From IMG/VR virus record IMGVR_UViG_3300020411_000002: a stretch of 64,000 bases of DNA, one strand, 5' to 3'. Source of the stretch: a virus (lineage: Duplodnaviria > Caudoviricetes). The notes below the pieces were generated by a model. It was given only the letters and a program-made list of their open reading frames with translations. It searched no databases and was not told the DNA's origin. The translations under genes were made by a program, and so were the position numbers. This document shows positions 1 through 64,000 of the stretch, in pieces (position 1 is the first letter of the stretch; each line of letters opens with the position of its first letter).

Positions 1-1450
1 CGTTATTACTCTTCTTAAAGATGCCAGTAAATTTACCATCAAGAACTGTTAGCTTTTCAATCTCTTGAAGTACTGCTTTCTCGTTGCCTGGGAATATAGG
101 TTCTTCTGGTTTTACTGTGCTATCGTCGTAATGAGGAACTTGAATTGTTTCATCGTACATTACAACACCGTCTGGAACGTAACGTTTATCTTGGATAACA
201 CCTTTTGCTTTAAGACGCATAGCGTGGGGTGTAGAAAGATAAGAAATCTTTTTGTTGCGCACTTTATTCAAGAAGCTTTCTATCTCGCCGCGCTTAAACT
301 TGTATATTGTAGCAGGGCTGCCAGAGGCATCAGACATAAACTTGTCTAGTGCTATACGTGCAGTAGTTACGTTAAGGCCTTGAACTATGGCAATTTTGTC
401 ACTATGTAATGATTGCTTATAGAAACCTAAGAACACGTTACCAGTAAGAGCTTCTGCACTAATAGAATGCATACCAGTTAAGTGTAGATTCTTAGTATAA
501 GCAGGGTCTTTAACCTTAGAGCTAATAGAACCTTCCAAGAAATCTAACGGGTCAATAACAGATGTAGATACCGATTCAGCAAATACTTTAGCGGCTTCCA
601 TTGCTTCGTCTTCTGATGCAATAGTATATTCACCTCTTCCACGCGGTACAAATTCTTCATGATGTAGATCGTCAGAGCTAATCTTGAACTTGAAGCCGTT
701 GTCTGTGTCGTCAACTATTAGCACTTTAGATTTGTCCCAAAAGTTTTGAACTTTCTCTATAGCAGCTTCTTTGGTATCTGGTAGATAAGCAATATCGCCT
801 TGTTTGACAGTATCGCCCTCACCAAATCCATGCAACGCACGATGCGACCAACCATACCACTTACCATCTTTTCCTTTACCGATAGTACAGATGTTTGCGT
901 TAGGTTTAGCAGGTTGTGGATAGATACCACACTCTTCACACAAGAACTTAGCGTCTTCTGGTGAACCAATGTAATGACCATCTGCATTATAAGCAGAGCG
1001 AAGAACTACAGGCTCGTTCAGGTCAGAAATCATTACTGATTCTTCCGCACTGATGTAGTAACCGTGGTCTTTCAGCATTGTAGAGTCACGCGATATCTCA
1101 CGCTTTAAAAGATTGTAGTCGTTGGTAAACTGGAAACCGTCGTCTAGCATTTGCTTTATTTCACTGCTATATCGAGGTTCAACAGGAGATTCTTCGTTGT
1201 CTTCCCAATTAGAGTAAAGACGCGTAGGCTCCCATTGCCAGTTCTGCCATTTCTTACCGATTTTTGTACCATCACCTATTGGTGCAATGTTCTGCTCTTC
1301 ATACATTGCGTCTTCACGTTCAATAGTAGATACCAAAGATACAGACTTAACACCTGTTTGTGAGGCATAATCAAAAGCGTATAGACGGCGATTGATTCCA
1401 GCTAGCGATGCAGAAGTTGCTTCACTTACTATAAGATTTAAAGTATCCAT
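1..1450 (-). CDS. Hypothetical protein, partial (runs off the left edge; not in the ORF track)
   Basis: Manual translation: ATG at 1450 with AAGGAAG upstream, open for 483 codons to position 1 (MDTLNLIVSEATSASLAG...GKWYGWSHRALHGFGEGD...). Confidence 0.85.
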   Translation of the reverse strand, partial: MDTLNLIVSEATSASLAGINRRLYAFDYASQTGVKSVSLVSTIEREDAMYEEQNIAPIGDGTKIGKKWQNWQWEPTRLYSNWEDNEESPVEPRYSSEIKQMLDDGFQFTNDYNLLKREISRDSTMLKDHGYYISAEESVMISDLNEPVVLRSAYNADGHYIGSPEDAKFLCEECGIYPQPAKPNANICTIGKGKDGKWYGWSHRALHGFGEGDTVKQGDIAYLPDTKEAAIEKVQNFWDKSKVLIVDDTDNGFKFKISSDDLHHEEFVPRGRGEYTIASEDEAMEAAKVFAESVSTSVIDPLDFLEGSISSKVKDPAYTKNLHLTGMHSISAEALTGNVFLGFYKQSLHSDKIAIVQGLNVTTARIALDKFMSDASGSPATIYKFKRGEIESFLNKVRNKKISYLSTPHAMRLKAKGVIQDKRYVPDGVVMYDETIQVPHYDDSTVKPEEPIFPGNEKAVLQEIEKLTVLDGKFTGIFKKSNN

Positions 1451-1568
1451 ATACTTCCTTTAATCAGTTGGTGCAGGTGGAGTGCCTTCATAATCAGGCT
1501 AATTTGCCCACTCTACAAATTTTAATTCTTCGAGTGTATTGCATTTCATTTTACTTTACCGTAAAAAG

Positions 1569-2066
1569 CTATAGTTTGTTTTTATCTACGTCTAATTTTG
1601 AACGTATATCAAATAACCCTCTTCTACTATGCTGTTCGATATAGGAAATGCTACTGAACTCAAAAACAAATTGTGTATTCTTCAAGTCCTCTTTTGGAAC
1701 AGGCATGCCTAAGTAATAGAATTGTTTATCCCAGTCTATATCACAATGTTCGTGTACTCGACCTTTCTTATCTACATTAAATACGTGCTGAAACATTTCC
1801 CACTTAGAATTATTTCTATACACAAAGTATCCAATGTAGACAGGTAGACCTTTCTCTTCATATACTTTAACTGCTGATTCCGCCGGATTGTTACGACTGT
1901 ATTCTACTGTCTTGATACCTCTATCAATAACAGGTAGTTTATAGAGTCTTATAGGCAAGTCACGAATATGAAAGTAACGATTAGAAAGTTCTTCTATCGT
2001 ACTCATATTCAAATGCTTTGGGCTTCTAGATAGACTTAGACTCGTTAAATCTAATATTGCCTGCAT
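1569..2066 (-). CDS. Hypothetical protein with N-terminal SLS motif (putative head protein)
   Basis: Track ORF 1569..2123; likelier start ATG 2066 after GGAAG, giving MQAILDLTSLSLSR. Confidence 0.65.
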   Translation of the reverse strand: MQAILDLTSLSLSRSPKHLNMSTIEELSNRYFHIRDLPIRLYKLPVIDRGIKTVEYSRNNPAESAVKVYEEKGLPVYIGYFVYRNNSKWEMFQHVFNVDKKGRVHEHCDIDWDKQFYYLGMPVPKEDLKNTQFVFEFSSISYIEQHSRRGLFDIRSKLDVDKNKL

Positions 2067-2724
2067 ATATTTCTTCCAATCTATCTTTAACAAATTCAAT
2101 AACCTTACCAACCGTTTGTTCAATAGTAAGCTCAGATGTATCTATTAAAGTTATGTTTTCTGGTTCTGCGAGATTCCACTCTTTGTATTTGCTGACTGCA
2201 TTTCTGTAACACCCAGAAAGACGGTCTGCATCGGAATACGCTTTTTCAATTGCATCGTTTTCTAAATCGGCTGTGTCTCTGTCTAAACACTCTAGCTTAC
2301 GCTGTGCAGAAACTTTACCGTTAACGTCTAGAACTATGTAGATGCGATTAACAGGCTCTTCGAAAGGTCTGTTAAGTATTGTTCTAGTTGCAGCAAACAC
2401 TCGGCTTGCTTCATTGTCTTTCATGTACTCACACTGGTACGCATAAGTAGACATATCAGAGCGGTCAAAAATATGTAGGTTTGTTGGCGATTCAGCAACA
2501 TGTTCTAGCAATACTGATCTGCTAAGAAGCATAGCAAACAGATTAGAAGTATTACTTAGTGAATTGCTTTTAACAATGTCACGTACAGCTTCACCAACAA
2601 GAGTACCGCCAGGCTCTCTGTGTCTTTCCACCAGCATTGTTTTACTGAGGAAGTTATATAGAGAACTAACAGCATGAGTTTTGCCTGAATAATCAGGACC
2701 GTCTATTGCAATTATTGTTTTCAT
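2026..2724 (-). CDS. tmk: Thymidylate (dTMP) kinase
   Basis: P-loop IDGPDYSGKT, REPGGT, DRSDMSTYAYQ motifs; start moved to ATG 2724. Confidence 0.92.
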   Translation of the reverse strand: MKTIIAIDGPDYSGKTHAVSSLYNFLSKTMLVERHREPGGTLVGEAVRDIVKSNSLSNTSNLFAMLLSRSVLLEHVAESPTNLHIFDRSDMSTYAYQCEYMKDNEASRVFAATRTILNRPFEEPVNRIYIVLDVNGKVSAQRKLECLDRDTADLENDAIEKAYSDADRLSGCYRNAVSKYKEWNLAEPENITLIDTSELTIEQTVGKVIEFVKDRLEEIYAGNIRFNESKSI

Positions 2725-2748
2725 AAATACCAACTGTGGAGGATTGTT

Positions 2749-3369
2749 TTATTCTAACCAAGCATTCTCAGCACTGATAACACGTTCGGGGCCCAGCTTT
2801 TTAGTTTCTGGGTCTTCTATTCGAACTTTAACTTTGTTACCGAATGGCTCTACACCTAACAAGACACCTTGGTATTGTTTATTCTTACCAATAAGAATTG
2901 TTTTGTTAAATGAAGTTTGAGCACCCTTGGTCTTTCTTGGATTGAACATAAGAGATTTTAACCCCTCTGCCCTTTTAAGGTGTTCAGCACACCACTTTCT
3001 AGAATCTGCTGCATCAGAATCTTTAATGCGTTGCAGATCTAAGTTGCAGAAAAAAGCTTGGATAGCAGGCTCTTTGTCTGCAAACATGTAAGCACTTGGT
3101 TCAGCTAGTCTAGGGCTGGAACGACTTACCATGTAACGCCCAATACCCAAACGGCTTAGAGTTGTTACGCTATTAGTAAATCGACTTTTCCAAATGCATC
3201 TATACAGTTTAGAATCTTCTTCATATATCCAATTAAGGATAATGTGACCTATCTGAGTGTTATCGATAGGAATAGCTCCACCTTTTCTCTGGGAGAGCTT
3301 CTTATTAAAAGTCTTTACGAAAGAGCTTTTCTCAGATAGAGCTATTAGCCCCTCAATATCTAAGCGCAT
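2749..3369 (-). CDS. Hypothetical protein
   Basis: 206-aa ORF with AAGGT upstream; no family recognised. Confidence 0.7.
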   Translation of the reverse strand: MRLDIEGLIALSEKSSFVKTFNKKLSQRKGGAIPIDNTQIGHIILNWIYEEDSKLYRCIWKSRFTNSVTTLSRLGIGRYMVSRSSPRLAEPSAYMFADKEPAIQAFFCNLDLQRIKDSDAADSRKWCAEHLKRAEGLKSLMFNPRKTKGAQTSFNKTILIGKNKQYQGVLLGVEPFGNKVKVRIEDPETKKLGPERVISAENAWLE

Positions 3370-3418
3370 AGCACGACCTTATTGTTAGTTTTGTACAATA
3401 CTTTAAATTAGTTAATTG

Positions 3419-3763
3419 CTACCATAGATCATTCAGTGCCCAATAAGCAGCCTGAAACTTATCTTTATATGCTAGCTTACCGTCTTTTGTTTTGATGCCC
3501 ATGTGGCGCTTACGATAGTTATCTCTACGCTTTTTATCTTTATGCGTAGTATAGTCTTCGTAGTCCTTATGTCCGTACTTAACTAACTTAAACTGATTTC
3601 CTTTCTTAGCAAGCACACATCGTTTGTGTCTGCTGTCAGTAGGATTATCTATTGGTTTGTTCCAGCCGGGAAAAGTCATTCCACGATACTTTAGCTTACC
3701 GTTTTCTTTTTCTACCTTTTCTATGGGCTGGCTTGTTGCTGATAGACTTACTAGTATCTTCAT
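3419..3763 (-). CDS. Small basic protein, DUF5754-like, with N-terminal SLS motif
   Basis: YGHKDYEDYTTHKDKKRRDNYRKRH and AAYWA motifs resemble this viral family from memory; begins MKILVSLSA. Confidence 0.65.
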   Translation of the reverse strand: MKILVSLSATSQPIEKVEKENGKLKYRGMTFPGWNKPIDNPTDSRHKRCVLAKKGNQFKLVKYGHKDYEDYTTHKDKKRRDNYRKRHMGIKTKDGKLAYKDKFQAAYWALNDLW

Positions 3764-4502
3764 AGATAGATTCTCTGTTCTGGACTTTCTGAATACGCAT
3801 CTGTATCTCAGGGTCTTTAAGTCGGTCTTTGAAACTACTTTTGGGAAACTTCTTTAAGTACTTTTCTTTTTCGTGAGGGTCAAACTCGTACAAGAATGTA
3901 TGCTCAGAAACACTTGCATCAAAGTGGTAAGTGTCTTGAAGATAGACACTGCCTCTACTGGGCTTTAAGTTAGCAACACATAAACCACCACGCCATGCTA
4001 ACTTGGTAATTAACCATCGTCTGTTCTTACCTGTTACTTTGCGCTTACGTGCTGGAACTCTATTTGTAAGCCAAACTCTAAGTCTCTTCTTACCATTCTC
4101 TACCGTAACATCAGGTTCTTTTTGTTTACCAGTTACAGGGTCTTTAAAGTTGCAGCATAGTGTAAGCAATCCCACTTTATGTTTCTTACATTCGTCTACA
4201 ATGAACTGACCTTTATCTGAATCATATAACCATTCTGGAATACAGAAATACATTTTGTTGCAGTAGTCTAGGTATGTGTGCCACTTGGTATCTGTAGCAA
4301 AGTCTTCCCAACAGCTTTTTATTTCTGTTATTATGATTTCACCTTTCATACTGAACGCAACTAAATCGGCGCGACTGCCTTTGTTTTTGCTTATGCCTAC
4401 TTCTTCGTATAGACTGTAGTTCTTATCTGCAAAGTACCTGACACACGCTTCGGTCGACCTTGCAGTTATTTCTTTTCTTCCAAATGTTTTTTGAACACTC
4501 AT
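3696..4502 (-). CDS. mmcB: MmcB-like PD-(D/E)xK nuclease / DNA repair protein
   Basis: RADLVAF..GEIIITEIKSCWEDFATDTKWHTYLDYCNKMYF matches the MmcB signature. Confidence 0.8.
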   Translation of the reverse strand: MSVQKTFGRKEITARSTEACVRYFADKNYSLYEEVGISKNKGSRADLVAFSMKGEIIITEIKSCWEDFATDTKWHTYLDYCNKMYFCIPEWLYDSDKGQFIVDECKKHKVGLLTLCCNFKDPVTGKQKEPDVTVENGKKRLRVWLTNRVPARKRKVTGKNRRWLITKLAWRGGLCVANLKPSRGSVYLQDTYHFDASVSEHTFLYEFDPHEKEKYLKKFPKSSFKDRLKDPEIQMRIQKVQNRESIYEDTSKSISNKPAHRKGRKRKR

Positions 4503-4951
4503 TCTGATTTTATAACATGGACAATACGAACATCGTTAGTAACTTGACTAAGAGGTAAGTACCCGATTCCGCCTTCGTCTAATGTTATTCCATTAATTAA
4601 CTGTGAGGGCTTGCTTACAAGCACTGGAGGCTGTACGTTGTTAGTATACAAATTCTTAGCCCAAGAACTCTGAATTTCAAACAAAGTCTTATCAGCTAGA
4701 AAATTTTTATTAAATTGATCGATAAGTACTGGGTCGTTTACCATATAGATAGTGAGGAAGAGATTAACTTTAGAATAACCTTTCCGTTTACCTAGAAATA
4801 TCTCTCTTATATTTGAACGTGTTATGTCTGAATAGTTAGACTGATTTACAACGACTACTATATCTGAACTTGCATCGTATATAGGCTCTTCTAATGAGTA
4901 CGAAAAGAAAGGCATCAAAGAAAAGAAAGATAGCGTTAGCAGCTTTTGCAT
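4499..4951 (-). CDS. Secreted single-domain periplasmic-binding-protein-like protein
   Basis: Signal-peptide-like N terminus; VVVVN..N...IREIFLGK, W...YT..V.PP, GIGY motifs as in gammaproteobacterial proteins annotated as phosphate ABC substrate-binding-like. Confidence 0.72.
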   Translation of the reverse strand: MQKLLTLSFFSLMPFFSYSLEEPIYDASSDIVVVVNQSNYSDITRSNIREIFLGKRKGYSKVNLFLTIYMVNDPVLIDQFNKNFLADKTLFEIQSSWAKNLYTNNVQPPVLVSKPSQLINGITLDEGGIGYLPLSQVTNDVRIVHVIKSE

Positions 4952-4952
4952 A

Positions 4953-5396
4953 TCAGTCCTCTTGAATAGGTTCTATATATTCACCAGCAAGCTCTAGTTT
5001 AAAATTAGCTAAATCCATTTCTAGGAATTTTTTCTTTTCTTCACTAGTTGGTTGATACTTGATAGAAATGTGTGGGCTGAACTCAGGATAAGAGTGTCTA
5101 AGTTTATAGACTTTCTTTAACGCTTCGTGTCTGCGTGAAAGAGCAGGTGCGTCTAGCTTTAAAACCAATGCTTCCCACTTATCGCCAGCTTTACCGAATA
5201 CGTCTTTACCTGTTACAGTAGCTTTGAAAGTTCTGTAAGGTGCAGGGGTAAACTTGTGATGTACATCATCTTCAGGAGCGTAAATAATTGTTGCATGTAA
5301 ATCATCAATCATTCTTGTGAAGTGTGCGCGGAATAAGTTTCTCAATTGCGCTTCGCTTTCAGGTGTAAGCCTAATACCTATATAAGTTCCAATCAT
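4953..5396 (-). CDS. acb1: Acb1 / T4 gp57B-like 2H phosphoesterase (anti-CBASS)
   Basis: Two 2H motifs LHATIIY and PHISIKY, plus GTY, LVLKLD..L..RH and EY.EP at gp57B-like spacing; 147 aa. Confidence 0.85.
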   Translation of the reverse strand: MIGTYIGIRLTPESEAQLRNLFRAHFTRMIDDLHATIIYAPEDDVHHKFTPAPYRTFKATVTGKDVFGKAGDKWEALVLKLDAPALSRRHEALKKVYKLRHSYPEFSPHISIKYQPTSEEKKKFLEMDLANFKLELAGEYIEPIQED

Positions 5397-5761
5397 GATA
5401 TCTTTCCCAATGTTTTAAACTTTGCTATGTGTACTACGTGTCTTCTATCCAACGAACCAAAGCGATACGTAAGAGCAGTAGGGTTGAATCGGTCTTCAAC
5501 GCGTTTGTCTTCGTATGTATCAAACAGAATAAATTTCTTTTGTTCGTCTAATACAATCATGTGAGAAGGGTCATTACTTCCCTTGTGACTTAGTAATGCA
5601 AAATGCAAATCAGGTCTACGTCTATTCTTAAAGTAATACATACTTCCAGCGTAGCAGCTTGCCTCTGAATGAGGTATGCGTTCTCTTCCTTGTGCTATGT
5701 CTTCTAACCAAGAAATACGCTCGTGTAGAGTACGATTAGATAGAGATATTAATAACTTCAT
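5393..5761 (-). CDS. Hypothetical protein with SLS tag; possible Cys-His-Asp triad
   Basis: Begins MKLLISLSN; SCY...SHMIVLD...LFDT. Confidence 0.6.
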   Translation of the reverse strand: MKLLISLSNRTLHERISWLEDIAQGRERIPHSEASCYAGSMYYFKNRRRPDLHFALLSHKGSNDPSHMIVLDEQKKFILFDTYEDKRVEDRFNPTALTYRFGSLDRRHVVHIAKFKTLGKIS

Positions 5762-5776
5762 AAGAGTCTCTAATTG

Positions 5777-5799
5777 AAAAGAGGGGCATTGCCCCTCTT
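5777..5799 (-). terminator. Intrinsic terminator at the end of the paralogue array
   Basis: Minus strand AAGAGGGGC-AAT-GCCCCTCTT followed by T tract. Confidence 0.85.
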
Positions 5800-5809
5800 G
5801 ATAAGTTTA

Positions 5810-6334
5810 TTAAGTAAACGCTACGTCTAAATCGGTAGTAGAGTATTCGCGAGAATCAACAAAACCACCAAGTAGTTTCAAATCGGCGTCTGACTCTTCA
5901 TCGCCTACAGTACCTAGATATGATACGTTGGATCTTTCTGCTAGAGCAGGTAAGTCTGATTCTGTAACAATATTAGAACCTATATCTCTTTCTAATACCA
6001 AGAAAGCAAACCAAGTAGGCGTGCCTTCATTTATTTGTCTGAACAGTTCTAAACTTTCGCTTAGAGGCCACTGAACAAAGTTATAGTTCGGGAATCGAGG
6101 CTGCATACTCGAACCATACACGTTGAAGTTTAAAAGCGTATCTCCACGGTCAGAAGCCCAACTAAGAAGATTATTAACGATTACTTCTTGGTTGTCATCC
6201 ATTCCTTTTATAGCTTCTAGCTCTTCACGCGTAGGTTGCGTACCACCTGCAAAGACAAAAAGCATTTTAGAGCAAGGGGCACTAAAGGCAGAATAGTTAG
6301 ATAGTCTAACAAATGAATCTGAAACGTTTATCAT
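5810..6334 (-). CDS. Array paralogue, short form (putative virion structural protein)
   Basis: FVFAGGTQPT...WFAFL...GTVGDEESDADLKL core motifs. Confidence 0.7.
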   Translation of the reverse strand: MINVSDSFVRLSNYSAFSAPCSKMLFVFAGGTQPTREELEAIKGMDDNQEVIVNNLLSWASDRGDTLLNFNVYGSSMQPRFPNYNFVQWPLSESLELFRQINEGTPTWFAFLVLERDIGSNIVTESDLPALAERSNVSYLGTVGDEESDADLKLLGGFVDSREYSTTDLDVAFT

Positions 6335-7260
6335 TATACGTCCTCCACTTCGTCTGCAACAATTTCGCAGTGAACTAATCGAGCCGCTTGAGCAGGCTGG
6401 TGGTTTGTTTTAGCTAGAACCATTTCGGATGGTGATAGAGCGGAACCTACATTCATCCAAATGAAAGGAAAAGTTGTACCAAGTACATTTACCGAAGTAT
6501 GACTAACTAAGTCAAATAGAATAAGACCCCAAGTAACGTCATTCTTTGGAGTATTTACAAAGTCTGTTTTGTTAGAGAAGAAGTAAATACTTTCTATCCC
6601 CACTGTAGATATAGGTGCTACGTCAAACTGAACACGAACACGACTGCTATTAATAGGCTCTGCAAACTCTATTCTATCTTTCAGTTCATTTGAATCTACA
6701 ACTAAAGCAGTAGCCCAATCGCCGTTACCTTCATTTAGTGCTTCATCAAAGTACTTTACACTAAAATGTCCGTAATTGTAGGTAGCTGGAAAACGATAGT
6801 CAATACCATCAATTTGTGAATTTGCTTCAAATTCAAATTCAATGTAGTCCCCTACTTGTATGTACGTGTTACTGTACCAACGGTTAGACGGTAGGTGGTT
6901 AAATACATTAAGAAAATCGAAACGCTTAGCTTGTTCTATCTCTATATTTGTATCGACACTCAAAGGAACTAAATTGTTTACTTGTCCGCTACGATAAATA
7001 TCACTCCCATGACCCTTAAAGTGTATTCCAGTGTCTCCTGGTACACCTCTAAAGATAATAGAACTAGTATCGTCATTGTAAAGGAACTCAGACTCAATGA
7101 CTGCACTGCACTCGTTATACATAGATATCGGGTCTGTAGGGTCGAAAGTAAACAAATTTTTGTTAGCTGGAATATCTGAGCTAAACAAGAATATTTTACA
7201 TTGCTTTTTAGAAAGATTCTTTAAGGTCTTTCCTAGGCTTTTTGATTGCTCTATAATCAT
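6334..7260 (-). CDS. Array paralogue, long form with discoidin/F5-8C-like insert
   Basis: FLFSSDIP...FDEALNEGNGDW...SSRVRV...VTWGLI. Confidence 0.7.
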   Translation of the reverse strand: MIIEQSKSLGKTLKNLSKKQCKIFLFSSDIPANKNLFTFDPTDPISMYNECSAVIESEFLYNDDTSSIIFRGVPGDTGIHFKGHGSDIYRSGQVNNLVPLSVDTNIEIEQAKRFDFLNVFNHLPSNRWYSNTYIQVGDYIEFEFEANSQIDGIDYRFPATYNYGHFSVKYFDEALNEGNGDWATALVVDSNELKDRIEFAEPINSSRVRVQFDVAPISTVGIESIYFFSNKTDFVNTPKNDVTWGLILFDLVSHTSVNVLGTTFPFIWMNVGSALSPSEMVLAKTNHQPAQAARLVHCEIVADEVEDV

Positions 7261-7270
7261 TACATCAACC

Positions 7271-7831
7271 TTAATTAAGTTTGAATTTAATAGAAGACAG
7301 TTTGATAACTTTATCTAAAGTAACCTCAGTGTCAGAAATTTGAACCTCGCCGCCGTTTTCAACAGTATCAACGCGAGACATATTAATATAAAAAATAGCG
7401 TCAGTAGCGTCCACCAAAGGGTTTTCTAAATTAAAGTAATAAGATCTTACTACCATTGTAAGCAAGAAGCCTGCTTGACCTTCGGCTAATATATCAAACT
7501 TCGTTTCTGGACTTAATGAAGAATCAAATTCTATCAAGTCTTCATTAATTAGCGTCCACATTGAAGAATCGGCGTAAGTAAAACCTGTCGTACCCAAAAG
7601 AGTGTGTCCTAAATCATCTGAGATATAAGACAAAACATCTTTTATATTTACATTACCTATGTCACCAGTCGTTTGATTAAAGCGACCATCTTCTACAGCT
7701 TGTTGGAATTCATCAGCCGTAGGAGGCGTACCTGTGAAAAGTGCAAAAACCATTTGACCTTCATTAGTAACTTCGTATTCAATACCAACATAGTTGTTTG
7801 CCACAATAGACATTGATTTATTAATAAACAT
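7271..7831 (-). CDS. Array paralogue, short form
   Basis: LFTGTPPTADEF core; C-terminal GGEVQISD. Confidence 0.7.
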   Translation of the reverse strand: MFINKSMSIVANNYVGIEYEVTNEGQMVFALFTGTPPTADEFQQAVEDGRFNQTTGDIGNVNIKDVLSYISDDLGHTLLGTTGFTYADSSMWTLINEDLIEFDSSLSPETKFDILAEGQAGFLLTMVVRSYYFNLENPLVDATDAIFYINMSRVDTVENGGEVQISDTEVTLDKVIKLSSIKFKLN

Positions 7832-8859
7832 TAAAAGCTCTCCTTGGCTACAAACTTAAATTCAAGATTGAGCAAACTGTTAACACGCCCGGGTATAGGG
7901 TCTTCGTTAGAGAATATAGCTTCTCTTGGATCAAGAGGCCCACCAGCAGCGCTGACAATGTAAGGCATTTCAGGACTTACTTCAATAAATGTCTGATTTA
8001 CAGATAGTATACATGGAACTAGCAGCATCCAGCCGATAGTTGTTTGCGTATCTACTACAGTAGGTGTAGCACCGTAAAAAGAGATTTGTGCAATACGAGT
8101 ATTCAAGCTAGGAGAAGGTTCATTGAACTTAAAGCGAATTTTTCTAGTAGTCACTTCATCGAACCGAATCGTACTAAGACTAGATAGAGTTAAATCAACG
8201 GTATGGAAAGTTACCCAATCGCCGTTACCTTCATTCAAAGTATTATCCCAGCGCTGAATTTCTGTAGTCCCTACAAAAGCGTTGCTTTCTCGACTACTAT
8301 CGAACTCGATTAGATCGACAGGAACTTCTTTTTCAAAATCACACTCTAGATACAAGCCCGTAGTGCCTTCAGGAATCTCAGTATAAAAAGCAGCGTTGGT
8401 ATTAAAATCGTTCAGACCTGGAGTGAAGATAAAAGGAAAAGGAACTGTCGTTTCGTTTTCTGAAACTATCGAGTTTTTATCATAGTCTAATAGATTAGTA
8501 TTAGCAGTCTTAGGGATGTGTCTTGTCTTCTTCTTAGCATAGTCATAGTATCCTAACTTAGGAATACCAATAGGAACACCACGCTGCGACCATGCCACCT
8601 TGTCTTTTCTAGGACGAGAAGCTGTAACAAAGTTGGCTTGAACCATATTATTGTAGATAGCTTGCCAATTTAGAGTTCTGAAATCCTTAACAGGATAATC
8701 TAATATCTCATTAGAGTTAACAAACAAATCAAATGGTATTTCAGAGGGATTGGTAGGGGCAGTCCCTTCAAAAGCAAACGCGTAGTAATAAGGCCCTAGC
8801 TTGTCTACTATGTTGTGGGATCTAGTGTTACCAGAATAATCTAACATGCGTTTCCTCAC
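7831..8859 (-). CDS. Array paralogue, long form with discoidin-like insert
   Basis: FEGTAPT...WDNTLNEGNGDW...TRKIRF...IGWMLL. Confidence 0.7.
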   Translation of the reverse strand: MRKRMLDYSGNTRSHNIVDKLGPYYYAFAFEGTAPTNPSEIPFDLFVNSNEILDYPVKDFRTLNWQAIYNNMVQANFVTASRPRKDKVAWSQRGVPIGIPKLGYYDYAKKKTRHIPKTANTNLLDYDKNSIVSENETTVPFPFIFTPGLNDFNTNAAFYTEIPEGTTGLYLECDFEKEVPVDLIEFDSSRESNAFVGTTEIQRWDNTLNEGNGDWVTFHTVDLTLSSLSTIRFDEVTTRKIRFKFNEPSPSLNTRIAQISFYGATPTVVDTQTTIGWMLLVPCILSVNQTFIEVSPEMPYIVSAAGGPLDPREAIFSNEDPIPGRVNSLLNLEFKFVAKESF

Positions 8860-9602
8860 ATACTAAAACGGGGGTTATTAGAAGGTTCACCAGACGGAAT
8901 GAATTTTAAACCGACAGGTGATACGAATTTAAAGCTTGTTGGTTGAACTTCATTTTCTACAATGTTCATAAAACTAACAGGCTTGGTTTCTGTACTGACA
9001 CCAGCAACGTCAATAGTAGAATTTCTTGAAGCTACTACTGACTCAACATCTATATCGAAAGAGACTTGACCCTCAAAATAGGTTGCGGTAGTCCAAATAG
9101 ACTCGCCGTTCAAGAACTTTACGTCTAACGATGCAGGAGTCTTTAAAGTTCGAGTATCTAAGATTCGTGGAACAAATTCAGAAGGACCTAGTGCCTTGTC
9201 TATCTGTTCATTTATCTGCGAAAAGAACACAGTAGAGTACGTTACTTCTAAAGCTGGTTCAGCTTGCATCTGTTTTGACTCTGAACCTACTAGATAGGTC
9301 ATATAGTTAGAAGTTGTTACTGTACTTATTGTAGCATCTGCTACAAACTCACCTAGTATTGTAGCATCAAGAGAGTAAAGCATTGCAACCTTCTTAAACT
9401 CTTGATCTTCTAAGAAGTAAGTACTTTGAGTAGCTCCACTGGATAGGATACTTTCGGTGTTGAAGTTGCTTTGTGTTATCGAGTAAACTGATACAGGGCC
9501 TGGAGTCTTAAAGAAGTGAGAACCAGATAGATTCTCACCATCGAATACATAAGTACCGGGCTCAAACTGATCAGCTACATACGGAATGACTTGTAGTAGC
9601 AT
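8856..9602 (-). CDS. Hypothetical beta-rich protein inside the array (lacks the array core)
   Basis: 248-aa coupled ORF without the F-x-G-x-x-P motif. Confidence 0.6.
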   Translation of the reverse strand: MLLQVIPYVADQFEPGTYVFDGENLSGSHFFKTPGPVSVYSITQSNFNTESILSSGATQSTYFLEDQEFKKVAMLYSLDATILGEFVADATISTVTTSNYMTYLVGSESKQMQAEPALEVTYSTVFFSQINEQIDKALGPSEFVPRILDTRTLKTPASLDVKFLNGESIWTTATYFEGQVSFDIDVESVVASRNSTIDVAGVSTETKPVSFMNIVENEVQPTSFKFVSPVGLKFIPSGEPSNNPRFSM

Positions 9603-9611
9603 ATCTTTCCC

Positions 9612-10193
9612 TTATTCAGCAGGAGGTGTCTCTGGCTCGGCAGCAGGTGGAACAGGTTGTACATCAAATTGAATTACAACATCGTTCATTTTATGTCTGC
9701 GTGAAGTGCTGATTAGTGTATTTGCAATTTCCATATCCGACCCAGAGTCTACTGCACCTACTGTACCTACAACGTTCCAATAAGATACACTGTTAGTAGG
9801 GTTATTGTCTGGGTGTTGATACATCCAAAACCAAGTTGCCGTTTTATCGTCAGTAAGTCCGAAAGCAGTTTCATCACGTTGCGAAAACAAAAACTCTATT
9901 TGAGATTGCGTTACCAGTCGGCGCTGATTCATGTTATTGAACATGATATTCAAAAGCTCTGTATATCCAGCATTTGCGATAGCGTCTTTCATTTGACCTG
10001 CATACAACCAACCATCAGCATGGTAATTAGTTGTATCAGCAAGTGCTTGCATTTCTGCTTGCGTAGGAGGAGTACCGTCAAACAATATAACAGATATACT
10101 ATCGTTAGCGTTGCCGTAACACTCCCAATAGAGTTTAAGCAACATAGCCCTAAAGTCGTCATTAATTTCAATGTTCTGCATGTTTTTCTCCAA
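9612..10193 (-). CDS. Array paralogue, short form
   Basis: LFDGTPPTQAEM...ATWFW...GTVGAVDSGSDMEI. Confidence 0.7.
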   Translation of the reverse strand: MEKNMQNIEINDDFRAMLLKLYWECYGNANDSISVILFDGTPPTQAEMQALADTTNYHADGWLYAGQMKDAIANAGYTELLNIMFNNMNQRRLVTQSQIEFLFSQRDETAFGLTDDKTATWFWMYQHPDNNPTNSVSYWNVVGTVGAVDSGSDMEIANTLISTSRRHKMNDVVIQFDVQPVPPAAEPETPPAE

Positions 10194-10210
10194 ACTCGTT
10201 CATCTTTAAA

Positions 10211-11278
10211 TTAAAAAGTGTTGTCTATATCGATAAAGCCTCTTTGCAGTCGAGGTATATCTAAATTAGTCGCCTGTAGTGTATCAAACTCCAAGGGTGC
10301 GCCAGAGTTGTCTCCACTCTTACCTACGTTCAATAGCATAGCAGGATATCCTGGGTCTGGTTCAGCAAATGAACTAGCATATATCTTCTCATAGTAGCCA
10401 GAGTAAGTATCACGCTCAGGTAACATAAGAGCCCATGTAACAGTTCTTGAATCTTTACCCCAATCTGGTTCGTTTCCATAGAACTGAATTTGGTTCATAG
10501 CGAAAGTGCCGCCAGGTCCGTTACCAATTACCTTGAATCTGGTAGATATTATATCTGGAAATTCAAAATACATTTGAGTGCTATATACAGTATCATAAAG
10601 ATTATACTGGTCTACTGCTGTATACCAACCACCGTTACCGTCATTTAGTGTTTCGTCCCAAGCCTGTATAGTCCATAAGTTTGGTACGTTACCTGCGCTA
10701 GTCCAAGTCTTTAGAACCATTTGATTGATAGTTACAGGTTGGTCGTAAATAAACATGTGACCTGACGGACTAGAGTCATCAATAACTGAGCCGCCGTAGT
10801 TATTGATACTTTTTATTCGGTGTTCGTCATAGCGGCGAATCAATAAATCGTATCGATAAAGCCAGTGTGACTTACGTAGTGTATTTTCATCATCGTCATG
10901 AGAAGCTGGGTCTAGTAGTTGAGGTTCAAGTTCATCAGTCCAGTACTTTAGTGGAACACTACGTCTAGGTACTAGATGCCACTTGCGCCACTTAGGACTA
11001 AAGCCGTGTATATACGTTCCGAACTCCATGTCACCAGTAAGTGCCCAGTAATGTTTTGAATTTTCCGAAACTCTTTCTACATCAATCTGCTGGCTTGCAA
11101 CAGTATGCTTTTGCATTTCAAAAGGGTCTTTAATATCAAAAGGAAGATCGTTAATAGACTCAGGTGGCGTACCATCAAACAAGTGAAGCATAGCTGAACC
11201 TGTTTTCGGTGCATTAGTAGAAAACGCATAATAGAAAGCACTGATAGAAAAGCTTTCTTTAGAAGAAAATAAAAACAT
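10211..11278 (-). CDS. Array paralogue, long form with discoidin-like insert
   Basis: LFDGTPP...WDETLNDGNGGW...STRFKV...VTWAL. Confidence 0.7.
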   Translation of the reverse strand: MFLFSSKESFSISAFYYAFSTNAPKTGSAMLHLFDGTPPESINDLPFDIKDPFEMQKHTVASQQIDVERVSENSKHYWALTGDMEFGTYIHGFSPKWRKWHLVPRRSVPLKYWTDELEPQLLDPASHDDDENTLRKSHWLYRYDLLIRRYDEHRIKSINNYGGSVIDDSSPSGHMFIYDQPVTINQMVLKTWTSAGNVPNLWTIQAWDETLNDGNGGWYTAVDQYNLYDTVYSTQMYFEFPDIISTRFKVIGNGPGGTFAMNQIQFYGNEPDWGKDSRTVTWALMLPERDTYSGYYEKIYASSFAEPDPGYPAMLLNVGKSGDNSGAPLEFDTLQATNLDIPRLQRGFIDIDNTF

Positions 11279-11279
11279 G

Positions 11280-12410
11280 TTAACCCTCCGAGAACTTTAT
11301 GTTAAAGCTATTACATCTAACAATAGACCCACCATCTAGGTCTCTAGCTTTGTTTAGAATCAACATGTGGTTAGAGTCTGTTATGTCTCCTACGCTACAC
11401 ATCAAAATAGGAAGTCTACCTACTTGGGTCTCGCTGGAAGTATACACTCTTGGGAAATCATCAGTGCGATTTTCGTATGCATGTGGATAAACAAGAGCCC
11501 AAGTAATATCGTGAGTATCTTGTGCGTCATCAGGTTCAACACTAGACAACAAAGATATATGCTTGATATGCCAACTATATCTACCTGTATTTACCCCACT
11601 AACTTTAAACTTACGTGCAGTTACTTGTGGAATGTCCACAATTATATCTGACTCTACGTTAAAAGAAACTACAGATTCATCGTTGCGCCAGTGTTCTACC
11701 CACACAGAATTGGTTTCGTCCCAAACTTCAACAACTACAACACCGCTGGTATAAGGGGTTGAGCCGTGCGAATACACTTCTAACTTATCTACTGTTACAT
11801 CTTTACCGAAATCCATATATAGGCCAGTATCGTCGGAGAATGCGTATCGCCCACCAAAGTTTAATCCGTAATTAGCCCAAGTATCACCTTGGATGCCTGG
11901 AGTTCCTATATAACGCTCGTTGTAATAAGAATATGAACCGAAATAAGTTATCCAGCGGTGATGTTGAACTTCATTTAACGACAACTCATTTTCAGATCCA
12001 GGTTTAAGCGAGTATCTATCAGATGCATCCGCTCTATCAGGATTTGCTTCTAGATAATCAGTATGCAGTTCATACCTGCCTTGTGTCTTGGCATAAAGTC
12101 TCCAACATTTACGACGAAGATCCCAATGTGAAGATTTTACAGGAACTACGTTTAAGCTATGAAAAGATTCATGCGTATCGGCATTAGGTAATTCTCGAAC
12201 TTTACCAGATATCATAACTTGTGCAATACTGTTTCTATCAGTATCGTAAACGTTTTGAATATCCCAAGGAATTTCTTCTAGCGACTGAGGAACAGGACCA
12301 GAAAAAAGATAAACGTAGCTACGATCCCTACCTCCGGCGGTAGAATCATACGAAGTAAAGAACCTTGAAAAGGAATACGCGAAGCTACTTTTTGAACTAA
12401 AGGTAAACAT
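11280..12410 (-). CDS. Array paralogue, long form with discoidin-like insert
   Basis: LFSGPVP...WDETNSVW...ARKFKV...ITWAL. Confidence 0.7.
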   Translation of the reverse strand: MFTFSSKSSFAYSFSRFFTSYDSTAGGRDRSYVYLFSGPVPQSLEEIPWDIQNVYDTDRNSIAQVMISGKVRELPNADTHESFHSLNVVPVKSSHWDLRRKCWRLYAKTQGRYELHTDYLEANPDRADASDRYSLKPGSENELSLNEVQHHRWITYFGSYSYYNERYIGTPGIQGDTWANYGLNFGGRYAFSDDTGLYMDFGKDVTVDKLEVYSHGSTPYTSGVVVVEVWDETNSVWVEHWRNDESVVSFNVESDIIVDIPQVTARKFKVSGVNTGRYSWHIKHISLLSSVEPDDAQDTHDITWALVYPHAYENRTDDFPRVYTSSETQVGRLPILMCSVGDITDSNHMLILNKARDLDGGSIVRCNSFNIKFSEG

Positions 12411-12412
12411 AA

Positions 12413-13486
12413 TTACTCCAAAAACAGTTTCAAAGAAGTAGGTTCAATCTTTTGTTTTGCACCTATGTCCGTAGCTTTTTCTACAAACAGTGTTCCAAAA
12501 GAATCATTATCCCCTACAGTCATTGCCAGCAAAGGACAATTACTTTGTGTGCTATAGTCTGCATGTATGTTATACATATCAAAATCAGTACCACTATATC
12601 TATTATAGACACCGTTCCAGTAAGGCAGCATTATACACCAACGAACTGTTTTGGTAGTATCAATATTGACAGGCTCTGCATTGGTATAAAACGTTAGATA
12701 CTTTAATATCCAACCGTAATAACCTGTGTCTCCCGGTACAAGTCGAATCGTCTTAGCAACTACAGGATTAGCGAGAGCAACAAATGATTTATCATTGCCG
12801 CCTGGATACGACACACGTTCCGCTCTGTCCCACTCTTGGGTGTCTTCGTTAAACACATCTAAGTCAAAGTATGAGTTATCGTAACGAGAGCCTGAATGAG
12901 TTTGATGAATACCTACGTGTGAAATAGTCTGCTCCGTTTCAAACTCTACAACAAATGGGTCGTTGTATGCATATCGATTAGGAGATACATAGAACTGACT
13001 TGCACTATTGCCTTCTACATAATCGTCAGGGTCTAAACTCATAGCCAAGAAAGTAGGTACTATAGTTCTAAATCCAGAGAATTGATCTTCTGTGGTTAGC
13101 GTACCTGCTCTTTCTTTTTGCCAGTTTTCCTCGTTCACTACTAAACGTGGGAAAATGCGCCAAACACTATTCGCTTCGTCTAGATAAGGAATGTTGATAA
13201 GGCTAGCCTGGTCAACTGAACCATCACCTCTTACCAGATAAGGGTCTAGTTCGAAAGCACCACTGTCTGAGTGGTACGTTATGTTTGAGTGCGTGTGTGC
13301 GCAACTATTTCTGACTATATCAAAAATGTTCTTGGTATCAAAAGGCGCTTGTGCTAAAGAGCTAGGTGGTTCACTGTCAAAGTAGAAAATCATACCTCGA
13401 CCACCACCGCTTTGCGCTTCTGCTTTTCCTAAGAATATTTCCGACATAGAGTGCATCTGTGCATGTTGATGTTTAAATAAATACAC
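12413..13486 (-). CDS. Array paralogue, long form with discoidin-like insert
   Basis: YFDSEPP...FNEDTQEW...AKTIRL...VRWCI. Confidence 0.7.
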   Translation of the reverse strand: MYLFKHQHAQMHSMSEIFLGKAEAQSGGGRGMIFYFDSEPPSSLAQAPFDTKNIFDIVRNSCAHTHSNITYHSDSGAFELDPYLVRGDGSVDQASLINIPYLDEANSVWRIFPRLVVNEENWQKERAGTLTTEDQFSGFRTIVPTFLAMSLDPDDYVEGNSASQFYVSPNRYAYNDPFVVEFETEQTISHVGIHQTHSGSRYDNSYFDLDVFNEDTQEWDRAERVSYPGGNDKSFVALANPVVAKTIRLVPGDTGYYGWILKYLTFYTNAEPVNIDTTKTVRWCIMLPYWNGVYNRYSGTDFDMYNIHADYSTQSNCPLLAMTVGDNDSFGTLFVEKATDIGAKQKIEPTSLKLFLE

Positions 13487-13497
13487 AAGTTACCTCT

Positions 13498-14859
13498 TTA
13501 TTCTTTAACTATAAATAAACCATCGCTAGTATAAACCTGGGCTAAGTTACCTGACCTACGATAATCGAAGTAATAATATCGATAGTAGTCCCTAGGTCCT
13601 GCCATCATTAAACTAGTTCCTTCGTCTGCTGAGTAACTGCCGTACCCACTATAGCCGTAAGCATCATGTAATGTCCTACCAAAGTCACGATACCATAAGT
13701 CTAGTTTTTCTCTACTAAATGTACCAGTAGGTCCGTTACCTGCATAGTCTGCTTCTTCCTCTGCAAACCAAGACAGTAAAGCTTGAACCTCATCTTGAGT
13801 AGCCAGACGGTGGTTTGCAAATTCAGGTCTGTCGGTATCTAAAAACTCTTGAATACTCATTTCTCTAGTATGGTAAAGCTTCAACCAAGTTAAGCCTACA
13901 TGCGTAGAGTACTGAGCGTCTGAGAATAGAGTTTCTTTTGGATACAAAGGAGTTTGGACAATGTAGTCAGGCTCAATGCCTTTACGTACAAGCATAACAC
14001 CAGTATCAGATCTAGAATACGTTATGTCTTGGTCGTATCTCCAATCAAAGACACTTCCATTAGACCAGTAACCCCCTCCACCTAATTTCTCACTTTGCTC
14101 TGAGTTAGGTTGATCTCTGGAAAACTCATACCACCAGCCGTATGCAGGTCCACCTAAATATTCTCTTAAAGCGTTATCAATTTCAGTAGGATAACTACGA
14201 GATATAGCAGGAGATCCACAGATAGAGTCAAACAGAGTAGCAGAAGGGTCAACAGATCTAATTATGTTATTTATAAACGTAATAGCTTCGTAGTTGTTAG
14301 CTACTCTCCAACCTGAGAACATTGGGTCATCTTCAACTTCTTGTATACTCTTGCCGTTAGTTTCGCTAAGTTTCAACCACTCTAGACCAGTATAGTGATC
14401 GGCTGTTATTAAAGCGTCACCTCCTCCTATCATGTCTCTGTGTGTAATGCCTTCATCAAGTTCTACGTTAGTCGAGGGCTCTTCAATAGTTAAAAGATAT
14501 TGATGATCAGTTAACGTATAAGGACTATCTACCTCGAACAAAGCAAATAAAACATCAAGTCCGCTGCTTTTAAAATTTAGACTGCAAGAATCTAAGTCAA
14601 CTGTAGCAGGAATACTTAAAGTGAAAACAGGTTCAGCATACAAGTAATATTTAGAACTGTCTGTTAAGTCACTAGGTATAGAACCTGATATAGTTTTAGG
14701 TTTAAATATTTGAGATACATCAGACTCTTTTACCAATATGTTATCGAATGTACCTTTTTCAGTAGTTACTTTTATGTCTATTTTGGCAGGATACGGGTAT
14801 ATCCTGCCTGGGTCTCCAAACGCACTATAAATAGTGTCTACGGAAAGTAGCTTACTCAT
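13498..14859 (-). CDS. Putative adhesin with two tandem C-type-lectin-like (DUF1566/Lcl-like) domains
   Basis: Repeats TGLEWLKL..T...SIQE..GWR.A...E / VGLTWLKL..T...SIQE...HRLA...EV, ending GVMLVRK and GLFIVKE. Confidence 0.55.
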   Translation of the reverse strand: MSKLLSVDTIYSAFGDPGRIYPYPAKIDIKVTTEKGTFDNILVKESDVSQIFKPKTISGSIPSDLTDSSKYYLYAEPVFTLSIPATVDLDSCSLNFKSSGLDVLFALFEVDSPYTLTDHQYLLTIEEPSTNVELDEGITHRDMIGGGDALITADHYTGLEWLKLSETNGKSIQEVEDDPMFSGWRVANNYEAITFINNIIRSVDPSATLFDSICGSPAISRSYPTEIDNALREYLGGPAYGWWYEFSRDQPNSEQSEKLGGGGYWSNGSVFDWRYDQDITYSRSDTGVMLVRKGIEPDYIVQTPLYPKETLFSDAQYSTHVGLTWLKLYHTREMSIQEFLDTDRPEFANHRLATQDEVQALLSWFAEEEADYAGNGPTGTFSREKLDLWYRDFGRTLHDAYGYSGYGSYSADEGTSLMMAGPRDYYRYYYFDYRRSGNLAQVYTSDGLFIVKE

Positions 14860-15396
14860 TTACATCACCAATAAATCACCTACGTCAATACTTAGACTGG
14901 ATGGGAAAATTAAGTCTTGGTCTGTAAGATTTAATTTAACTAGCTGCATATCTCCGCCTTCACCCATAAGACTTACTGCACCTGTGAATGCATAGTGCTG
15001 ATTATCAAGAGAAGCCGACATTGACCGTATAGCAAACCAACTAGCAGTACCAGAATTAAACTGATTTTGTGCGTGTGCGTCTTTGGTGTAATCAGCTCGG
15101 TCTCGTTGATTAAACTTAAAAGATACCACGTTATCTTCGATAGAGATATTTTTAGAAAAATCGTTTAAGACAAAACGGCGAATTATATCCATACTTCTAT
15201 TAGAAGTGAAGGCATCCCACTTAGAAGGGTCAATCCATCCAGTTCCATCTGGTAGGTAAATGTTTGAAAGTTCTAATTCAGATTTAGTAGGAAGAGTACC
15301 AGCATAAATATCTAGTATCATTGAGTGACCTAAGTCCTGACCAAATCTATTTTGCAAAGAGAAATTTAATATATCACTAGTTGCAAGAATAGTCAT
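14860..15396 (-). CDS. Array paralogue, short form
   Basis: IYAGTLPTKSEL...ASWFAI...GAVSLMGEGGDMQL. Confidence 0.7.
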   Translation of the reverse strand: MTILATSDILNFSLQNRFGQDLGHSMILDIYAGTLPTKSELELSNIYLPDGTGWIDPSKWDAFTSNRSMDIIRRFVLNDFSKNISIEDNVVSFKFNQRDRADYTKDAHAQNQFNSGTASWFAIRSMSASLDNQHYAFTGAVSLMGEGGDMQLVKLNLTDQDLIFPSSLSIDVGDLLVM

Positions 15397-15938
15397 TACG
15401 CAATCCTACCATTGATAGAGAAGTTTAAAGTAATATCACTGAGCTTGAAAGGTATAGAAGGGTCAAGCTCAACATTAGACAGTTCCATATCAGCACCAGA
15501 GCCTACAGCACCAATACTTCCAGCAACGGCCCAATAACTAGTGGTGTTCTGAAACATTGCTGATGCAGCACCGTATTGGATAAAGAACCAACCTGCTGTA
15601 CCGGCTACATCCGGGTTGAAACGCTCACTACGTTTAGAAAAATACATACGAACTTTCTCAGGCTCTAGATGCTCTTGATACACGAAGTTGATATAAGAAC
15701 CAGTTAAAAGAACTGTATTTCCAGAACCGAGTGCTTCCATGTTGGTACGAAAGGATGCATTGAAATAAGGCCAACCGTGCGCATGATAACTATCTACACA
15801 GCCAAGTAAGTCTTCTTTACTTGGCAGAGAGCCTTGCATAATAGCAAAAGTTATTTCATCGTTTCTATTAGTACTATCTGCGAACATTGTTTTCAACAAA
15901 GAAGATTTGAATGAGTTATTAGGTATAATTTTAGGCAT
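15396..15938 (-). CDS. Array paralogue, short form
   Basis: IMQGSLPSKEDL...AGWFFI...GSIGAVGSGADMEL. Confidence 0.7.
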   Translation of the reverse strand: MPKIIPNNSFKSSLLKTMFADSTNRNDEITFAIMQGSLPSKEDLLGCVDSYHAHGWPYFNASFRTNMEALGSGNTVLLTGSYINFVYQEHLEPEKVRMYFSKRSERFNPDVAGTAGWFFIQYGAASAMFQNTTSYWAVAGSIGAVGSGADMELSNVELDPSIPFKLSDITLNFSINGRIA

Positions 15939-15948
15939 TGCTGTTACC

Positions 15949-17184
15949 TCAAGCGTCTGTAAAGTCTAAAATGAAATTGGCAAGTTCAGGCACTTGACCC
16001 GGTTTAATGTTACGTGCTTTGGTTAGAGTTACCGCAGCATCTTTGTTCGGTCCGTCTACATCTACGAGAAGTAAAGGAATTGGAAGTTTGCTTACTTCTG
16101 GACTTTCAACAAGATTTTGGTCAGTGAACCAAGCTTCTTTTACGTCATCAGAGGCATAGTAATCACGATACATAAAGTCATCAAAAGAGAAAGCTCTATC
16201 GTGATAAGGAAGAATAAGGCCCCAAGTTATATCAGTATCAACAGGCATTGTAGGAGGAGGAGTAGAACTTAACAGTCTTACGTATCCAAAGTTCATATCG
16301 TAATAACCCGAATCGTTAAAAGTAAGTCTAAACGCTTTACCCGTTACAATAGTTTCAAGCTCAATGTACTGAGCTTTACTGTCAACACCGTTTTCTTCAA
16401 GGTCAACACGTTGAGTACTAGTCCAATCTCCATTTCCATCATTTAAGGTCTCGTCCCAAACTTCAACGTCTACCTGAGAACTTGAGTATCTGTTATCTGA
16501 GAAATCGCCTCTGTAGTATTCTAAGGCGTCTACTTCAATAGCTTCATCAAATTCTAGTATTAAAGGATAATCTTGGGCACCGCGTGGACTGTATCTGCTA
16601 TAGTAACTGTAATCTCTACCGTTAGTAGCGTTACTGTCCTGCGGCTGATCTGAGCGATTACGGTCGCGGAAACGATTTAGATTCCAGTAATAACGCATAC
16701 CTAGCATTATATAGTTGTACCTGAACTCGGTATGAATCATAGAGCTGTGGTTATACTCTACACGTTGAGCAGGCGAAGAAGAAGTGGTTAAGTTTTTAGA
16801 TCTAATGTTGTCTAAAGTACCTGACTTCCAATCCTTCCATGCTTCTTCACGCAACATTACGCGTGGATAAAAAGACCACTTGTTGTAGTTCAAATCCAAG
16901 TAAGGTTGCTTGGGCGTAAGATACGTTCTAGTATGACCAGCCATAAACGAATCAGACGTAGGTTCTGTTTCTAGTTTATTCATAGTCATTGAGATACCAA
17001 CTTCTGCTTGCGCATACATTTCTAACAAATCACTTTGGTCGAAAGGCAAAGAGTCTAAGTCAGTAGGAACAGGGCCTTTAAAACCAAGAAAGAATAAATC
17101 ACATGCGTATAATCCTCTATTGTCATTAAGACCTGAATAGCAAAAGCTGTGTGCAAAAGTAATTGAAGGTTTAAGTGTATACAT
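15949..17184 (-). CDS. Array paralogue, long form with discoidin-like insert
   Basis: FKGPVP...WDETLNDGNGDW...GKAFRL...ITWGLI. Confidence 0.7.
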   Translation of the reverse strand: MYTLKPSITFAHSFCYSGLNDNRGLYACDLFFLGFKGPVPTDLDSLPFDQSDLLEMYAQAEVGISMTMNKLETEPTSDSFMAGHTRTYLTPKQPYLDLNYNKWSFYPRVMLREEAWKDWKSGTLDNIRSKNLTTSSSPAQRVEYNHSSMIHTEFRYNYIMLGMRYYWNLNRFRDRNRSDQPQDSNATNGRDYSYYSRYSPRGAQDYPLILEFDEAIEVDALEYYRGDFSDNRYSSSQVDVEVWDETLNDGNGDWTSTQRVDLEENGVDSKAQYIELETIVTGKAFRLTFNDSGYYDMNFGYVRLLSSTPPPTMPVDTDITWGLILPYHDRAFSFDDFMYRDYYASDDVKEAWFTDQNLVESPEVSKLPIPLLLVDVDGPNKDAAVTLTKARNIKPGQVPELANFILDFTDA

Positions 17185-18311
17185 TATTCACTTCCCAAAA
17201 GCTTCAAGTTAAAATCTAAAATCTGAACCTCACTTAGTGCTTCCAGACCTCGGCTCTTGTTTAAGGTAACTGCACAACCATCACCAGATTCTCCTACGTC
17301 TAAGAATAGAAAAGGATAGCCTTCACGATTCCATAGAGTAGATTCTGTTTCAAAAGAGCCGTATCTAATATTGGGAGAGTCATAGATGTTGGTGGCGTTT
17401 GTATAAGAAAGAGCAGCCCATGTAATATCTACAGGTCCAGTACCGTAAGTAGGTTCTGTACTTGAACATAGGTGGATAAAGAGCAAATACGGGTGATACC
17501 CGCCTGTGTCGGACATGCGTAACTTGAATTTCTTTGCAGTGTAAGACTGAGAAAAAGAAACCAACTGCGCCTGTGATGTACCTTTAGTTACAGATAGTCT
17601 TTCCATATCTACCCAAACTTCATCTACTTCGTTCCAATATTGGAAGTCGTAGTGCTCACTTGCGTAAGCGGTCCCTGTAGAACCTAAAGCCAAGAACATA
17701 CTATCTACAGTAACAGCCTGGTCATACGTAAATACCATTGGGAATCTATAAGGGTATCTAGATAACTTGGTGTTAAAGTTATCAGTCTTGTACCAGCGTT
17801 GTCTAGGAGAGTAACGCAATACATCAAGATTGTACGCATCCCGCATTTCATTCATTTCCCAAACTAGGCTTCGAGAAAGACCGTCAGTGCCTTCGCCTTG
17901 TAGGTCTCCAGGCTCTACGTTCTCTAACCACTTAGCTGTGCCTTCATGAGTTCTAGAAAGCGTTAGCAAAGAGTGTGAAAGAATCCACTTTTGCATTGCA
18001 GGTACAAACTTGTGACGTTTAACCGTTATCCAGTTTTCCACATTACTGTAATTGAATTGAGAAACACCGGGTTTATCTAAAATAGGATCGCCGTTAAGCT
18101 GACTCATTGCTATGCTGTTTCGAGAGAACTCAGCAAAGTTAGTCTGCATTTCTATTGGAACGTCTTGTACTGAGTTTGGCACATCACCTGTAAAGAAGTA
18201 CAGTACAGTGTTATGATTGTAGTTCGATACGTAGTTTGCAAAGTTATTGGTAAAACTATGACCTAAAGCCATTTGTGAAATTAAGCTATACATGTTAGTC
18301 CTTAAATACAA
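17184..18311 (-). CDS. Array paralogue, long form with discoidin-like insert
   Basis: FFTGDVP...WNEVDEVW...AKKFKL...ITWAAL. Confidence 0.7.
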   Translation of the reverse strand: MYLRTNMYSLISQMALGHSFTNNFANYVSNYNHNTVLYFFTGDVPNSVQDVPIEMQTNFAEFSRNSIAMSQLNGDPILDKPGVSQFNYSNVENWITVKRHKFVPAMQKWILSHSLLTLSRTHEGTAKWLENVEPGDLQGEGTDGLSRSLVWEMNEMRDAYNLDVLRYSPRQRWYKTDNFNTKLSRYPYRFPMVFTYDQAVTVDSMFLALGSTGTAYASEHYDFQYWNEVDEVWVDMERLSVTKGTSQAQLVSFSQSYTAKKFKLRMSDTGGYHPYLLFIHLCSSTEPTYGTGPVDITWAALSYTNATNIYDSPNIRYGSFETESTLWNREGYPFLFLDVGESGDGCAVTLNKSRGLEALSEVQILDFNLKLLGSE

Positions 18312-19659
18312 GATTGAACTTTACTAACCCAGGCGTTTGTCCTGTAATTAGGCTCAGATTGTCTACTTCGATACTATCAGTTTCTGTAGTACCTACATCA
18401 CACAATATATAAGGAGTGAAGCCTCTAGAAGCTGTTAGAATTCTATCTTGTTGAGTTTCGAAATCCTCTGTAGGAATAATCATTGCCCACTGTATAGTCT
18501 CTAAAGACTCTGACGTATAGATAGGTTCAGCTTTAGAATAAGCAGACATGTGATTAATCGACCAATGTGGATCTCCACTGTATATGACAGTCTGTTTCAT
18601 TAGGCCATCAATGCATACAATTCTAACAAAGCTTTCTACCATTACTGGATCTATCTCTTTGCTAATGAAGCCTTCACCAGAAATAGAGTAAGTGTTACCT
18701 ATATCCCAAGTGTTACTTTCTGTATTCCATACGTCTACTCTAAAAGTTTCGCATGATGTGCTGTAAAGAGAGTTACCGCTCCAATGGGCTTGCTTTTGTC
18801 GAGAGTCAATTAAACGCTGGCGTAAAGATATAGCGCTCAGTATGATAGGCACTTCTGTTTCTGGAATATCATGTTTCTTGAAAGAAGTAAAATCTTCAAT
18901 AGTACCTGCATCGACCCAATATCCATTGTTATAAATATCGTCGTTTTTAAGTACATATATAGAAACGATTTCAGTACCACCAGCAACTAAATCAACTGCG
19001 TAATCTAATACAGAAACTACATTGCCTAATTCGTCGGCACTAGCAGTCTCTTGCTCAAAAGAATACGTTGACTGGTACGTACCTGAATCCAATGTGCTTA
19101 AATGGTGTTCGAATACAGTATCTAATAAAGACTGTTCTGACATTGTAGGTACGTAGTAATAAAGACGAGAGTTAAACAGTTGCTTAGTTCCAGAGAAGTC
19201 TAGTACTACACTGCTGTCTTCTCTACCTACACGTAAGAAGGCAGAATCTGCGATAGAGTTTTTGAATCCGTAGTCATATTCCACCTGGGCCCAAGTAGAT
19301 ATTGCACTTGTAAAAACAGGCATATCGTTATTTAGAATCTCGGTAGTGTAGAAGTTCTTGTACGGAACTTTTGAAAAGTTTTCTTGTGTAAGTCCTTCAC
19401 CTGTTTCTGGTATTGACTCTATCGTATTAGATAGAGATACACTGACAGTGGACTCGCCGGGCAAGCTCTGTGTTTGAAAATCGTTTAATCCAATAGCCCA
19501 ACTATGAACATGTTGAGAAATATCAACAATATCCAAAGGATTAAAAGGGAGCGATTGTAAGTCAGAAGGCATTTGTGACGCAAAGAAAAATACTTGATAC
19601 TTCAAGCCTACTTCGCTCATGCCTTCTGACATTATGTTTGAAATATTAATACCTTGCAT
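18295..19659 (-). CDS. Array paralogue, long form with enlarged insert
   Basis: FFFASQMP...WNTESNTW...IQWAMI; 454 aa. Confidence 0.65.
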   Translation of the reverse strand: MQGINISNIMSEGMSEVGLKYQVFFFASQMPSDLQSLPFNPLDIVDISQHVHSWAIGLNDFQTQSLPGESTVSVSLSNTIESIPETGEGLTQENFSKVPYKNFYTTEILNNDMPVFTSAISTWAQVEYDYGFKNSIADSAFLRVGREDSSVVLDFSGTKQLFNSRLYYYVPTMSEQSLLDTVFEHHLSTLDSGTYQSTYSFEQETASADELGNVVSVLDYAVDLVAGGTEIVSIYVLKNDDIYNNGYWVDAGTIEDFTSFKKHDIPETEVPIILSAISLRQRLIDSRQKQAHWSGNSLYSTSCETFRVDVWNTESNTWDIGNTYSISGEGFISKEIDPVMVESFVRIVCIDGLMKQTVIYSGDPHWSINHMSAYSKAEPIYTSESLETIQWAMIIPTEDFETQQDRILTASRGFTPYILCDVGTTETDSIEVDNLSLITGQTPGLVKFNLVFKD

Positions 19660-19667
19660 GTTATTTC

Positions 19668-20654
19668 CTAAGTATTAAAACGTATAGATGTTCCTATAAC
19701 TTCTGGATACTGATTTTCGTCAGGTTGCACATCTAAAGCAGAAATGTCCGCGACTATTATAGGTTTATCAATAAGTGCCGAAGCTAAGTTTTCTAATGCG
19801 CTGTCTAATCTAGGGACTATCAAAAGCCAATCAGCACTTGGAAAGCTATCAACAGGTTCGTCTGTTAGCGCTGTAAGATACTTAACGTTCCATTGAGGGT
19901 TTCCAAAAGTTCTATGACCTGGGTGGTTTCCCCAACTGCCGTCCCTGCTAACTATCTTAATAGCGCGAGTCTGTACTGGTGTATCTAAAGTTATTACATT
20001 TCCATTAGTGCCTAGATTTTCATATCTCTGCACTAGAACGAAACCTCCAGCACCTTCATTTTCATCATCAGACCAGTAATAAAAATCAACAGACGTAGCG
20101 TAAGCATACGCTCTATATCTAGCACCACCATATCGGTACTCTATAGAATTCTGATCAAAAGAAAACCCTGTTACGTTACGAACTTTATCGAATACTGCAA
20201 ATAAAGGTACGCCTGATCTACCTATACTAAATCCATTAAATCCATTGTTGGCTGTATTTTCTCTATAGAATAAAGAGTTGACCGAAATTTCAGTGCGAAA
20301 GCGTTCTGGATAAGAATCAAAGCTTATCTGATCCTCGTCAAAAGTTTTCCACCCTATATAGAAAGGACTGATTTCGTTATGCCCTTCTACAACACTAGGT
20401 CGAATTCCTATAGGTCTCATTCTCCACTGAGTTTTTGGACTAGACAAAAAATCAATAAATCCTAATGGCTTAGAATCTATGCTACCGTATAGATTATAGT
20501 AAACGGAATTTTCTATAAGAGATATGTAGTTCAAGTCGAATGGTATAGCATCTAAGCTTTGCGGCATAGTGCCTTGAAAAAAGAAAGCATCGAACCAATC
20601 GTAGTCGATAGAAAATCCAAATGCCGCTAATTTGTTTAAGTTAATTCCTTGCAT
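19668..20654 (-). CDS. Array paralogue, long form with discoidin-like insert
   Basis: FFQGTMP...WSDDENEGAGGF...TRAIKI; N terminus MQGINL resembles MQGINI of the neighbour. Confidence 0.65.
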   Translation of the reverse strand: MQGINLNKLAAFGFSIDYDWFDAFFFQGTMPQSLDAIPFDLNYISLIENSVYYNLYGSIDSKPLGFIDFLSSPKTQWRMRPIGIRPSVVEGHNEISPFYIGWKTFDEDQISFDSYPERFRTEISVNSLFYRENTANNGFNGFSIGRSGVPLFAVFDKVRNVTGFSFDQNSIEYRYGGARYRAYAYATSVDFYYWSDDENEGAGGFVLVQRYENLGTNGNVITLDTPVQTRAIKIVSRDGSWGNHPGHRTFGNPQWNVKYLTALTDEPVDSFPSADWLLIVPRLDSALENLASALIDKPIIVADISALDVQPDENQYPEVIGTSIRFNT

Positions 20655-20676
20655 AATCCTCGCCTAAAAACGCGGA

Positions 20677-20704
20677 AAGGGAGGGACCGTAGTCTTACTC
20701 CCTT
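20677..20704 (-). terminator. Stem-loop with C(UACG)G tetraloop just before the array; possible weak terminator or processing site
   Basis: Minus strand AAGGGAG-TAA-GAC-TACG-GTC-C-CTCCCTT; T tract displaced downstream. Confidence 0.5.
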
Positions 20705-20711
20705 AACAGGT

Positions 20712-21128
20712 TTATTCTCTGATTACTGCAAATACTGCTTTACCATCGATAGGTGTAGTGTTGAAAGTAATCTCTACAGTGTTTTCGTCAACTGTAGTAA
20801 TATCGTCAGGAACGATAACTTTGCCCGCACTATCAAATACCGTTACCAAGTACGCTACGCTATTCATGTTGTGAACAATATTCCACGTAGTAGCAGCTTC
20901 GCTTTGAGCATGAACATAGTTATCGGTGTTACCTGCAACATCGTCTAGTAGCACTGCTTGAAGTGTACCAGAAATGTTCATTAGTATTTCACCTTCTTTA
21001 AGCTCAATACCAGTAAGCTGACGAGGACCTGCACCTTGTCGAACAATAACAGAGTTAGCTGGAACATCACTAGGCAAGTACGGTCGCAAAGGAAGTTCTG
21101 TCTGAATGAAATCAGTAAAAGCACTCAT
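20712..21128 (-). CDS. Putative virion structural protein
   Basis: C-terminal YVHAQSEAATTWNIVHN..V.V.D...N.V.ITF module common in phage fibre-associated proteins. Confidence 0.6.
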   Translation of the reverse strand: MSAFTDFIQTELPLRPYLPSDVPANSVIVRQGAGPRQLTGIELKEGEILMNISGTLQAVLLDDVAGNTDNYVHAQSEAATTWNIVHNMNSVAYLVTVFDSAGKVIVPDDITTVDENTVEITFNTTPIDGKAVFAVIRE

Positions 21129-22786
21129 TAATCAGTCTCCTCTACTTCTAGTACAAATGTACCTGATGTGTTAGAACCAGCAAACGCGCTATCTGAAATC
21201 CAGATGTGATCGCCATTTGCATCAAAGTCGCCGTCGCTATTTACAACCGTAAAGCCTTTCTGAACTTCACGCTTATCTGGATAGTACGTAAGAACGTCTG
21301 CGCCTTTGTATGAAACAATTAGGTTATTAACGTCATAAACGTTAGTACCAATAGCAACATACTGAGCTAATGCAGGCACTGTAATATCACGTTGTACCAT
21401 ACCAGCAACAAGATACGAATCACCAGAAGTAATTGTACTACCTTGTACGTCGGCTAGGTTAGTAATAGTAAGTCCAGAGAAAGTGTGGTCGCCACGAGCA
21501 ACAGTGTCATCGACTGTTAGCGTAGTACGCCAGCGTGTATCGTTAACTTTAGTCCAGTTACCAGAAAGAACACCACCAGAAGCCGATAGAGAATCAGGTG
21601 CGTTAAGTAACTTCTGATCAGCACGAACTTCAACAGTGTAGTCTTCACCTTCTTGGCTTGAACGTAAACTGTTACCACCGTTAACAATAACGATTTGTGC
21701 ATCAGGTACATCATCTGCTACGCTAACTTTCCAGTTAGTAGTAGCCGTTGAACCGTTAGCTTCACGAACTGCATAGATTTCTACGTTGTTCGTATCGACT
21801 TGATAACCAATAGTGTCACCGCTACGAGTAACAGTTTTAGTAGCACCGTAAGTGTTTGCATCTGCTACGCTTAGACCTGCATTCGGGCGATACTCTACAG
21901 TGTCGGCATTGCTGATAGTCATAGACACATCAACACTTTCACTGCCTTTAACTGCTTGCTGTCCAGCAGGATAGCTGTAACCAATAGCAGCAAACGTAGG
22001 CTTAACTTGCGAAACAATCATTGTATCTGTAGAAGTGAATACATCACCCTCAGTACCTAGCAAGTTAGTAGCAACTGCACGAATCGCTAAATCACCAGAG
22101 CGGTTAGATACAGTGAACGTACCAGTAATCGCTTTGAATCCAGCACCAGCACTATCAGCAGCACCTAGAGTTAGATTCTTTTCTTGACTGCTTACACCGT
22201 AGTTAAGCAGACGTACTTCTTCTGCATCGTTTCCAACAACACCAGATAGAGTAACAGTGTCGCCTTGTTTAACTTCTGTCTGAGAGCCTGGATAAGCACC
22301 GAGATTTAGCTGAGTGATTTCAGGACCGCCAATAAGAACGTTTAGTGTACATGAAAACTCTGCACCAGTTGAACTAACAACAGTGATAGTTTGGTCAGTA
22401 ACTTCTGGGTCTAAAGTCAGTTCTACGAAACCATAATAAAGACGAGGGTTATTTGGGTCTGCACTAATGTTTTCAATTAAAGCAGCTTGACCATTTACAG
22501 TAGCTTCAATAGAAGAAGCAGCCATATCAGGCTCAGCCATGAATTGAACACGTACAGTTTCAGTGTTAGTAACAGCATGATCGAGATAGAAATCAGCAGG
22601 GATAGTATTTGGAACGTACTCTTTCAAACCAACAATGCCTTCACCTACAGGCTCTATGTCGATAATAAAAATACCACCTGCTGTTCTCAAATCCACGTAC
22701 TGTTTAGGCACAGCGTGTAATGCATCTACTGGATCACCAGAGAGCGAAGCATGCCCAACAACCTTGGGGGAATGGAGTTTCATCAA
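21128..22786 (-). CDS. Putative fibre / Ig-like virion protein
   Basis: N-terminal DP..ALHAVPKQYVD fibre-type motif followed by Thr/Val/Ser-rich beta-sandwich-like sequence; 552 aa. Confidence 0.55.
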   Translation of the reverse strand: MMKLHSPKVVGHASLSGDPVDALHAVPKQYVDLRTAGGIFIIDIEPVGEGIVGLKEYVPNTIPADFYLDHAVTNTETVRVQFMAEPDMAASSIEATVNGQAALIENISADPNNPRLYYGFVELTLDPEVTDQTITVVSSTGAEFSCTLNVLIGGPEITQLNLGAYPGSQTEVKQGDTVTLSGVVGNDAEEVRLLNYGVSSQEKNLTLGAADSAGAGFKAITGTFTVSNRSGDLAIRAVATNLLGTEGDVFTSTDTMIVSQVKPTFAAIGYSYPAGQQAVKGSESVDVSMTISNADTVEYRPNAGLSVADANTYGATKTVTRSGDTIGYQVDTNNVEIYAVREANGSTATTNWKVSVADDVPDAQIVIVNGGNSLRSSQEGEDYTVEVRADQKLLNAPDSLSASGGVLSGNWTKVNDTRWRTTLTVDDTVARGDHTFSGLTITNLADVQGSTITSGDSYLVAGMVQRDITVPALAQYVAIGTNVYDVNNLIVSYKGADVLTYYPDKREVQKGFTVVNSDGDFDANGDHIWISDSAFAGSNTSGTFVLEVEETD

Positions 22787-22887
22787 TATACCTCATAGTA
22801 TGAGAATAATTTAACCAGTTAAATAGGAGTTATTCTAATTAACACCTAACATTAAATTAGTATGTTTGTATATTGACTTATAGATAC

Positions 22888-22919
22888 AAAAAAGCTCACT
22901 AAGAAAGTCAAAGTGAGCT
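22888..22919 (-). terminator. Intrinsic terminator
   Basis: Minus strand AGCTCACT-loop-AGTGAGCT followed by TTTTT. Confidence 0.75.
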
Positions 22920-22925
22920 AGTCTG

Positions 22926-23243
22926 TTACAGTATGAAGTGAGGAACGCGTTTCTTTTTAGCTAACCGTAGTTCTCGGCTTCTGGCAGGTACTATAGCATA
23001 GTCGTGATCGCCTATAGATATTTCATCTACTACTTCAAAGTTCATAGAATTAATGTTACTAAACTGCTTAAAGATATCAAACAATTCACAACCGTGTTCA
23101 AACACAAACTTTATTCTAGGCGTTTGGCAATCAGACCTTTTACATGCAGAGTTTCTTAGCTCTACAAACATATTCTCTAAGTATTCTGACCGTGAACGCC
23201 GTATTGATTCACTAGAGAACGCGCAAATAGTTACAAAGCTCAT
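22926..23243 (-). CDS. Hypothetical protein
   Basis: 105 aa with GAGGA RBS. Confidence 0.6.
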   Translation of the reverse strand: MSFVTICAFSSESIRRSRSEYLENMFVELRNSACKRSDCQTPRIKFVFEHGCELFDIFKQFSNINSMNFEVVDEISIGDHDYAIVPARSRELRLAKKKRVPHFIL

Positions 23244-23244
23244 T

Positions 23245-23553
23245 CTATTTCCTCAACATTGGGTTTTCTGGTAGAGCAATACCGTAATAGCCTAGCTTTC
23301 TTTCGAGTAAAGAAATATAGAGAAGTAAGTCTGTTTCAGGGTGAGCAGACAATGCTTTTACAGTAGCTTTGCATTGATTGAGTTCTACTAGAGCAGTAAT
23401 CAATTGGTTGTTACTAGATAGCGCGGCTTGTTGTAGTTCTTCTACAGACATAGTTCCGCTTTGTATTGAATCACCACGGTCTTCTAGGTTCTGTATTGTT
23501 TCAGAAGTTTCCGCAGATGACACTTTGGGTTGTTTTGACATATAGCTACTCAT
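23245..23553 (-). CDS. Hypothetical helical protein
   Basis: 102-aa ORF in the operon. Confidence 0.6.
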   Translation of the reverse strand: MSSYMSKQPKVSSAETSETIQNLEDRGDSIQSGTMSVEELQQAALSSNNQLITALVELNQCKATVKALSAHPETDLLLYISLLERKLGYYGIALPENPMLRK

Positions 23554-23590
23554 AATGTATGTTTTTGTTGTCTACCATCTATTTACAGTA

Positions 23591-24418
23591 TTAGTTTAGA
23601 TTAATGATACTGCCTTTAGCATTCAAGTTACCACTAGCTTTTAAATCCATAGTAGCAGAAGTACGGTCTTCTATCTTACCAGTAACTTTACGCGAGTAGC
23701 GGCCTTTAATCTTTTCTTCAACATTGCCCTCTACTTCCATAGTGTAGTTACCAGTTACTTTTGTATGGTAGTTACCAGACTCACCACCTAGTAAACCTTG
23801 GAAAGCTACTTTCTTTTGTGGATTAGCAGACAAAGAACCAAGTACAAAGTCTGGTGCATTCAACAGATAGCCGGGCACATCACCTTTGTTTCCTGTCACT
23901 ATTTGTTGCAAGTTGCCAACGATTGTTTGATTCACATCACCAAGTATAGTTAAGTTAACATCGCCTGGGTTATGTAGAAACACTTCATTGGTTTTCAAAT
24001 CAATAACGAATGTAGAACCATTTGGAAGCACTGTACCCTGTCTATTAGGATAGTTCTTTTCAAACTCTGGAAGTAAGTTCTGAGTATCAATAGGAACAGG
24101 GCCGTAGCTTGGATTGTTAGCGTCACCTTTATTTCTAAAGTATACAGCTACTTTGTTTCCACGTTTGGGAACTCCACGAAAAGAACCAGTGCGTTGTTCA
24201 ACATCACCACCTCTTAGACCGTTTGGATGAAAGTTAGTTTCGGGAATAGCCCAAGGAAGTTTGTCATCTGGAATACTATCTTGGAACACATCAAGACGAA
24301 CTCTAACACGACCTAGATATTCTGGATCGTTATCATCAATCACTACACCAATATACGGCTTGTTTGGGTCTAATCCTTTTCTGTGGATTATCTTACTTAA
24401 ATCTACTGTAGGTTGCAT
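23591..24418 (-). CDS. Baseplate central spike (T4 gp5 / VgrG-like OB fold plus beta-helix)
   Basis: YIGVVIDDNDPEYLGRVRVR, LPWA, V.GN beta-helix repeats; start moved to ATG 24418 after GGAG. Confidence 0.85.
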   Translation of the reverse strand: MQPTVDLSKIIHRKGLDPNKPYIGVVIDDNDPEYLGRVRVRLDVFQDSIPDDKLPWAIPETNFHPNGLRGGDVEQRTGSFRGVPKRGNKVAVYFRNKGDANNPSYGPVPIDTQNLLPEFEKNYPNRQGTVLPNGSTFVIDLKTNEVFLHNPGDVNLTILGDVNQTIVGNLQQIVTGNKGDVPGYLLNAPDFVLGSLSANPQKKVAFQGLLGGESGNYHTKVTGNYTMEVEGNVEEKIKGRYSRKVTGKIEDRTSATMDLKASGNLNAKGSIINLN

Positions 24419-24442
24419 TATATGCTCCAACTCATTTGCAAC

Positions 24443-24473
24443 AAAAAAGGGCTACACGTCAATGCAGCCCTTT
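24443..24473 (-). terminator. Intrinsic terminator
   Basis: Minus strand AAAGGGCTGCA-TTGACG-TGTAGCCCTTT followed by further T residues. Confidence 0.75.
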
Positions 24474-24485
24474 GTATTTACACTT

Positions 24486-24782
24486 TTATTGTACTGTGAC
24501 AGCACCGACAATCAATGCAGTTATCAATACTATTAAAGATATGACTACCATCGTGACCCAGTTATTAGCCCACGAATGCCAGTACCCATCTAAGCTGACA
24601 GGTCTGTTTTGTGGGTACGGTTGGTAAGGTATACCAGCAACAATAGCTAAAACTGCTAAGAATGATAAAGCAGATAGGAATGATTGTATTTCAAAACCAA
24701 AGCCTACAAAAACTCCAATAAACATAATCAGCAAAGTACGAATAAGTACATCAACTATTGTTAGTCCAAAGTATAGTGCCAT
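24486..24782 (-). CDS. Small multi-pass membrane protein
   Basis: 98 aa with about three hydrophobic segments; GGAG RBS. Confidence 0.65.
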   Translation of the reverse strand: MALYFGLTIVDVLIRTLLIMFIGVFVGFGFEIQSFLSALSFLAVLAIVAGIPYQPYPQNRPVSLDGYWHSWANNWVTMVVISLIVLITALIVGAVTVQ

Positions 24783-24791
24783 GTTATCTCC

Positions 24792-26825
24792 TTATGTACC
24801 TGTTCCTACAGTAGTTGTAGTAGAGCCAGGTCCGTTCAACGTAGCGTTAGCAGAAGCGCCCTCACCATTTGCACACAACAAGTCATTAACTAGAGACTCT
24901 AATTGTTGAAGTCTTCTAGCTAAATCATTTTGAGGTATAAACAACTTAGCAAGAGCTAGTCTATCAAGACAGTTTGTAGGAGGCATTGCTAAGTCCGACA
25001 TTCTATCTTGAATTCTTTCGTTGAGTTGTCTACAAGTAGATTGTACTCTTGGGTTATTCAGGTACTGATCTGGTATATTACCTTTACTAGCGAGTTCGTT
25101 CACATCAGCTTGGAACTCTTTAGATAATTGGTCGATACGATTGATACGGTTTGCTACCATTCCAATTATATCACCTAGATTAGGACCGAATAAATCAAGT
25201 GCAGCCAACTCACTCGGAATGAGTTCGTTACAAAGTTCTTCCATCTTCTGTATAGCAGATTGAAATTCTCTACCAACAGCAGTAAGGTAGTCTTTGGCTT
25301 CCCCGTACTTATCTACAATTCTCTGATCTGCAAATGCTCGACCTTCTTCCTCAAAGTCATTGAGCAACTTATCTATTTTCTTTTTCTGATTTTCTACAAA
25401 CTTGTTAAAGCTATCAGTTGGATTAGCTTGGGACTCAGCAGGTTCTTCGTACTCGCCTAGTTCTTTAGCTAACTGTATTTGCTCTGACTCGTTTGCTGTA
25501 TCAGTTTTTACTTTTGGATTAACAGTGTTTTCCAACGTAGTCTCGTTATGAGGGTCAGTTGGGTCTACCGCTGTATCTACTTTGTTTGTTTGCTTTGGAG
25601 ATACACTGCTCGTATTCTTAGACTCACTTAAAGGAGTTGAACCTGAATCAGTCACATAGCTTCGATAGAGTGTGTATATCTCGCTGTAATGATTAGAGCG
25701 AATGGCAATGATTTTATTACCGATAATGTACTTACCAGAAAACGATTCGTTTAACGACGGTTCGCCTTGATTAGCTTCTGGGTTTACATGCTCGTAATCA
25801 CACACTTGCAACAAATCTAAGTTGTTGAAGTTATCACATATACCTCTAACTGTTTCAGTGAACAGCGACAAGTGACGCATATTCAAGTACTGAGCTTTGT
25901 AGTAATGCTCATGCATGTTAGAGGCTGAAAGAGGTGCAGTACCACTATCGAAGTAGTAACCAGATGTAAGACTTGTTAAGTCGATAGAGTTTTTCAAGTC
26001 CTCGTTTAAAGGCAATCCATCACCAAACACTTCTGGTTCTGACTTTTCAAACTTCAACAAGTCACCGCTTAAACTATGCTGTACATGCGTATGCCCATAG
26101 TTAGTTAGCTTGTTAAAGAATCCGCTAGTTGTATCAATACTGCTTTCACGTAAAGCGATTCGGTTTTCTTTACCAGATACATTGGATACGTTAAACATAC
26201 CAACTTCGGGTTCGCGTTTAAGCTCTTGGAATAAATCATTTAGAAAGTAAGTGCTATTCCAATCTAAGCAACCTTTCATGCAGGTGGATTTACCAGAGTA
26301 AGAATGTTCCAGTATTTCTTTGATAAACTGAATCTGACTCTTACCTATGTTTCTCCAACACATAAAGTCACTAAGAGATAATCCACCCTCAGGCTGTTTA
26401 ACCTCAATATTGTACTTCTTCAATATGTCTGTAATAGCAGTAGCGCTAGTGCCGTCATAAAACTCGCGTTGCGCTTCAAGTATGTATTCAGGTATATCAG
26501 GAACTAATGTAGCTCTTCGTAATAGACCTGCACTAATAGTCTCGCTCTTCACTTTACCAAGCACACGGGTTTTTATTTCCATGCTGTCACCAGTTCTATC
26601 TACTCCTTGAGATAGAACGATATCAACTTTAGTCCCGTCTACTAAGGCATAGTCACCAGTATTGAATATTGCATGAACGTCATTTAGTTCTAGAACAGCT
26701 ACAGGTATTTCATAGCCAATTCCAGAGTACATTGTTAGAGATTTAAAAACATTCGACGAAGGAGGAATCTCTTGATCGTTTATTTTTATCTCTAAGAAAA
26801 CACCGTTCTTTAATTCAATAGCCAT
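24792..26825 (-). CDS. Baseplate hub protein (gp27-like) with helical C-terminal extension
   Basis: Position before the spike gene; hub-like N-terminal ~390 aa, then S/T/P linker and coiled region. Confidence 0.55.
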   Translation of the reverse strand: MAIELKNGVFLEIKINDQEIPPSSNVFKSLTMYSGIGYEIPVAVLELNDVHAIFNTGDYALVDGTKVDIVLSQGVDRTGDSMEIKTRVLGKVKSETISAGLLRRATLVPDIPEYILEAQREFYDGTSATAITDILKKYNIEVKQPEGGLSLSDFMCWRNIGKSQIQFIKEILEHSYSGKSTCMKGCLDWNSTYFLNDLFQELKREPEVGMFNVSNVSGKENRIALRESSIDTTSGFFNKLTNYGHTHVQHSLSGDLLKFEKSEPEVFGDGLPLNEDLKNSIDLTSLTSGYYFDSGTAPLSASNMHEHYYKAQYLNMRHLSLFTETVRGICDNFNNLDLLQVCDYEHVNPEANQGEPSLNESFSGKYIIGNKIIAIRSNHYSEIYTLYRSYVTDSGSTPLSESKNTSSVSPKQTNKVDTAVDPTDPHNETTLENTVNPKVKTDTANESEQIQLAKELGEYEEPAESQANPTDSFNKFVENQKKKIDKLLNDFEEEGRAFADQRIVDKYGEAKDYLTAVGREFQSAIQKMEELCNELIPSELAALDLFGPNLGDIIGMVANRINRIDQLSKEFQADVNELASKGNIPDQYLNNPRVQSTCRQLNERIQDRMSDLAMPPTNCLDRLALAKLFIPQNDLARRLQQLESLVNDLLCANGEGASANATLNGPGSTTTTVGTGT

Positions 26826-27139
26826 TAGATAGATACCGTTCTGTTTCTGTTCAAGCTTTTAGAAAATGCTAGCACTTGGCTACTGTCAGGAATACGCAAA
26901 GTATCACCTGCTCGAATACTCATGCCGTTAGATATCCCATTGAATGCCAAAATCAAACCAAACAGTTCAACATCGTCATAGTAATCGAATGCGATTAGCT
27001 GAGGATTACTTTCTTCACTATTTGTAACAGTGTGATTAGTGTACTGAGTTATTCGATCTAAGTTTTCGTATAGCTTATTTTTTAAAGGGTCTATACCTAG
27101 TTTATCAATGTGTACGAATCGCGTTAAGTCTAATGCCAT
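26825..27139 (-). CDS. Baseplate wedge protein, gp53/LysM-like
   Basis: IAFDYYDDVELFGLILAFNGI...IRAGDTLRIP; start ATG 27139 (TAATG overlap). Confidence 0.75.
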   Translation of the reverse strand: MALDLTRFVHIDKLGIDPLKNKLYENLDRITQYTNHTVTNSEESNPQLIAFDYYDDVELFGLILAFNGISNGMSIRAGDTLRIPDSSQVLAFSKSLNRNRTVSI

Positions 27140-27882
27140 TACACACCCCATCTGTCAGTACTAAACCAAGTTTCAATATCTTCTCTCGACACTGGATAGT
27201 AAGACTCAATCTGTACGTTCATTTCTACGCTCATAGGCAAACCTGAACCATGTTCAAACATACCATCGAATGCAGCAGAAACGTTTTTGATAACACAAGG
27301 AGTCATTTGAAAGAAGTTACCTATAGTACAGGTAAATATTTTACCAGTAATAAGAGAACTCGCATCACTAGATTGTCCTTCTTTAGTATTCTTTCTATAC
27401 TGTGAAATAGCTTCTGCAACTGGACTAGGACCTGGAATAAGCATACGTCCAAGCTTATCAGTTTCGGGAGTAACGAGTCTAAGCATAGCAGCCAAAGGAG
27501 TAAGTACATCTTCCTTTGAGCTTTTCCAGTTAACTAAATCGAATGGAATAGAAAGCGATAGATAGCTAGGACCTGACCATGTTTGGGGCGATAAGTATTT
27601 AAACTTCTGATTACCACCAAGAACACGACGAGTAACGCTATCTACTGCTTGTGAAATACCAGCAGCAGCAGGCAATGCTTCTGCAAGACCGTCGATCGGG
27701 TCCCAGTTATTAGCTAAGTCAATATTAAAGTCTTGTGGAACTTTGCCTTCAAATACGTCTTTACCGTCACTGCTAATGATAGTACTTTTGTACATACCAT
27801 CTACATCAACTAGTGCGTTATCATCACCAGTCAATGCAGGTCCGCTTGAAGGTCTTCTAGATTCTGGTAATAGATAATTCAT
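27139..27882 (-). CDS. Baseplate / tail-tube cap protein (gp48-like)
   Basis: Between tape measure and LysM wedge gene; IGNFF..TPCVI..VS..FD..G.PMSV motif. Confidence 0.5.
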   Translation of the reverse strand: MNYLLPESRRPSSGPALTGDDNALVDVDGMYKSTIISSDGKDVFEGKVPQDFNIDLANNWDPIDGLAEALPAAAGISQAVDSVTRRVLGGNQKFKYLSPQTWSGPSYLSLSIPFDLVNWKSSKEDVLTPLAAMLRLVTPETDKLGRMLIPGPSPVAEAISQYRKNTKEGQSSDASSLITGKIFTCTIGNFFQMTPCVIKNVSAAFDGMFEHGSGLPMSVEMNVQIESYYPVSREDIETWFSTDRWGV

Positions 27883-30608
27883 TACAAATACCCTAATGAA
27901 ATAAGATTAAATGTACCATCGTCAACAAGTATAGGAACATTGTTCAATGATGGAACATCACGATAAGGACCGGAGCCTTGCATAGTTGGAGACTTAGCTT
28001 TACGTGCAGTAGCTTGAACTGACTTAGGCTTAGACTTCTCTTCTACTTTGGGCTGTTCAACCGTTACATTAACGTCTGGAAGTCTAGTCTGCGTATTCTC
28101 CATATTGCCAACATCTTTTTCAGGCAACACACTGCTAACCATTGGACTACTGCTTTTGATATCAGGTTCAATAGAATCTTGATACGTGTTTTCAAAACCC
28201 TCAATGATATCGTTCTGCATATCAATCTGCTTGAAAGAAGTAACAGGCTGACCGGTAGTCAAGTCATACTCTCTACCACTCGGCTCAGGAGAAAAGCCGT
28301 ATTTCTTTCTAACTACTTTCTCTGCATCAGTCAATGATATAGACCCACCAGAGTTTTTATGCATAGCGATTATTTCATCTTCTACAGCATAGTAATCGGA
28401 AATATAAATACGGTTACGTCTTTCTTCTTGCTCTTTCTTCAAAGCATCAATATTCTTAGAACGTTGGGCAAAGTGGGCATCTTCTAAAGTTCGAACAGCA
28501 GTAGAAACTTCCTCAACTGCATTACCAGAACTTTCGATAGTAGGTAAAGATTCCGTAGTTATGCTATCTACTTTTCTAGATACAACTTCACCGTTTCGTA
28601 TTTTGGCACTACCATCAACAATGTTTCCAGCATCGTCCATAAGGTCAGCTTGCTTTGCAGCATCGTTAATAGACTTTTCTATTTCAGCGAATTCTCTATC
28701 TTGGAATGAAGTGTCAGGAGAAGTAGGCTTAACATCGGAGGGTGCGTCACTTGAAAACCAATCAGAAACTAAACCTTCAACAGCTTCTTCGCCGTAAACA
28801 GCACCAAGCAATCCACCAGCAATACCACCAATAGCAGTACCAAACCCGGGTATAACACTTCCAAGAGAAGCACCAAGAGCAGCGCCAGCAGCGCCGCCAG
28901 CTAAAGAACCACCAGCACCAGCATATTGAATGTTCTTCTCTTCGTCTGTTAGCGTATCGTCAGTAGCAGTACCGTAAATGTCAGCACCAGCATACAGCAA
29001 ACTCAGACCGGGAATTCTACCAAGACCTTTTCTGACTTTGGCCCACTTGCTTTCTTTAGGAAAGTCAGCATCTACAGGTAAAGCAGGCGTATTGATTGCA
29101 GGTGGTTTATTAGTTGGAACTACACGATCTCTAACTTGTGTGAATCTATCCGTAGCAAACTGACGAGCATTTGGATTGAGCGCTAACGCACCCGCAGCAG
29201 CGGCAGTACCATAAGCAGCATAGTTAGATTCATCTGTCTCAGGCATAGCTAATTCTATATCAGGAGACTCTGATACATTCTCTAACGTTGGTTGTTCGTC
29301 TTCGTCATCAGATAAGAACGGAAGTAAAGATAAGCCAGTTAGAAGCATACCTACTTTACCACCCATAGCACCACGTAACTTACTAAAGATTCCTTTCTTA
29401 GCTGGACTGTCTGGACTTGCTGGACTAGGCTTCTGCGTTGGAGCTTCATCACCTATAGGTCTAGCGTTTTGTTTTCCTTGTAGATACTTACGCGTACCAA
29501 TTGTTCCAGCAACACCTGCTGCACCCAACGCTGCTAATCCAGTACCAGAATCCATTACGCTTTGAACTGCTTGTGCGTTTTCTTCGCCGAGTATGTTCTC
29601 TACTATACCACCAGTAGCTTCACGCAACATCTTAAAGCCCGGTACTAGGTCTAACATAGATGTGAATATTTCTCTGATAAATGTTCCTACTTCTCGAATC
29701 ATGTTACCAAACATGCCCGGCAAGCTATCAAACATTTCACCAATCTTGTCGTACATTATTGAACCGAGATTGTCCCAGTTATCAGTAATATAACTAAATC
29801 CATCTGACACCATTTGAATTAAATCGATACCAAAGAACTGTCTTAGTACATCACTAACTAACAAGAAGCCTGCACCAACTACTGTAACGATACGTAAAGC
29901 TTTACCTAGTATTCCAAGTATACCACGCGCTTTACCACCCTCACCAAATCCACCAAGAAGACCGCCAAGTCCACCCATACCAAACGGCATTTGAAAGAAT
30001 GGATTACGTTGTTTTTCTTCTTGTGGAATATCTTTAGTATCAGGATTATTTACGTTTTCGCCAGCCGCTTTCTGATCTAAATCGAAGTCCCGTTCTTTGG
30101 TATACTCCAAGCTTTCTCTTTCTGTATCTCTAACATCCGTAAGTAGCTTAGAGCTTTCCATCATTACGTCTAGTTGACGTTTAGATTGGGACTCTACGGT
30201 ATCTGTTAATCCATCAAGCTTGGTTTCAGTAACAGACGCAAGCTTCTCAACAGTTTCTTGTAACTCTGCATTATTCTCTACATAGTCAACAATCTCACGG
30301 GACTCTACCGAATCGTCGTAGTCTATAGACATTGATTTAGGTTCATCAACGAATGTACGTAGAACTTCTGCAATCTTTTCAGGAAAGCCCGATAAGTCGG
30401 TTCGTGCATTGCTGTCATGAATACTGATAGACTCAGGGCTCATAACATTAACAAAGTCTGGATAGACTGTATAACCCTCTCCCTCTGCTGAACCATTGTG
30501 TTCCAGACCTGGAGGCATGATGACAGGGCCGCGTTGTCTTTTCTTTGGTGCTGATCTACTCGCTAGTTTATCAGCAAAATCAGTAAGGAGTTCGTGTCTA
30601 TCTGCCAT
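27882..30608 (-). CDS. Tape measure protein
   Basis: 908 aa, helical, hydrophobic segments, glycine zipper AGGSLAGGAAGAALGASLGSVIPGFGTAIGG; follows two chaperone genes. Confidence 0.7.
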   Translation of the reverse strand: MADRHELLTDFADKLASRSAPKKRQRGPVIMPPGLEHNGSAEGEGYTVYPDFVNVMSPESISIHDSNARTDLSGFPEKIAEVLRTFVDEPKSMSIDYDDSVESREIVDYVENNAELQETVEKLASVTETKLDGLTDTVESQSKRQLDVMMESSKLLTDVRDTERESLEYTKERDFDLDQKAAGENVNNPDTKDIPQEEKQRNPFFQMPFGMGGLGGLLGGFGEGGKARGILGILGKALRIVTVVGAGFLLVSDVLRQFFGIDLIQMVSDGFSYITDNWDNLGSIMYDKIGEMFDSLPGMFGNMIREVGTFIREIFTSMLDLVPGFKMLREATGGIVENILGEENAQAVQSVMDSGTGLAALGAAGVAGTIGTRKYLQGKQNARPIGDEAPTQKPSPASPDSPAKKGIFSKLRGAMGGKVGMLLTGLSLLPFLSDDEDEQPTLENVSESPDIELAMPETDESNYAAYGTAAAAGALALNPNARQFATDRFTQVRDRVVPTNKPPAINTPALPVDADFPKESKWAKVRKGLGRIPGLSLLYAGADIYGTATDDTLTDEEKNIQYAGAGGSLAGGAAGAALGASLGSVIPGFGTAIGGIAGGLLGAVYGEEAVEGLVSDWFSSDAPSDVKPTSPDTSFQDREFAEIEKSINDAAKQADLMDDAGNIVDGSAKIRNGEVVSRKVDSITTESLPTIESSGNAVEEVSTAVRTLEDAHFAQRSKNIDALKKEQEERRNRIYISDYYAVEDEIIAMHKNSGGSISLTDAEKVVRKKYGFSPEPSGREYDLTTGQPVTSFKQIDMQNDIIEGFENTYQDSIEPDIKSSSPMVSSVLPEKDVGNMENTQTRLPDVNVTVEQPKVEEKSKPKSVQATARKAKSPTMQGSGPYRDVPSLNNVPILVDDGTFNLISLGYL

Positions 30609-31554
30609 TTTTATTAACCAGTGAATTGCCCAGAGCGCCTCTTTGTGCTTGACGTTTCTTTTCAGCTTCTTCTTGCTTCTGCTTATCTTTGACTAATCGA
30701 CTATGCCAATAGAACAGCTTCATGCTAGGAGTGTCTTCATCGAGTACAGCGCCGGGAAAGTTACCAAACAAATTGTACTGCAAGTCCATAACTTTGTCGC
30801 CGGGAAGACTAGGTAGAATACTAAACAAGTCCGGGTCTTTAACGATATCGTACTCATGATCGCATGTTCCACATTTAAGCTTGTAGTTTATGCGAGTACC
30901 ATAAGGCAATGCTTTGAACTTATCAATGTTGGCACACGTTTCAAATATGTCGCCGTCCATTAATTCAAAGATTTCTAATGCATCATTTAAAGGACTGTCT
31001 ATCCACATCAAGTAAGGAACAAGATGTTCTAAACTCTCGTCTTCTAATAATTCTTCGGCATCTAATAGGTCTTGAACAATAGGGAATTTGTAGCCTTTGG
31101 GAAGTTTGAAGTTTGTGGGAATGACTTCAACAGAAGAACGTACCATATAGACTATCTCGGTATTCAAACGTGAACACGTTGACCGTTCATAGCCCATACG
31201 GTGTAGTGAAGCAGAATTAAGTGTGTCGAGTTTTCCAGACTTGTCTATTCGTTTAGGGAAACCCTCTACGTGAACAACTGGATTGACACACCGCCATTCT
31301 ACGGTGATAGAATTGTCAGGAAAGCTTTTCTGCTTCAACCAGAATAACAGATATTTAAAGTCAATGACTCTTAGTGTTTTAACATCAACGCTTATGTGCG
31401 TTTGAATCAAATCAACTAGAGTATGTATACTGCGGTGTCTGACGGCATTATCCAGAACACCTAAGTCTCCAATCGTAAGAGGTCTAAGCTTGATAGACTT
31501 GAAAGGATAAACAGAATAGTCGGAAATAATGCCACCAACGTCTAACCAACTCAT
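30598..31554 (-). CDS. Baseplate hub / tail assembly chaperone (gp26/gp51-like)
   Basis: IKLRPLTIGDL, DFKYLLFWLK, W.C and CGTC; paralogue of the upstream gene. Confidence 0.6.
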   Translation of the reverse strand: MSWLDVGGIISDYSVYPFKSIKLRPLTIGDLGVLDNAVRHRSIHTLVDLIQTHISVDVKTLRVIDFKYLLFWLKQKSFPDNSITVEWRCVNPVVHVEGFPKRIDKSGKLDTLNSASLHRMGYERSTCSRLNTEIVYMVRSSVEVIPTNFKLPKGYKFPIVQDLLDAEELLEDESLEHLVPYLMWIDSPLNDALEIFELMDGDIFETCANIDKFKALPYGTRINYKLKCGTCDHEYDIVKDPDLFSILPSLPGDKVMDLQYNLFGNFPGAVLDEDTPSMKLFYWHSRLVKDKQKQEEAEKKRQAQRGALGNSLVNKNGR

Positions 31555-32315
31555 GCAGTTCTAAAGAAGCTTTTAGCGGATAACTGAATGCGCTGTCTAA
31601 CTTTAGTCTTACATTTAGTACACTCGCCTACTATTGTATCACTAGGTCCGTGGGCTAGTTGTTCATTGAGTACAGCAGCTTTGTCGAATAGAACAATGTC
31701 CTGACTTCCTTGCTCTTTCAACCATTCAAGCTTTTGCATTAACGTGTTGCCCGGCTTAATCCATTGTAGCGCTGGAAGTAACTGGGTCATTGTACCGTCT
31801 TTACTTAGTCTATCGTATTCTGCAAGTAGACTAGCATTAGGCAGTGTGAATTCTTCTTCCAAGTCTTCTAGTTTGAAGCCCTCTGGAAGCCTAGCAATAT
31901 CGAATGCTTCAAAAGGAAACACTTGATAGTTAGAAGTGTTGCAAACGTGAGGAACTAACTTACCATCACGATTGTTTGGGTCTTCTGCGGCGCTACGTGC
32001 TTGTGGAGCAGTTAAGAACTCGCCGTTTAAAGTGTAATGATAGCCGTCACAAGTCCAGTTGAGCGATATAGGACTACTGAACGAAGTACGCAACGCAAGC
32101 AGTATATAATAAAAATCCCCAATAGTAAGGTACTTTAGGGGTATATTGATTACGCTACGCACTGCTTCAATTAAATGGTTCGCGTTATCTTTACTGACTG
32201 CCATTGATAGCATACCTAGTTCAGATATCGAAAACTTTCTAATCTCTAATGTTGGATATTTAGCTGGGTCAATAAGTAACCCACGCGATGGGAGGTCTTT
32301 AAGATTAACGTTCAT
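31551..32315 (-). CDS. Baseplate hub / tail assembly chaperone (gp26/gp51-like)
   Basis: LPSRG, LEIRKFSI, LTIGDFYYILLALR, CTKC. Confidence 0.65.
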   Translation of the reverse strand: MNVNLKDLPSRGLLIDPAKYPTLEIRKFSISELGMLSMAVSKDNANHLIEAVRSVINIPLKYLTIGDFYYILLALRTSFSSPISLNWTCDGYHYTLNGEFLTAPQARSAAEDPNNRDGKLVPHVCNTSNYQVFPFEAFDIARLPEGFKLEDLEEEFTLPNASLLAEYDRLSKDGTMTQLLPALQWIKPGNTLMQKLEWLKEQGSQDIVLFDKAAVLNEQLAHGPSDTIVGECTKCKTKVRQRIQLSAKSFFRTA

Positions 32316-32321
32316 ATTTTC

Positions 32322-32849
32322 CTACAGTCGTGTTGGTATAAAAGAATCACACGCCATATTTACATTTAATCGAACCCTATCTCCACCTGTATAGTTAAGA
32401 CTAAGATTCTGTATTCCCATAGGCCAAACGTTTCTGATAAGCGCTTGGTAAATAGGTATGTTTTTGTTATTGAGTAAATAGACTTTTAGATCTTTCTTGA
32501 AGAATGTAGCTGGATAGAAACCACCTGAATAAGGGTTTTGAACTATACTTTGCCAACCAAGAAAATAATCTAGTGTTCTAGCTTTTTGGTCTTCGTAAAC
32601 TGTAATATCGAATGCTTGAATTTGGCTAGCGCCTGGAAACATGATATTGGTAGCAGCTATTGTAAACTGCTTTTCAGAAATCTGAGGAAAAGGTAAGCTA
32701 ACCTCTTCACAATACGATATAGGTAATGTTTCTTTTCCCTCTATTGTTGGAAACGAATCGATTATCCATTTGTATTCTAGAAGAGGTCCGCGATCACCCT
32801 CTGTGCCCCTCATGACTTCATCTAATGTAATCTGTCTTACACTTGCCAT
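32322..32849 (-). CDS. Tail tube paralogue / tube initiator (gp19/gp54-like)
   Basis: FDITVYED..YFLGWQ..V..P..G...NVWP..I..L motifs shared with the tube protein. Confidence 0.7.
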   Translation of the reverse strand: MASVRQITLDEVMRGTEGDRGPLLEYKWIIDSFPTIEGKETLPISYCEEVSLPFPQISEKQFTIAATNIMFPGASQIQAFDITVYEDQKARTLDYFLGWQSIVQNPYSGGFYPATFFKKDLKVYLLNNKNIPIYQALIRNVWPMGIQNLSLNYTGGDRVRLNVNMACDSFIPTRL

Positions 32850-32862
32850 AAGAGCCTCAAAG

Positions 32863-33546
32863 TTAAATGTCTACAACTACTATCAGATGCTTAACTTCGC
32901 CGTCCATTCGAACTGTACCAAGTTCTACATCAATGCCCGGTATCTGTTTTTCAATCTCACGTTCAAGCTCAGTAGCCCAAGAACCAAACTGACCTACTCG
33001 AAGACCGTGTTTACGTCTGTAAGAACGTAGCGTTGAAATTGCATCATAGAAATAATAAACTTCGCCCGGCAACATTTCACGCGCACGAATAAACTCAATC
33101 TTCTTCATACCATTGATACGAACATTTTTGAGTTTACGTGTTAGGTCCGTGTCTTCGCGTGGATGATTAAGCATTGTAACAGATACAGGAGTAGCACCGG
33201 CACCTTTGCTAGGATTAAGAGAGTTATCTTTATCCATTCCAGCAGGGGCGCCCCGTAAGCTGTCTTTAATAGACTTACCATCTACTTTACCACGATGCGA
33301 TTTAGACCGTTTAAGAATGTTCATTGCTTCACGTTCAGTAAGCTTGAACTTTGTATCGAGCGAGAATTCTTCTATCAGATAGTAATTGCCTCGTGGGGCA
33401 GGCATCAATCCATAAACATCACCACTAGCTAGTTCTAAATCATATTTTGGATTGTGGTCTAGAAACTTAGCAGGGCGTTTACCCATGAACTTATACCAAG
33501 CGCACTTTTTAACGTCAATTGGTTTAGCTGATAGACTAATAAGCAT
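32863..33546 (-). CDS. SLS-tagged putative head protein
   Basis: Likely start ATG 33546 (MLISLSAKP), not 33684; shares a W-initiated domain with 46850..47803 and 57534..59315. Confidence 0.65.
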   Translation of the reverse strand: MLISLSAKPIDVKKCAWYKFMGKRPAKFLDHNPKYDLELASGDVYGLMPAPRGNYYLIEEFSLDTKFKLTEREAMNILKRSKSHRGKVDGKSIKDSLRGAPAGMDKDNSLNPSKGAGATPVSVTMLNHPREDTDLTRKLKNVRINGMKKIEFIRAREMLPGEVYYFYDAISTLRSYRRKHGLRVGQFGSWATELEREIEKQIPGIDVELGTVRMDGEVKHLIVVVDI

Positions 33547-33547
33547 A

Positions 33548-33919
33548 TTAATTTCTTCTTGTCTTAGGCTTTGGAATCTTTTGAAGCATTGCTTTTTTGC
33601 GCTTGTAGTCCATATATAGTTTACGAACTTCAATACGTGCTTCTGACTTTTCTTGCGAAGATGCGCGGTTTCTGCCGACACCACGAATGATATCTAAGCG
33701 GCGGATAATCTGTGAACGCAGGTTACGAACTTCACGCGTCATCTTACTGTGACGATCTTGCTTCTGCATACGTTTACGACGAGGGCCTCTACGTCTTGGA
33801 GCGCGAAACACGGCACGACGACGGTCAGTAATATTAACTCCTAAGTCAGAGTAATCTACTGAATCAGACTCAACCTCATTTGCTGGAACTAAATCACCAG
33901 CTAACATTACTAGCTTCAT
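33548..33919 (-). CDS. Arg-rich protamine-like putative core protein with acidic leader
   Basis: NEVESDSVDYSD leader, then RRRAVFRAPRRRGPRRKR...; GGAG RBS. Confidence 0.6.
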   Translation of the reverse strand: MKLVMLAGDLVPANEVESDSVDYSDLGVNITDRRRAVFRAPRRRGPRRKRMQKQDRHSKMTREVRNLRSQIIRRLDIIRGVGRNRASSQEKSEARIEVRKLYMDYKRKKAMLQKIPKPKTRRN

Positions 33920-33963
33920 TTTTGTTCTCCAATAGGTGACGCCGTCCTTGGCATCAATTCAGT

Positions 33964-34479
33964 TTACGCTACTTTATTGTAGTCGTCGAATGAAAACTCT
34001 GCATCGTACTGTAATGCGTTAGAGCCGGTGCCTTCAAAAGCAAGCTCTGGTGCAGTCTTAGGCCATACGCCTTTGATGCGATACTCAGCAGCAGTTGAAC
34101 CGTCCTGCTTGAAGATACGTAGAGTAGCATTAACTGCGTACTCGTCTTTAAATCCACCAAGCTGTGTTTTGTGATCACGACAGAAGTTAACCCACTCTTC
34201 AAGAACTGTATAAACAGAAAGTTCAGAGTTCTCAACAAAGCCAACGTTCATGCTTCCAGTAACCGTGTTCTGACCTGCGTGGCGAACAGTGTGACCGAAT
34301 ACTTGAACAAGAACTTCTGCAATAGTAAGTCCCGGCTTGTTAACAGAGCGGCATTGCATACGGAAAGCTTCTGTAGCATCAGTGATTTCAGAAGGCAATG
34401 AGTCGAATACAAGTTCGTAGTTATCTGACAATAACGGATCGCCAATGCTAATCGCGTTATCTAGTGTAGGCTTTGGCAT
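33964..34479 (-). CDS. Tail tube protein (gp19-like)
   Basis: Directly after the sheath gene; CRSVNKPG, F.E..Y..LEEW, IKGVWP..PELAF, FSFD; start ATG 34479. Confidence 0.88.
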   Translation of the reverse strand: MPKPTLDNAISIGDPLLSDNYELVFDSLPSEITDATEAFRMQCRSVNKPGLTIAEVLVQVFGHTVRHAGQNTVTGSMNVGFVENSELSVYTVLEEWVNFCRDHKTQLGGFKDEYAVNATLRIFKQDGSTAAEYRIKGVWPKTAPELAFEGTGSNALQYDAEFSFDDYNKVA

Positions 34480-34492
34480 AACAAAAATCCTA

Positions 34493-36112
34493 TTAAGTGT
34501 TAGAGATAAATTCAACAGCAGCTTGTAGTTGACCTGTCTTAGGCACTACAGCATTTAAGTGAATACGCTTAGTGTATCTAGTAGGATCTAAGTACACATC
34601 GATAATCACATCCCCGTTTGCAATCGTATCGTTAGTGTTGTTACGACGATCACAAATAACTTCGTACCAGTAGACACCACGACCGCGACGAACAGGTTCA
34701 AGTAACGCTTCAAGTGTTCCACGTTGCTTATCGAATAGCAATTCATCGATAGGCTGGAATACAGCGTAGTTGTTATTGATTTTAACCGCAGCTTGAAGCA
34801 TAGCAAGCATACGAACAATACCAACATCTTGTAACGCACTCTTAACCGTGTACAGGGTATCAGCACCCCACACTAAAGTTCCTTGACCAGAAATACTACG
34901 AATAATATTAATCTGGTTTTCAACTAGTGCGTTACGATGACCTTGTTTGTAGTCTTGTGCAAGTCCAAGAATACCATTAAGATATCCATTCTGAATACCA
35001 GCAGGAGCAAACCAAGGCGCTTCGTTTTCGTCAGTACGAGCATAGACAGCAGCAACATGACCGCTTGGTGGAATCTGAACATCAACACCATTTTCAGTAT
35101 CACGAACAATTAAGTCAGGTCCGTAAAGAGCCGAAGTATAATCGTTAATATTAAGAACGTTACGGCGGTAATCAATAGCTGCCTGTGTTTCTTGAACTGC
35201 GCTAGGTAAGTCTAGGACAGCTATACAGTCTTGACGTACACCAGCAATAGTGTTCATCTTGATTTGAATTGCAGGGTCTGAGTAACCAGCGTTAATCAAA
35301 ATGTTTACGTCAATCTCTTCTGGATCAATGAACTTGTCCCATGCTTGGATGATATCACCAGTAGTAATAGCATCACCGTTAGTTCCACCTACTAACTGAC
35401 CGTTAAGCTCGTTGTTAACGTCATCACGAATACCACCACCAATAGCATTGATTAGTTGTGGCTTGTTAGTGTTAGCAAATTCTGCGTGTTGTTTGTTGAA
35501 GCGAATGCGAATACGGTTTGAACGCGCATTGACAATATCTTCAATAAACATTTGCTTTCCACCAGCATCAGTCTTACGGAAACAAGTACCGACATACTCT
35601 TCCGATGCAACCGTGTTAGTACCCTCATACACTCTGAGATAAAAACTATCGCCTGATAAATCAGCAGTGTTAGGAAAGAACTCAATCCAAAGATTGTTAT
35701 TCCATTCGCCTTCATCACGACCGTACACTAACATAATATCTTGTGCTGTTAATGTAACATCTGTGGGTTTATCGAATCCAGCAGACGGGTGACGAGTAGC
35801 AGAGTAGTTGTTATCTGTGAAAACAACTACACCACCATACTTAGCGTTACGTGCTACGCGCAAGAAGTACAAACGGTTAGCTTCTGAAAGAAAACCTTCT
35901 GCACAATAATGAGCGACACCGAAACGCGGGTCTTTCTTTCCGAATACGTTACGGAAATCTTCATTGTCAGTTACTAGTGTTGGTACACCAATAGGACCTT
36001 TCTTAGACGCACCGACCAGAGCACCAATAGAAGTAGCTTCGGCAGTAATACGTTGAGAACGGTCATTGATTTGGGTGTACACACCTGCTGACGTACTATT
36101 AGTAGCAAGCAT
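34493..36112 (-). CDS. Tail sheath protein (gp18-like)
   Basis: SAGVYTQIND, GPIGVPTLV, IPPSGHVAAVYARTD..PWFAPAG, QGTLVWG, VRML. Confidence 0.95.
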   Translation of the reverse strand: MLATNSTSAGVYTQINDRSQRITAEATSIGALVGASKKGPIGVPTLVTDNEDFRNVFGKKDPRFGVAHYCAEGFLSEANRLYFLRVARNAKYGGVVVFTDNNYSATRHPSAGFDKPTDVTLTAQDIMLVYGRDEGEWNNNLWIEFFPNTADLSGDSFYLRVYEGTNTVASEEYVGTCFRKTDAGGKQMFIEDIVNARSNRIRIRFNKQHAEFANTNKPQLINAIGGGIRDDVNNELNGQLVGGTNGDAITTGDIIQAWDKFIDPEEIDVNILINAGYSDPAIQIKMNTIAGVRQDCIAVLDLPSAVQETQAAIDYRRNVLNINDYTSALYGPDLIVRDTENGVDVQIPPSGHVAAVYARTDENEAPWFAPAGIQNGYLNGILGLAQDYKQGHRNALVENQINIIRSISGQGTLVWGADTLYTVKSALQDVGIVRMLAMLQAAVKINNNYAVFQPIDELLFDKQRGTLEALLEPVRRGRGVYWYEVICDRRNNTNDTIANGDVIIDVYLDPTRYTKRIHLNAVVPKTGQLQAAVEFISNT

Positions 36113-36158
36113 TTATTTACTCCTATTTAACTCTAAGTCAATAGTGTTAAATTACAAA

Positions 36159-36542
36159 TCAAGCGTAGGAAATCTTGATGGTTTGTTCTATGTCAGTACG
36201 AATAGTCAATCGACCGTTGTACGAACCCGGAAAGCAGAACATTCGTTTCACATTAAACGTGATAGAATTCATCAAAGAGGAATCACCGAAGTCTACTTTA
36301 AATGCGTGTGGAGCTTCAATTAAACAGAAGTGCTTTTGTTCGTACTCTGGTATTAAATGAAACTGCGTGGGAGTTACCAAGACAGACTGCGATATAAAGG
36401 CATCGCTGTGTGGAACTAATGCACTAGTACTTTGATTAGCTAGAACAGCCCGTGAATAGTGGGTTGCTTTAGTTACAGCAAAGTCAAACACAAACGTAGA
36501 ACCAACGCCCTTAGTCTTAGTCAGTCGAGAGTTAATCTTCAT
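36159..36542 (-). CDS. Hypothetical virion/neck-region protein
   Basis: Start ATG 36542 overlaps the end of the upstream gene. Confidence 0.6.
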   Translation of the reverse strand: MKINSRLTKTKGVGSTFVFDFAVTKATHYSRAVLANQSTSALVPHSDAFISQSVLVTPTQFHLIPEYEQKHFCLIEAPHAFKVDFGDSSLMNSITFNVKRMFCFPGSYNGRLTIRTDIEQTIKISYA

Positions 36543-37203
36543 CGGTATGTTGGTCGTCATCATCCAACTCCATTCTGTAGGTTATCTCACCTTCGTTGTT
36601 AAGTTTAGCAACATCTTTGTGAGTACCTATCTTACCATCTACACGAAAAGGAAGTTCTACACTAAATGTGCCTGGACTGTTTTCATCTTCAAGGACAGCT
36701 TCTGGAAAAGTAGCAGACAGACTTTCAGTATAGATTCTTGTAACGAAAGGAATCCCTTTCCCTATAGGTAAATTAACTTTTACGTTAAGAGATTCAGTAC
36801 CTACCATAATTAGATAGCGCTCAATCAACGACAAAGCATCTTGAATATTGTTAGTCGAATACTTCAACTGACAATCCAATGTAGCTTTAAAGAAGTAACC
36901 CATAGAGTAGGACGTATTAGAAGTTCCACCAGCATAAGCAGAACCGTGTCTACGCAATAACTTTACGTTACCATACTCTTTAGTCATTTCAATCGATGAA
37001 ACTTTCCAATACTGATAAGGGTACTTTGTGCCGTCGATATTTCTATCGTTACGAACAGCGCCTTTATAGTCGTCATCAGTTACTAAAGGAAATACATCAA
37101 ATTTAAAACGATTTGTGAATGCCGTCTTTACCGCCTGCATAGTTGCATACAGTGGGGCATTTGTTTGCTTAGCTGAGCCAAGTAAATCATTGTATCTAGA
37201 CAT
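36532..37203 (-). CDS. Putative tail completion / neck protein (gp15-like position)
   Basis: Lies between capsid and sheath genes; start ATG 37203 after AAGGT. Function inferred from position only. Confidence 0.45.
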   Translation of the reverse strand: MSRYNDLLGSAKQTNAPLYATMQAVKTAFTNRFKFDVFPLVTDDDYKGAVRNDRNIDGTKYPYQYWKVSSIEMTKEYGNVKLLRRHGSAYAGGTSNTSYSMGYFFKATLDCQLKYSTNNIQDALSLIERYLIMVGTESLNVKVNLPIGKGIPFVTRIYTESLSATFPEAVLEDENSPGTFSVELPFRVDGKIGTHKDVAKLNNEGEITYRMELDDDDQHTDED

Positions 37204-37218
37204 TAGCGACCTTGAAAC

Positions 37219-37269
37219 AAAAAAGCCCCATGCAAAAGCCAGAAGTTCCGACAATTGACACAGGGCTTT
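37219..37269 (-). terminator. Extended hairpin terminator
   Basis: Minus strand AAAGCCCTGTG...CATGGGGCTTT followed by TTT. Confidence 0.6.
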
Positions 37270-37272
37270 ATT

Positions 37273-37665
37273 TTATTTTCGTGTTTTGAAACTAACACGT
37301 AATGGAGACTTGATAGCCGAAGAAGCCGTAACTTCTATTTCTTCATCTTCATCAAATGATTGAGAGCGATAATCATCAAAACTTTCTACATCATCACGCA
37401 TACTTTTACGACGGTTAGCAACGTTCATAGAAGAGAGTGCCTCTTCAATAGAGTTGCTAATGGAATCAAGAGTAGTATCAGTGTTAGCCAAGCTTTCAGC
37501 AAGAACAGGTCCTGTATAACTGCCTTCCACTAATGAGTCAATAAACGCATTAGAGTCGCTCGATGCCATTGCTAACGTAAATAGCTTTGCAAAATTGGAG
37601 AAGTCTTTTTGATTGAACGCAATACAAGATAAAGCAACCAAGTCTTTCGCACTATTATCTTTCAT
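37273..37665 (-). CDS. Acidic hypothetical head-associated protein
   Basis: 130 aa immediately downstream of the capsid gene; GGAG RBS. Confidence 0.6.
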   Translation of the reverse strand: MKDNSAKDLVALSCIAFNQKDFSNFAKLFTLAMASSDSNAFIDSLVEGSYTGPVLAESLANTDTTLDSISNSIEEALSSMNVANRRKSMRDDVESFDDYRSQSFDEDEEIEVTASSAIKSPLRVSFKTRK

Positions 37666-37680
37666 GCCCTATCTCCGTAG

Positions 37681-37710
37681 AAAAGGTGGTGGAAGCGTTA
37701 ACTACCACCG
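37681..37710 (-). terminator. Terminator after the major capsid gene
   Basis: Minus strand GGTGGTAG-TTAACG-CTTCCACC then ACCTTTT. Confidence 0.6.
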
Positions 37711-37725
37711 AGTTAAACTAAAATC

Positions 37726-38808
37726 TTATACTCGTTGACCTTTTGCTACAGAGCGAACGTTTGCAAGAACGAACGAGAACGTTTCAGCAATTAACCAACC
37801 TTTGTCAGTTGCGCCTTGGTTCGCACCATCAGTAGGAGTAGAACGTACACCGCGAGTAGTGTAAACGCCGTGGTTTTCAGGAGAAGATACAACGTAGATT
37901 TCGCCTTTATCAAGAACGCGTTGGTTCTGAGCGCGGAAACCGTCAGTCATAAGTTCTAGTCCAACTAGTGTACCGATTTTACCGTTAACAACTAGGTCGA
38001 ACTTGCTTACTGGATCAAGGAATGAGCTGAACTCAGGGTTACCGATAATGTCTTTCCAGAAGTCATTAGAGATAATCGCTTTGTTAGCAGACAAGTTCCA
38101 GTCAGTAACCTGTTCTTGCATTGACGCAAGCATCTTAGGTGTAAGTTCACCAGAGATATAAGTAAGATCGTTTGCACGACCTACAGTGCGGTCAGCAGCG
38201 CGTTTCCAGATACGGTCTTCGCCAGTCATGATAGCTTCCATAGCTTGATCGCGAATGTCGCGAAGCAGGTCGCCAGATGATTGGTCAAGTTCCATTTGAG
38301 ATACGCGAACGTTTGACTTAACTTCGTATTCAGATGGACGGAACTGACGATCACGAATCAGTTGATAACCCATTTGAGTTGGTGAAGTTGAGATAACCGC
38401 TTGCACTTCGTGGCGTGGCATATAAACGTTAGGGAATTCACCTTGACGTAGAGTTTTACCAACCGCTAAGTTACGCATAAAGCCAGCGCGTGAAGCTTGC
38501 TCAGAAATTTCGTCAGCTACAGCAGCACCCAGTGCAGCCCAGTCTTCAAGAGAAGCGTTAGCTTGTGCAACTAGCTCCGCTTCTTGACGAGAGATTTCTT
38601 CTGATGGAACATGTTCTTGCTTGATTTCGCCAGAAGCCGACATGCTCATGATCGTACTAATAGCTTCTAGTAGCTCGCCTTTATCGTGCGCGTTAATTTC
38701 GCCGTTAGAAGAAAGAGCAGATAAGCCGGAACCCGGCAGTTTCAAAGCTTCGATAGGATCGCCGTTCGCCAGTACATGACGGAAGTTACGTGCGTTAGAT
38801 TTGTTCAT
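37726..38808 (-). CDS. Major capsid protein (HK97 fold likely)
   Basis: 360 aa after scaffold and decoration genes; E-loop/backbone-helix pattern (AIMTGEDRIW), GKIGTLVGLELMTD; GGAG RBS and downstream terminator. Confidence 0.85.
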   Translation of the reverse strand: MNKSNARNFRHVLANGDPIEALKLPGSGLSALSSNGEINAHDKGELLEAISTIMSMSASGEIKQEHVPSEEISRQEAELVAQANASLEDWAALGAAVADEISEQASRAGFMRNLAVGKTLRQGEFPNVYMPRHEVQAVISTSPTQMGYQLIRDRQFRPSEYEVKSNVRVSQMELDQSSGDLLRDIRDQAMEAIMTGEDRIWKRAADRTVGRANDLTYISGELTPKMLASMQEQVTDWNLSANKAIISNDFWKDIIGNPEFSSFLDPVSKFDLVVNGKIGTLVGLELMTDGFRAQNQRVLDKGEIYVVSSPENHGVYTTRGVRSTPTDGANQGATDKGWLIAETFSFVLANVRSVAKGQRV

Positions 38809-38849
38809 GGTTTAATTACTCCAGATTCGTTTCACAATTACTGCAAAGA

Positions 38850-39557
38850 TTAAATAACTGATTCCAGTACTAGGAAAGCAGAAGAACTGGTTGGTGCTTC
38901 TGACACAACCCAGTTGGTTAATACGGTTCCGTCACCGCCAACAGTAAGATTACCATCAGCGCCAAGGCTTGGATGTACTGCGCTAGCCCAATCAACAGTT
39001 ACGTCGAAGTTTGAGATAGTAAGCTTAGTTGCAGTAATAACGCGACCAACGATACCCATTTCAGCAGAAGGGTTACCACCGATAGGACCTTCACCATGAA
39101 TAAGACGAGATTCAGCAACAGTAGGCTCGTAAGTAGATTGTACTTTAACTGCTTTGCCTTTGTCAGCATCGTTGAAGTAAAGAGTATCACCGTCAACAGC
39201 AACTTCACCGGCATTAGCAGGAGCAGAAGAACCAACAGACACTTTAGAAGAGTCAACAGCAGTACCGTCTAGGAAGATAGCGAAGTTGCTTTGATCAAGT
39301 TTTTGACCAGCAACAAATTTACCTTGGTCAGACACTGTGCCTTCAGTGATGAAAGGAAGCATACCAGGTGGCATTGCGCGGCTGATTGAGAAACCAGCGA
39401 AAACTTCTGAGTCATCAGCACCAGTAGAAAGACCAAGCTTAGTCTTACCGTCGTGCTTTTTGAATACAAGAGCCATACCTTCATCAGTGATAGGCTCGCC
39501 TGGAACGTAGTCACCTTCGGAAGTTTTTACGAACAAAGTATTTGCGTAATTAATCAT
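38850..39557 (-). CDS. Capsid decoration / cement protein (putative)
   Basis: 235 aa beta-rich ORF directly upstream of the MCP. Confidence 0.55.
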   Translation of the reverse strand: MINYANTLFVKTSEGDYVPGEPITDEGMALVFKKHDGKTKLGLSTGADDSEVFAGFSISRAMPPGMLPFITEGTVSDQGKFVAGQKLDQSNFAIFLDGTAVDSSKVSVGSSAPANAGEVAVDGDTLYFNDADKGKAVKVQSTYEPTVAESRLIHGEGPIGGNPSAEMGIVGRVITATKLTISNFDVTVDWASAVHPSLGADGNLTVGGDGTVLTNWVVSEAPTSSSAFLVLESVI

Positions 39558-39588
39558 TTGGAAATTCTCCGATTACAGATTTGATATC

Positions 39589-41559
39589 TTAGCGTGGCAG
39601 ATTTTTCAGCAGGCCAGCCGCGCGATTTTTGAAATCACCTGAAGCTACGCTAGACTGTGAAGTCATTGCACTAGATTCAGATTGTGGTTTACTCGCTACA
39701 GTGCGTGGCTGCAAGCGATTTTCGAAAGTGCTTGAAGTAGAAGCAGTGCCGTCTTTACGTGCGTAAGAAGCAGAAGCTACCATACGAGAAATTTCGTTTT
39801 GGGTTTCCGCAGGCTTCTTAACAAGTTCAACAGCTTGTTCTACCAGCATACTATTAAGGGTATCAGCGTTAGCTTCAAACACGTTGTCAACTAATTGACG
39901 AGCGTTTTCAACACCAGATGCCTTAAGAGTGTTTGCTAAGCTATCAATGATTGGGTTTGATTTACCATTGAATACACCACGGTTAATACCCATCATAGCT
40001 GTAGCCAGAGCAGCAGTGAAACGATCAACTACAGTAGCGTCACGTTCTTCCTGTGCAGAAGCATAAGCTTCAACTTTAGCTTGGGCGTCTGCGGCAACTG
40101 AGCGTTCAACTACGGTTTGCATAGTATGTTCGTCAAATGCGATAGACTCAAAGCCAAATTCACGTAGACCTTCCGATACACCGTTAGAAGCGATAGACTT
40201 CATAACAGCAGAAGCGAAGCTTTGTGAGCGGAAGATTTCTTTAACCGTGCCTTCAACGTTAGACTCTGATGCAACAGCAATAGGCGTAGCGCTATGCATT
40301 GCAATCCAGCGGTTTTCGCCAGCAACAGTTGCAGCATTAACTAGAGCAATCTTGTCTGCTTCCAGACCGTTTTCGCTTGCGTATGCTACCGCTTCCATAA
40401 CGTCTAAAGAAACCGTTACTTCGGCAACAGATGAATCAGATTCAACATCTTCTTCTTCTTCATCTTCAAGACCGTCTACGTCATCCGAATCTTCTTCATC
40501 TTCGTCATCTTCGTAAATGTCTTCTTCGTCGTCGCCTTCGTCTTCTTCATCGTCTTCAAGGTCGTCGTCTTCAAGGTCGTCGTCTTCAACGTCATCGTCG
40601 TCAGAGCTTGATACGATAGTAAGGTCGTCTAGGTCGTCGTCTTCATCGTCAAAGAGGTCGTCGTCTTCTAGATCGGCTTCGATTTCGTCTAACTCAGAAT
40701 CTTCATCATCGAAGATATCATCGTCTTCCATCATTCCGGCGTCCATTTCAAGTACAGACTGTTCCAGTTCTTGAATATCTTCTGGGTCAACAACCGCAGA
40801 CGAGCAAGACGGACAAACTGTAATGTCTTCACTTGAAGCAATAATGTGCATACCGCATTCTTCCGAATCAACACACTGGAAGTAGTGAGCTTCGTTGCCG
40901 TATTTGCTAGACAATGATTTAAGTACTGAGCTATCAGATTCAATGTCTTGTGCAGTTACGTCTTCGCCGTAGAACGGGCTGAACTTCACGTTATCGCTAC
41001 TGTTAGAAATAAATGATACATTAGTACCATCAACGTAAGATAAAGCAGGTTCGTGACCTTGAGCAATCGCGATAAAGTCTTGCTGCGCTTCTTCCATAGA
41101 AGAGGCTACAACGACAATACCTTGGCTGCCGCTAAGCTCACTGTAGTCGCTTGATTCAGATTCGAACTCTTCTTCAACGTCTGCTTCAAAATCAACATGA
41201 GCGTTACAAGAAGGGCAGTTAGAAACTGATTCGCAAGAGTCCGCAATGATATGAGTAGAGCATTCACTACACATAGCGTATTCTACAACTACCTTATCGT
41301 CGGGGTCAGCACTGGAAGTTACTTCGAGATCAGTATCCACTACATTCATGGTTTCACCACCGTCGCGAAGTGGATTCAAGAAAGTATTTCCTGAGCCTGC
41401 GACAGTAGCTAGTGCGAAAGAGTTATCACTAGAAGCGAGTACTTCTAAGCTTTCTCCAAGCGCAACCTTGGCGTAGTTACGGATAGCTTCATCCCGAGAA
41501 CTAGCAGTAACAACAATACCAGCGAAAGAAGGTTGCTGGGTTTTCTGTTTTACTGTCAT
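39589..41559 (-). CDS. Putative prohead scaffold: two Zn-ribbon domains, acidic tract, helical C terminus
   Basis: Duplicated GIVV.ASS..EA unit, each with Cys pairs ending CPSC; long D/E tract; first gene of the head operon with AGGAG RBS. Confidence 0.6.
   Translation of the reverse strand: MTVKQKTQQPSFAGIVVTASSRDEAIRNYAKVALGESLEVLASSDNSFALATVAGSGNTFLNPLRDGGETMNVVDTDLEVTSSADPDDKVVVEYAMCSECSTHIIADSCESVSNCPSCNAHVDFEADVEEEFESESSDYSELSGSQGIVVVASSMEEAQQDFIAIAQGHEPALSYVDGTNVSFISNSSDNVKFSPFYGEDVTAQDIESDSSVLKSLSSKYGNEAHYFQCVDSEECGMHIIASSEDITVCPSCSSAVVDPEDIQELEQSVLEMDAGMMEDDDIFDDEDSELDEIEADLEDDDLFDDEDDDLDDLTIVSSSDDDDVEDDDLEDDDLEDDEEDEGDDEEDIYEDDEDEEDSDDVDGLEDEEEEDVESDSSVAEVTVSLDVMEAVAYASENGLEADKIALVNAATVAGENRWIAMHSATPIAVASESNVEGTVKEIFRSQSFASAVMKSIASNGVSEGLREFGFESIAFDEHTMQTVVERSVAADAQAKVEAYASAQEERDATVVDRFTAALATAMMGINRGVFNGKSNPIIDSLANTLKASGVENARQLVDNVFEANADTLNSMLVEQAVELVKKPAETQNEISRMVASASYARKDGTASTSSTFENRLQPRTVASKPQSESSAMTSQSSVASGDFKNRAAGLLKNLPR
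40551..40595. repeat. 15-bp tandem repeat (two exact copies plus one degenerate) encoding DDDLE
   Basis: cgtcttcaaggtcgt x2 then cgtcttcaacgtcat. Confidence 0.8.
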
Positions 41560-41754
41560 TTCAAATTCTCCTAGGAGTCGTTAATGATACAAAGATGCAA
41601 TCTTACGCATAAGAGCGAAATACAACTGCTCTTTGCATAGTATAAAATTAAGTGAAAACAAGAATTATAGGTGAGGTTTTGAGGTGTTATTTTCAGATAT
41701 TTTTCAATGAATTTTGGAGATATTTTTAGAGGAAAATAGAGGAATTTTAGAAAT

Positions 41755-41783
41755 AAAAAAGCCCCGAATTAACGAGGCTTTTT
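41755..41783 (-). terminator. Intrinsic terminator
   Basis: Minus strand AAAGCCTCG-TTAATT-CGGGGCTTT followed by further T residues. Confidence 0.85.
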
Positions 41784-41800
41784 CCGTACTAAGAACAAAA

Positions 41801-42355
41801 TTAATCGTGAAAGAAAATAGCAGCTTTAGAACCATTTCTATCGAATACGTTTATATGGATACGTCCCGCATTTGGTAAAACGCCTTCATACGTAGTACCC
41901 GCTACACCGTCCATACGTTTAGACTTTAGATTCGATCCTATCTTAGTTAAGAGTTTTGAAACTGCATTTTTAGTTACGTTAGTACTATAACCTTTATTGC
42001 CTTGAACATCATGTCTTTTTAAAGGAGATCCTTTAATCTTATGTTCTTTCAAAAAACTATTAGCTCTTTTGTCAGAGGACTCAGATGAAGAGCTACCTCC
42101 GCTACTGTTTTCTTCAATATCAGAAAGTGCATCTTGTACCGTAGATTTATCTTTGAATATAAGATTCATGAACTTTTTAAGAGAATCTTTATCTCCATAC
42201 GTGTTCATTCTTTCTTCGTTGAAATCTGGATCGCGACCTGCGAACTCTAACTTAACACCTGCTTGATTTGCCATATCTAACAAATCTTCGGCAGTAGTTC
42301 CGTAGTCATCTTCCATGTGTGTAAGTTTGCCGTTTTTGACCGTAGCGTCTATCAA
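41801..42355 (-). CDS. Hypothetical domain, possibly translated as a -1 frameshift extension of 42430..43587
   Basis: Only a TTG start without RBS; frame is open upstream through the slippery site at 42439. Confidence 0.6.
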   Translation of the reverse strand: MIDATVKNGKLTHMEDDYGTTAEDLLDMANQAGVKLEFAGRDPDFNEERMNTYGDKDSLKKFMNLIFKDKSTVQDALSDIEENSSGGSSSSESSDKRANSFLKEHKIKGSPLKRHDVQGNKGYSTNVTKNAVSKLLTKIGSNLKSKRMDGVAGTTYEGVLPNAGRIHINVFDRNGSKAAIFFHD

Positions 42356-42429
42356 AGTTTCGTACTTATGAGAAGCATTCTTTATGTCTGCTTTTGTCGC
42401 ATAAGCTCCGCTCGATTTTTTCGGCTTAC

Positions 42430-43587
42430 TTACTTTTTTGCAGCAGTTTCCTTCTTAGCTGGTGCAGCTTTAGTCGCTGGTGCAGGTACGTCTTCAGGCT
42501 TCTTGTACTTAAAGCCTAAGTCTTTGATTTTATCCATTAGAGCTTTTTGCTCTTTCAAGATTTTATCTTTAGCCGCAGGAGTCTTAGCATTCGCCAAACG
42601 CGCTGTACGAGTAGCTAACTGTTTGAATAACGGATTAGCTTTCTTCATTACTTCTGGATCTTTCAGAAGCTTTGCATTACCGCCGCGTGGTGCTTTAGCT
42701 GGGGCTTTAGCAGGAGTCTTCGCTGTAGGCTTCTTACCACCTTTCTCACGAGCAGTAGCGTCTTTGATTGCGTTTTCCATTTTCTCAACGTATTCAGGAC
42801 GCAACTTACGATTCATCGCTTTAGCTTTCATCTTGAAGAACTTGAATTCTTCTTTTAGATCTTCACTGCCACGTTTATGTGCGTTAGCGCCTGGGCGACG
42901 GAAGTTACTTGGAGTCTTTGGTACACCCGGAGAGTTAGGACCTAACTTCTTACCAGCAGGTGCTTTAGCTGGGGTCTTACCAGTTTGCTTTGGATCTTTG
43001 TTTGCATTCTTATCGCCGCCAGTGATTACACTAAAGATACGACGAGCAGACATACGCGGACCGAGATACTGACGAGTAAGACGACCACCATTTGCAGGCT
43101 GCTTAAATACATGCCAACCTGGGGCAATCATGTTTGGTGCGCGTTTCTTACGACCCATTTGAACACCAGCACCTTGACCGCCAGTACCTTTCTTAGGTTG
43201 TGCAGAAAGCATTTCAAGAGTACCCATATCGATAACGGTATCTTCCATTGCTTCTGCTTCGATAGAAAGATCCATTTCGTCTTCATGATAATCTTCTGTA
43301 CCGTAGAACGGAGTTGAAGAAATAGATTCCATATCACGCAATGCAAAAATCTTTTGCTTCATTGAAGGCATGTACTTAACTTCTTTTGCAACGCGAAGTA
43401 GTACAATAGTTTCTTTCTTGGTTTTAAGAACGTAACGCCCAGGCTGCTTGTGTACAATACGCGGAGCAGGACGAATTTGCTTTAAAGCATCTTGTAAAGT
43501 CTTTGGAACTTCAACAGCCTTTTTGGCAGGTTTTTTACCACCAGCACGAGGTGCGCTTAGAGATTCAAACGTAATATTAATAGACAT
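42430..43587 (-). CDS. Basic histone-H1-like putative head protein with SLS tag
   Basis: MSINITFESLSA; KTPAKAPA twice; K/A/P-rich C-terminal half. Confidence 0.65.
   Translation of the reverse strand: MSINITFESLSAPRAGGKKPAKKAVEVPKTLQDALKQIRPAPRIVHKQPGRYVLKTKKETIVLLRVAKEVKYMPSMKQKIFALRDMESISSTPFYGTEDYHEDEMDLSIEAEAMEDTVIDMGTLEMLSAQPKKGTGGQGAGVQMGRKKRAPNMIAPGWHVFKQPANGGRLTRQYLGPRMSARRIFSVITGGDKNANKDPKQTGKTPAKAPAGKKLGPNSPGVPKTPSNFRRPGANAHKRGSEDLKEEFKFFKMKAKAMNRKLRPEYVEKMENAIKDATAREKGGKKPTAKTPAKAPAKAPRGGNAKLLKDPEVMKKANPLFKQLATRTARLANAKTPAAKDKILKEQKALMDKIKDLGFKYKKPEDVPAPATKAAPAKKETAAKK
42433..42439 (-). promoter_or_regulatory. Candidate -1 frameshift heptamer A AAA AAG
   Basis: In-frame GCA AAA AAG TAA; AAGGA 9 nt upstream; the -1 frame is open for 210 codons downstream. 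Confidence 0.55.
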
Positions 43588-43651
43588 AAGTGATTCCTTG
43601 TTGTTTCACTCTTTAAAATTAGAACTATCTGTTTTCTAAACTAGGTTAAAA

Positions 43652-44182
43652 TTAACCAAATCGCGTTCCAACAAATTTACCATTCCTATAAAGAGGTTTA
43701 GAAGCTTTTGGATCAAGCATACCAAGCTGAAATTCTTTGGTAGCATATTCACCACCACCAGGAGCGTGGTAATCTAAAAGGAATTTAAGAACGTTATCCT
43801 TTGAGCCGTGTACAGAAATCACCGAATCGCCACCAGGACCATAACCTGAATCCCAATTCTCAAAGCGGAAACTTACTTTGAATTTGTTAAATATGTCTAA
43901 CTGCTCTTCAAGTTCAATCAATGCGCTATCGTAAGCTTCTTGGTCATCAGCAGAATCAGGCAAAGTTATAGGTCTAGCTACTTTAAACTGTGAGCCCGTA
44001 AGATTTTCTATTGCAGATAACACATCGCCTATTGGCTGCACAACTAAGATAGTAGAATGGGCTTCACCTCCAGCAGTACCTGTATTACCAATTAGCTTTT
44101 GTGCTTGTGCAAGTTTACGTGCAACTCTCTTATAAGTGGAAGATCTTGCGCTAATGCTAGACAAGTTGATTGTTATATTCAT
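43652..44182 (-). CDS. SxS-tagged putative head protein
   Basis: MNITINLSSISAR; GPGGDSVISVHGSKDNVLKFL module. Confidence 0.65.
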   Translation of the reverse strand: MNITINLSSISARSSTYKRVARKLAQAQKLIGNTGTAGGEAHSTILVVQPIGDVLSAIENLTGSQFKVARPITLPDSADDQEAYDSALIELEEQLDIFNKFKVSFRFENWDSGYGPGGDSVISVHGSKDNVLKFLLDYHAPGGGEYATKEFQLGMLDPKASKPLYRNGKFVGTRFG

Positions 44183-44190
44183 AAAGTTTC

Positions 44191-44667
44191 CTATATAGTT
44201 TCGTACAGACGTTTGAGACCGTTCATCTTGCCGGGATAGCCTTTACGTTGCAACAAGTTAAAGAAGTCTACGGGTTTCATTTCATGTAACGGGTTGCTAT
44301 CTCTAGCTGTACCGCGCGGATGAATGTAGTCTTTAACGAAATCATCAAATTCGATTTCGTATTCTACACTGTCTTCAACAAACTCTAAGAACTGGGCCCA
44401 AAGTTTATCTTCGTCAGCAGTGTTTAGGTCTACAAGTTCGTATCTATCTACGTCACGCGCCGGTAGCTCTTTAGGATAAGCTAGTATGCCGTGTCTGTAG
44501 TTACGTGAATCACGAATACCAGCAAAGCGTTTATCTTTTGCAGCATTCTCTGCATCAATAAATTCTACTGGCTGTGGATTAGTAGGTTGAGCGCCGATTG
44601 AATATGGACGGAATTTCAATCCATAGTAAAACTTCTGCGGCGCGCTTAATGAGATAAAGATTTCCAT
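44191..44667 (-). CDS. DarA C-terminal-like domain protein (defence against restriction), SLS-tagged
   Basis: YYGLKFRPYSIGAQP...RHGILAYPKELP..DVDRYEL matches the DarA_C signature as recalled. Confidence 0.7.
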   Translation of the reverse strand: MEIFISLSAPQKFYYGLKFRPYSIGAQPTNPQPVEFIDAENAAKDKRFAGIRDSRNYRHGILAYPKELPARDVDRYELVDLNTADEDKLWAQFLEFVEDSVEYEIEFDDFVKDYIHPRGTARDSNPLHEMKPVDFFNLLQRKGYPGKMNGLKRLYETI

Positions 44668-46388
44668 TATACGTCTTTGCCTTCTTCTGCAAGCTTAACC
44701 ATCTTCTCAATAGTTACAGGCATACGGGTTTCCAGTTTGCTGTAGTAGTCTTTCAAGATAAGAGGGTCAATGTAGTTAGCAATAGCTGTAGCTACTGTAA
44801 GTTTACCATTAGCAAAGTGACCAAGGTCTTTAGCTACTTTAAGAAGTGCTTTCTTCAACCATTCGTTAACCTGCTTAGCATCAGGCTTACGCTGTCTTTC
44901 GTAAAGAGGGCACTTATCAATAATACTCTTTGCTAAACGCGTTCCACGTAAAGTACGGAATTTGTGAACTGTTACTTTTGGAGGCATACCTATTTCACGT
45001 AGATACTTGTTAACTACGTTTGCAGATATTGGACGACCGTTAAAAGTAATTAGTCTGTCTTTACGTACTTTAGGTTTGCGTTTTCCTTTTTCCAAAATGT
45101 TATCTTTGGCTAAAGTATCTAACATTTCAATCAAAAGGCGTTGATTGGGATTAGAAGTAACAAGTCTATGTCTTTGCTCTTGGCTCTTCTTGCCTGGATA
45201 CTTCAACTCACGATTGCTACCCTTCTTGTAGTAGTGTCCCACTTGAAGAGTAGTAATACCGTATGTAGGCTTACCATCAGTAGAGTTACTAGCACCACCG
45301 ATTCGTCCGTAAGTCTGGTATACTAACTCGCACACACCAGCAATAACACCAGTACGAGTAGTAATGCCTTCAGATTTGAAAGTGTCTAACCAACGCTTAC
45401 GAATACCATTTGCTTTCTTATCGAATACAGCAACAGCCGCAAACTTCTCTGCAACACCAGCAGCTTTGTGTTCAACAGTGTATATGTTTGACCAGCCTTG
45501 AGCCATAGGTGCTTTAGTCTGACAAACGTATCCATCGTCTTTCTTTGGATTGTAATTCGGATTCATCTGTACTTCACCGACAGGCGTACCATTTAGCATC
45601 TTGCCTTGTACAGTGTAGTACTTCATCTTATCGTCAATGTATCCAACGAAGCCTTCTGGAATTGGGTGTCTGCGAATACCAGCAGCTTTGATTTCGTCTA
45701 TAACAGTGCGTACACCAAGATAAGGTTTACCGCTTTGTCTAACGAGATTCATTACAAAGTTTTTGGGAATTGCATTAAGCTCACGCTTTAGACGATTGTA
45801 TTCTTTTAGCTTTGCAGTGTCTTTGTATTTCTTACGGGTGTCAGCATCAATGTCGATATCCAAACCACCCATAGAAGATGTAAGACGTTTAAGCTTTGTT
45901 TCTAATTCGTCTTGATCACCTAACTCAACCGAGAAGTGTCGAGCAATAGATGTATCGTTTAAATCAGACACAAGCACTGTAAGCTTGTCTAAGGCATTTT
46001 TTCTAGTAGTCTCGTCTTTACTGTTTACCACAGTATTGAACTTACGAATGACTTCTAGTTGCGCCCTTGAAACCGCATGTTCATTTGCGATAGATTCTTT
46101 CATTGCTTGGCGAATAGAGTATGAAAGATTAGTAGCGAGTTGCAACATATTCTCGCTGTCCCATATTAGGTACCCATCTTTCAAATATTCAACTAGCTCT
46201 TCAAATGATTCTTCATCTATATCAAAGGCGTGAACGAATTTGATTGCATTACTATACCAATCATCTAGATTAGCATAAACGTCGAGGGGCATTTTAAACC
46301 CCTCTTGTTCTGAGAACGCTACCATTGCTAAGATTTTTACAAAGCTATTAGCAACAGCAGGATTTACTCTGGAAAGTGATATTAACAT
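44667..46388 (-). CDS. DNA topoisomerase IB (bacterial/poxviral type) with N-terminal extension
   Basis: Catalytic set present: GRIG (Arg), ITTL..GH, YPGK (Lys), HKFRT (Arg), LGH (His), NYIDP (Tyr); begins MLISLSR. Confidence 0.85.
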   Translation of the reverse strand: MLISLSRVNPAVANSFVKILAMVAFSEQEGFKMPLDVYANLDDWYSNAIKFVHAFDIDEESFEELVEYLKDGYLIWDSENMLQLATNLSYSIRQAMKESIANEHAVSRAQLEVIRKFNTVVNSKDETTRKNALDKLTVLVSDLNDTSIARHFSVELGDQDELETKLKRLTSSMGGLDIDIDADTRKKYKDTAKLKEYNRLKRELNAIPKNFVMNLVRQSGKPYLGVRTVIDEIKAAGIRRHPIPEGFVGYIDDKMKYYTVQGKMLNGTPVGEVQMNPNYNPKKDDGYVCQTKAPMAQGWSNIYTVEHKAAGVAEKFAAVAVFDKKANGIRKRWLDTFKSEGITTRTGVIAGVCELVYQTYGRIGGASNSTDGKPTYGITTLQVGHYYKKGSNRELKYPGKKSQEQRHRLVTSNPNQRLLIEMLDTLAKDNILEKGKRKPKVRKDRLITFNGRPISANVVNKYLREIGMPPKVTVHKFRTLRGTRLAKSIIDKCPLYERQRKPDAKQVNEWLKKALLKVAKDLGHFANGKLTVATAIANYIDPLILKDYYSKLETRMPVTIEKMVKLAEEGKDV

Positions 46389-46396
46389 AGTTAACC

Positions 46397-46834
46397 TTAT
46401 ACGCCGATGTTAGCAGCGTCTATCCAACTTATAGCTTGCTCTTTGGATTCGAAAATTCTAAAATCAATATCAGAATTATCAAAGATTCGAGTCAACTGCG
46501 CTCTTGGAAGAGCTTTTAATGAAGGGCGAAACACAACTGCGACTTTACAAACGTTTCCGGTCAATGTACTAATCCAGTGGTGGAATCGCAAGAACTCTTG
46601 AAACTTACTTTCTGCCTCTGGAGTTGAAACTGTCTGGTCACTTACGTCTATCAAGTACTTCCAATATAATGAACGGTCACAGGAAAGGATGCGATTGATT
46701 GCTTCTATAACACCAGACGCATTATCAATAGAAAAAGGACCGATAAGAATAACATTAATTGTCAGATCGTCTTGTACCACAGCGTAGGTGCCTTTAGGAC
46801 AGCTTATTGCTTTCTTGTCCATCTGATCTGCCAT
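46397..46834 (-). CDS. STAS/SEC14 (SpoIIAA-like) domain protein
   Basis: YLID.S..., KVAVV, C-terminal FRIFESKEQAISWI signature. Confidence 0.65.
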   Translation of the reverse strand: MADQMDKKAISCPKGTYAVVQDDLTINVILIGPFSIDNASGVIEAINRILSCDRSLYWKYLIDVSDQTVSTPEAESKFQEFLRFHHWISTLTGNVCKVAVVFRPSLKALPRAQLTRIFDNSDIDFRIFESKEQAISWIDAANIGV

Positions 46835-46849
46835 AAGCGCCTCATATAA

Positions 46850-47803
46850 TTAAACTGAGTCATAACTTCCTGTATAGTTTCCGTCTTTTAGATAACGATT
46901 AACAAAATATTTCTCAGCTATCTCCCATCCGATAGGAGTACTAAATCCACGAGCGCTTCTACCATGTACCATCGCTTCACAGAGAATAGCAAAGGCTTCG
47001 TCCCACCACGGATATGAATAACCCGGATGATTGAATTGGTCTTTGTGTAACTTCTTAGCCGCAATCTGACGTTTGAACATAATAAGGTCACTGTTTCTAA
47101 CTACGTTCTTTAACGCATAGTGAGCTAGTTCGTGAGTAAGTACTTGGGCAAGAAGTTCGACTGTAATTGAACCAAACAAACGTTGAAGCTGAGGTGGATC
47201 AATTACTATATAGATATCTTTGTTAGCTTTAGTTCGGTCTGTTTGAGTAACAATACTTGTACCAAAGTTAGGACCGACAGCTATCTTAATAGGAAACTTG
47301 AAAGGGATGCGCGTTCCCAAATAACCTAACGACTTCTCAACCATATCGTACATGGAATCAGAAGGTGGCATTACTGAACTACGTAAAGACGGAAACATTT
47401 TAGGTTTATCCAGTCTAACGAAGTTCACAGGTTGAGACCCTGGAATTTTTCCATGAGCTTTGTCTGGGTCTTCTCTTTTTATCTTAACGACAGCAGGCTT
47501 TAAATCAGGTACAGAATCCAATTCAGAGAAAGAATCTTTGAACGTAGACTTACCGGGCTTAACACTTCTACCGTCAATCTTACCCATATAAGGCTTGCTG
47601 TTTTCAACCATCATTTCAGCATCTTTCTCAGAGATAGGAACGAATGTATTCATATCTTGAGTTATTACTAGGCTGCCTTTATTTGGTGCAATGCAATACA
47701 CTGCACGAGTTGGAATCGTAACTTTAGAATTAGGTCCGTCAAATTCCATCGGCGAACCTAAATGTCTAAACCACGAACCGACAGATAGTACGTCAATCTT
47801 CAT
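46850..47803 (-). CDS. Zincin-like metallopeptidase domain fused to a shared head-protein domain
   Basis: LTHELAHY (HExxH) with downstream WWDEAFA providing a third ligand candidate. Confidence 0.7.
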   Translation of the reverse strand: MKIDVLSVGSWFRHLGSPMEFDGPNSKVTIPTRAVYCIAPNKGSLVITQDMNTFVPISEKDAEMMVENSKPYMGKIDGRSVKPGKSTFKDSFSELDSVPDLKPAVVKIKREDPDKAHGKIPGSQPVNFVRLDKPKMFPSLRSSVMPPSDSMYDMVEKSLGYLGTRIPFKFPIKIAVGPNFGTSIVTQTDRTKANKDIYIVIDPPQLQRLFGSITVELLAQVLTHELAHYALKNVVRNSDLIMFKRQIAAKKLHKDQFNHPGYSYPWWDEAFAILCEAMVHGRSARGFSTPIGWEIAEKYFVNRYLKDGNYTGSYDSV

Positions 47804-47815
47804 GGTATTTCCTAA

Positions 47816-48427
47816 CTATATATAATCCACATAAGCGCCATTTCCAGTTTGAGAGCTATATACTCTTGCAACTTGTTCAGCTTGTTTCTTAGTGCCTGGG
47901 TACTGCATAAGCTTAGTACCGTTATGATTATACGCCATGTAACCGGAAGTTCTTTTCACTACGTTTTCTTCTCGCATGAAGTCAAGAGAGTCAAGGTCAT
48001 TAGAATCTGGTTCTCTTTTTCTAGAAATTCTATCAACTCGTTCTCTTCTAATAGAACGAAGAGTTTCAATATCTTTTGGCGGTTGTTTTTTACCTGTAGA
48101 AGAATTTGTCTGATAACCTTTAAGCGGCTTAATAAGCTTCAATGCTGCAATGATTGTAGGAAACTGTTTAGCAACTGACAGCTTTTTAACAGCGCTCTTC
48201 ACGTTAATGCTGGCTTTAGCATTGGCAAACTTTTCTACGCGCTCAGGATCAGCAGATTTTAAGAATCCTAAGAGCGCATCGAGACCTGCAGTATCTACAA
48301 GCTTTTCTTTGCTGTAAGTTTCAAGAATAGGAATTACTTTCTTTGCGCTCTTGCCGAAAAGTATTTCAGCGTTTGCCATTTGTTTTTTAGTAGCAGATTC
48401 GCTACGAATGTTTAAGTTAATTTTCAT
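47816..48427 (-). CDS. SxS-tagged basic putative head protein
   Basis: MKINLNIRSESA. Confidence 0.65.
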   Translation of the reverse strand: MKINLNIRSESATKKQMANAEILFGKSAKKVIPILETYSKEKLVDTAGLDALLGFLKSADPERVEKFANAKASINVKSAVKKLSVAKQFPTIIAALKLIKPLKGYQTNSSTGKKQPPKDIETLRSIRRERVDRISRKREPDSNDLDSLDFMREENVVKRTSGYMAYNHNGTKLMQYPGTKKQAEQVARVYSSQTGNGAYVDYI

Positions 48428-48495
48428 TGTATTTCCTGTTATTCATACACAAGCTTGGCTAAGCCAAAAGCAAGTCTCGCTAGAGAGTTTAAATC

Positions 48496-48930
48496 TTAGG
48501 CAAATTTCTTTAGCTTAGCATTGATTGCTTTCAAATCTCTTTTTGCATCACCGCTAGGTTTGATATCGATAGTCTCATCCCCACCTCGCATTATATTGTA
48601 AGCTACGATAGAGATTAAGTACCCATCAGAGCGAGGAAGAGAATAGTTGGCATCGCGTACATCAGACTTTTCAGGATAGCTAGAAATAGTTACAGAATAA
48701 TTACCTACCGTTTTAGCCAAGTAGTTAGCTTCTTCAAAGTCCCAACCATCCTTTAATAGAGATTGAGTAAGTTCAGGTAATTTACTCACTGGAAGAGAAT
48801 TCCCGGTCGGTCTGTTAGGACTGTACGCTCTGTCGTAAGTATACGTGCCATTATACATTGTACCTCGTGCGTCTTCTGAATAGCCTTTAGAGGTTGCAGA
48901 CATTGATTGTAAATTGATAGTAAGTTGCAT
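48496..48930 (-). CDS. SxS-tagged putative head protein
   Basis: MQLTINLQSMSA; AGGA RBS. Confidence 0.65.
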   Translation of the reverse strand: MQLTINLQSMSATSKGYSEDARGTMYNGTYTYDRAYSPNRPTGNSLPVSKLPELTQSLLKDGWDFEEANYLAKTVGNYSVTISSYPEKSDVRDANYSLPRSDGYLISIVAYNIMRGGDETIDIKPSGDAKRDLKAINAKLKKFA

Positions 48931-48954
48931 AGATTTATTTCCTACAGTAGAAAC

Positions 48955-48983
48955 AAAAAGAGACCGGATTTAGCCCAGTCTCT
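48955..48983 (-). terminator. Intrinsic terminator
   Basis: Minus strand AGAGACTGG-GCTAAAT-CCGGTCTCT followed by T tract. Confidence 0.8.
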
Positions 48984-49002
48984 ACTTTTGAGTTGTTGTT
49001 GT

Positions 49003-49449
49003 TTACTTCATTAAAGATACAGCGTATTCTAGTACTTCAATAGAATCTTCGTTAAAAGTTTTTAAAGTACCATCAACAATATCTGCATCACCTAAGAATG
49101 GGCCATCTTGCTCTCGTGTATCTTTAAAAACCACAATAGAAGCAGACTCGTCGATATTTAGTCTATCGAACATGCTAGACGCGTAATGTCTATCTAAGAT
49201 ATAAACATAAGTTCCATCGGTCAGACCGAATGAGTATCCAGTAGAATCTGAATCGTCGGCAAATTCTATAAGAGTAACTTTTTCTGCTAAGCCAAGGTCA
49301 GCAGTGTGCGGTACACTTAAGGACAGTTCGTGGAAAAACTCGTCGATTTGCTCTTCTTCTAAAAGCTCAATCATATCACTGCCCAGGACAGATTGGTGAA
49401 CGTCTAAAAGAGTGTCTGTAGTTTGAAAAGAAGTATTTGTAGCTGTCAT
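49003..49449 (-). CDS. Acidic hypothetical protein in its own transcription unit
   Basis: 148 aa, GAGG RBS, AT-rich upstream region and downstream terminator. Confidence 0.65.
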   Translation of the reverse strand: MTATNTSFQTTDTLLDVHQSVLGSDMIELLEEEQIDEFFHELSLSVPHTADLGLAEKVTLIEFADDSDSTGYSFGLTDGTYVYILDRHYASSMFDRLNIDESASIVVFKDTREQDGPFLGDADIVDGTLKTFNEDSIEVLEYAVSLMK

Positions 49450-49573
49450 AATATTGCCTCTATAGCGTTGGAAAGAACACTAACTATAGCAAAATATGAC
49501 TCAACTATATACTTAAATTTTGTCCCATCTAAAAAATAGTTATACTTAAAATTATAATCTAGACCTTAAAATA

Positions 49574-50374
49574 TTAACGCATAATACTCATTACTTGGTC
49601 TGGATTATGGTGATTAGCAACGTAAGCTGGATCTTCTACCGCGCTATTCTCAAACCCTGTAATGTTGTGTAAGTAACGATAGACCAGACGATTGTTTTCT
49701 AAGTATGTAGGTTTATTAACTACAGTGTGAGAACAAACACGGCGTAAGTTTTCTTTATATACCGTATGACCGCAGAACGCACAAGTATAAGCTTGATACC
49801 ACATACCAATGCTGTAAGTATTCAAGTCGTGGGTAAGAATACGATTAGCAAGCACAGGGTCTTTAGTTCTATCGAATGCAAGCAACTGAATGATACGTGC
49901 ATGATTACCTATAAAGTTAGGCATAGATTTCATGTACACATCTAAGATAACACCTTTAGCTTTGGTAATATCTTTGTTGTCGTGTTCTTGGTGAGTAGGT
50001 TTACCTTTCCAAGTTTTATAAGCTAACATTCCCAAGTCTGGACGGAAACGCAATGCTTCGGCAGTAGATAGACAGTCACCATTTGTGTTTGGTATATCTG
50101 TAATAACCGCAGGAACAGGCACCATTACGTAGTCACGCAAGTTAGGACTGATTTGATAATGCTCAGCAGCCATAGGTAGCCAAGCGTTTGCATCGATATC
50201 AATATTATCAGAAGCACCAGTAATACTAGGCTTTAGTGTCACGCGATTAGACTTACCAACATCTTTTAGTTCAGTAGGTTGTGCGGCAATATTTCTTTGA
50301 GAGATATCAAACGAAGAACTCATAAAGCTATTTTCTTCATTTGGTATCATTACGTTTTCTAAATCAATCTTCAT
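49574..50374 (-). CDS. Prohead maturation protease (HK97/herpes-like clan) with Cys-rich insertion
   Basis: N.NGD, EHDN (His), YSIG, GFENSAVEDPA (Ser motif); CAFC...CSH insert. Confidence 0.8.
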   Translation of the reverse strand: MKIDLENVMIPNEENSFMSSSFDISQRNIAAQPTELKDVGKSNRVTLKPSITGASDNIDIDANAWLPMAAEHYQISPNLRDYVMVPVPAVITDIPNTNGDCLSTAEALRFRPDLGMLAYKTWKGKPTHQEHDNKDITKAKGVILDVYMKSMPNFIGNHARIIQLLAFDRTKDPVLANRILTHDLNTYSIGMWYQAYTCAFCGHTVYKENLRRVCSHTVVNKPTYLENNRLVYRYLHNITGFENSAVEDPAYVANHHNPDQVMSIMR

Positions 50375-50377
50375 GAC

Positions 50378-51019
50378 CTACCTCGTAAAACATATATCGT
50401 TAGAGTGAATCGAATAGATTCCTTTGCTTACTTTGTGACTTCTTGCATCACCTACATCAGCATCGGAGCAGTATCTACAATACGCTTTCACAATATGCTC
50501 GTTAGGTTTTTTAATACGCTTTGCTTCGAATACGCTTTGGTAAACAAGGCGTGAGTTGTTTCTACCGTTGTCATCTGCAATGTAGTAGCCGACAACTTCT
50601 TCAAATTCTGGAAGTTGAAGAACAAGCTTTTCCAGTCTAGCAATGAAAGAGCGAATAGGCTGAATGCCGTCCATAGAGAATCTACTTAAAGCAGTGTTAA
50701 CTTTCTTAATAGACTCAGTAATGTTATACAGACCTTTTTCGTCTAACTCACTAGGAAAGCGGATAAGTCCTTTGTACAAGAAGTTTAATTCCGCTGCAAG
50801 AGTTCTAAATGTTTCTTGGTCAACAATATCCATACGGCGTTTGGTATGCGTACCGTCATTGAACTTTTGTTGGGTTTGCTTATCAACAATCTTTATTAAA
50901 GATGCTGTTTTACGAATAGCCCAAGGAAGAATAAAACTATTAGCTAGCTTTCTATATGGGTATTCTCGGTCATTAGTTACGTTTAGCTTTATATTGTCAA
51001 AGCTTGGTAAGTTACTCAT
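50378..51019 (-). CDS. Hypothetical protein
   Basis: 213-aa coupled ORF. Confidence 0.65.
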   Translation of the reverse strand: MSNLPSFDNIKLNVTNDREYPYRKLANSFILPWAIRKTASLIKIVDKQTQQKFNDGTHTKRRMDIVDQETFRTLAAELNFLYKGLIRFPSELDEKGLYNITESIKKVNTALSRFSMDGIQPIRSFIARLEKLVLQLPEFEEVVGYYIADDNGRNNSRLVYQSVFEAKRIKKPNEHIVKAYCRYCSDADVGDARSHKVSKGIYSIHSNDICFTR

Positions 51020-52434
51020 AGGTAATCCTTATTCAAGTTATGCTTTATCCAGAGTTTGCATTCATCATACGTCTGACGTATTGGATTGAATAAAACAACT
51101 CGATTAGATTTTACGATTGTGTAAGGCTTGGTGTCTTGTCTACCAGTATGAAAAGAAGATTCTGAAAACCCTTCATAGAGCTTAGCTTTCCAACTACGGC
51201 GACTCTTACCATTGCCTTCAATTTCAGGGTCAGACTCGATACAGCCAATAATACGATTATCGAACATAACGTCAAAGCGTGTTCGCTCTTTAGAATCTAG
51301 ACGTTTTTGTTTAGGACATACTCGAAAAGAAATACGAGGAGTAACGGCTGAATCAGATTCTAGTCCGTCTATTGTGTCAAGCTCTAAAGGAACTTGTTCT
51401 TCCTCAGGCTCTTCTTCCATTTCTTTCTCTAGCTCTTCCTCAGTAGGCAAAAAGCCCTCTTCAATCATTTCTTGAATGGCTTGAATTTTGGCAATCTTTA
51501 CTGATAGTGCCTCTAAGTCCAAGTCTTTAAACCAATCAGAAAACAAATTAATGAAAGTTTCTAAAGTGTCCTTAACTTCAGGCGGCTCATAGTCTTCGTC
51601 TTCGTCTTCTGGCTCTTCTTCCTCAGAAACCTCGTCAGCCATTTCGTCTATATCATCTTCATTCGATAGAGATACAAACCTTTTGGATGCAAGGGAATCT
51701 AGAAATAATTCAAGCTCTGTTTTGTAGTCGTTAACGCTGGTGGATTTGCGGGCAGCACTTACACTACTTAAACCGTTACCATCCATGTAGCGTTTAATTT
51801 CTTTATAGTTGGTAGGACCCAAGAAAGCACCAAGTACAGTATCGACTAAACGATTGCTGGTCTTAGACAATCCTTTTTGACCTACAATGTTTTCAGTAAT
51901 AGACTTTAGAACTTGCGTAGCTAACTTAGCGCCTTCCATTTCTTCTTTAGGTGCACCTTTAGCTTTGAACTTACCTTGCGCGAAAGTCTTGGTAAATGAT
52001 AGGAAGTTTTTATTTCCTTGGGGCGAGAACTTGTTAGCTACTACGTCTTTGATACGCGGTATGTTACGTCTAAACTTGGAATAGTTTTCTTGTATATCTT
52101 GTTTGACTGAATACTTGTTTTGAAAAACGCGCTCGTCAATAGCTCTGTCCGTAATAGCCTGTTTAGCTCTGGCTCGTCTACTTAACTTAACGGGTTCTTT
52201 TACTTCTGGCTTTGATGGTAGCGCAGGTTTTGCTTGCTTTCTTTCTGCCTTAGGAAGCTGAATTTCTTTACGCTTAGCTTTAGAAGAATTATCCAGTGAT
52301 AGAGTTCCAGCCCTAACACCTTGTGCATACTTGCTCTTTGGATGCGCTTCAATATAAGCTTTGCGAGTAGCTGGCGAAGCTTTCTTCCACCAGCCTGCTT
52401 CTTCGGCAGATAAACTAGTTATGCCATAATCCAT
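51016..52434 (-). CDS. SLS-tagged putative head protein with basic N half and acidic C half
   Basis: MDYGITSLSA; internal FVSLSN and LESDSA; WWKKAS...YIEAHPKSKY. Confidence 0.65.
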   Translation of the reverse strand: MDYGITSLSAEEAGWWKKASPATRKAYIEAHPKSKYAQGVRAGTLSLDNSSKAKRKEIQLPKAERKQAKPALPSKPEVKEPVKLSRRARAKQAITDRAIDERVFQNKYSVKQDIQENYSKFRRNIPRIKDVVANKFSPQGNKNFLSFTKTFAQGKFKAKGAPKEEMEGAKLATQVLKSITENIVGQKGLSKTSNRLVDTVLGAFLGPTNYKEIKRYMDGNGLSSVSAARKSTSVNDYKTELELFLDSLASKRFVSLSNEDDIDEMADEVSEEEEPEDEDEDYEPPEVKDTLETFINLFSDWFKDLDLEALSVKIAKIQAIQEMIEEGFLPTEEELEKEMEEEPEEEQVPLELDTIDGLESDSAVTPRISFRVCPKQKRLDSKERTRFDVMFDNRIIGCIESDPEIEGNGKSRRSWKAKLYEGFSESSFHTGRQDTKPYTIVKSNRVVLFNPIRQTYDECKLWIKHNLNKDYL

Positions 52435-52436
52435 AA

Positions 52437-52898
52437 TTAACTCAACATTGAAATAACGTTTCGTAAAATTTCAGCTTCGGGTATCTTGTACTTTTCAGAT
52501 ACTTGAGCTAAAGACTGAGTAAGCTTTTCTTTCACTTCATTAGAGGCAAGAGAAAGGTCTTTCTTTCGTTCACGATCTAAAGCTTTGTTCGTATTTTTGA
52601 TAAACGTAGGTGCTAGTGAGTTTAACACTCTTTCTATATCACCGATTTCAAGTTTACCGATATTGTACTCTTCGCGAAAAGCTACTATGTCTCGGTTGTT
52701 GCCTTTGATCATATTCTTAGTAAAAGTAATAATCTCTTCTGGCTTTAGCTTGGAAGTAGCTGTAATTTCAGATATCTCACCTAGAGCCTTCTTTGCGGCA
52801 TGAATGTTTCCATCAATAGCACTTTTTGCAAATTTTATTACATTTTTGATTAGCACACTAGAGCTTGCTAAAGAGGTTAAAGGTACACTTACTTTCAT
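52437..52898 (-). CDS. Hypothetical helical protein
   Basis: Start ATG 52898 overlaps the GT stop (ATGA); MKVSVPLTSLAS. Confidence 0.6.
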   Translation of the reverse strand: MKVSVPLTSLASSSVLIKNVIKFAKSAIDGNIHAAKKALGEISEITATSKLKPEEIITFTKNMIKGNNRDIVAFREEYNIGKLEIGDIERVLNSLAPTFIKNTNKALDRERKKDLSLASNEVKEKLTQSLAQVSEKYKIPEAEILRNVISMLS

Positions 52899-54019
52899 TT
52901 CGTTTGTCTCTGCATAGAAGCTAGCCAATGTATGTTCTCGGATATACGAACAAGGTCTTCTTGTGGAACATACTGTTTAAATTCCATAATAAGATGTGCG
53001 TAAGATCTGGCAGCACCTTCGTAGTCACCTAGTTCACTACGAGCCTTACCGTTCAAGTCATACGCTTGCCATAGCAATTCGTTGTTCTTGTTATAAATTA
53101 CATTCTTAGACTTGTTGAGGGCTGCTCCCATCATTCTATCAGTCCAGAATAGAATACCTATTGCATCATCTTTGTAGTAATGAGAATAGGCTAAGTACAA
53201 CATTACTTCTATGTGATTTATATCTAAGGCAAGTGCTTTATAAAGAGTAGATTCATTATCTATACCTAACTGCCTTTCTGCAAAAGACCGTAGTATGTAA
53301 GAATCAATCATTTGTGCAGTATCTACCATTTCAGTAAATCTAGACATATCGTGTAGAACCGCATAACACTCTGCAAAATCATCTTTATAGAAAAGTTCGC
53401 GGGCATAATAGTGAGCACATCTTAAATCAGTACCGTTCTTAAAGTACTGGTCACGCAATAGTTCTATATAGTTGCGCGGCTTCTTTGGGTCTGGATGATG
53501 TGTAAACTCAATAGAAGTAAGAGCATATTCTGATTTATCTTTTTCTAACAGTAACTCGTGGCAGGCATATTTCCAATAGAACCCTCTAGCCGAGTGTATC
53601 TTTGACTGAGTGTAAGTTACAGTATCAGAGAACTTCATTGTAGTTTTCAAACAATGAAACTTGCGGTCAATAGGTATATCGTAATCGATAATAGTAGAAG
53701 CAAGAGTTTCATACCACTTATCAGATATACGTTCATCTAAGTCTGCCCACATTAGTAGGTCATATATGCCGAGACTACGCTGCGCTATCTCCATTGCCAT
53801 GTTACGTGCAATGCTAAAATTAAAAGGGCGAATATCTGCTTGATGAACTTCGATTGCAGGAAATTCATCTTTTAATGACTCTGCAAGTTGTACAGAATTA
53901 TCGGTGCTGCCTGTATCAAGCAAAACAATTCTATGTGCGTATGGTACGAACTGCTCCACAAACGGTCTTAGGTTAGCAGCCTCGTTTTTCATTATCGCAT
54001 ATATAGAAATCTTAAACAT
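52895..54019 (-). CDS. Glycosyltransferase family 2 with C-terminal TPR-like repeats
   Basis: IYAIMKNEA, LDTGSTD, FNFSIARN, WADLDE (DxD), HE.L, HHPD; helical TPR-like tail. Confidence 0.88.
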   Translation of the reverse strand: MFKISIYAIMKNEAANLRPFVEQFVPYAHRIVLLDTGSTDNSVQLAESLKDEFPAIEVHQADIRPFNFSIARNMAMEIAQRSLGIYDLLMWADLDERISDKWYETLASTIIDYDIPIDRKFHCLKTTMKFSDTVTYTQSKIHSARGFYWKYACHELLLEKDKSEYALTSIEFTHHPDPKKPRNYIELLRDQYFKNGTDLRCAHYYARELFYKDDFAECYAVLHDMSRFTEMVDTAQMIDSYILRSFAERQLGIDNESTLYKALALDINHIEVMLYLAYSHYYKDDAIGILFWTDRMMGAALNKSKNVIYNKNNELLWQAYDLNGKARSELGDYEGAARSYAHLIMEFKQYVPQEDLVRISENIHWLASMQRQTK

Positions 54020-54941
54020 TATTTATCTCTCTTATATTTCCGCTTTCCCACCACTTATCGCCGTAGTCAGCCGTTATTTCAAAAGTGTATTCATCGTACT
54101 TACTATAATCAAGACCTATATTCACATCATAGTAATACGGTACTCCATTACGATATCCGCCGAAATATCTACGAGTTCTGTGGTTGAAATAATTCTTCTG
54201 TACAAGAACTAAAGTATATGGACGTTTAGTAGGTCTGTACGGTACATCTGAGTCTCCATCAAAACCCATTAAGTCAGCATCAGACTCTATATCAAAGTCA
54301 TAATACTTATTGGCTCTATCTATCATTCTAGGATAATGACCCGTAGTATAATTAGACTCGTACTGGGTTTTGTATAATAACTTATCGCGAGAATAGACTC
54401 GGTTCTTTCCGCTAGAATCGTCTACGTATTTGAAGTCTTTCCAATACCAAGCAAAATGAGTAAACAGAGGAGTTGGTTCAGATGCAGGTTGGTAGGTAGT
54501 TAAGTCTACGCTGTACTTTCCATCTTCTCTACGTAAGTCTGTGAACTGAGAACCGTACCAACGAATAACTTCAATAGAAATTTGAGCCATTAAGCTTCGC
54601 TGAGTACCATTGGATAATACATACGTGAAACAGTCGGGACCTAAATAGCCTGAACGGGAGGTATAAATGAGAGAAGGCCCGCCAGTATCTATACTGACGA
54701 ACCCTTTAGATGGAGGTTCAGCTACTATTGGATTTAATCTCCACCCGCGCTGAACGGGAATTTTACTTAACACTTCTGGATCTGGACTTGTGAATGTCTC
54801 TGGATCACGCGCACCTTGCAAACTCCAATCTCTAAGATTAATTTCAAGAGGCTGCCCTGTACGAGCGACAACCTCTAAGTCTGGTGCGTAAGGAACGTAG
54901 TTTCTCCAATATTCAAGAGAAAGCATTTTTCCATACATCAT
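54012..54941 (-). CDS. Ig-like (Big_9-type) domain virion protein
   Basis: PPSKG.V.I...G..L.YT...GY.GPDCFTY.L.NG; start ATG 54941 after AAGGA. Confidence 0.6.
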   Translation of the reverse strand: MMYGKMLSLEYWRNYVPYAPDLEVVARTGQPLEINLRDWSLQGARDPETFTSPDPEVLSKIPVQRGWRLNPIVAEPPSKGFVSIDTGGPSLIYTSRSGYLGPDCFTYVLSNGTQRSLMAQISIEVIRWYGSQFTDLRREDGKYSVDLTTYQPASEPTPLFTHFAWYWKDFKYVDDSSGKNRVYSRDKLLYKTQYESNYTTGHYPRMIDRANKYYDFDIESDADLMGFDGDSDVPYRPTKRPYTLVLVQKNYFNHRTRRYFGGYRNGVPYYYDVNIGLDYSKYDEYTFEITADYGDKWWESGNIREINNV

Positions 54942-54966
54942 GGTAGAATTCCTTATAGGTATTTGC

Positions 54967-56988
54967 CTACATATACTTTCTTCTAAATTGTTCAAGAGTT
55001 AGAATAGGAATATTTCTTTCTTCTGCTAAATCTACTTTTGAACTAGTGTAAGATTCATCTTTGATGATAAGCATAGTTGTATCGGCTTTCATGTTTTGAA
55101 CAGTACCACCTTGCTGAGTAATCCACGCTTGAACCTCTTTATCTCTAGCACCGGTCAAAGTTATCTTTTCACCGTCTAGTAGGTCACCAACCGCTTCTTC
55201 TTTTTGAGGTAGTTCTAAGTCTACACTTAAATTATCAGCAAGCTTGAATATCTTAGGTAAAGCTACTGCAAAGTTTCTAGCTATTTGCTTGAAGCCGTGA
55301 AGAGCCTGCACTTTATCTACAATATATTGTGTAGACTCGTCTTCCCACTCAAACACTTCTTCGCCGTAAGCATCTACAATCTTTTGCACACGCTCTAAAC
55401 TAAAGTTGTCTATGTATCCAGAAGCTACTGCAAAGTTTACAAAGTTAGGTGCATTAAGGCATTTGTCTACTTCTGAGATAAGCTTCTTAATAGTTTGAGT
55501 ACCAAAGCTTTCAACGCCTTCCAAGTCTTTAACTCGAATGCGCTTAATCTTTAGAGGTGAAGTATAGCCAAGGTCATATAGCTTTTTGAATGTACTTTCT
55601 TTAAAGCCGTCCATACCTAGTGCAACAAAGAAGTGTGTCAGTCGCTTAACTCTAGATGTACTGCTTTGTGCAGACTTACCAGCGTATACAGCGTGAACAC
55701 CTTTCTCTTTGTATTCGTATGGAGGCTCAGCAGGTTTTCGAGAAGCTTTAACTACTTCAACAATATATGGAATAACGCCGCCAGAACGAACTACTTTAAT
55801 CTTCGCACCTACGTTAATAGGCTTAACTTGAAGTCCAAGCTTTGCATCACTCTTTTTAAATCCATTGCGAATGTAAAACAAAGAATGCGCTAAGAAGTTT
55901 GAAACAGTAACACCGCCAAGTCTTATAGGGTCTATTGAGATAGTTGGTATGATAGTTTTGTTTCTAGATATCTCCCAATCAACAGACTTAACAGAAACTA
56001 TCTGCATTGCCGATTCACTATTCTCTTTAAAAGCAACTGCATGTTTGGCATTTGTTCTTTGAGGTGTGTACGGTATATCTTTAGCTACAATGATTCCATC
56101 AATCTCGTATTCGCTTTGATTAATTCGAACATCATAGATTTGACTTAGTGAGTTGCTTGGGTCATCTGCTTCAAAGTTGTCAGACGTAACGCTCCAAACG
56201 GTTTTGAACTTTAAGCGCTTTAGAAGCTGTAACTGTTTAGAGATAGGTCCACCTGCTGTTCGACCCTCTTGTATCTCGTAACAAACAACGTCTACATCTT
56301 TCATGTGTCGTTGGTATTGCTTAAAGTCTTTTGAGCTAGACATTTTGTTAAGGATACCACCTGCCATATTACGTGCAGCTTTAAAAGTTCCCTTGCTGTT
56401 TTTAGTAGAGTCGTGCTTTGCATCAAACGTAGATGTTTTAACAATAGCTTCTGACCTAACTATGAAACGTGTCTTGATAGGAATCTTTTTAGGTATTCTT
56501 AGATAAGGAATCCAATGTGATATGTCTTGACCTACAGCACCGTCACCACGCGTAGCAGCTTGAACACAAACACCTTTATCGTACACTAGCTGTAGACTTA
56601 TTCCGTCAAGCTTATCCATTATTGTGTAAGACTGTTTGGGGTCTATAAACCTAGTTAGCGCTTTTGTGTTTGGTTTTATCTTGCTCATACTAGGCATGAA
56701 CACTGGAAGTTTTACTTCGATTCTTCCTTTTGGTACAGGTGCGCCAACGGTTTTCCAAATAGCGTTACGTGGATTATTTGTTTTAACAATTTCTTCTACT
56801 TCATCGTAGTGACTGTCAGGCAATAGCTCTTTCTTGTTCGTATAGTATTCACGTAGAACCTTTATCGCCGCAATCTGAACAGTCTTTGGATACTCTTCAA
56901 TAGAGCTTGGGTCTGCTAGAGCATTGAGTATAGCTTTCTTAACTCTGCTATCTATTTTAGCTCTTGAAATTCTTAACTTATAGTTCAT
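54967..56988 (-). CDS. ligA: NAD-dependent DNA ligase
   Basis: MDKLDG (KxDG), ATRGDG..G.DI, EIDGIIV, AVAFKE, OB and HhH regions, C-terminal BRCT. Confidence 0.95.
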   Translation of the reverse strand: MNYKLRISRAKIDSRVKKAILNALADPSSIEEYPKTVQIAAIKVLREYYTNKKELLPDSHYDEVEEIVKTNNPRNAIWKTVGAPVPKGRIEVKLPVFMPSMSKIKPNTKALTRFIDPKQSYTIMDKLDGISLQLVYDKGVCVQAATRGDGAVGQDISHWIPYLRIPKKIPIKTRFIVRSEAIVKTSTFDAKHDSTKNSKGTFKAARNMAGGILNKMSSSKDFKQYQRHMKDVDVVCYEIQEGRTAGGPISKQLQLLKRLKFKTVWSVTSDNFEADDPSNSLSQIYDVRINQSEYEIDGIIVAKDIPYTPQRTNAKHAVAFKENSESAMQIVSVKSVDWEISRNKTIIPTISIDPIRLGGVTVSNFLAHSLFYIRNGFKKSDAKLGLQVKPINVGAKIKVVRSGGVIPYIVEVVKASRKPAEPPYEYKEKGVHAVYAGKSAQSSTSRVKRLTHFFVALGMDGFKESTFKKLYDLGYTSPLKIKRIRVKDLEGVESFGTQTIKKLISEVDKCLNAPNFVNFAVASGYIDNFSLERVQKIVDAYGEEVFEWEDESTQYIVDKVQALHGFKQIARNFAVALPKIFKLADNLSVDLELPQKEEAVGDLLDGEKITLTGARDKEVQAWITQQGGTVQNMKADTTMLIIKDESYTSSKVDLAEERNIPILTLEQFRRKYM

Positions 56989-57014
56989 TAGAAACCTTAA
57001 TGCCTATTTCAACT

Positions 57015-57218
57015 TTAGGTCTTTTCTCTGTTAGCGCAGACCGGTGTACCAGATTTTCTGTTAGTGTTATTGGTTTGAAACTCATGTGATTCCTCTACGC
57101 GTATCAAATCGTCTATACCGTAAAAGCCTACAATAAATGCAGGCTTAACGTCTTTTGCTTTTTTATATCCGCCTTTACCATCATGAATAACAGCATCGCC
57201 GGGTCGTATTCTATCCAC
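57015..57218 (-). CDS. Small hypothetical protein
   Basis: GTG start after AGAGGA. Confidence 0.5.
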   Translation of the reverse strand: MDRIRPGDAVIHDGKGGYKKAKDVKPAFIVGFYGIDDLIRVEESHEFQTNNTNRKSGTPVCANREKT

Positions 57219-57531
57219 TTTTATCCTCTTTATCTAAACAAATATGAGCAACAAAATTTCCATCTTCTTCCGATATAGCACACCGACGAACCTTGCAGTT
57301 AGGATTAAGCATCGAGTACTCAGACATATCCATGTTAAATGATTCTAGTACTTGCTCTACTGTAGGCAGCGTATCCATCTGACTATAATCGTAAACAATA
57401 CCCTCGTCTTCCTGTGTCACATTAGGATATGAACGGTTATGTTCTTCTGCTATCTTATCAATAGCTTTACGCCAACTATTCATTAAGTTTGAAATAGGTT
57501 GGTCGGTTTCTTCTTTCCAATCTATAGACAT
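57211..57531 (-). CDS. Small acidic hypothetical protein
   Basis: 106-aa coupled ORF. Confidence 0.55.
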   Translation of the reverse strand: MSIDWKEETDQPISNLMNSWRKAIDKIAEEHNRSYPNVTQEDEGIVYDYSQMDTLPTVEQVLESFNMDMSEYSMLNPNCKVRRCAISEEDGNFVAHICLDKEDKSG

Positions 57532-57533
57532 AG

Positions 57534-59315
57534 TTAACTCGTTATCGGTTCGTTAGATTTGTCGTAGTTTTCTATATTGTTAAAGTACTTAGTAAACTCT
57601 TTTGGATTAAGCTTACGTACAAAGTCGGCTTCTTTCTCAATAGACTGATTAGTCTTCGAGCTAATACGAACTGTTTGATATTCCATTGGGTCATTAGTAA
57701 TGTCGTAGACCTTGTATACCGTAATAGAATCGTTTTTCTTTAGAGGGTAGATATCAAGAATTAGATATTCGCGTTGTTCAGTCTTGTCTTCCTTAAACTG
57801 AATTACATCGCCTTCCTCATACGCTTTAGTCTCTTCGACGTCCTCAACAGACTCGGGGTCTTCATCCTCTTCTGCGAGTTCAACATCTTCGTCTTCATCA
57901 TACGATTCTTGCTCAATGTCATCCAGATCGACAGGCTCTTCGCTTTCATCCTCTTCAATCTCTTCGACTTCTTCTGTATCTTCCTGTACTTCATCATCGG
58001 GATCGTCCTCTATCTCGGTTTCTTCTTCCGACTCTTCAAGCTCAGATTCTTCTTCGATATCTGGATCTTCTTCATCGTCTGGAAGTTCTTCATCTTCGTC
58101 CTCAAAATCGGCTTCTTCTTCCTCGTCTTCATCTTCTTCCATAGATTGAGAAAGTTCTTCTCGCATATCACCTATTTCAGAATCAAGACTTTGACCTATA
58201 GCATCAGAGTCTGCATCGACAGAAACAATTTCGTCTTCATCGATTATATCATCGCCTTCTAGGTCAATGTTATCAATGTCATCAAGATCATCAAAGTCAA
58301 AATCACCGTCATCATCGGCTGCCATGTCGTCTAAGTCTGCAACAACTTTCTCTTTGTCTTGCATTCGCTTAGAAGATTCTTCAATGACAATATCGTCCAT
58401 GTCTTTTACAGGCGCATAAATTGAAGGTGCAACATCTTGCATACCAGCCAAACGTAAAGCCTCTTTACGAGCCTTTTCTTGCTTCTCTAGTTTCTTGCGC
58501 TGTATTTCTTCAAGACGTTTTTGTTTGGCTTCTCGCTTAGCCTCTTTGATTTTTTCACGAGCTTCTTTTTCTTTTAGAGCTTTGGAAATCTCTCTATCTT
58601 TTTTAAGTCTCTTTATCTCGTCCAATGTAACTTTTCCTTTAAGCCATCTGTTTAGCGGCAGTAAAGGTGAATTCTCTACTAGATAGTCATACTTGTCTGT
58701 AGGAATCGCCCAGCTAGTACCATCAGGAAAAGCAATAACACCGCCACGACTTTCCTTTAAAAATCGAAGACCAAACACTTGGCCTTTTTCCATTTCAAAG
58801 AACTTGTCTAGTGTTTTGCTGTACTTAAACTTTGGAACGTTAAGCTTTCGCCACTGGTAGTTTTGAAAGAACACACCGTGCTTACTTTCTGGTACTGGTC
58901 TAGAAGCATTGCGCGTTGGATAGTATCTATCTGCGGCGGTATCATAGACACGAGTATTCGGATTTTCAATAGGCCGTCTAGGTGCGCGTGGAGAAGAATT
59001 CTTGTTTCCTCTCCCTGCTCTAACGTCTTCTATTTTTGGTGCTTTACGTTTGTGAGATCGTTTAACTAGGTTAACTAGGTCATTCTCTGATATTGGATAA
59101 GCTACATAATACTTATCAGGAAAGATTAAGTAAGCGCGATTGCCACGAATAGGTTTAATACCAAATACAGCTTTAGGTGGAATAGAGATATCAAAGTTTC
59201 CCGATTCCATCTTTTTGGTTCTTAGACCTTTATACGTGTACCAATTGTATTGCGGTAAATCAGAATACTTTACTGCTACGCTTACGGATTCTAATTCATT
59301 TATATTCTCAAACAT
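57534..59315 (-). CDS. Putative head protein: two shared domains, coiled coil, acidic tract
   Basis: MFENINELESVSV; duplicated W...FG(I/L) unit; K/E coil; long D/E tract. Confidence 0.65.
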   Translation of the reverse strand: MFENINELESVSVAVKYSDLPQYNWYTYKGLRTKKMESGNFDISIPPKAVFGIKPIRGNRAYLIFPDKYYVAYPISENDLVNLVKRSHKRKAPKIEDVRAGRGNKNSSPRAPRRPIENPNTRVYDTAADRYYPTRNASRPVPESKHGVFFQNYQWRKLNVPKFKYSKTLDKFFEMEKGQVFGLRFLKESRGGVIAFPDGTSWAIPTDKYDYLVENSPLLPLNRWLKGKVTLDEIKRLKKDREISKALKEKEAREKIKEAKREAKQKRLEEIQRKKLEKQEKARKEALRLAGMQDVAPSIYAPVKDMDDIVIEESSKRMQDKEKVVADLDDMAADDDGDFDFDDLDDIDNIDLEGDDIIDEDEIVSVDADSDAIGQSLDSEIGDMREELSQSMEEDEDEEEEADFEDEDEELPDDEEDPDIEEESELEESEEETEIEDDPDDEVQEDTEEVEEIEEDESEEPVDLDDIEQESYDEDEDVELAEEDEDPESVEDVEETKAYEEGDVIQFKEDKTEQREYLILDIYPLKKNDSITVYKVYDITNDPMEYQTVRISSKTNQSIEKEADFVRKLNPKEFTKYFNNIENYDKSNEPITS

Positions 59316-59326
59316 GACGTTTCCTA

Positions 59327-62300
59327 TTAACCGCCTTTAATGTAGCCGGTGCTTGGACAACCATAACAGCTATTAACACAGGGAAGTTTTTGAGCCCATA
59401 TCCAACAGCCTGGAGATACTTCATACGTTCTAACAGCAGGACCTTCTACACCCCATACTCCAATAGCATTGGCTAGTGCTGCATTCTCAGTCGCAAAATA
59501 GCCACTGTCTAAACAGTTTTCATTGCCTAAAGCTACGCAATCACTTTCAGTAATTGTAACCGTACGGCTTCCTAATGAAGTGTATGAGAAAGTATCTAGC
59601 GAAACAAATGTTGGTGCAAATAAGGACACCTCAGAATGATATGTATAGTCAGTGACTGCATTAGGTTTATCTATAAACGCAGACTCTAAATCATCAACCT
59701 TTAAAGTATATCCAGACTGGTATTTAATATTGTATAAGTTGTCTACTACAGTTTTATTTACAGTATTCGAAGTCAAACCCTGAACACCGTCTACTTCGAC
59801 TTTCAGGTAATGTACTGCTGTACTTACTGCCCTAGCGTGTTTATTCCAATCTATTTCTAAATTAACAACAGAACTAGATATAGGTTTATTGAAGTCTACA
59901 ACAAATGCCTTAGCAGCCTCTACATTAGGTTTAGAGAACTCTTGGATAAAGAACTTACCCATATCAAAAGTTAGTTTACCATACTCGTATTCAATAAAGC
60001 CTAAATCGTTTCGTGTAAAGATTCTAAACTCACGTTCATGCTCTAACGATAATACAGAACGCTTTTTGAAATCAATAGAAGTAACAGCGTCTGACCTATC
60101 AGTGTCTGTAACAAACTCGCCCTGCTCAGTAAAAGGCATTTCGGCAAAGTTACGAATAAACTCTTGATTGCGATAAGTAAGATAGTTAGTGTTAGCACCC
60201 TTGGTATAATCTATACTTACACTGTACGCAATAGGAGAAGTAGTTCTATCAAAGTCTGTTTCAGTGTATGGTTTTATACCTGATGCACCTTTAACGTATT
60301 CTATTTCTTGACCTGTAGTAGTTGAGCGATTAGAACGTAAGTATTCTACGTCCATACCATAAGCCGAGTGTAGTGACTTAACAGATTCAAATTTGTCTAT
60401 AAAGAAAGAGGGGTTAGAAGACCTCTCTGCTTGCGACTTAGCAACATCAAGAATTGGTCGATTAGACTTTGAGTAGTTAGCACCTTTATATTGGAAATCA
60501 AAAGTAGCTGGAACAACAATACTGGATTCCAAGTTTTTCTCTACCAACATATTAGGTAAAGAGGTGGGAACAATTTCTCGCTCCAAAGCAAAAGACTTTG
60601 CAACAATAACATCTGCTTCTGCATCATAATGATTAACACTTACACCTGACTGACCTATAACTTCTGCATCTTCTCTATCTATATAAGGAGCAAGCTCTCT
60701 ACTTTGAATTGCATCAGTAGTCTTTAAGCTTTGAATGTTCCAACTGCCTTGCGATATACCACTAACAACTCTATGAACTGTAGTACTTCCATAAACACCT
60801 AATGCATAACCTACTAGCTGTATGTCAGAACCACCAGCAACACGAATTGACTTCTGTTCGTATAGAACACCTTTATAGTTTAATTCATCTGGACTAATCT
60901 CACTAGGCACAGACCCGTTAATTAAAGGAATAGTATTTCTTGGTATGATAATATCGACACTGAATTCAGAACTAACTGAGTCTAAGTTTATTACTTCTGA
61001 TTGAAGCTTATCACCTAAAGTAACACCTTTAATTGTTCCAAAGTCTAGAGGCACCATTGACATAGCTGGAAGTGTAGTAACTATCCAGGTCACGCTAGTT
61101 TTACACATAGATAATACAAGCTGGTGGGCTGTACCGAATACAGGTTTAGTAGTAAGCTTTAACTGTACACTGTCTCCACTTTCAATAGCAGCACTTTGTC
61201 CTACATCAACACCATTAACGATAATAGAACTATTGTAATCGTCATTAATTCTAGCAAGAGTAGGTTCTGCCGTATCTATAATGATAGCATCGGAAATAAA
61301 TTCACTACCTAGTTCAGCATAGAAGATATCGATAAAATCAGAACGAGCTTCTGGTTTATTTTCATCACGAGGTTCTTCACTTCGCGTAGTTATAACCCAA
61401 GTGCTTTCAAAGATACCACCCCATGTAACAGTACTAAATGTTTCTTGGCAATTTTCTTCATGACTAGTAGCAGCAATGTATACGCGATCACCGTTTGAAA
61501 CAGTTGTCGAAGAACCTACGTCTACCCCATTTTTGTAGATAGTTCCGTAGTCTAGCTCCATTGTACATTCGATAACATCAAGACCATGAATCTGTATAGC
61601 GTTAGAAATATAGCCTGTGTTAGTTTCAGCAAACTGATTGTTATTCCATGTAGTATCTATAGGTATTAACCTTTTAAGCTCTGGACTAGCAGTAAATGAA
61701 TATGCATGTTGTCCTAGAACAAAATCAATTCGTCTTGCTTTACCTCCGGGAATGCTTACTTCAAAGTAGAACTCACCATAAGGCTGTATGACAGTTCCAT
61801 TTGTAAAAGAACCTTCCTCAGTATTAACACTTACTTCTACGTCTGAATCATCTGGGTACAAGTATAAGGTTACAGGGTTTCGTACACCATCAATAGTGTA
61901 AGTATCACTTCTACCAGTACCACCAACCGGAATATCGATAATACTTTTATAGTCGATTGGATCTGGGTCTCCGTCAGATACGATAAGTCTTTCGTCAATA
62001 TCTGGATAAAGACAAGACGCAATAAGGACAGAGTTAGCATTATTAAAATATAGCTCATAACTATGACTCGGTAAATCAATCCTATCAATTACTCGTAGCG
62101 AAGAGTCGAGCTTCAACAATTCAGATTCAACTATATCGGAAACGTATAAAGTTTCGTTATCTCTATCATAGGCGAGTCCGTCTAAATAGCCCTGTCCTTG
62201 AAAGAAACTTGTTAGTAATATCGTGTGATTGTTTTCAAAGTCTAACTCTACTATTGTTATTTTTCGTTCCTGTCTATGCGTTATGTAAAGTCTACCTAAA

Positions 62301-63256
62301 ACACTTTCGTAAAACATAGAAGAAGCGAAAGCTGGCAAGCTAACAGAATGGTCTAACGTAGAACCAAGAACAAAATCTACAGAGGTCTCTGTAAGGACAG
62401 CGCAGTACTCGTTAACTTGATACAGTCTATGAGGTTTGCGTATTAGCGTAAGAGTCTCAGTCGAAGTAACAGAACCAAAATCATCTACGGTTATAACGGT
62501 TAGGTCATTAGAGTCTCGGTGTGCTACATAGATAACATTTAAAACACTTGTAATAGAAATAGGAGCAGTTACATCAATAGTACCAATCTCACTATATGCA
62601 GTGTTTAGTAATTGTATTTTGTTTGAATGTTCAAAAGCTACTGCAAAGAATATACGCTTTTCAGAGGACGCAGAAAATACAGTCGTAGAATCTACAGGCC
62701 CATCGTAGTCAGTATCAATACGACCTACAAATACGCCTTCTGCATCCAATATAGAAATCTTATTTAAGTAATAATCTAACACATGATATTTTGTTCTAAG
62801 AATAGAGACCGCGCCTTTATCCACTTTTTTATCTGTTAGATTTTGAACAACTGGCTCAGTGCTATCACTAGATAGAGTAACAACACTGCTATTATCCTGA
62901 GCAACCCACTCAGAATCTGGTAATACTTCCCATGCGTACTTTCCGTTAAGCGCATCGTTGTACTCAAAGGTTTCATCGAACTTATTAATTAGTGCAAATG
63001 TACCAACAAGCTCTTCGTCTTGAAAAAGCTGAGCAAAACGAGGAATGCCCAGAGAAGACCCAGAAGTAGCTCGTACTTCCACAGTATCTCCGGACACAGC
63101 ATTCGTAGACGAACCTCGTTCGTTTCCATTTACTATAATAGTTCCTATGCTTACACGCAATGAAACCAATACTTCATCGGTAAGTATATATGCAGGATTT
63201 GAAATCTCTACAGTATTAGGCTCTAGACCTGATTTATATCCAAGATCGTATAACAT
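59327..63256 (-). CDS. Large fibre-like virion protein (propeller-like, Ig-like repeats, repeat shaft, Cys-rich tip)
   Basis: 1309 aa; repeats of NG...G......(S)GD.V; D/E-F/Y-x-K/R periodic region; six Cys near the C terminus. Confidence 0.6.
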   Translation of the reverse strand: MLYDLGYKSGLEPNTVEISNPAYILTDEVLVSLRVSIGTIIVNGNERGSSTNAVSGDTVEVRATSGSSLGIPRFAQLFQDEELVGTFALINKFDETFEYNDALNGKYAWEVLPDSEWVAQDNSSVVTLSSDSTEPVVQNLTDKKVDKGAVSILRTKYHVLDYYLNKISILDAEGVFVGRIDTDYDGPVDSTTVFSASSEKRIFFAVAFEHSNKIQLLNTAYSEIGTIDVTAPISITSVLNVIYVAHRDSNDLTVITVDDFGSVTSTETLTLIRKPHRLYQVNEYCAVLTETSVDFVLGSTLDHSVSLPAFASSMFYESVLGRLYITHRQERKITIVELDFENNHTILLTSFFQGQGYLDGLAYDRDNETLYVSDIVESELLKLDSSLRVIDRIDLPSHSYELYFNNANSVLIASCLYPDIDERLIVSDGDPDPIDYKSIIDIPVGGTGRSDTYTIDGVRNPVTLYLYPDDSDVEVSVNTEEGSFTNGTVIQPYGEFYFEVSIPGGKARRIDFVLGQHAYSFTASPELKRLIPIDTTWNNNQFAETNTGYISNAIQIHGLDVIECTMELDYGTIYKNGVDVGSSTTVSNGDRVYIAATSHEENCQETFSTVTWGGIFESTWVITTRSEEPRDENKPEARSDFIDIFYAELGSEFISDAIIIDTAEPTLARINDDYNSSIIVNGVDVGQSAAIESGDSVQLKLTTKPVFGTAHQLVLSMCKTSVTWIVTTLPAMSMVPLDFGTIKGVTLGDKLQSEVINLDSVSSEFSVDIIIPRNTIPLINGSVPSEISPDELNYKGVLYEQKSIRVAGGSDIQLVGYALGVYGSTTVHRVVSGISQGSWNIQSLKTTDAIQSRELAPYIDREDAEVIGQSGVSVNHYDAEADVIVAKSFALEREIVPTSLPNMLVEKNLESSIVVPATFDFQYKGANYSKSNRPILDVAKSQAERSSNPSFFIDKFESVKSLHSAYGMDVEYLRSNRSTTTGQEIEYVKGASGIKPYTETDFDRTTSPIAYSVSIDYTKGANTNYLTYRNQEFIRNFAEMPFTEQGEFVTDTDRSDAVTSIDFKKRSVLSLEHEREFRIFTRNDLGFIEYEYGKLTFDMGKFFIQEFSKPNVEAAKAFVVDFNKPISSSVVNLEIDWNKHARAVSTAVHYLKVEVDGVQGLTSNTVNKTVVDNLYNIKYQSGYTLKVDDLESAFIDKPNAVTDYTYHSEVSLFAPTFVSLDTFSYTSLGSRTVTITESDCVALGNENCLDSGYFATENAALANAIGVWGVEGPAVRTYEVSPGCWIWAQKLPCVNSCYGCPSTGYIKGG

Positions 63257-63585
63257 TATTCACCTACAATCTTCGTAGTTCCATTCATTGACACTTCACG
63301 GATGAAGCTTTTAAGTGCGATAGACTTTTGAGAAAAGCTTACCTTTTCAAAATCTCTACCATCAAACATGTTCAAGTGCATAGAGCAAAAGCGGTAGATA
63401 CAGTTAGAAATAGCTACTGACCTGCTTTCACAGGACGTAGTAAATCGTTCTCGTCTATTTTTATATTCGACTTGTACTACGTATTCTTTTACGTTACTAG
63501 TACTTTTAATTTTCGGTCTAAGTGGTGGGTACAAAGACCCACCATATTTATAAACCGATGCACTTAAAGGAATTGCATGTTCCAC
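63256..63585 (-). CDS. Hypothetical protein
   Basis: 109-aa coupled ORF starting GTG. Confidence 0.5.
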   Translation of the reverse strand: MEHAIPLSASVYKYGGSLYPPLRPKIKSTSNVKEYVVQVEYKNRRERFTTSCESRSVAISNCIYRFCSMHLNMFDGRDFEKVSFSQKSIALKSFIREVSMNGTTKIVGE

Positions 63586-63591
63586 GACACG

Positions 63592-64000
63592 TTAACGGGA
63601 AATAGTAATTCCCATTCCCTCGGTCTGGAAGTAAATACGCATACCTTTGTTGTCTTCGTGGTTAGCATTCAGTGCGCGATATTTACGAGGCTGAGCTTCA
63701 CCATAAACACTAACCTCATGTTGGGCATACTGAGAAGTAACGTCAGCACTTGCATAGGCAATAATGTCTAACTCATGCGGATATGAATAGCGCTGAGTGT
63801 TCAAGCCACGAGGAAAGTTAATGATGTATTTACCATCTTCATAGATAGACGTTTGCTGAATGCTGTTAATGATTCGTGTACTATCCGCAGTATCTACAGT
63901 AGCAGAGACCGGGAATGTAGGAGCGTTAACGTCTTTCTCGCGAACAACAAACTTCATGATACCATCTAGTTCAGAAGTATTTAAGTCTGAACCGCCACCA
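63592..64000 (-). CDS. C-terminal part of a larger protein (open to the right edge)
   Basis: The frame of track ORF 63592..63957 continues without a stop to 64000 (GGGSDLNTSELDGIMKF...). Confidence 0.75.
   Translation of the reverse strand, partial: GGGSDLNTSELDGIMKFVVREKDVNAPTFPVSATVDTADSTRIINSIQQTSIYEDGKYIINFPRGLNTQRYSYPHELDIIAYASADVTSQYAQHEVSVYGEAQPRKYRALNANHEDNKGMRIYFQTEGMGITISR

What the first reader, a model, noticed from the sequence alone, without database searches (positions are those of the whole stretch)
44667..46388. Type IB topoisomerase carrying the putative head-loading tag
Seen: complete R-K-R-H-Y catalytic set, a long unassigned N-terminal extension, an N terminus MLISLSR, and a location among head genes rather than replication genes. 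Known: poxviruses package TopIB in virions, where it supports early transcription; tailed phages more commonly encode type II topoisomerases. Inference: an ejected TopIB that relaxes incoming DNA or aids first-wave transcription.
Basis: partly seen in the sequence, partly recalled or inferred. Interest (0 to 1): 0.7.

Follow-up and report, generated by a model that had tools for sequence, protein, structure and literature searches.

The report
Tagged type IB topoisomerase, jumbo phage
A marine giant phage encodes a complete DNA-relaxing enzyme (topoisomerase IB) that starts with the same short address-like peptide as about ten unrelated neighbouring proteins, so it is probably loaded into the phage head and delivered with the DNA, as poxviruses do, though this has not been shown.

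Summary
Observation confirmed. The ORF at 44667-46388 (-) encodes a 573-aa type IB topoisomerase. It matches Pfam PF01028 (E 3.9e-16). The catalytic residues R362, K400, R478, H524 and Y539 are invariant or nearly so in 111 relatives. The AlphaFold model (pLDDT 96) matches human, archaeal, bacterial and variola TopIB at Z 19-24. Tyrosine recombinases reach Z 14 or less and protelomerases about Z 7.

TopIB is already annotated in the relatives phiRSL1, Lu11, PaBG and NCTB.

The N-terminal peptide MLISLS is real. It is flexible in the model, conserved in all full-length close orthologues, and shared at the amino-acid level (codons differ) with at least 10 unrelated ORFs in the window. In relatives the TopIB N terminus partly follows each genome's own version of the tag (S-L-S type versus L-A-V-A type).

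Support for head loading is indirect:
- The gene lies between the prohead protease and the scaffold and capsid genes.
- It is translationally coupled to a tagged DarA_C gene.
- Tag-like motifs recur in the scaffold and at the capsid protein N terminus.
- Two tagged PaBG proteins were found in virions.
- A relative fuses TopIB to the anti-Thoeris domain Tad6.

TopIB itself has never been detected in a virion.

Other first-stage notes of this scan already flagged the tag on this genome.

Estimated odds: TopIB about 0.97, member of the tagged set about 0.85, packaged about 0.55.

The parts
44667..46388 (-). TopIB coding sequence, 573 aa plus stop
   Evidence: ORF list and translation. PF01028 above the curated cut-off. 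Full-length match to phrog_23460.
46362..46388 (-). Codons 1-9, the N-terminal tag MLISLSRVN
   Evidence: No secondary structure and the lowest pLDDT block (77) in the model. M-L-[IV]-[ST]-L-S is found in 7 of the 10 orthologues that keep the N terminus; three others have related forms. The motif is shared with unrelated ORFs through different codons.
45732..46361 (-). Residues 10-219, family-specific all-helical N-terminal domain
   Evidence: pLDDT 95-98. Only generic helical matches at Z 6.4 or less. No Pfam or Atlas hit.
45477..45731 (-). Residues 220-304, mainly beta domain corresponding to the DNA-binding N domain or cap part of TopIB
   Evidence: Strands at 250-302. Aligned range 248-555 to variola TopIB 27-289 and 256-569 to human Top1 339-754.
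44670..45476 (-). Residues 305-573, TopIB catalytic domain
   Evidence: Z 23.7 to human Top1, 21.0 to archaeal 6z01, 19.5 to D. radiodurans 3m4a and 19.0 to variola 3igc.
45303..45305 (-). Arg362 codon (catalytic)
   Evidence: Aligned to D. radiodurans R137. Invariant in 111 sequences. Codon checked.
45189..45191 (-). Lys400 codon (catalytic)
   Evidence: Aligned to D. radiodurans K174. At least 90% conserved.
44955..44957 (-). Arg478 codon (catalytic), in the H-K-F-R-T motif
   Evidence: Aligned to D. radiodurans R239. Invariant.
44817..44819 (-). His524 codon (catalytic)
   Evidence: Aligned to D. radiodurans N280, the His/Asn position. Invariant.
44772..44774 (-). Tyr539 codon, the nucleophile, in A-N-Y-I-D-P
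   Evidence: Aligned to the N-Y-I-D-P motif of archaeal TopIB 6z01. Invariant.
44191..44667 (-). Tagged DarA_C-domain ORF (starts MEIFISLSA), translationally coupled to TopIB
   Evidence: PF18789 DarA_C, 35.5 bits against a cut-off of 27. phrog_1926 'released from the phage upon host infection'. TAATG stop/start overlap.
49574..50374 (-). Prohead (head maturation) protease
   Evidence: phrog_18299, E 5.6e-91.
37726..38808 (-). Major head protein, with a tag-like L-S-A-L-S-S at residues 29-34
   Evidence: phrog_2522, E 1.7e-94, with the profile match starting at residue 31. The motif is conserved as MTALSS, LALSSS, LALSSA and MALSAS in relatives.
39589..41559 (-). Acidic scaffold-like protein with repeated hydrophobic-x-[AST]-S-S motifs
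   Evidence: Sequence: VVTASS, EVLASS, EVTSSA, VVVASS, HIIASS, TIVSSS. Homologue of PaBG gp82, next to the capsid gene.
42430..43587 (-). Tagged Lys/Ala/Pro-rich ORF (starts MSINITFESLSA)
   Evidence: Sequence.
43652..44182 (-). Tagged ORF (starts MNITINLSSISA)
47816..48427 (-). Tagged ORF (starts MKINLNIRSESA)
48496..48930 (-). Tagged ORF (starts MQLTINLQSMSA)

Best explanation
The gene encodes an active-type, jumbo-phage-specific type IB topoisomerase. Tyr539 would attack one DNA strand, and Arg362, Lys400, Arg478 and His524 would stabilise the transition state. A 3'-phosphotyrosyl intermediate would let the duplex swivel and religate without ATP. This chemistry is inferred from the family.

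A 210-residue helical domain and a beta domain precede the catalytic domain and probably close the clamp on DNA (inferred).

The first 6-9 residues are a flexible peptide: a hydrophobic strand ending in small residues, S-L-S. It belongs to a tag shared by at least 10 unrelated proteins of this phage and by many proteins of related phages. The most likely role of the tag resembles the T4 capsid targeting sequence. It would bring the protein into the prohead core, where the end of the tag resembles the sites the prohead protease seems to cut in the scaffold and capsid protein.

TopIB would then sit in the filled head with the DarA_C protein, a basic DNA-binding protein and peptidases. It would enter the cell with the genome and relax torsional stress on the incoming 250-kb DNA before any phage gene is expressed.

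Shown here: enzyme identity, the intact active site, and membership of the tagged set. Inferred: packaging, cleavage, ejection and the early role.
For: Identity:
- PF01028, E 3.9e-16.
- Profile match to 2f4q and 6z01 with catalytic residues aligned.
- Invariant pentad in 111 sequences.
- Model pLDDT 96.3, pTM 0.91.
- The top 21 Foldseek hits are all TopIB.
- Z 23.7 for TopIB, against 14.2 or less for recombinases and 7.1 for TelK.

Tag:
- Residues 1-9 are unstructured.
- The tag is conserved in close orthologues while residues 7-13 vary.
- 37 of 122 family representatives have a tag-like motif in the first 28 residues, against 0-8 in other 28-residue windows.
- In the window, 6 of 70 ORF N termini match against 0.6% of internal windows.
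- The codons differ, so the signal is at protein level.
- The TopIB N terminus tracks the genome's version of the tag. It reads MLVSLS or MKQFTSISA where neighbours read ISLS or ISESA, and MEMTIAAS, MQISLAAA or MEISIAAA where neighbours read MEMxLALAA or MKIQLAVAA. Glu at position 2 correlates with its frequency in neighbouring tags (rho 0.80, 15 non-independent loci).

Head link:
- The gene lies between the prohead protease and the scaffold and capsid genes.
- TAATG couples it to a tagged DarA_C gene. P1 DarA sits on the inner capsid surface and leaves with the DNA (PMC12810830).
- Tag-like motifs recur in the scaffold and at residues 29-34 of the capsid protein.
- PaBG gp83 and the 1969-aa gp202 both begin with the tag and are in the PaBG virion proteome (PMC7412058, Table 1).
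- T4 shows the principle: a 10-residue CTS on internal proteins and a 7-residue propeptide on the packaged enzyme Alt (PMC9026906).
- A relative fuses the anti-Thoeris domain Tad6 to TopIB. This window has a separate Tad6 ORF with a tag-like start. This fits early, pre-made delivery.
Against: - No virion data exist for any phage TopIB that I could find.
- PaBG TopIB (gp84) is not among the 14 Coomassie bands identified. That method is of low sensitivity, so this counts only weakly.
- In phiRSL1 the gene lies among NAD, polyamine and nucleotide metabolism genes. In PaBG and Lu11 its upstream neighbours include thymidylate kinase; PaBG also has MmcB-like and SprT-like genes upstream.
- In this subclade the residue after S-L-S is Arg or Lys rather than the usual Ala, so cleavage may differ or be absent.
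- The Tad6-TopIB fusion has no recognisable tag.
- One relative (L025) has an S-type TopIB tag among A-type neighbours.
- The tag's receptor and the protease specificity are unknown.
Confidence: 0.55

Rival explanations
1. The enzyme is an ordinary cytoplasmic phage TopIB. It would be made with the middle or late genes to relax DNA during replication, transcription or concatemer packaging, and would not be retained in the virion. The shared N-terminal peptide would then serve another common purpose, such as transient recruitment to the assembly site, timed degradation, or processing by a protease.
For: The upstream neighbours in PaBG and Lu11 include thymidylate kinase, and in PaBG also DNA-repair genes; in phiRSL1 the neighbours are metabolic genes. 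TopIB is absent from the PaBG band list. Iyer et al. file it under DNA topology functions (PMC7824862). The P1-like position after S-L-S is Arg or Lys in this subclade.
Against: The tag tracks the genome's own version together with unrelated proteins. Two tagged PaBG proteins are virion proteins. The gene is coupled to a DarA_C gene and embedded between the protease and the scaffold. The phage has separate type II topoisomerase genes for replication in relatives.
Confidence: 0.3
2. TopIB is packaged but works inside the capsid. It would relieve twist that builds up while about 250 kb of DNA is pumped in or released, rather than acting on transcription in the cell.
For: The packaging evidence is the same as for the main explanation. 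TopIB needs neither ATP nor Mg, so it could act in a capsid (family knowledge). Co-tagged basic DNA-binding proteins lie next door.
Against: There are no data at all. Fusion to an anti-defence domain points to a role in the cell.
Confidence: 0.1
3. The protein is not a topoisomerase but a protelomerase or tyrosine recombinase.
For: It shares the tyrosine-recombinase superfamily fold.
Against: TopIB structures score Z 18.6-23.7. Recombinases score 14.2 or less, TelK 7.1 and TelA 6.8. Pfam and PDB sequence profiles hit only TopIB. The tyrosine lies in the TopIB-type N-Y-I-D-P motif.
Confidence: 0.02

Closest known systems
Phage-specific TopIB of phiRSL1 (ORF108), Lu11 (gp197), PaBG (gp84), NCTB and Motura (annotated in GenBank; noted by Iyer, Anantharaman, Krishnan, Burroughs and Aravind 2021, PMC7824862)
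   Same: It is an orthologue: 53.5% identity to NCTB and about 32% to PaBG and Lu11 over the full length. It has the same length of about 560 aa and the same N-terminal helical domain.
   Different: Nothing in those annotations or papers mentions the N-terminal tag or virion association. Here and in NCTB the gene sits wholly inside the protease-to-capsid block.
Poxvirus (vaccinia/variola) TopIB, packaged in virion cores
   Same: Same catalytic fold and residues (Z 19.0 to 3igc). Proposed to be carried in the particle and to act at the start of infection.
   Different: The poxvirus enzyme has 314 aa and no helical N domain. Its packaging does not use a short N-terminal tag (own knowledge). The tyrosine motif here is of the eukaryote/archaeal type, with 15 residues between His and Tyr rather than 9. 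Packaging here is unproven.
T4 capsid targeting sequence on internal proteins IPI-III, and the propeptide of the packaged enzyme Alt (PMC9026906)
   Same: A short N-terminal peptide of 7-10 residues on unrelated proteins, next to head genes, ending in a motif like the prohead protease sites. The cargo includes enzymes and anti-restriction proteins.
   Different: The sequence differs: T4 sites end in L/I-x-E, while here they are a hydrophobic strand plus S-x-S(A) or L-A-V-A. Targeting and cleavage have not been tested here.
Phage P1 Dar system (DarA, Hdf, DarB; PMC12810830) and polyvalent early effectors (PMC5512222)
   Same: The neighbouring gene has a DarA_C domain. Other tagged ORFs have KMPT-N and Tad6 domains. 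PaBG packages a tagged 1969-aa helicase-like protein.
   Different: The domains are on separate small proteins, each with its own tag, rather than on one giant protein. I did not follow up the single mention of topoisomerase in the polyvalent-protein survey (PMC5512222).

Membership tests
Type IB topoisomerase (Pfam PF01028) | Sequence match to the catalytic core above the curated threshold | tested here: met
   59.5 bits against a cut-off of 23.7, E 3.9e-16. PDB profile hits 2f4q (E 4.6e-12) and 6z01 (E 1.1e-11).
Type IB topoisomerase (Pfam PF01028) | Catalytic Arg-Lys-Arg-His/Asn-Tyr set | tested here: met
   R362, K400, R478 and H524 align to D. radiodurans R137, K174, R239 and N280. Y539 lies in N-Y-I-D-P. 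The residues are invariant or nearly so in 111 sequences.
Type IB topoisomerase (Pfam PF01028) | TopIB fold rather than another tyrosine-recombinase superfamily member | tested here: met
   Z 23.7 (rmsd 3.2, 284 aligned) to human Top1. Recombinases score 14.2 or less and protelomerases 7.1 or less.
Type IB topoisomerase (Pfam PF01028) | ATP-independent relaxation through a 3'-phosphotyrosyl intermediate | not testable with these tools
   Needs a relaxation assay with wild-type and Tyr539Phe protein.
T4-type capsid targeting sequence / internal head protein | Short N-terminal peptide shared by otherwise unrelated proteins | tested here: met
T4-type capsid targeting sequence / internal head protein | The peptide ends at a prohead-protease cleavage site and is removed | tested here: inconclusive
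   Similar motifs recur in the scaffold and at the capsid protein N terminus. No cleavage data exist. TopIB in this subclade has Arg or Lys where others have Ala.
T4-type capsid targeting sequence / internal head protein | The tagged proteins are present in virions | tested here: inconclusive
   PaBG gp83 and gp202 are tagged and found in virions. TopIB gp84 is not in that 14-band list.
T4-type capsid targeting sequence / internal head protein | The peptide is sufficient to load a foreign protein | not testable with these tools
   Needs a reporter fusion in a cultivable relative.
Protelomerase / tyrosine recombinase | Closest structural and sequence relatives are recombinases or telomere resolvases | tested here: not met
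   TelK Z 7.1, TelA 6.8 and XerH 14.2, against TopIB 18.6-23.7. No such Pfam hit.
Poxvirus-type virion TopIB | Compact two-domain enzyme of about 314 aa | tested here: not met
   573 aa, with an extra helical domain at residues 10-219.
Poxvirus-type virion TopIB | Enzyme carried in the virus particle | not testable with these tools
   No proteome covers it. Literature searches found none.

The most novel reading that the evidence does not exclude
This would be a bacteriophage counterpart of the poxvirus virion topoisomerase. TopIB would be one item of a set of separately tagged early effectors (DarA_C, Tad6, KMPT-N/peptidase and basic DNA binders). A short, lineage-specific N-terminal address code would load them into the head, and they would be injected with the genome. 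The code would be a simple, transferable handle for loading enzymes into jumbo-phage capsids.
Probability: 0.45. Interest if true: 0.75.

Novelty: new variant of a known kind. Interest (0 to 1): 0.55.

Why it matters
No tailed phage is known to carry a topoisomerase in its particle, within the literature I could search. If this one does, torsional management of the entering genome becomes part of the phage's pre-made toolkit. That would parallel poxviruses.

The 6-12-residue tag would also be a second, sequence-distinct capsid-targeting code after T4's. It is widespread: 572 family clusters at 50% identity match TopIB alone. It could be used to load proteins into jumbo-phage heads.

If TopIB is not packaged, it is still a new, well-modelled subfamily with a 210-residue helical domain of unknown role.

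Tried and rejected
- Complex prediction of the prohead protease with TopIB residues 1-40 gave no verdict (score 0.00). It counts neither way.
- Folding residues 1-222 alone from a single sequence gave pLDDT 47, which is unusable. The N domain was therefore searched only as part of the whole model. It gave generic helical matches at Z 6.4 or less and no Atlas or Pfam hit.
- I tested whether the HExxH ORF 46850-47803 is the SprT-like partner seen in PaBG. BLAST E was 0.38 and Pfam SprT-like E was 0.095, below the cut-off. Not supported.
- ORF 2-1450 is not the PaBG gp89 homologue either. It is a Tad6-domain protein.
- An RNA-level explanation of the tag was rejected because the codons differ.
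- Pfam on ten tagged neighbours from Lu11-type and NCTB-type loci gave nothing.
- No whole genome is held for this window, so the tag census is limited to 64 kb plus relatives.
- The Lu11 and phiRSL1 primary papers are not in the library.
- The first locus search, with the 111-sequence alignment, failed for lack of conserved stretches.
Full report
**What is there**

The minus-strand ORF at 44667-46388 encodes 573 residues beginning MLISLSR. AAGG lies a few bases upstream of the ATG. Residues 1-21 are conserved in orthologues, so this start is preferred over the internal Met22 that some gene callers used.

The window belongs to a jumbo myophage of the NCTB/PaBG/Lu11 group. TopIB is 53.5% identical to that of Phage NCTB and about 32% to those of PaBG and Lu11. 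Those phages, phiRSL1 and Motura are already known to encode a "phage-specific topoisomerase I" (PMC7824862).

**Enzyme identity**

- Pfam PF01028 matches at E 3.9e-16, well above its cut-off.
- A profile of 13 orthologues hits only D. radiodurans TopIB (2f4q) and an archaeal TopIB (6z01) among solved structures.
- In that alignment R362, K400, R478 and H524 fall on D. radiodurans R137, K174, R239 and N280. Y539 sits in A-N-Y-I-D-P, the eukaryote/archaeal tyrosine motif.
- R362, R478, H524 and Y539 are invariant and K400 is at least 90% conserved in 111 sequences of 24-54% identity.
- AlphaFold with this alignment gives pLDDT 96.3 and pTM 0.91.
- The 21 best Foldseek matches are all TopIB.
- By VIA-align, human Top1 scores Z 23.7 (rmsd 3.2, 284 aligned), archaeal TopIB 21.0, D. 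radiodurans 19.5 and variola 19.0. Tyrosine recombinases reach 14.2 at most. In the search that does not depend on Foldseek, TelK and TelA reach 7.1 and 6.8.

One family peculiarity: the residue aligned with the conserved Lys before the second Arg is His (H-K-F-R-T).

**N-terminal extension**

Residues 10-219 are eight or nine confidently modelled helices. Residues 220-304 are mostly beta and align with the DNA-binding N domain of variola TopIB and part of the human cap. The helical domain has no significant match. It is conserved in a large family: 572 clusters at 50% identity match at E 0.001 or better and 211 at E 1e-30 or better, mostly 540-570 aa.

**The tag**

- Residues 1-9 are the only unstructured, lower-confidence part of the model.
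- Seven of the ten orthologues that keep the N terminus read M-L-[IV]-[ST]-L-S. Three others have related forms. Residues 7-13 vary freely.
- Among 122 representatives, 37 have a tag-like motif in the first 28 residues, against 0-8 in other windows.
- In the window, unrelated ORFs begin MEIFISLSA, MNITINLSSISA, MSINITFESLSA, MKINLNIRSESA, MQLTINLQSMSA, MKILVSLSA, MKLLISLSN and MLISLSA.
- A regex hits 6 of 70 N termini against 0.6% of internal windows (p about 4e-6; the regex was written after the fact).
- The Ser, Leu, Ile and Ala codons differ between copies, so the constraint is on the peptide.
- The motif exists in lineage-specific versions. NCTB-type genomes use I-S-L-S or I-S-E-S-A. Lu11-type genomes use MKIQLAVAA or MEMxLALAA. 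TopIB mostly follows its genome's version: MLVSLS, MKQFTSISA, MEMTIAAS, MQISLAAA, MEISIAAA, and Lu11 MNVHIAVAAA.
- Glu at position 2 of TopIB correlates with its frequency in neighbouring tags (rho 0.80, 15 non-independent loci). The Ser-versus-Ala trend is weaker (rho 0.46), and locus L025 is an exception.

I conclude that TopIB is a genuine member of the tagged set.

**What the tag does**

This part is inference. Points in favour of head loading:

1. The gene order is prohead protease (phrog_18299), five ORFs, TopIB, DarA_C ORF, two tagged ORFs, acidic scaffold-like ORF, virion structural protein, major head protein.
2. The TopIB stop overlaps the start of a tagged ORF with a DarA_C domain (TAATG). 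P1 DarA lines the inner capsid and leaves with the DNA (PMC12810830).
3. The scaffold-like protein carries at least six hydrophobic-x-[AST]-S-S motifs. The capsid protein has L-S-A-L-S-S at residues 29-34, just where the capsid profile match begins. The motif is conserved in NCTB, PaBG and Lu11. The end of the tag therefore looks like a maturation-protease site.
4. In PaBG, gp83 (starts MLIKINLLEAVAA) and the 1969-aa helicase-like gp202 (MGSLFTLNSLSAA) carry the tag. Both were identified in virions (PMC7412058, Table 1).
5. T4 provides the precedent: a 10-residue capsid targeting sequence on the internal proteins and a 7-residue propeptide on the packaged enzyme Alt (PMC9026906).
6. The other tagged ORFs carry domains typical of proteins delivered at infection: DarA_C, KMPT-N (32863-33546) and Tad6 (2-1450). 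One relative fuses Tad6 directly to TopIB, in a locus that also holds DarA_C, KMPT-N/SprT-like, MmcB-like and thymidylate kinase genes.

Points against:

- No virion proteome lists a phage TopIB.
- PaBG gp84 is not among the 14 bands identified, though that gel-based method is insensitive.
- phiRSL1 places the gene among metabolic genes.
- PaBG and Lu11 have nucleotide-metabolism genes just upstream, and PaBG also has DNA-repair genes there.
- This subclade has Arg or Lys where other tags have Ala.
- The Tad6-TopIB fusion lacks a tag.

**Verdict**

TopIB identity is about 0.97. Membership of the tagged set is about 0.85. Packaging into the head is about 0.55. Ejection with an early role on the incoming DNA is about 0.45.

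The enzyme itself is known in this phage group. The tag and the packaging hypothesis are not in the literature I could search. Other first-stage notes of this scan had already flagged the tag, the cargo island and the DarA_C gene on this same genome. My checks agree with them.

Noticed in passing
window 2-1450 (-): This 483-aa ORF, which runs off the window edge, has a Tad6 domain (type I Thoeris inhibitor, PF25188, E 1.3e-35) and a tag-like start, MDTLNLIVSEA. In a relative (P0054, locus L038 8001-10355) the Tad6 domain is fused to the N terminus of TopIB.
   Followed up: partly
window 32863-33546 (-): Tagged ORF (starts MLISLSAK) with a KMPT-N domain (PF20294, E 3.5e-11). PaBG gp89 combines KMPT-N with a SprT-like peptidase and also has a tag-like start (MELAIAS).
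   Followed up: partly
PaBG record KF147891.1, 179714-181105 (+): The annotated gp224 start (180227) is probably too far downstream. The frame is open from 179714 and begins with a tag, MLLSLSLAS. Its window counterpart is 51016-52434, which has GITSLSA near its start.
   Followed up: no
L017-L030 (Lu11-type IMG/VR loci), about 11600-21600: Downstream of TopIB lies a run of 6-10 consecutive tagged ORFs. It includes proteins of about 600 and about 900 aa that share AAVSMKTALKYRRNWNK right after the tag. They have no Pfam match.
   Followed up: partly
window 44961-44966 (-), residues H475-K476: The TopIB family has His at the position of the conserved Lys that precedes the second catalytic Arg (H-K-F-R-T instead of A-K-x-F-R-T), with a Lys shifted by one residue.
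   Followed up: no
window 46397-46834 (-): The ORF directly upstream of TopIB is untagged and has a weak SpoIIAA-like/STAS match (E 0.011, below the cut-off).
   Followed up: no
P0048 and P0074 (metagenomic relatives): Other fused forms exist: TopIB with a C-terminal DUF5661, and TopIB behind a weak SprT-like match (23.1 bits, just under the cut-off).
   Followed up: no
window 46326-46388 (-): Public gene calls for near-identical copies (P0002 at 97% identity, and also P0003 and P0008) start at internal methionines and so drop the tag. Database N termini of this family are unreliable.
   Followed up: yes
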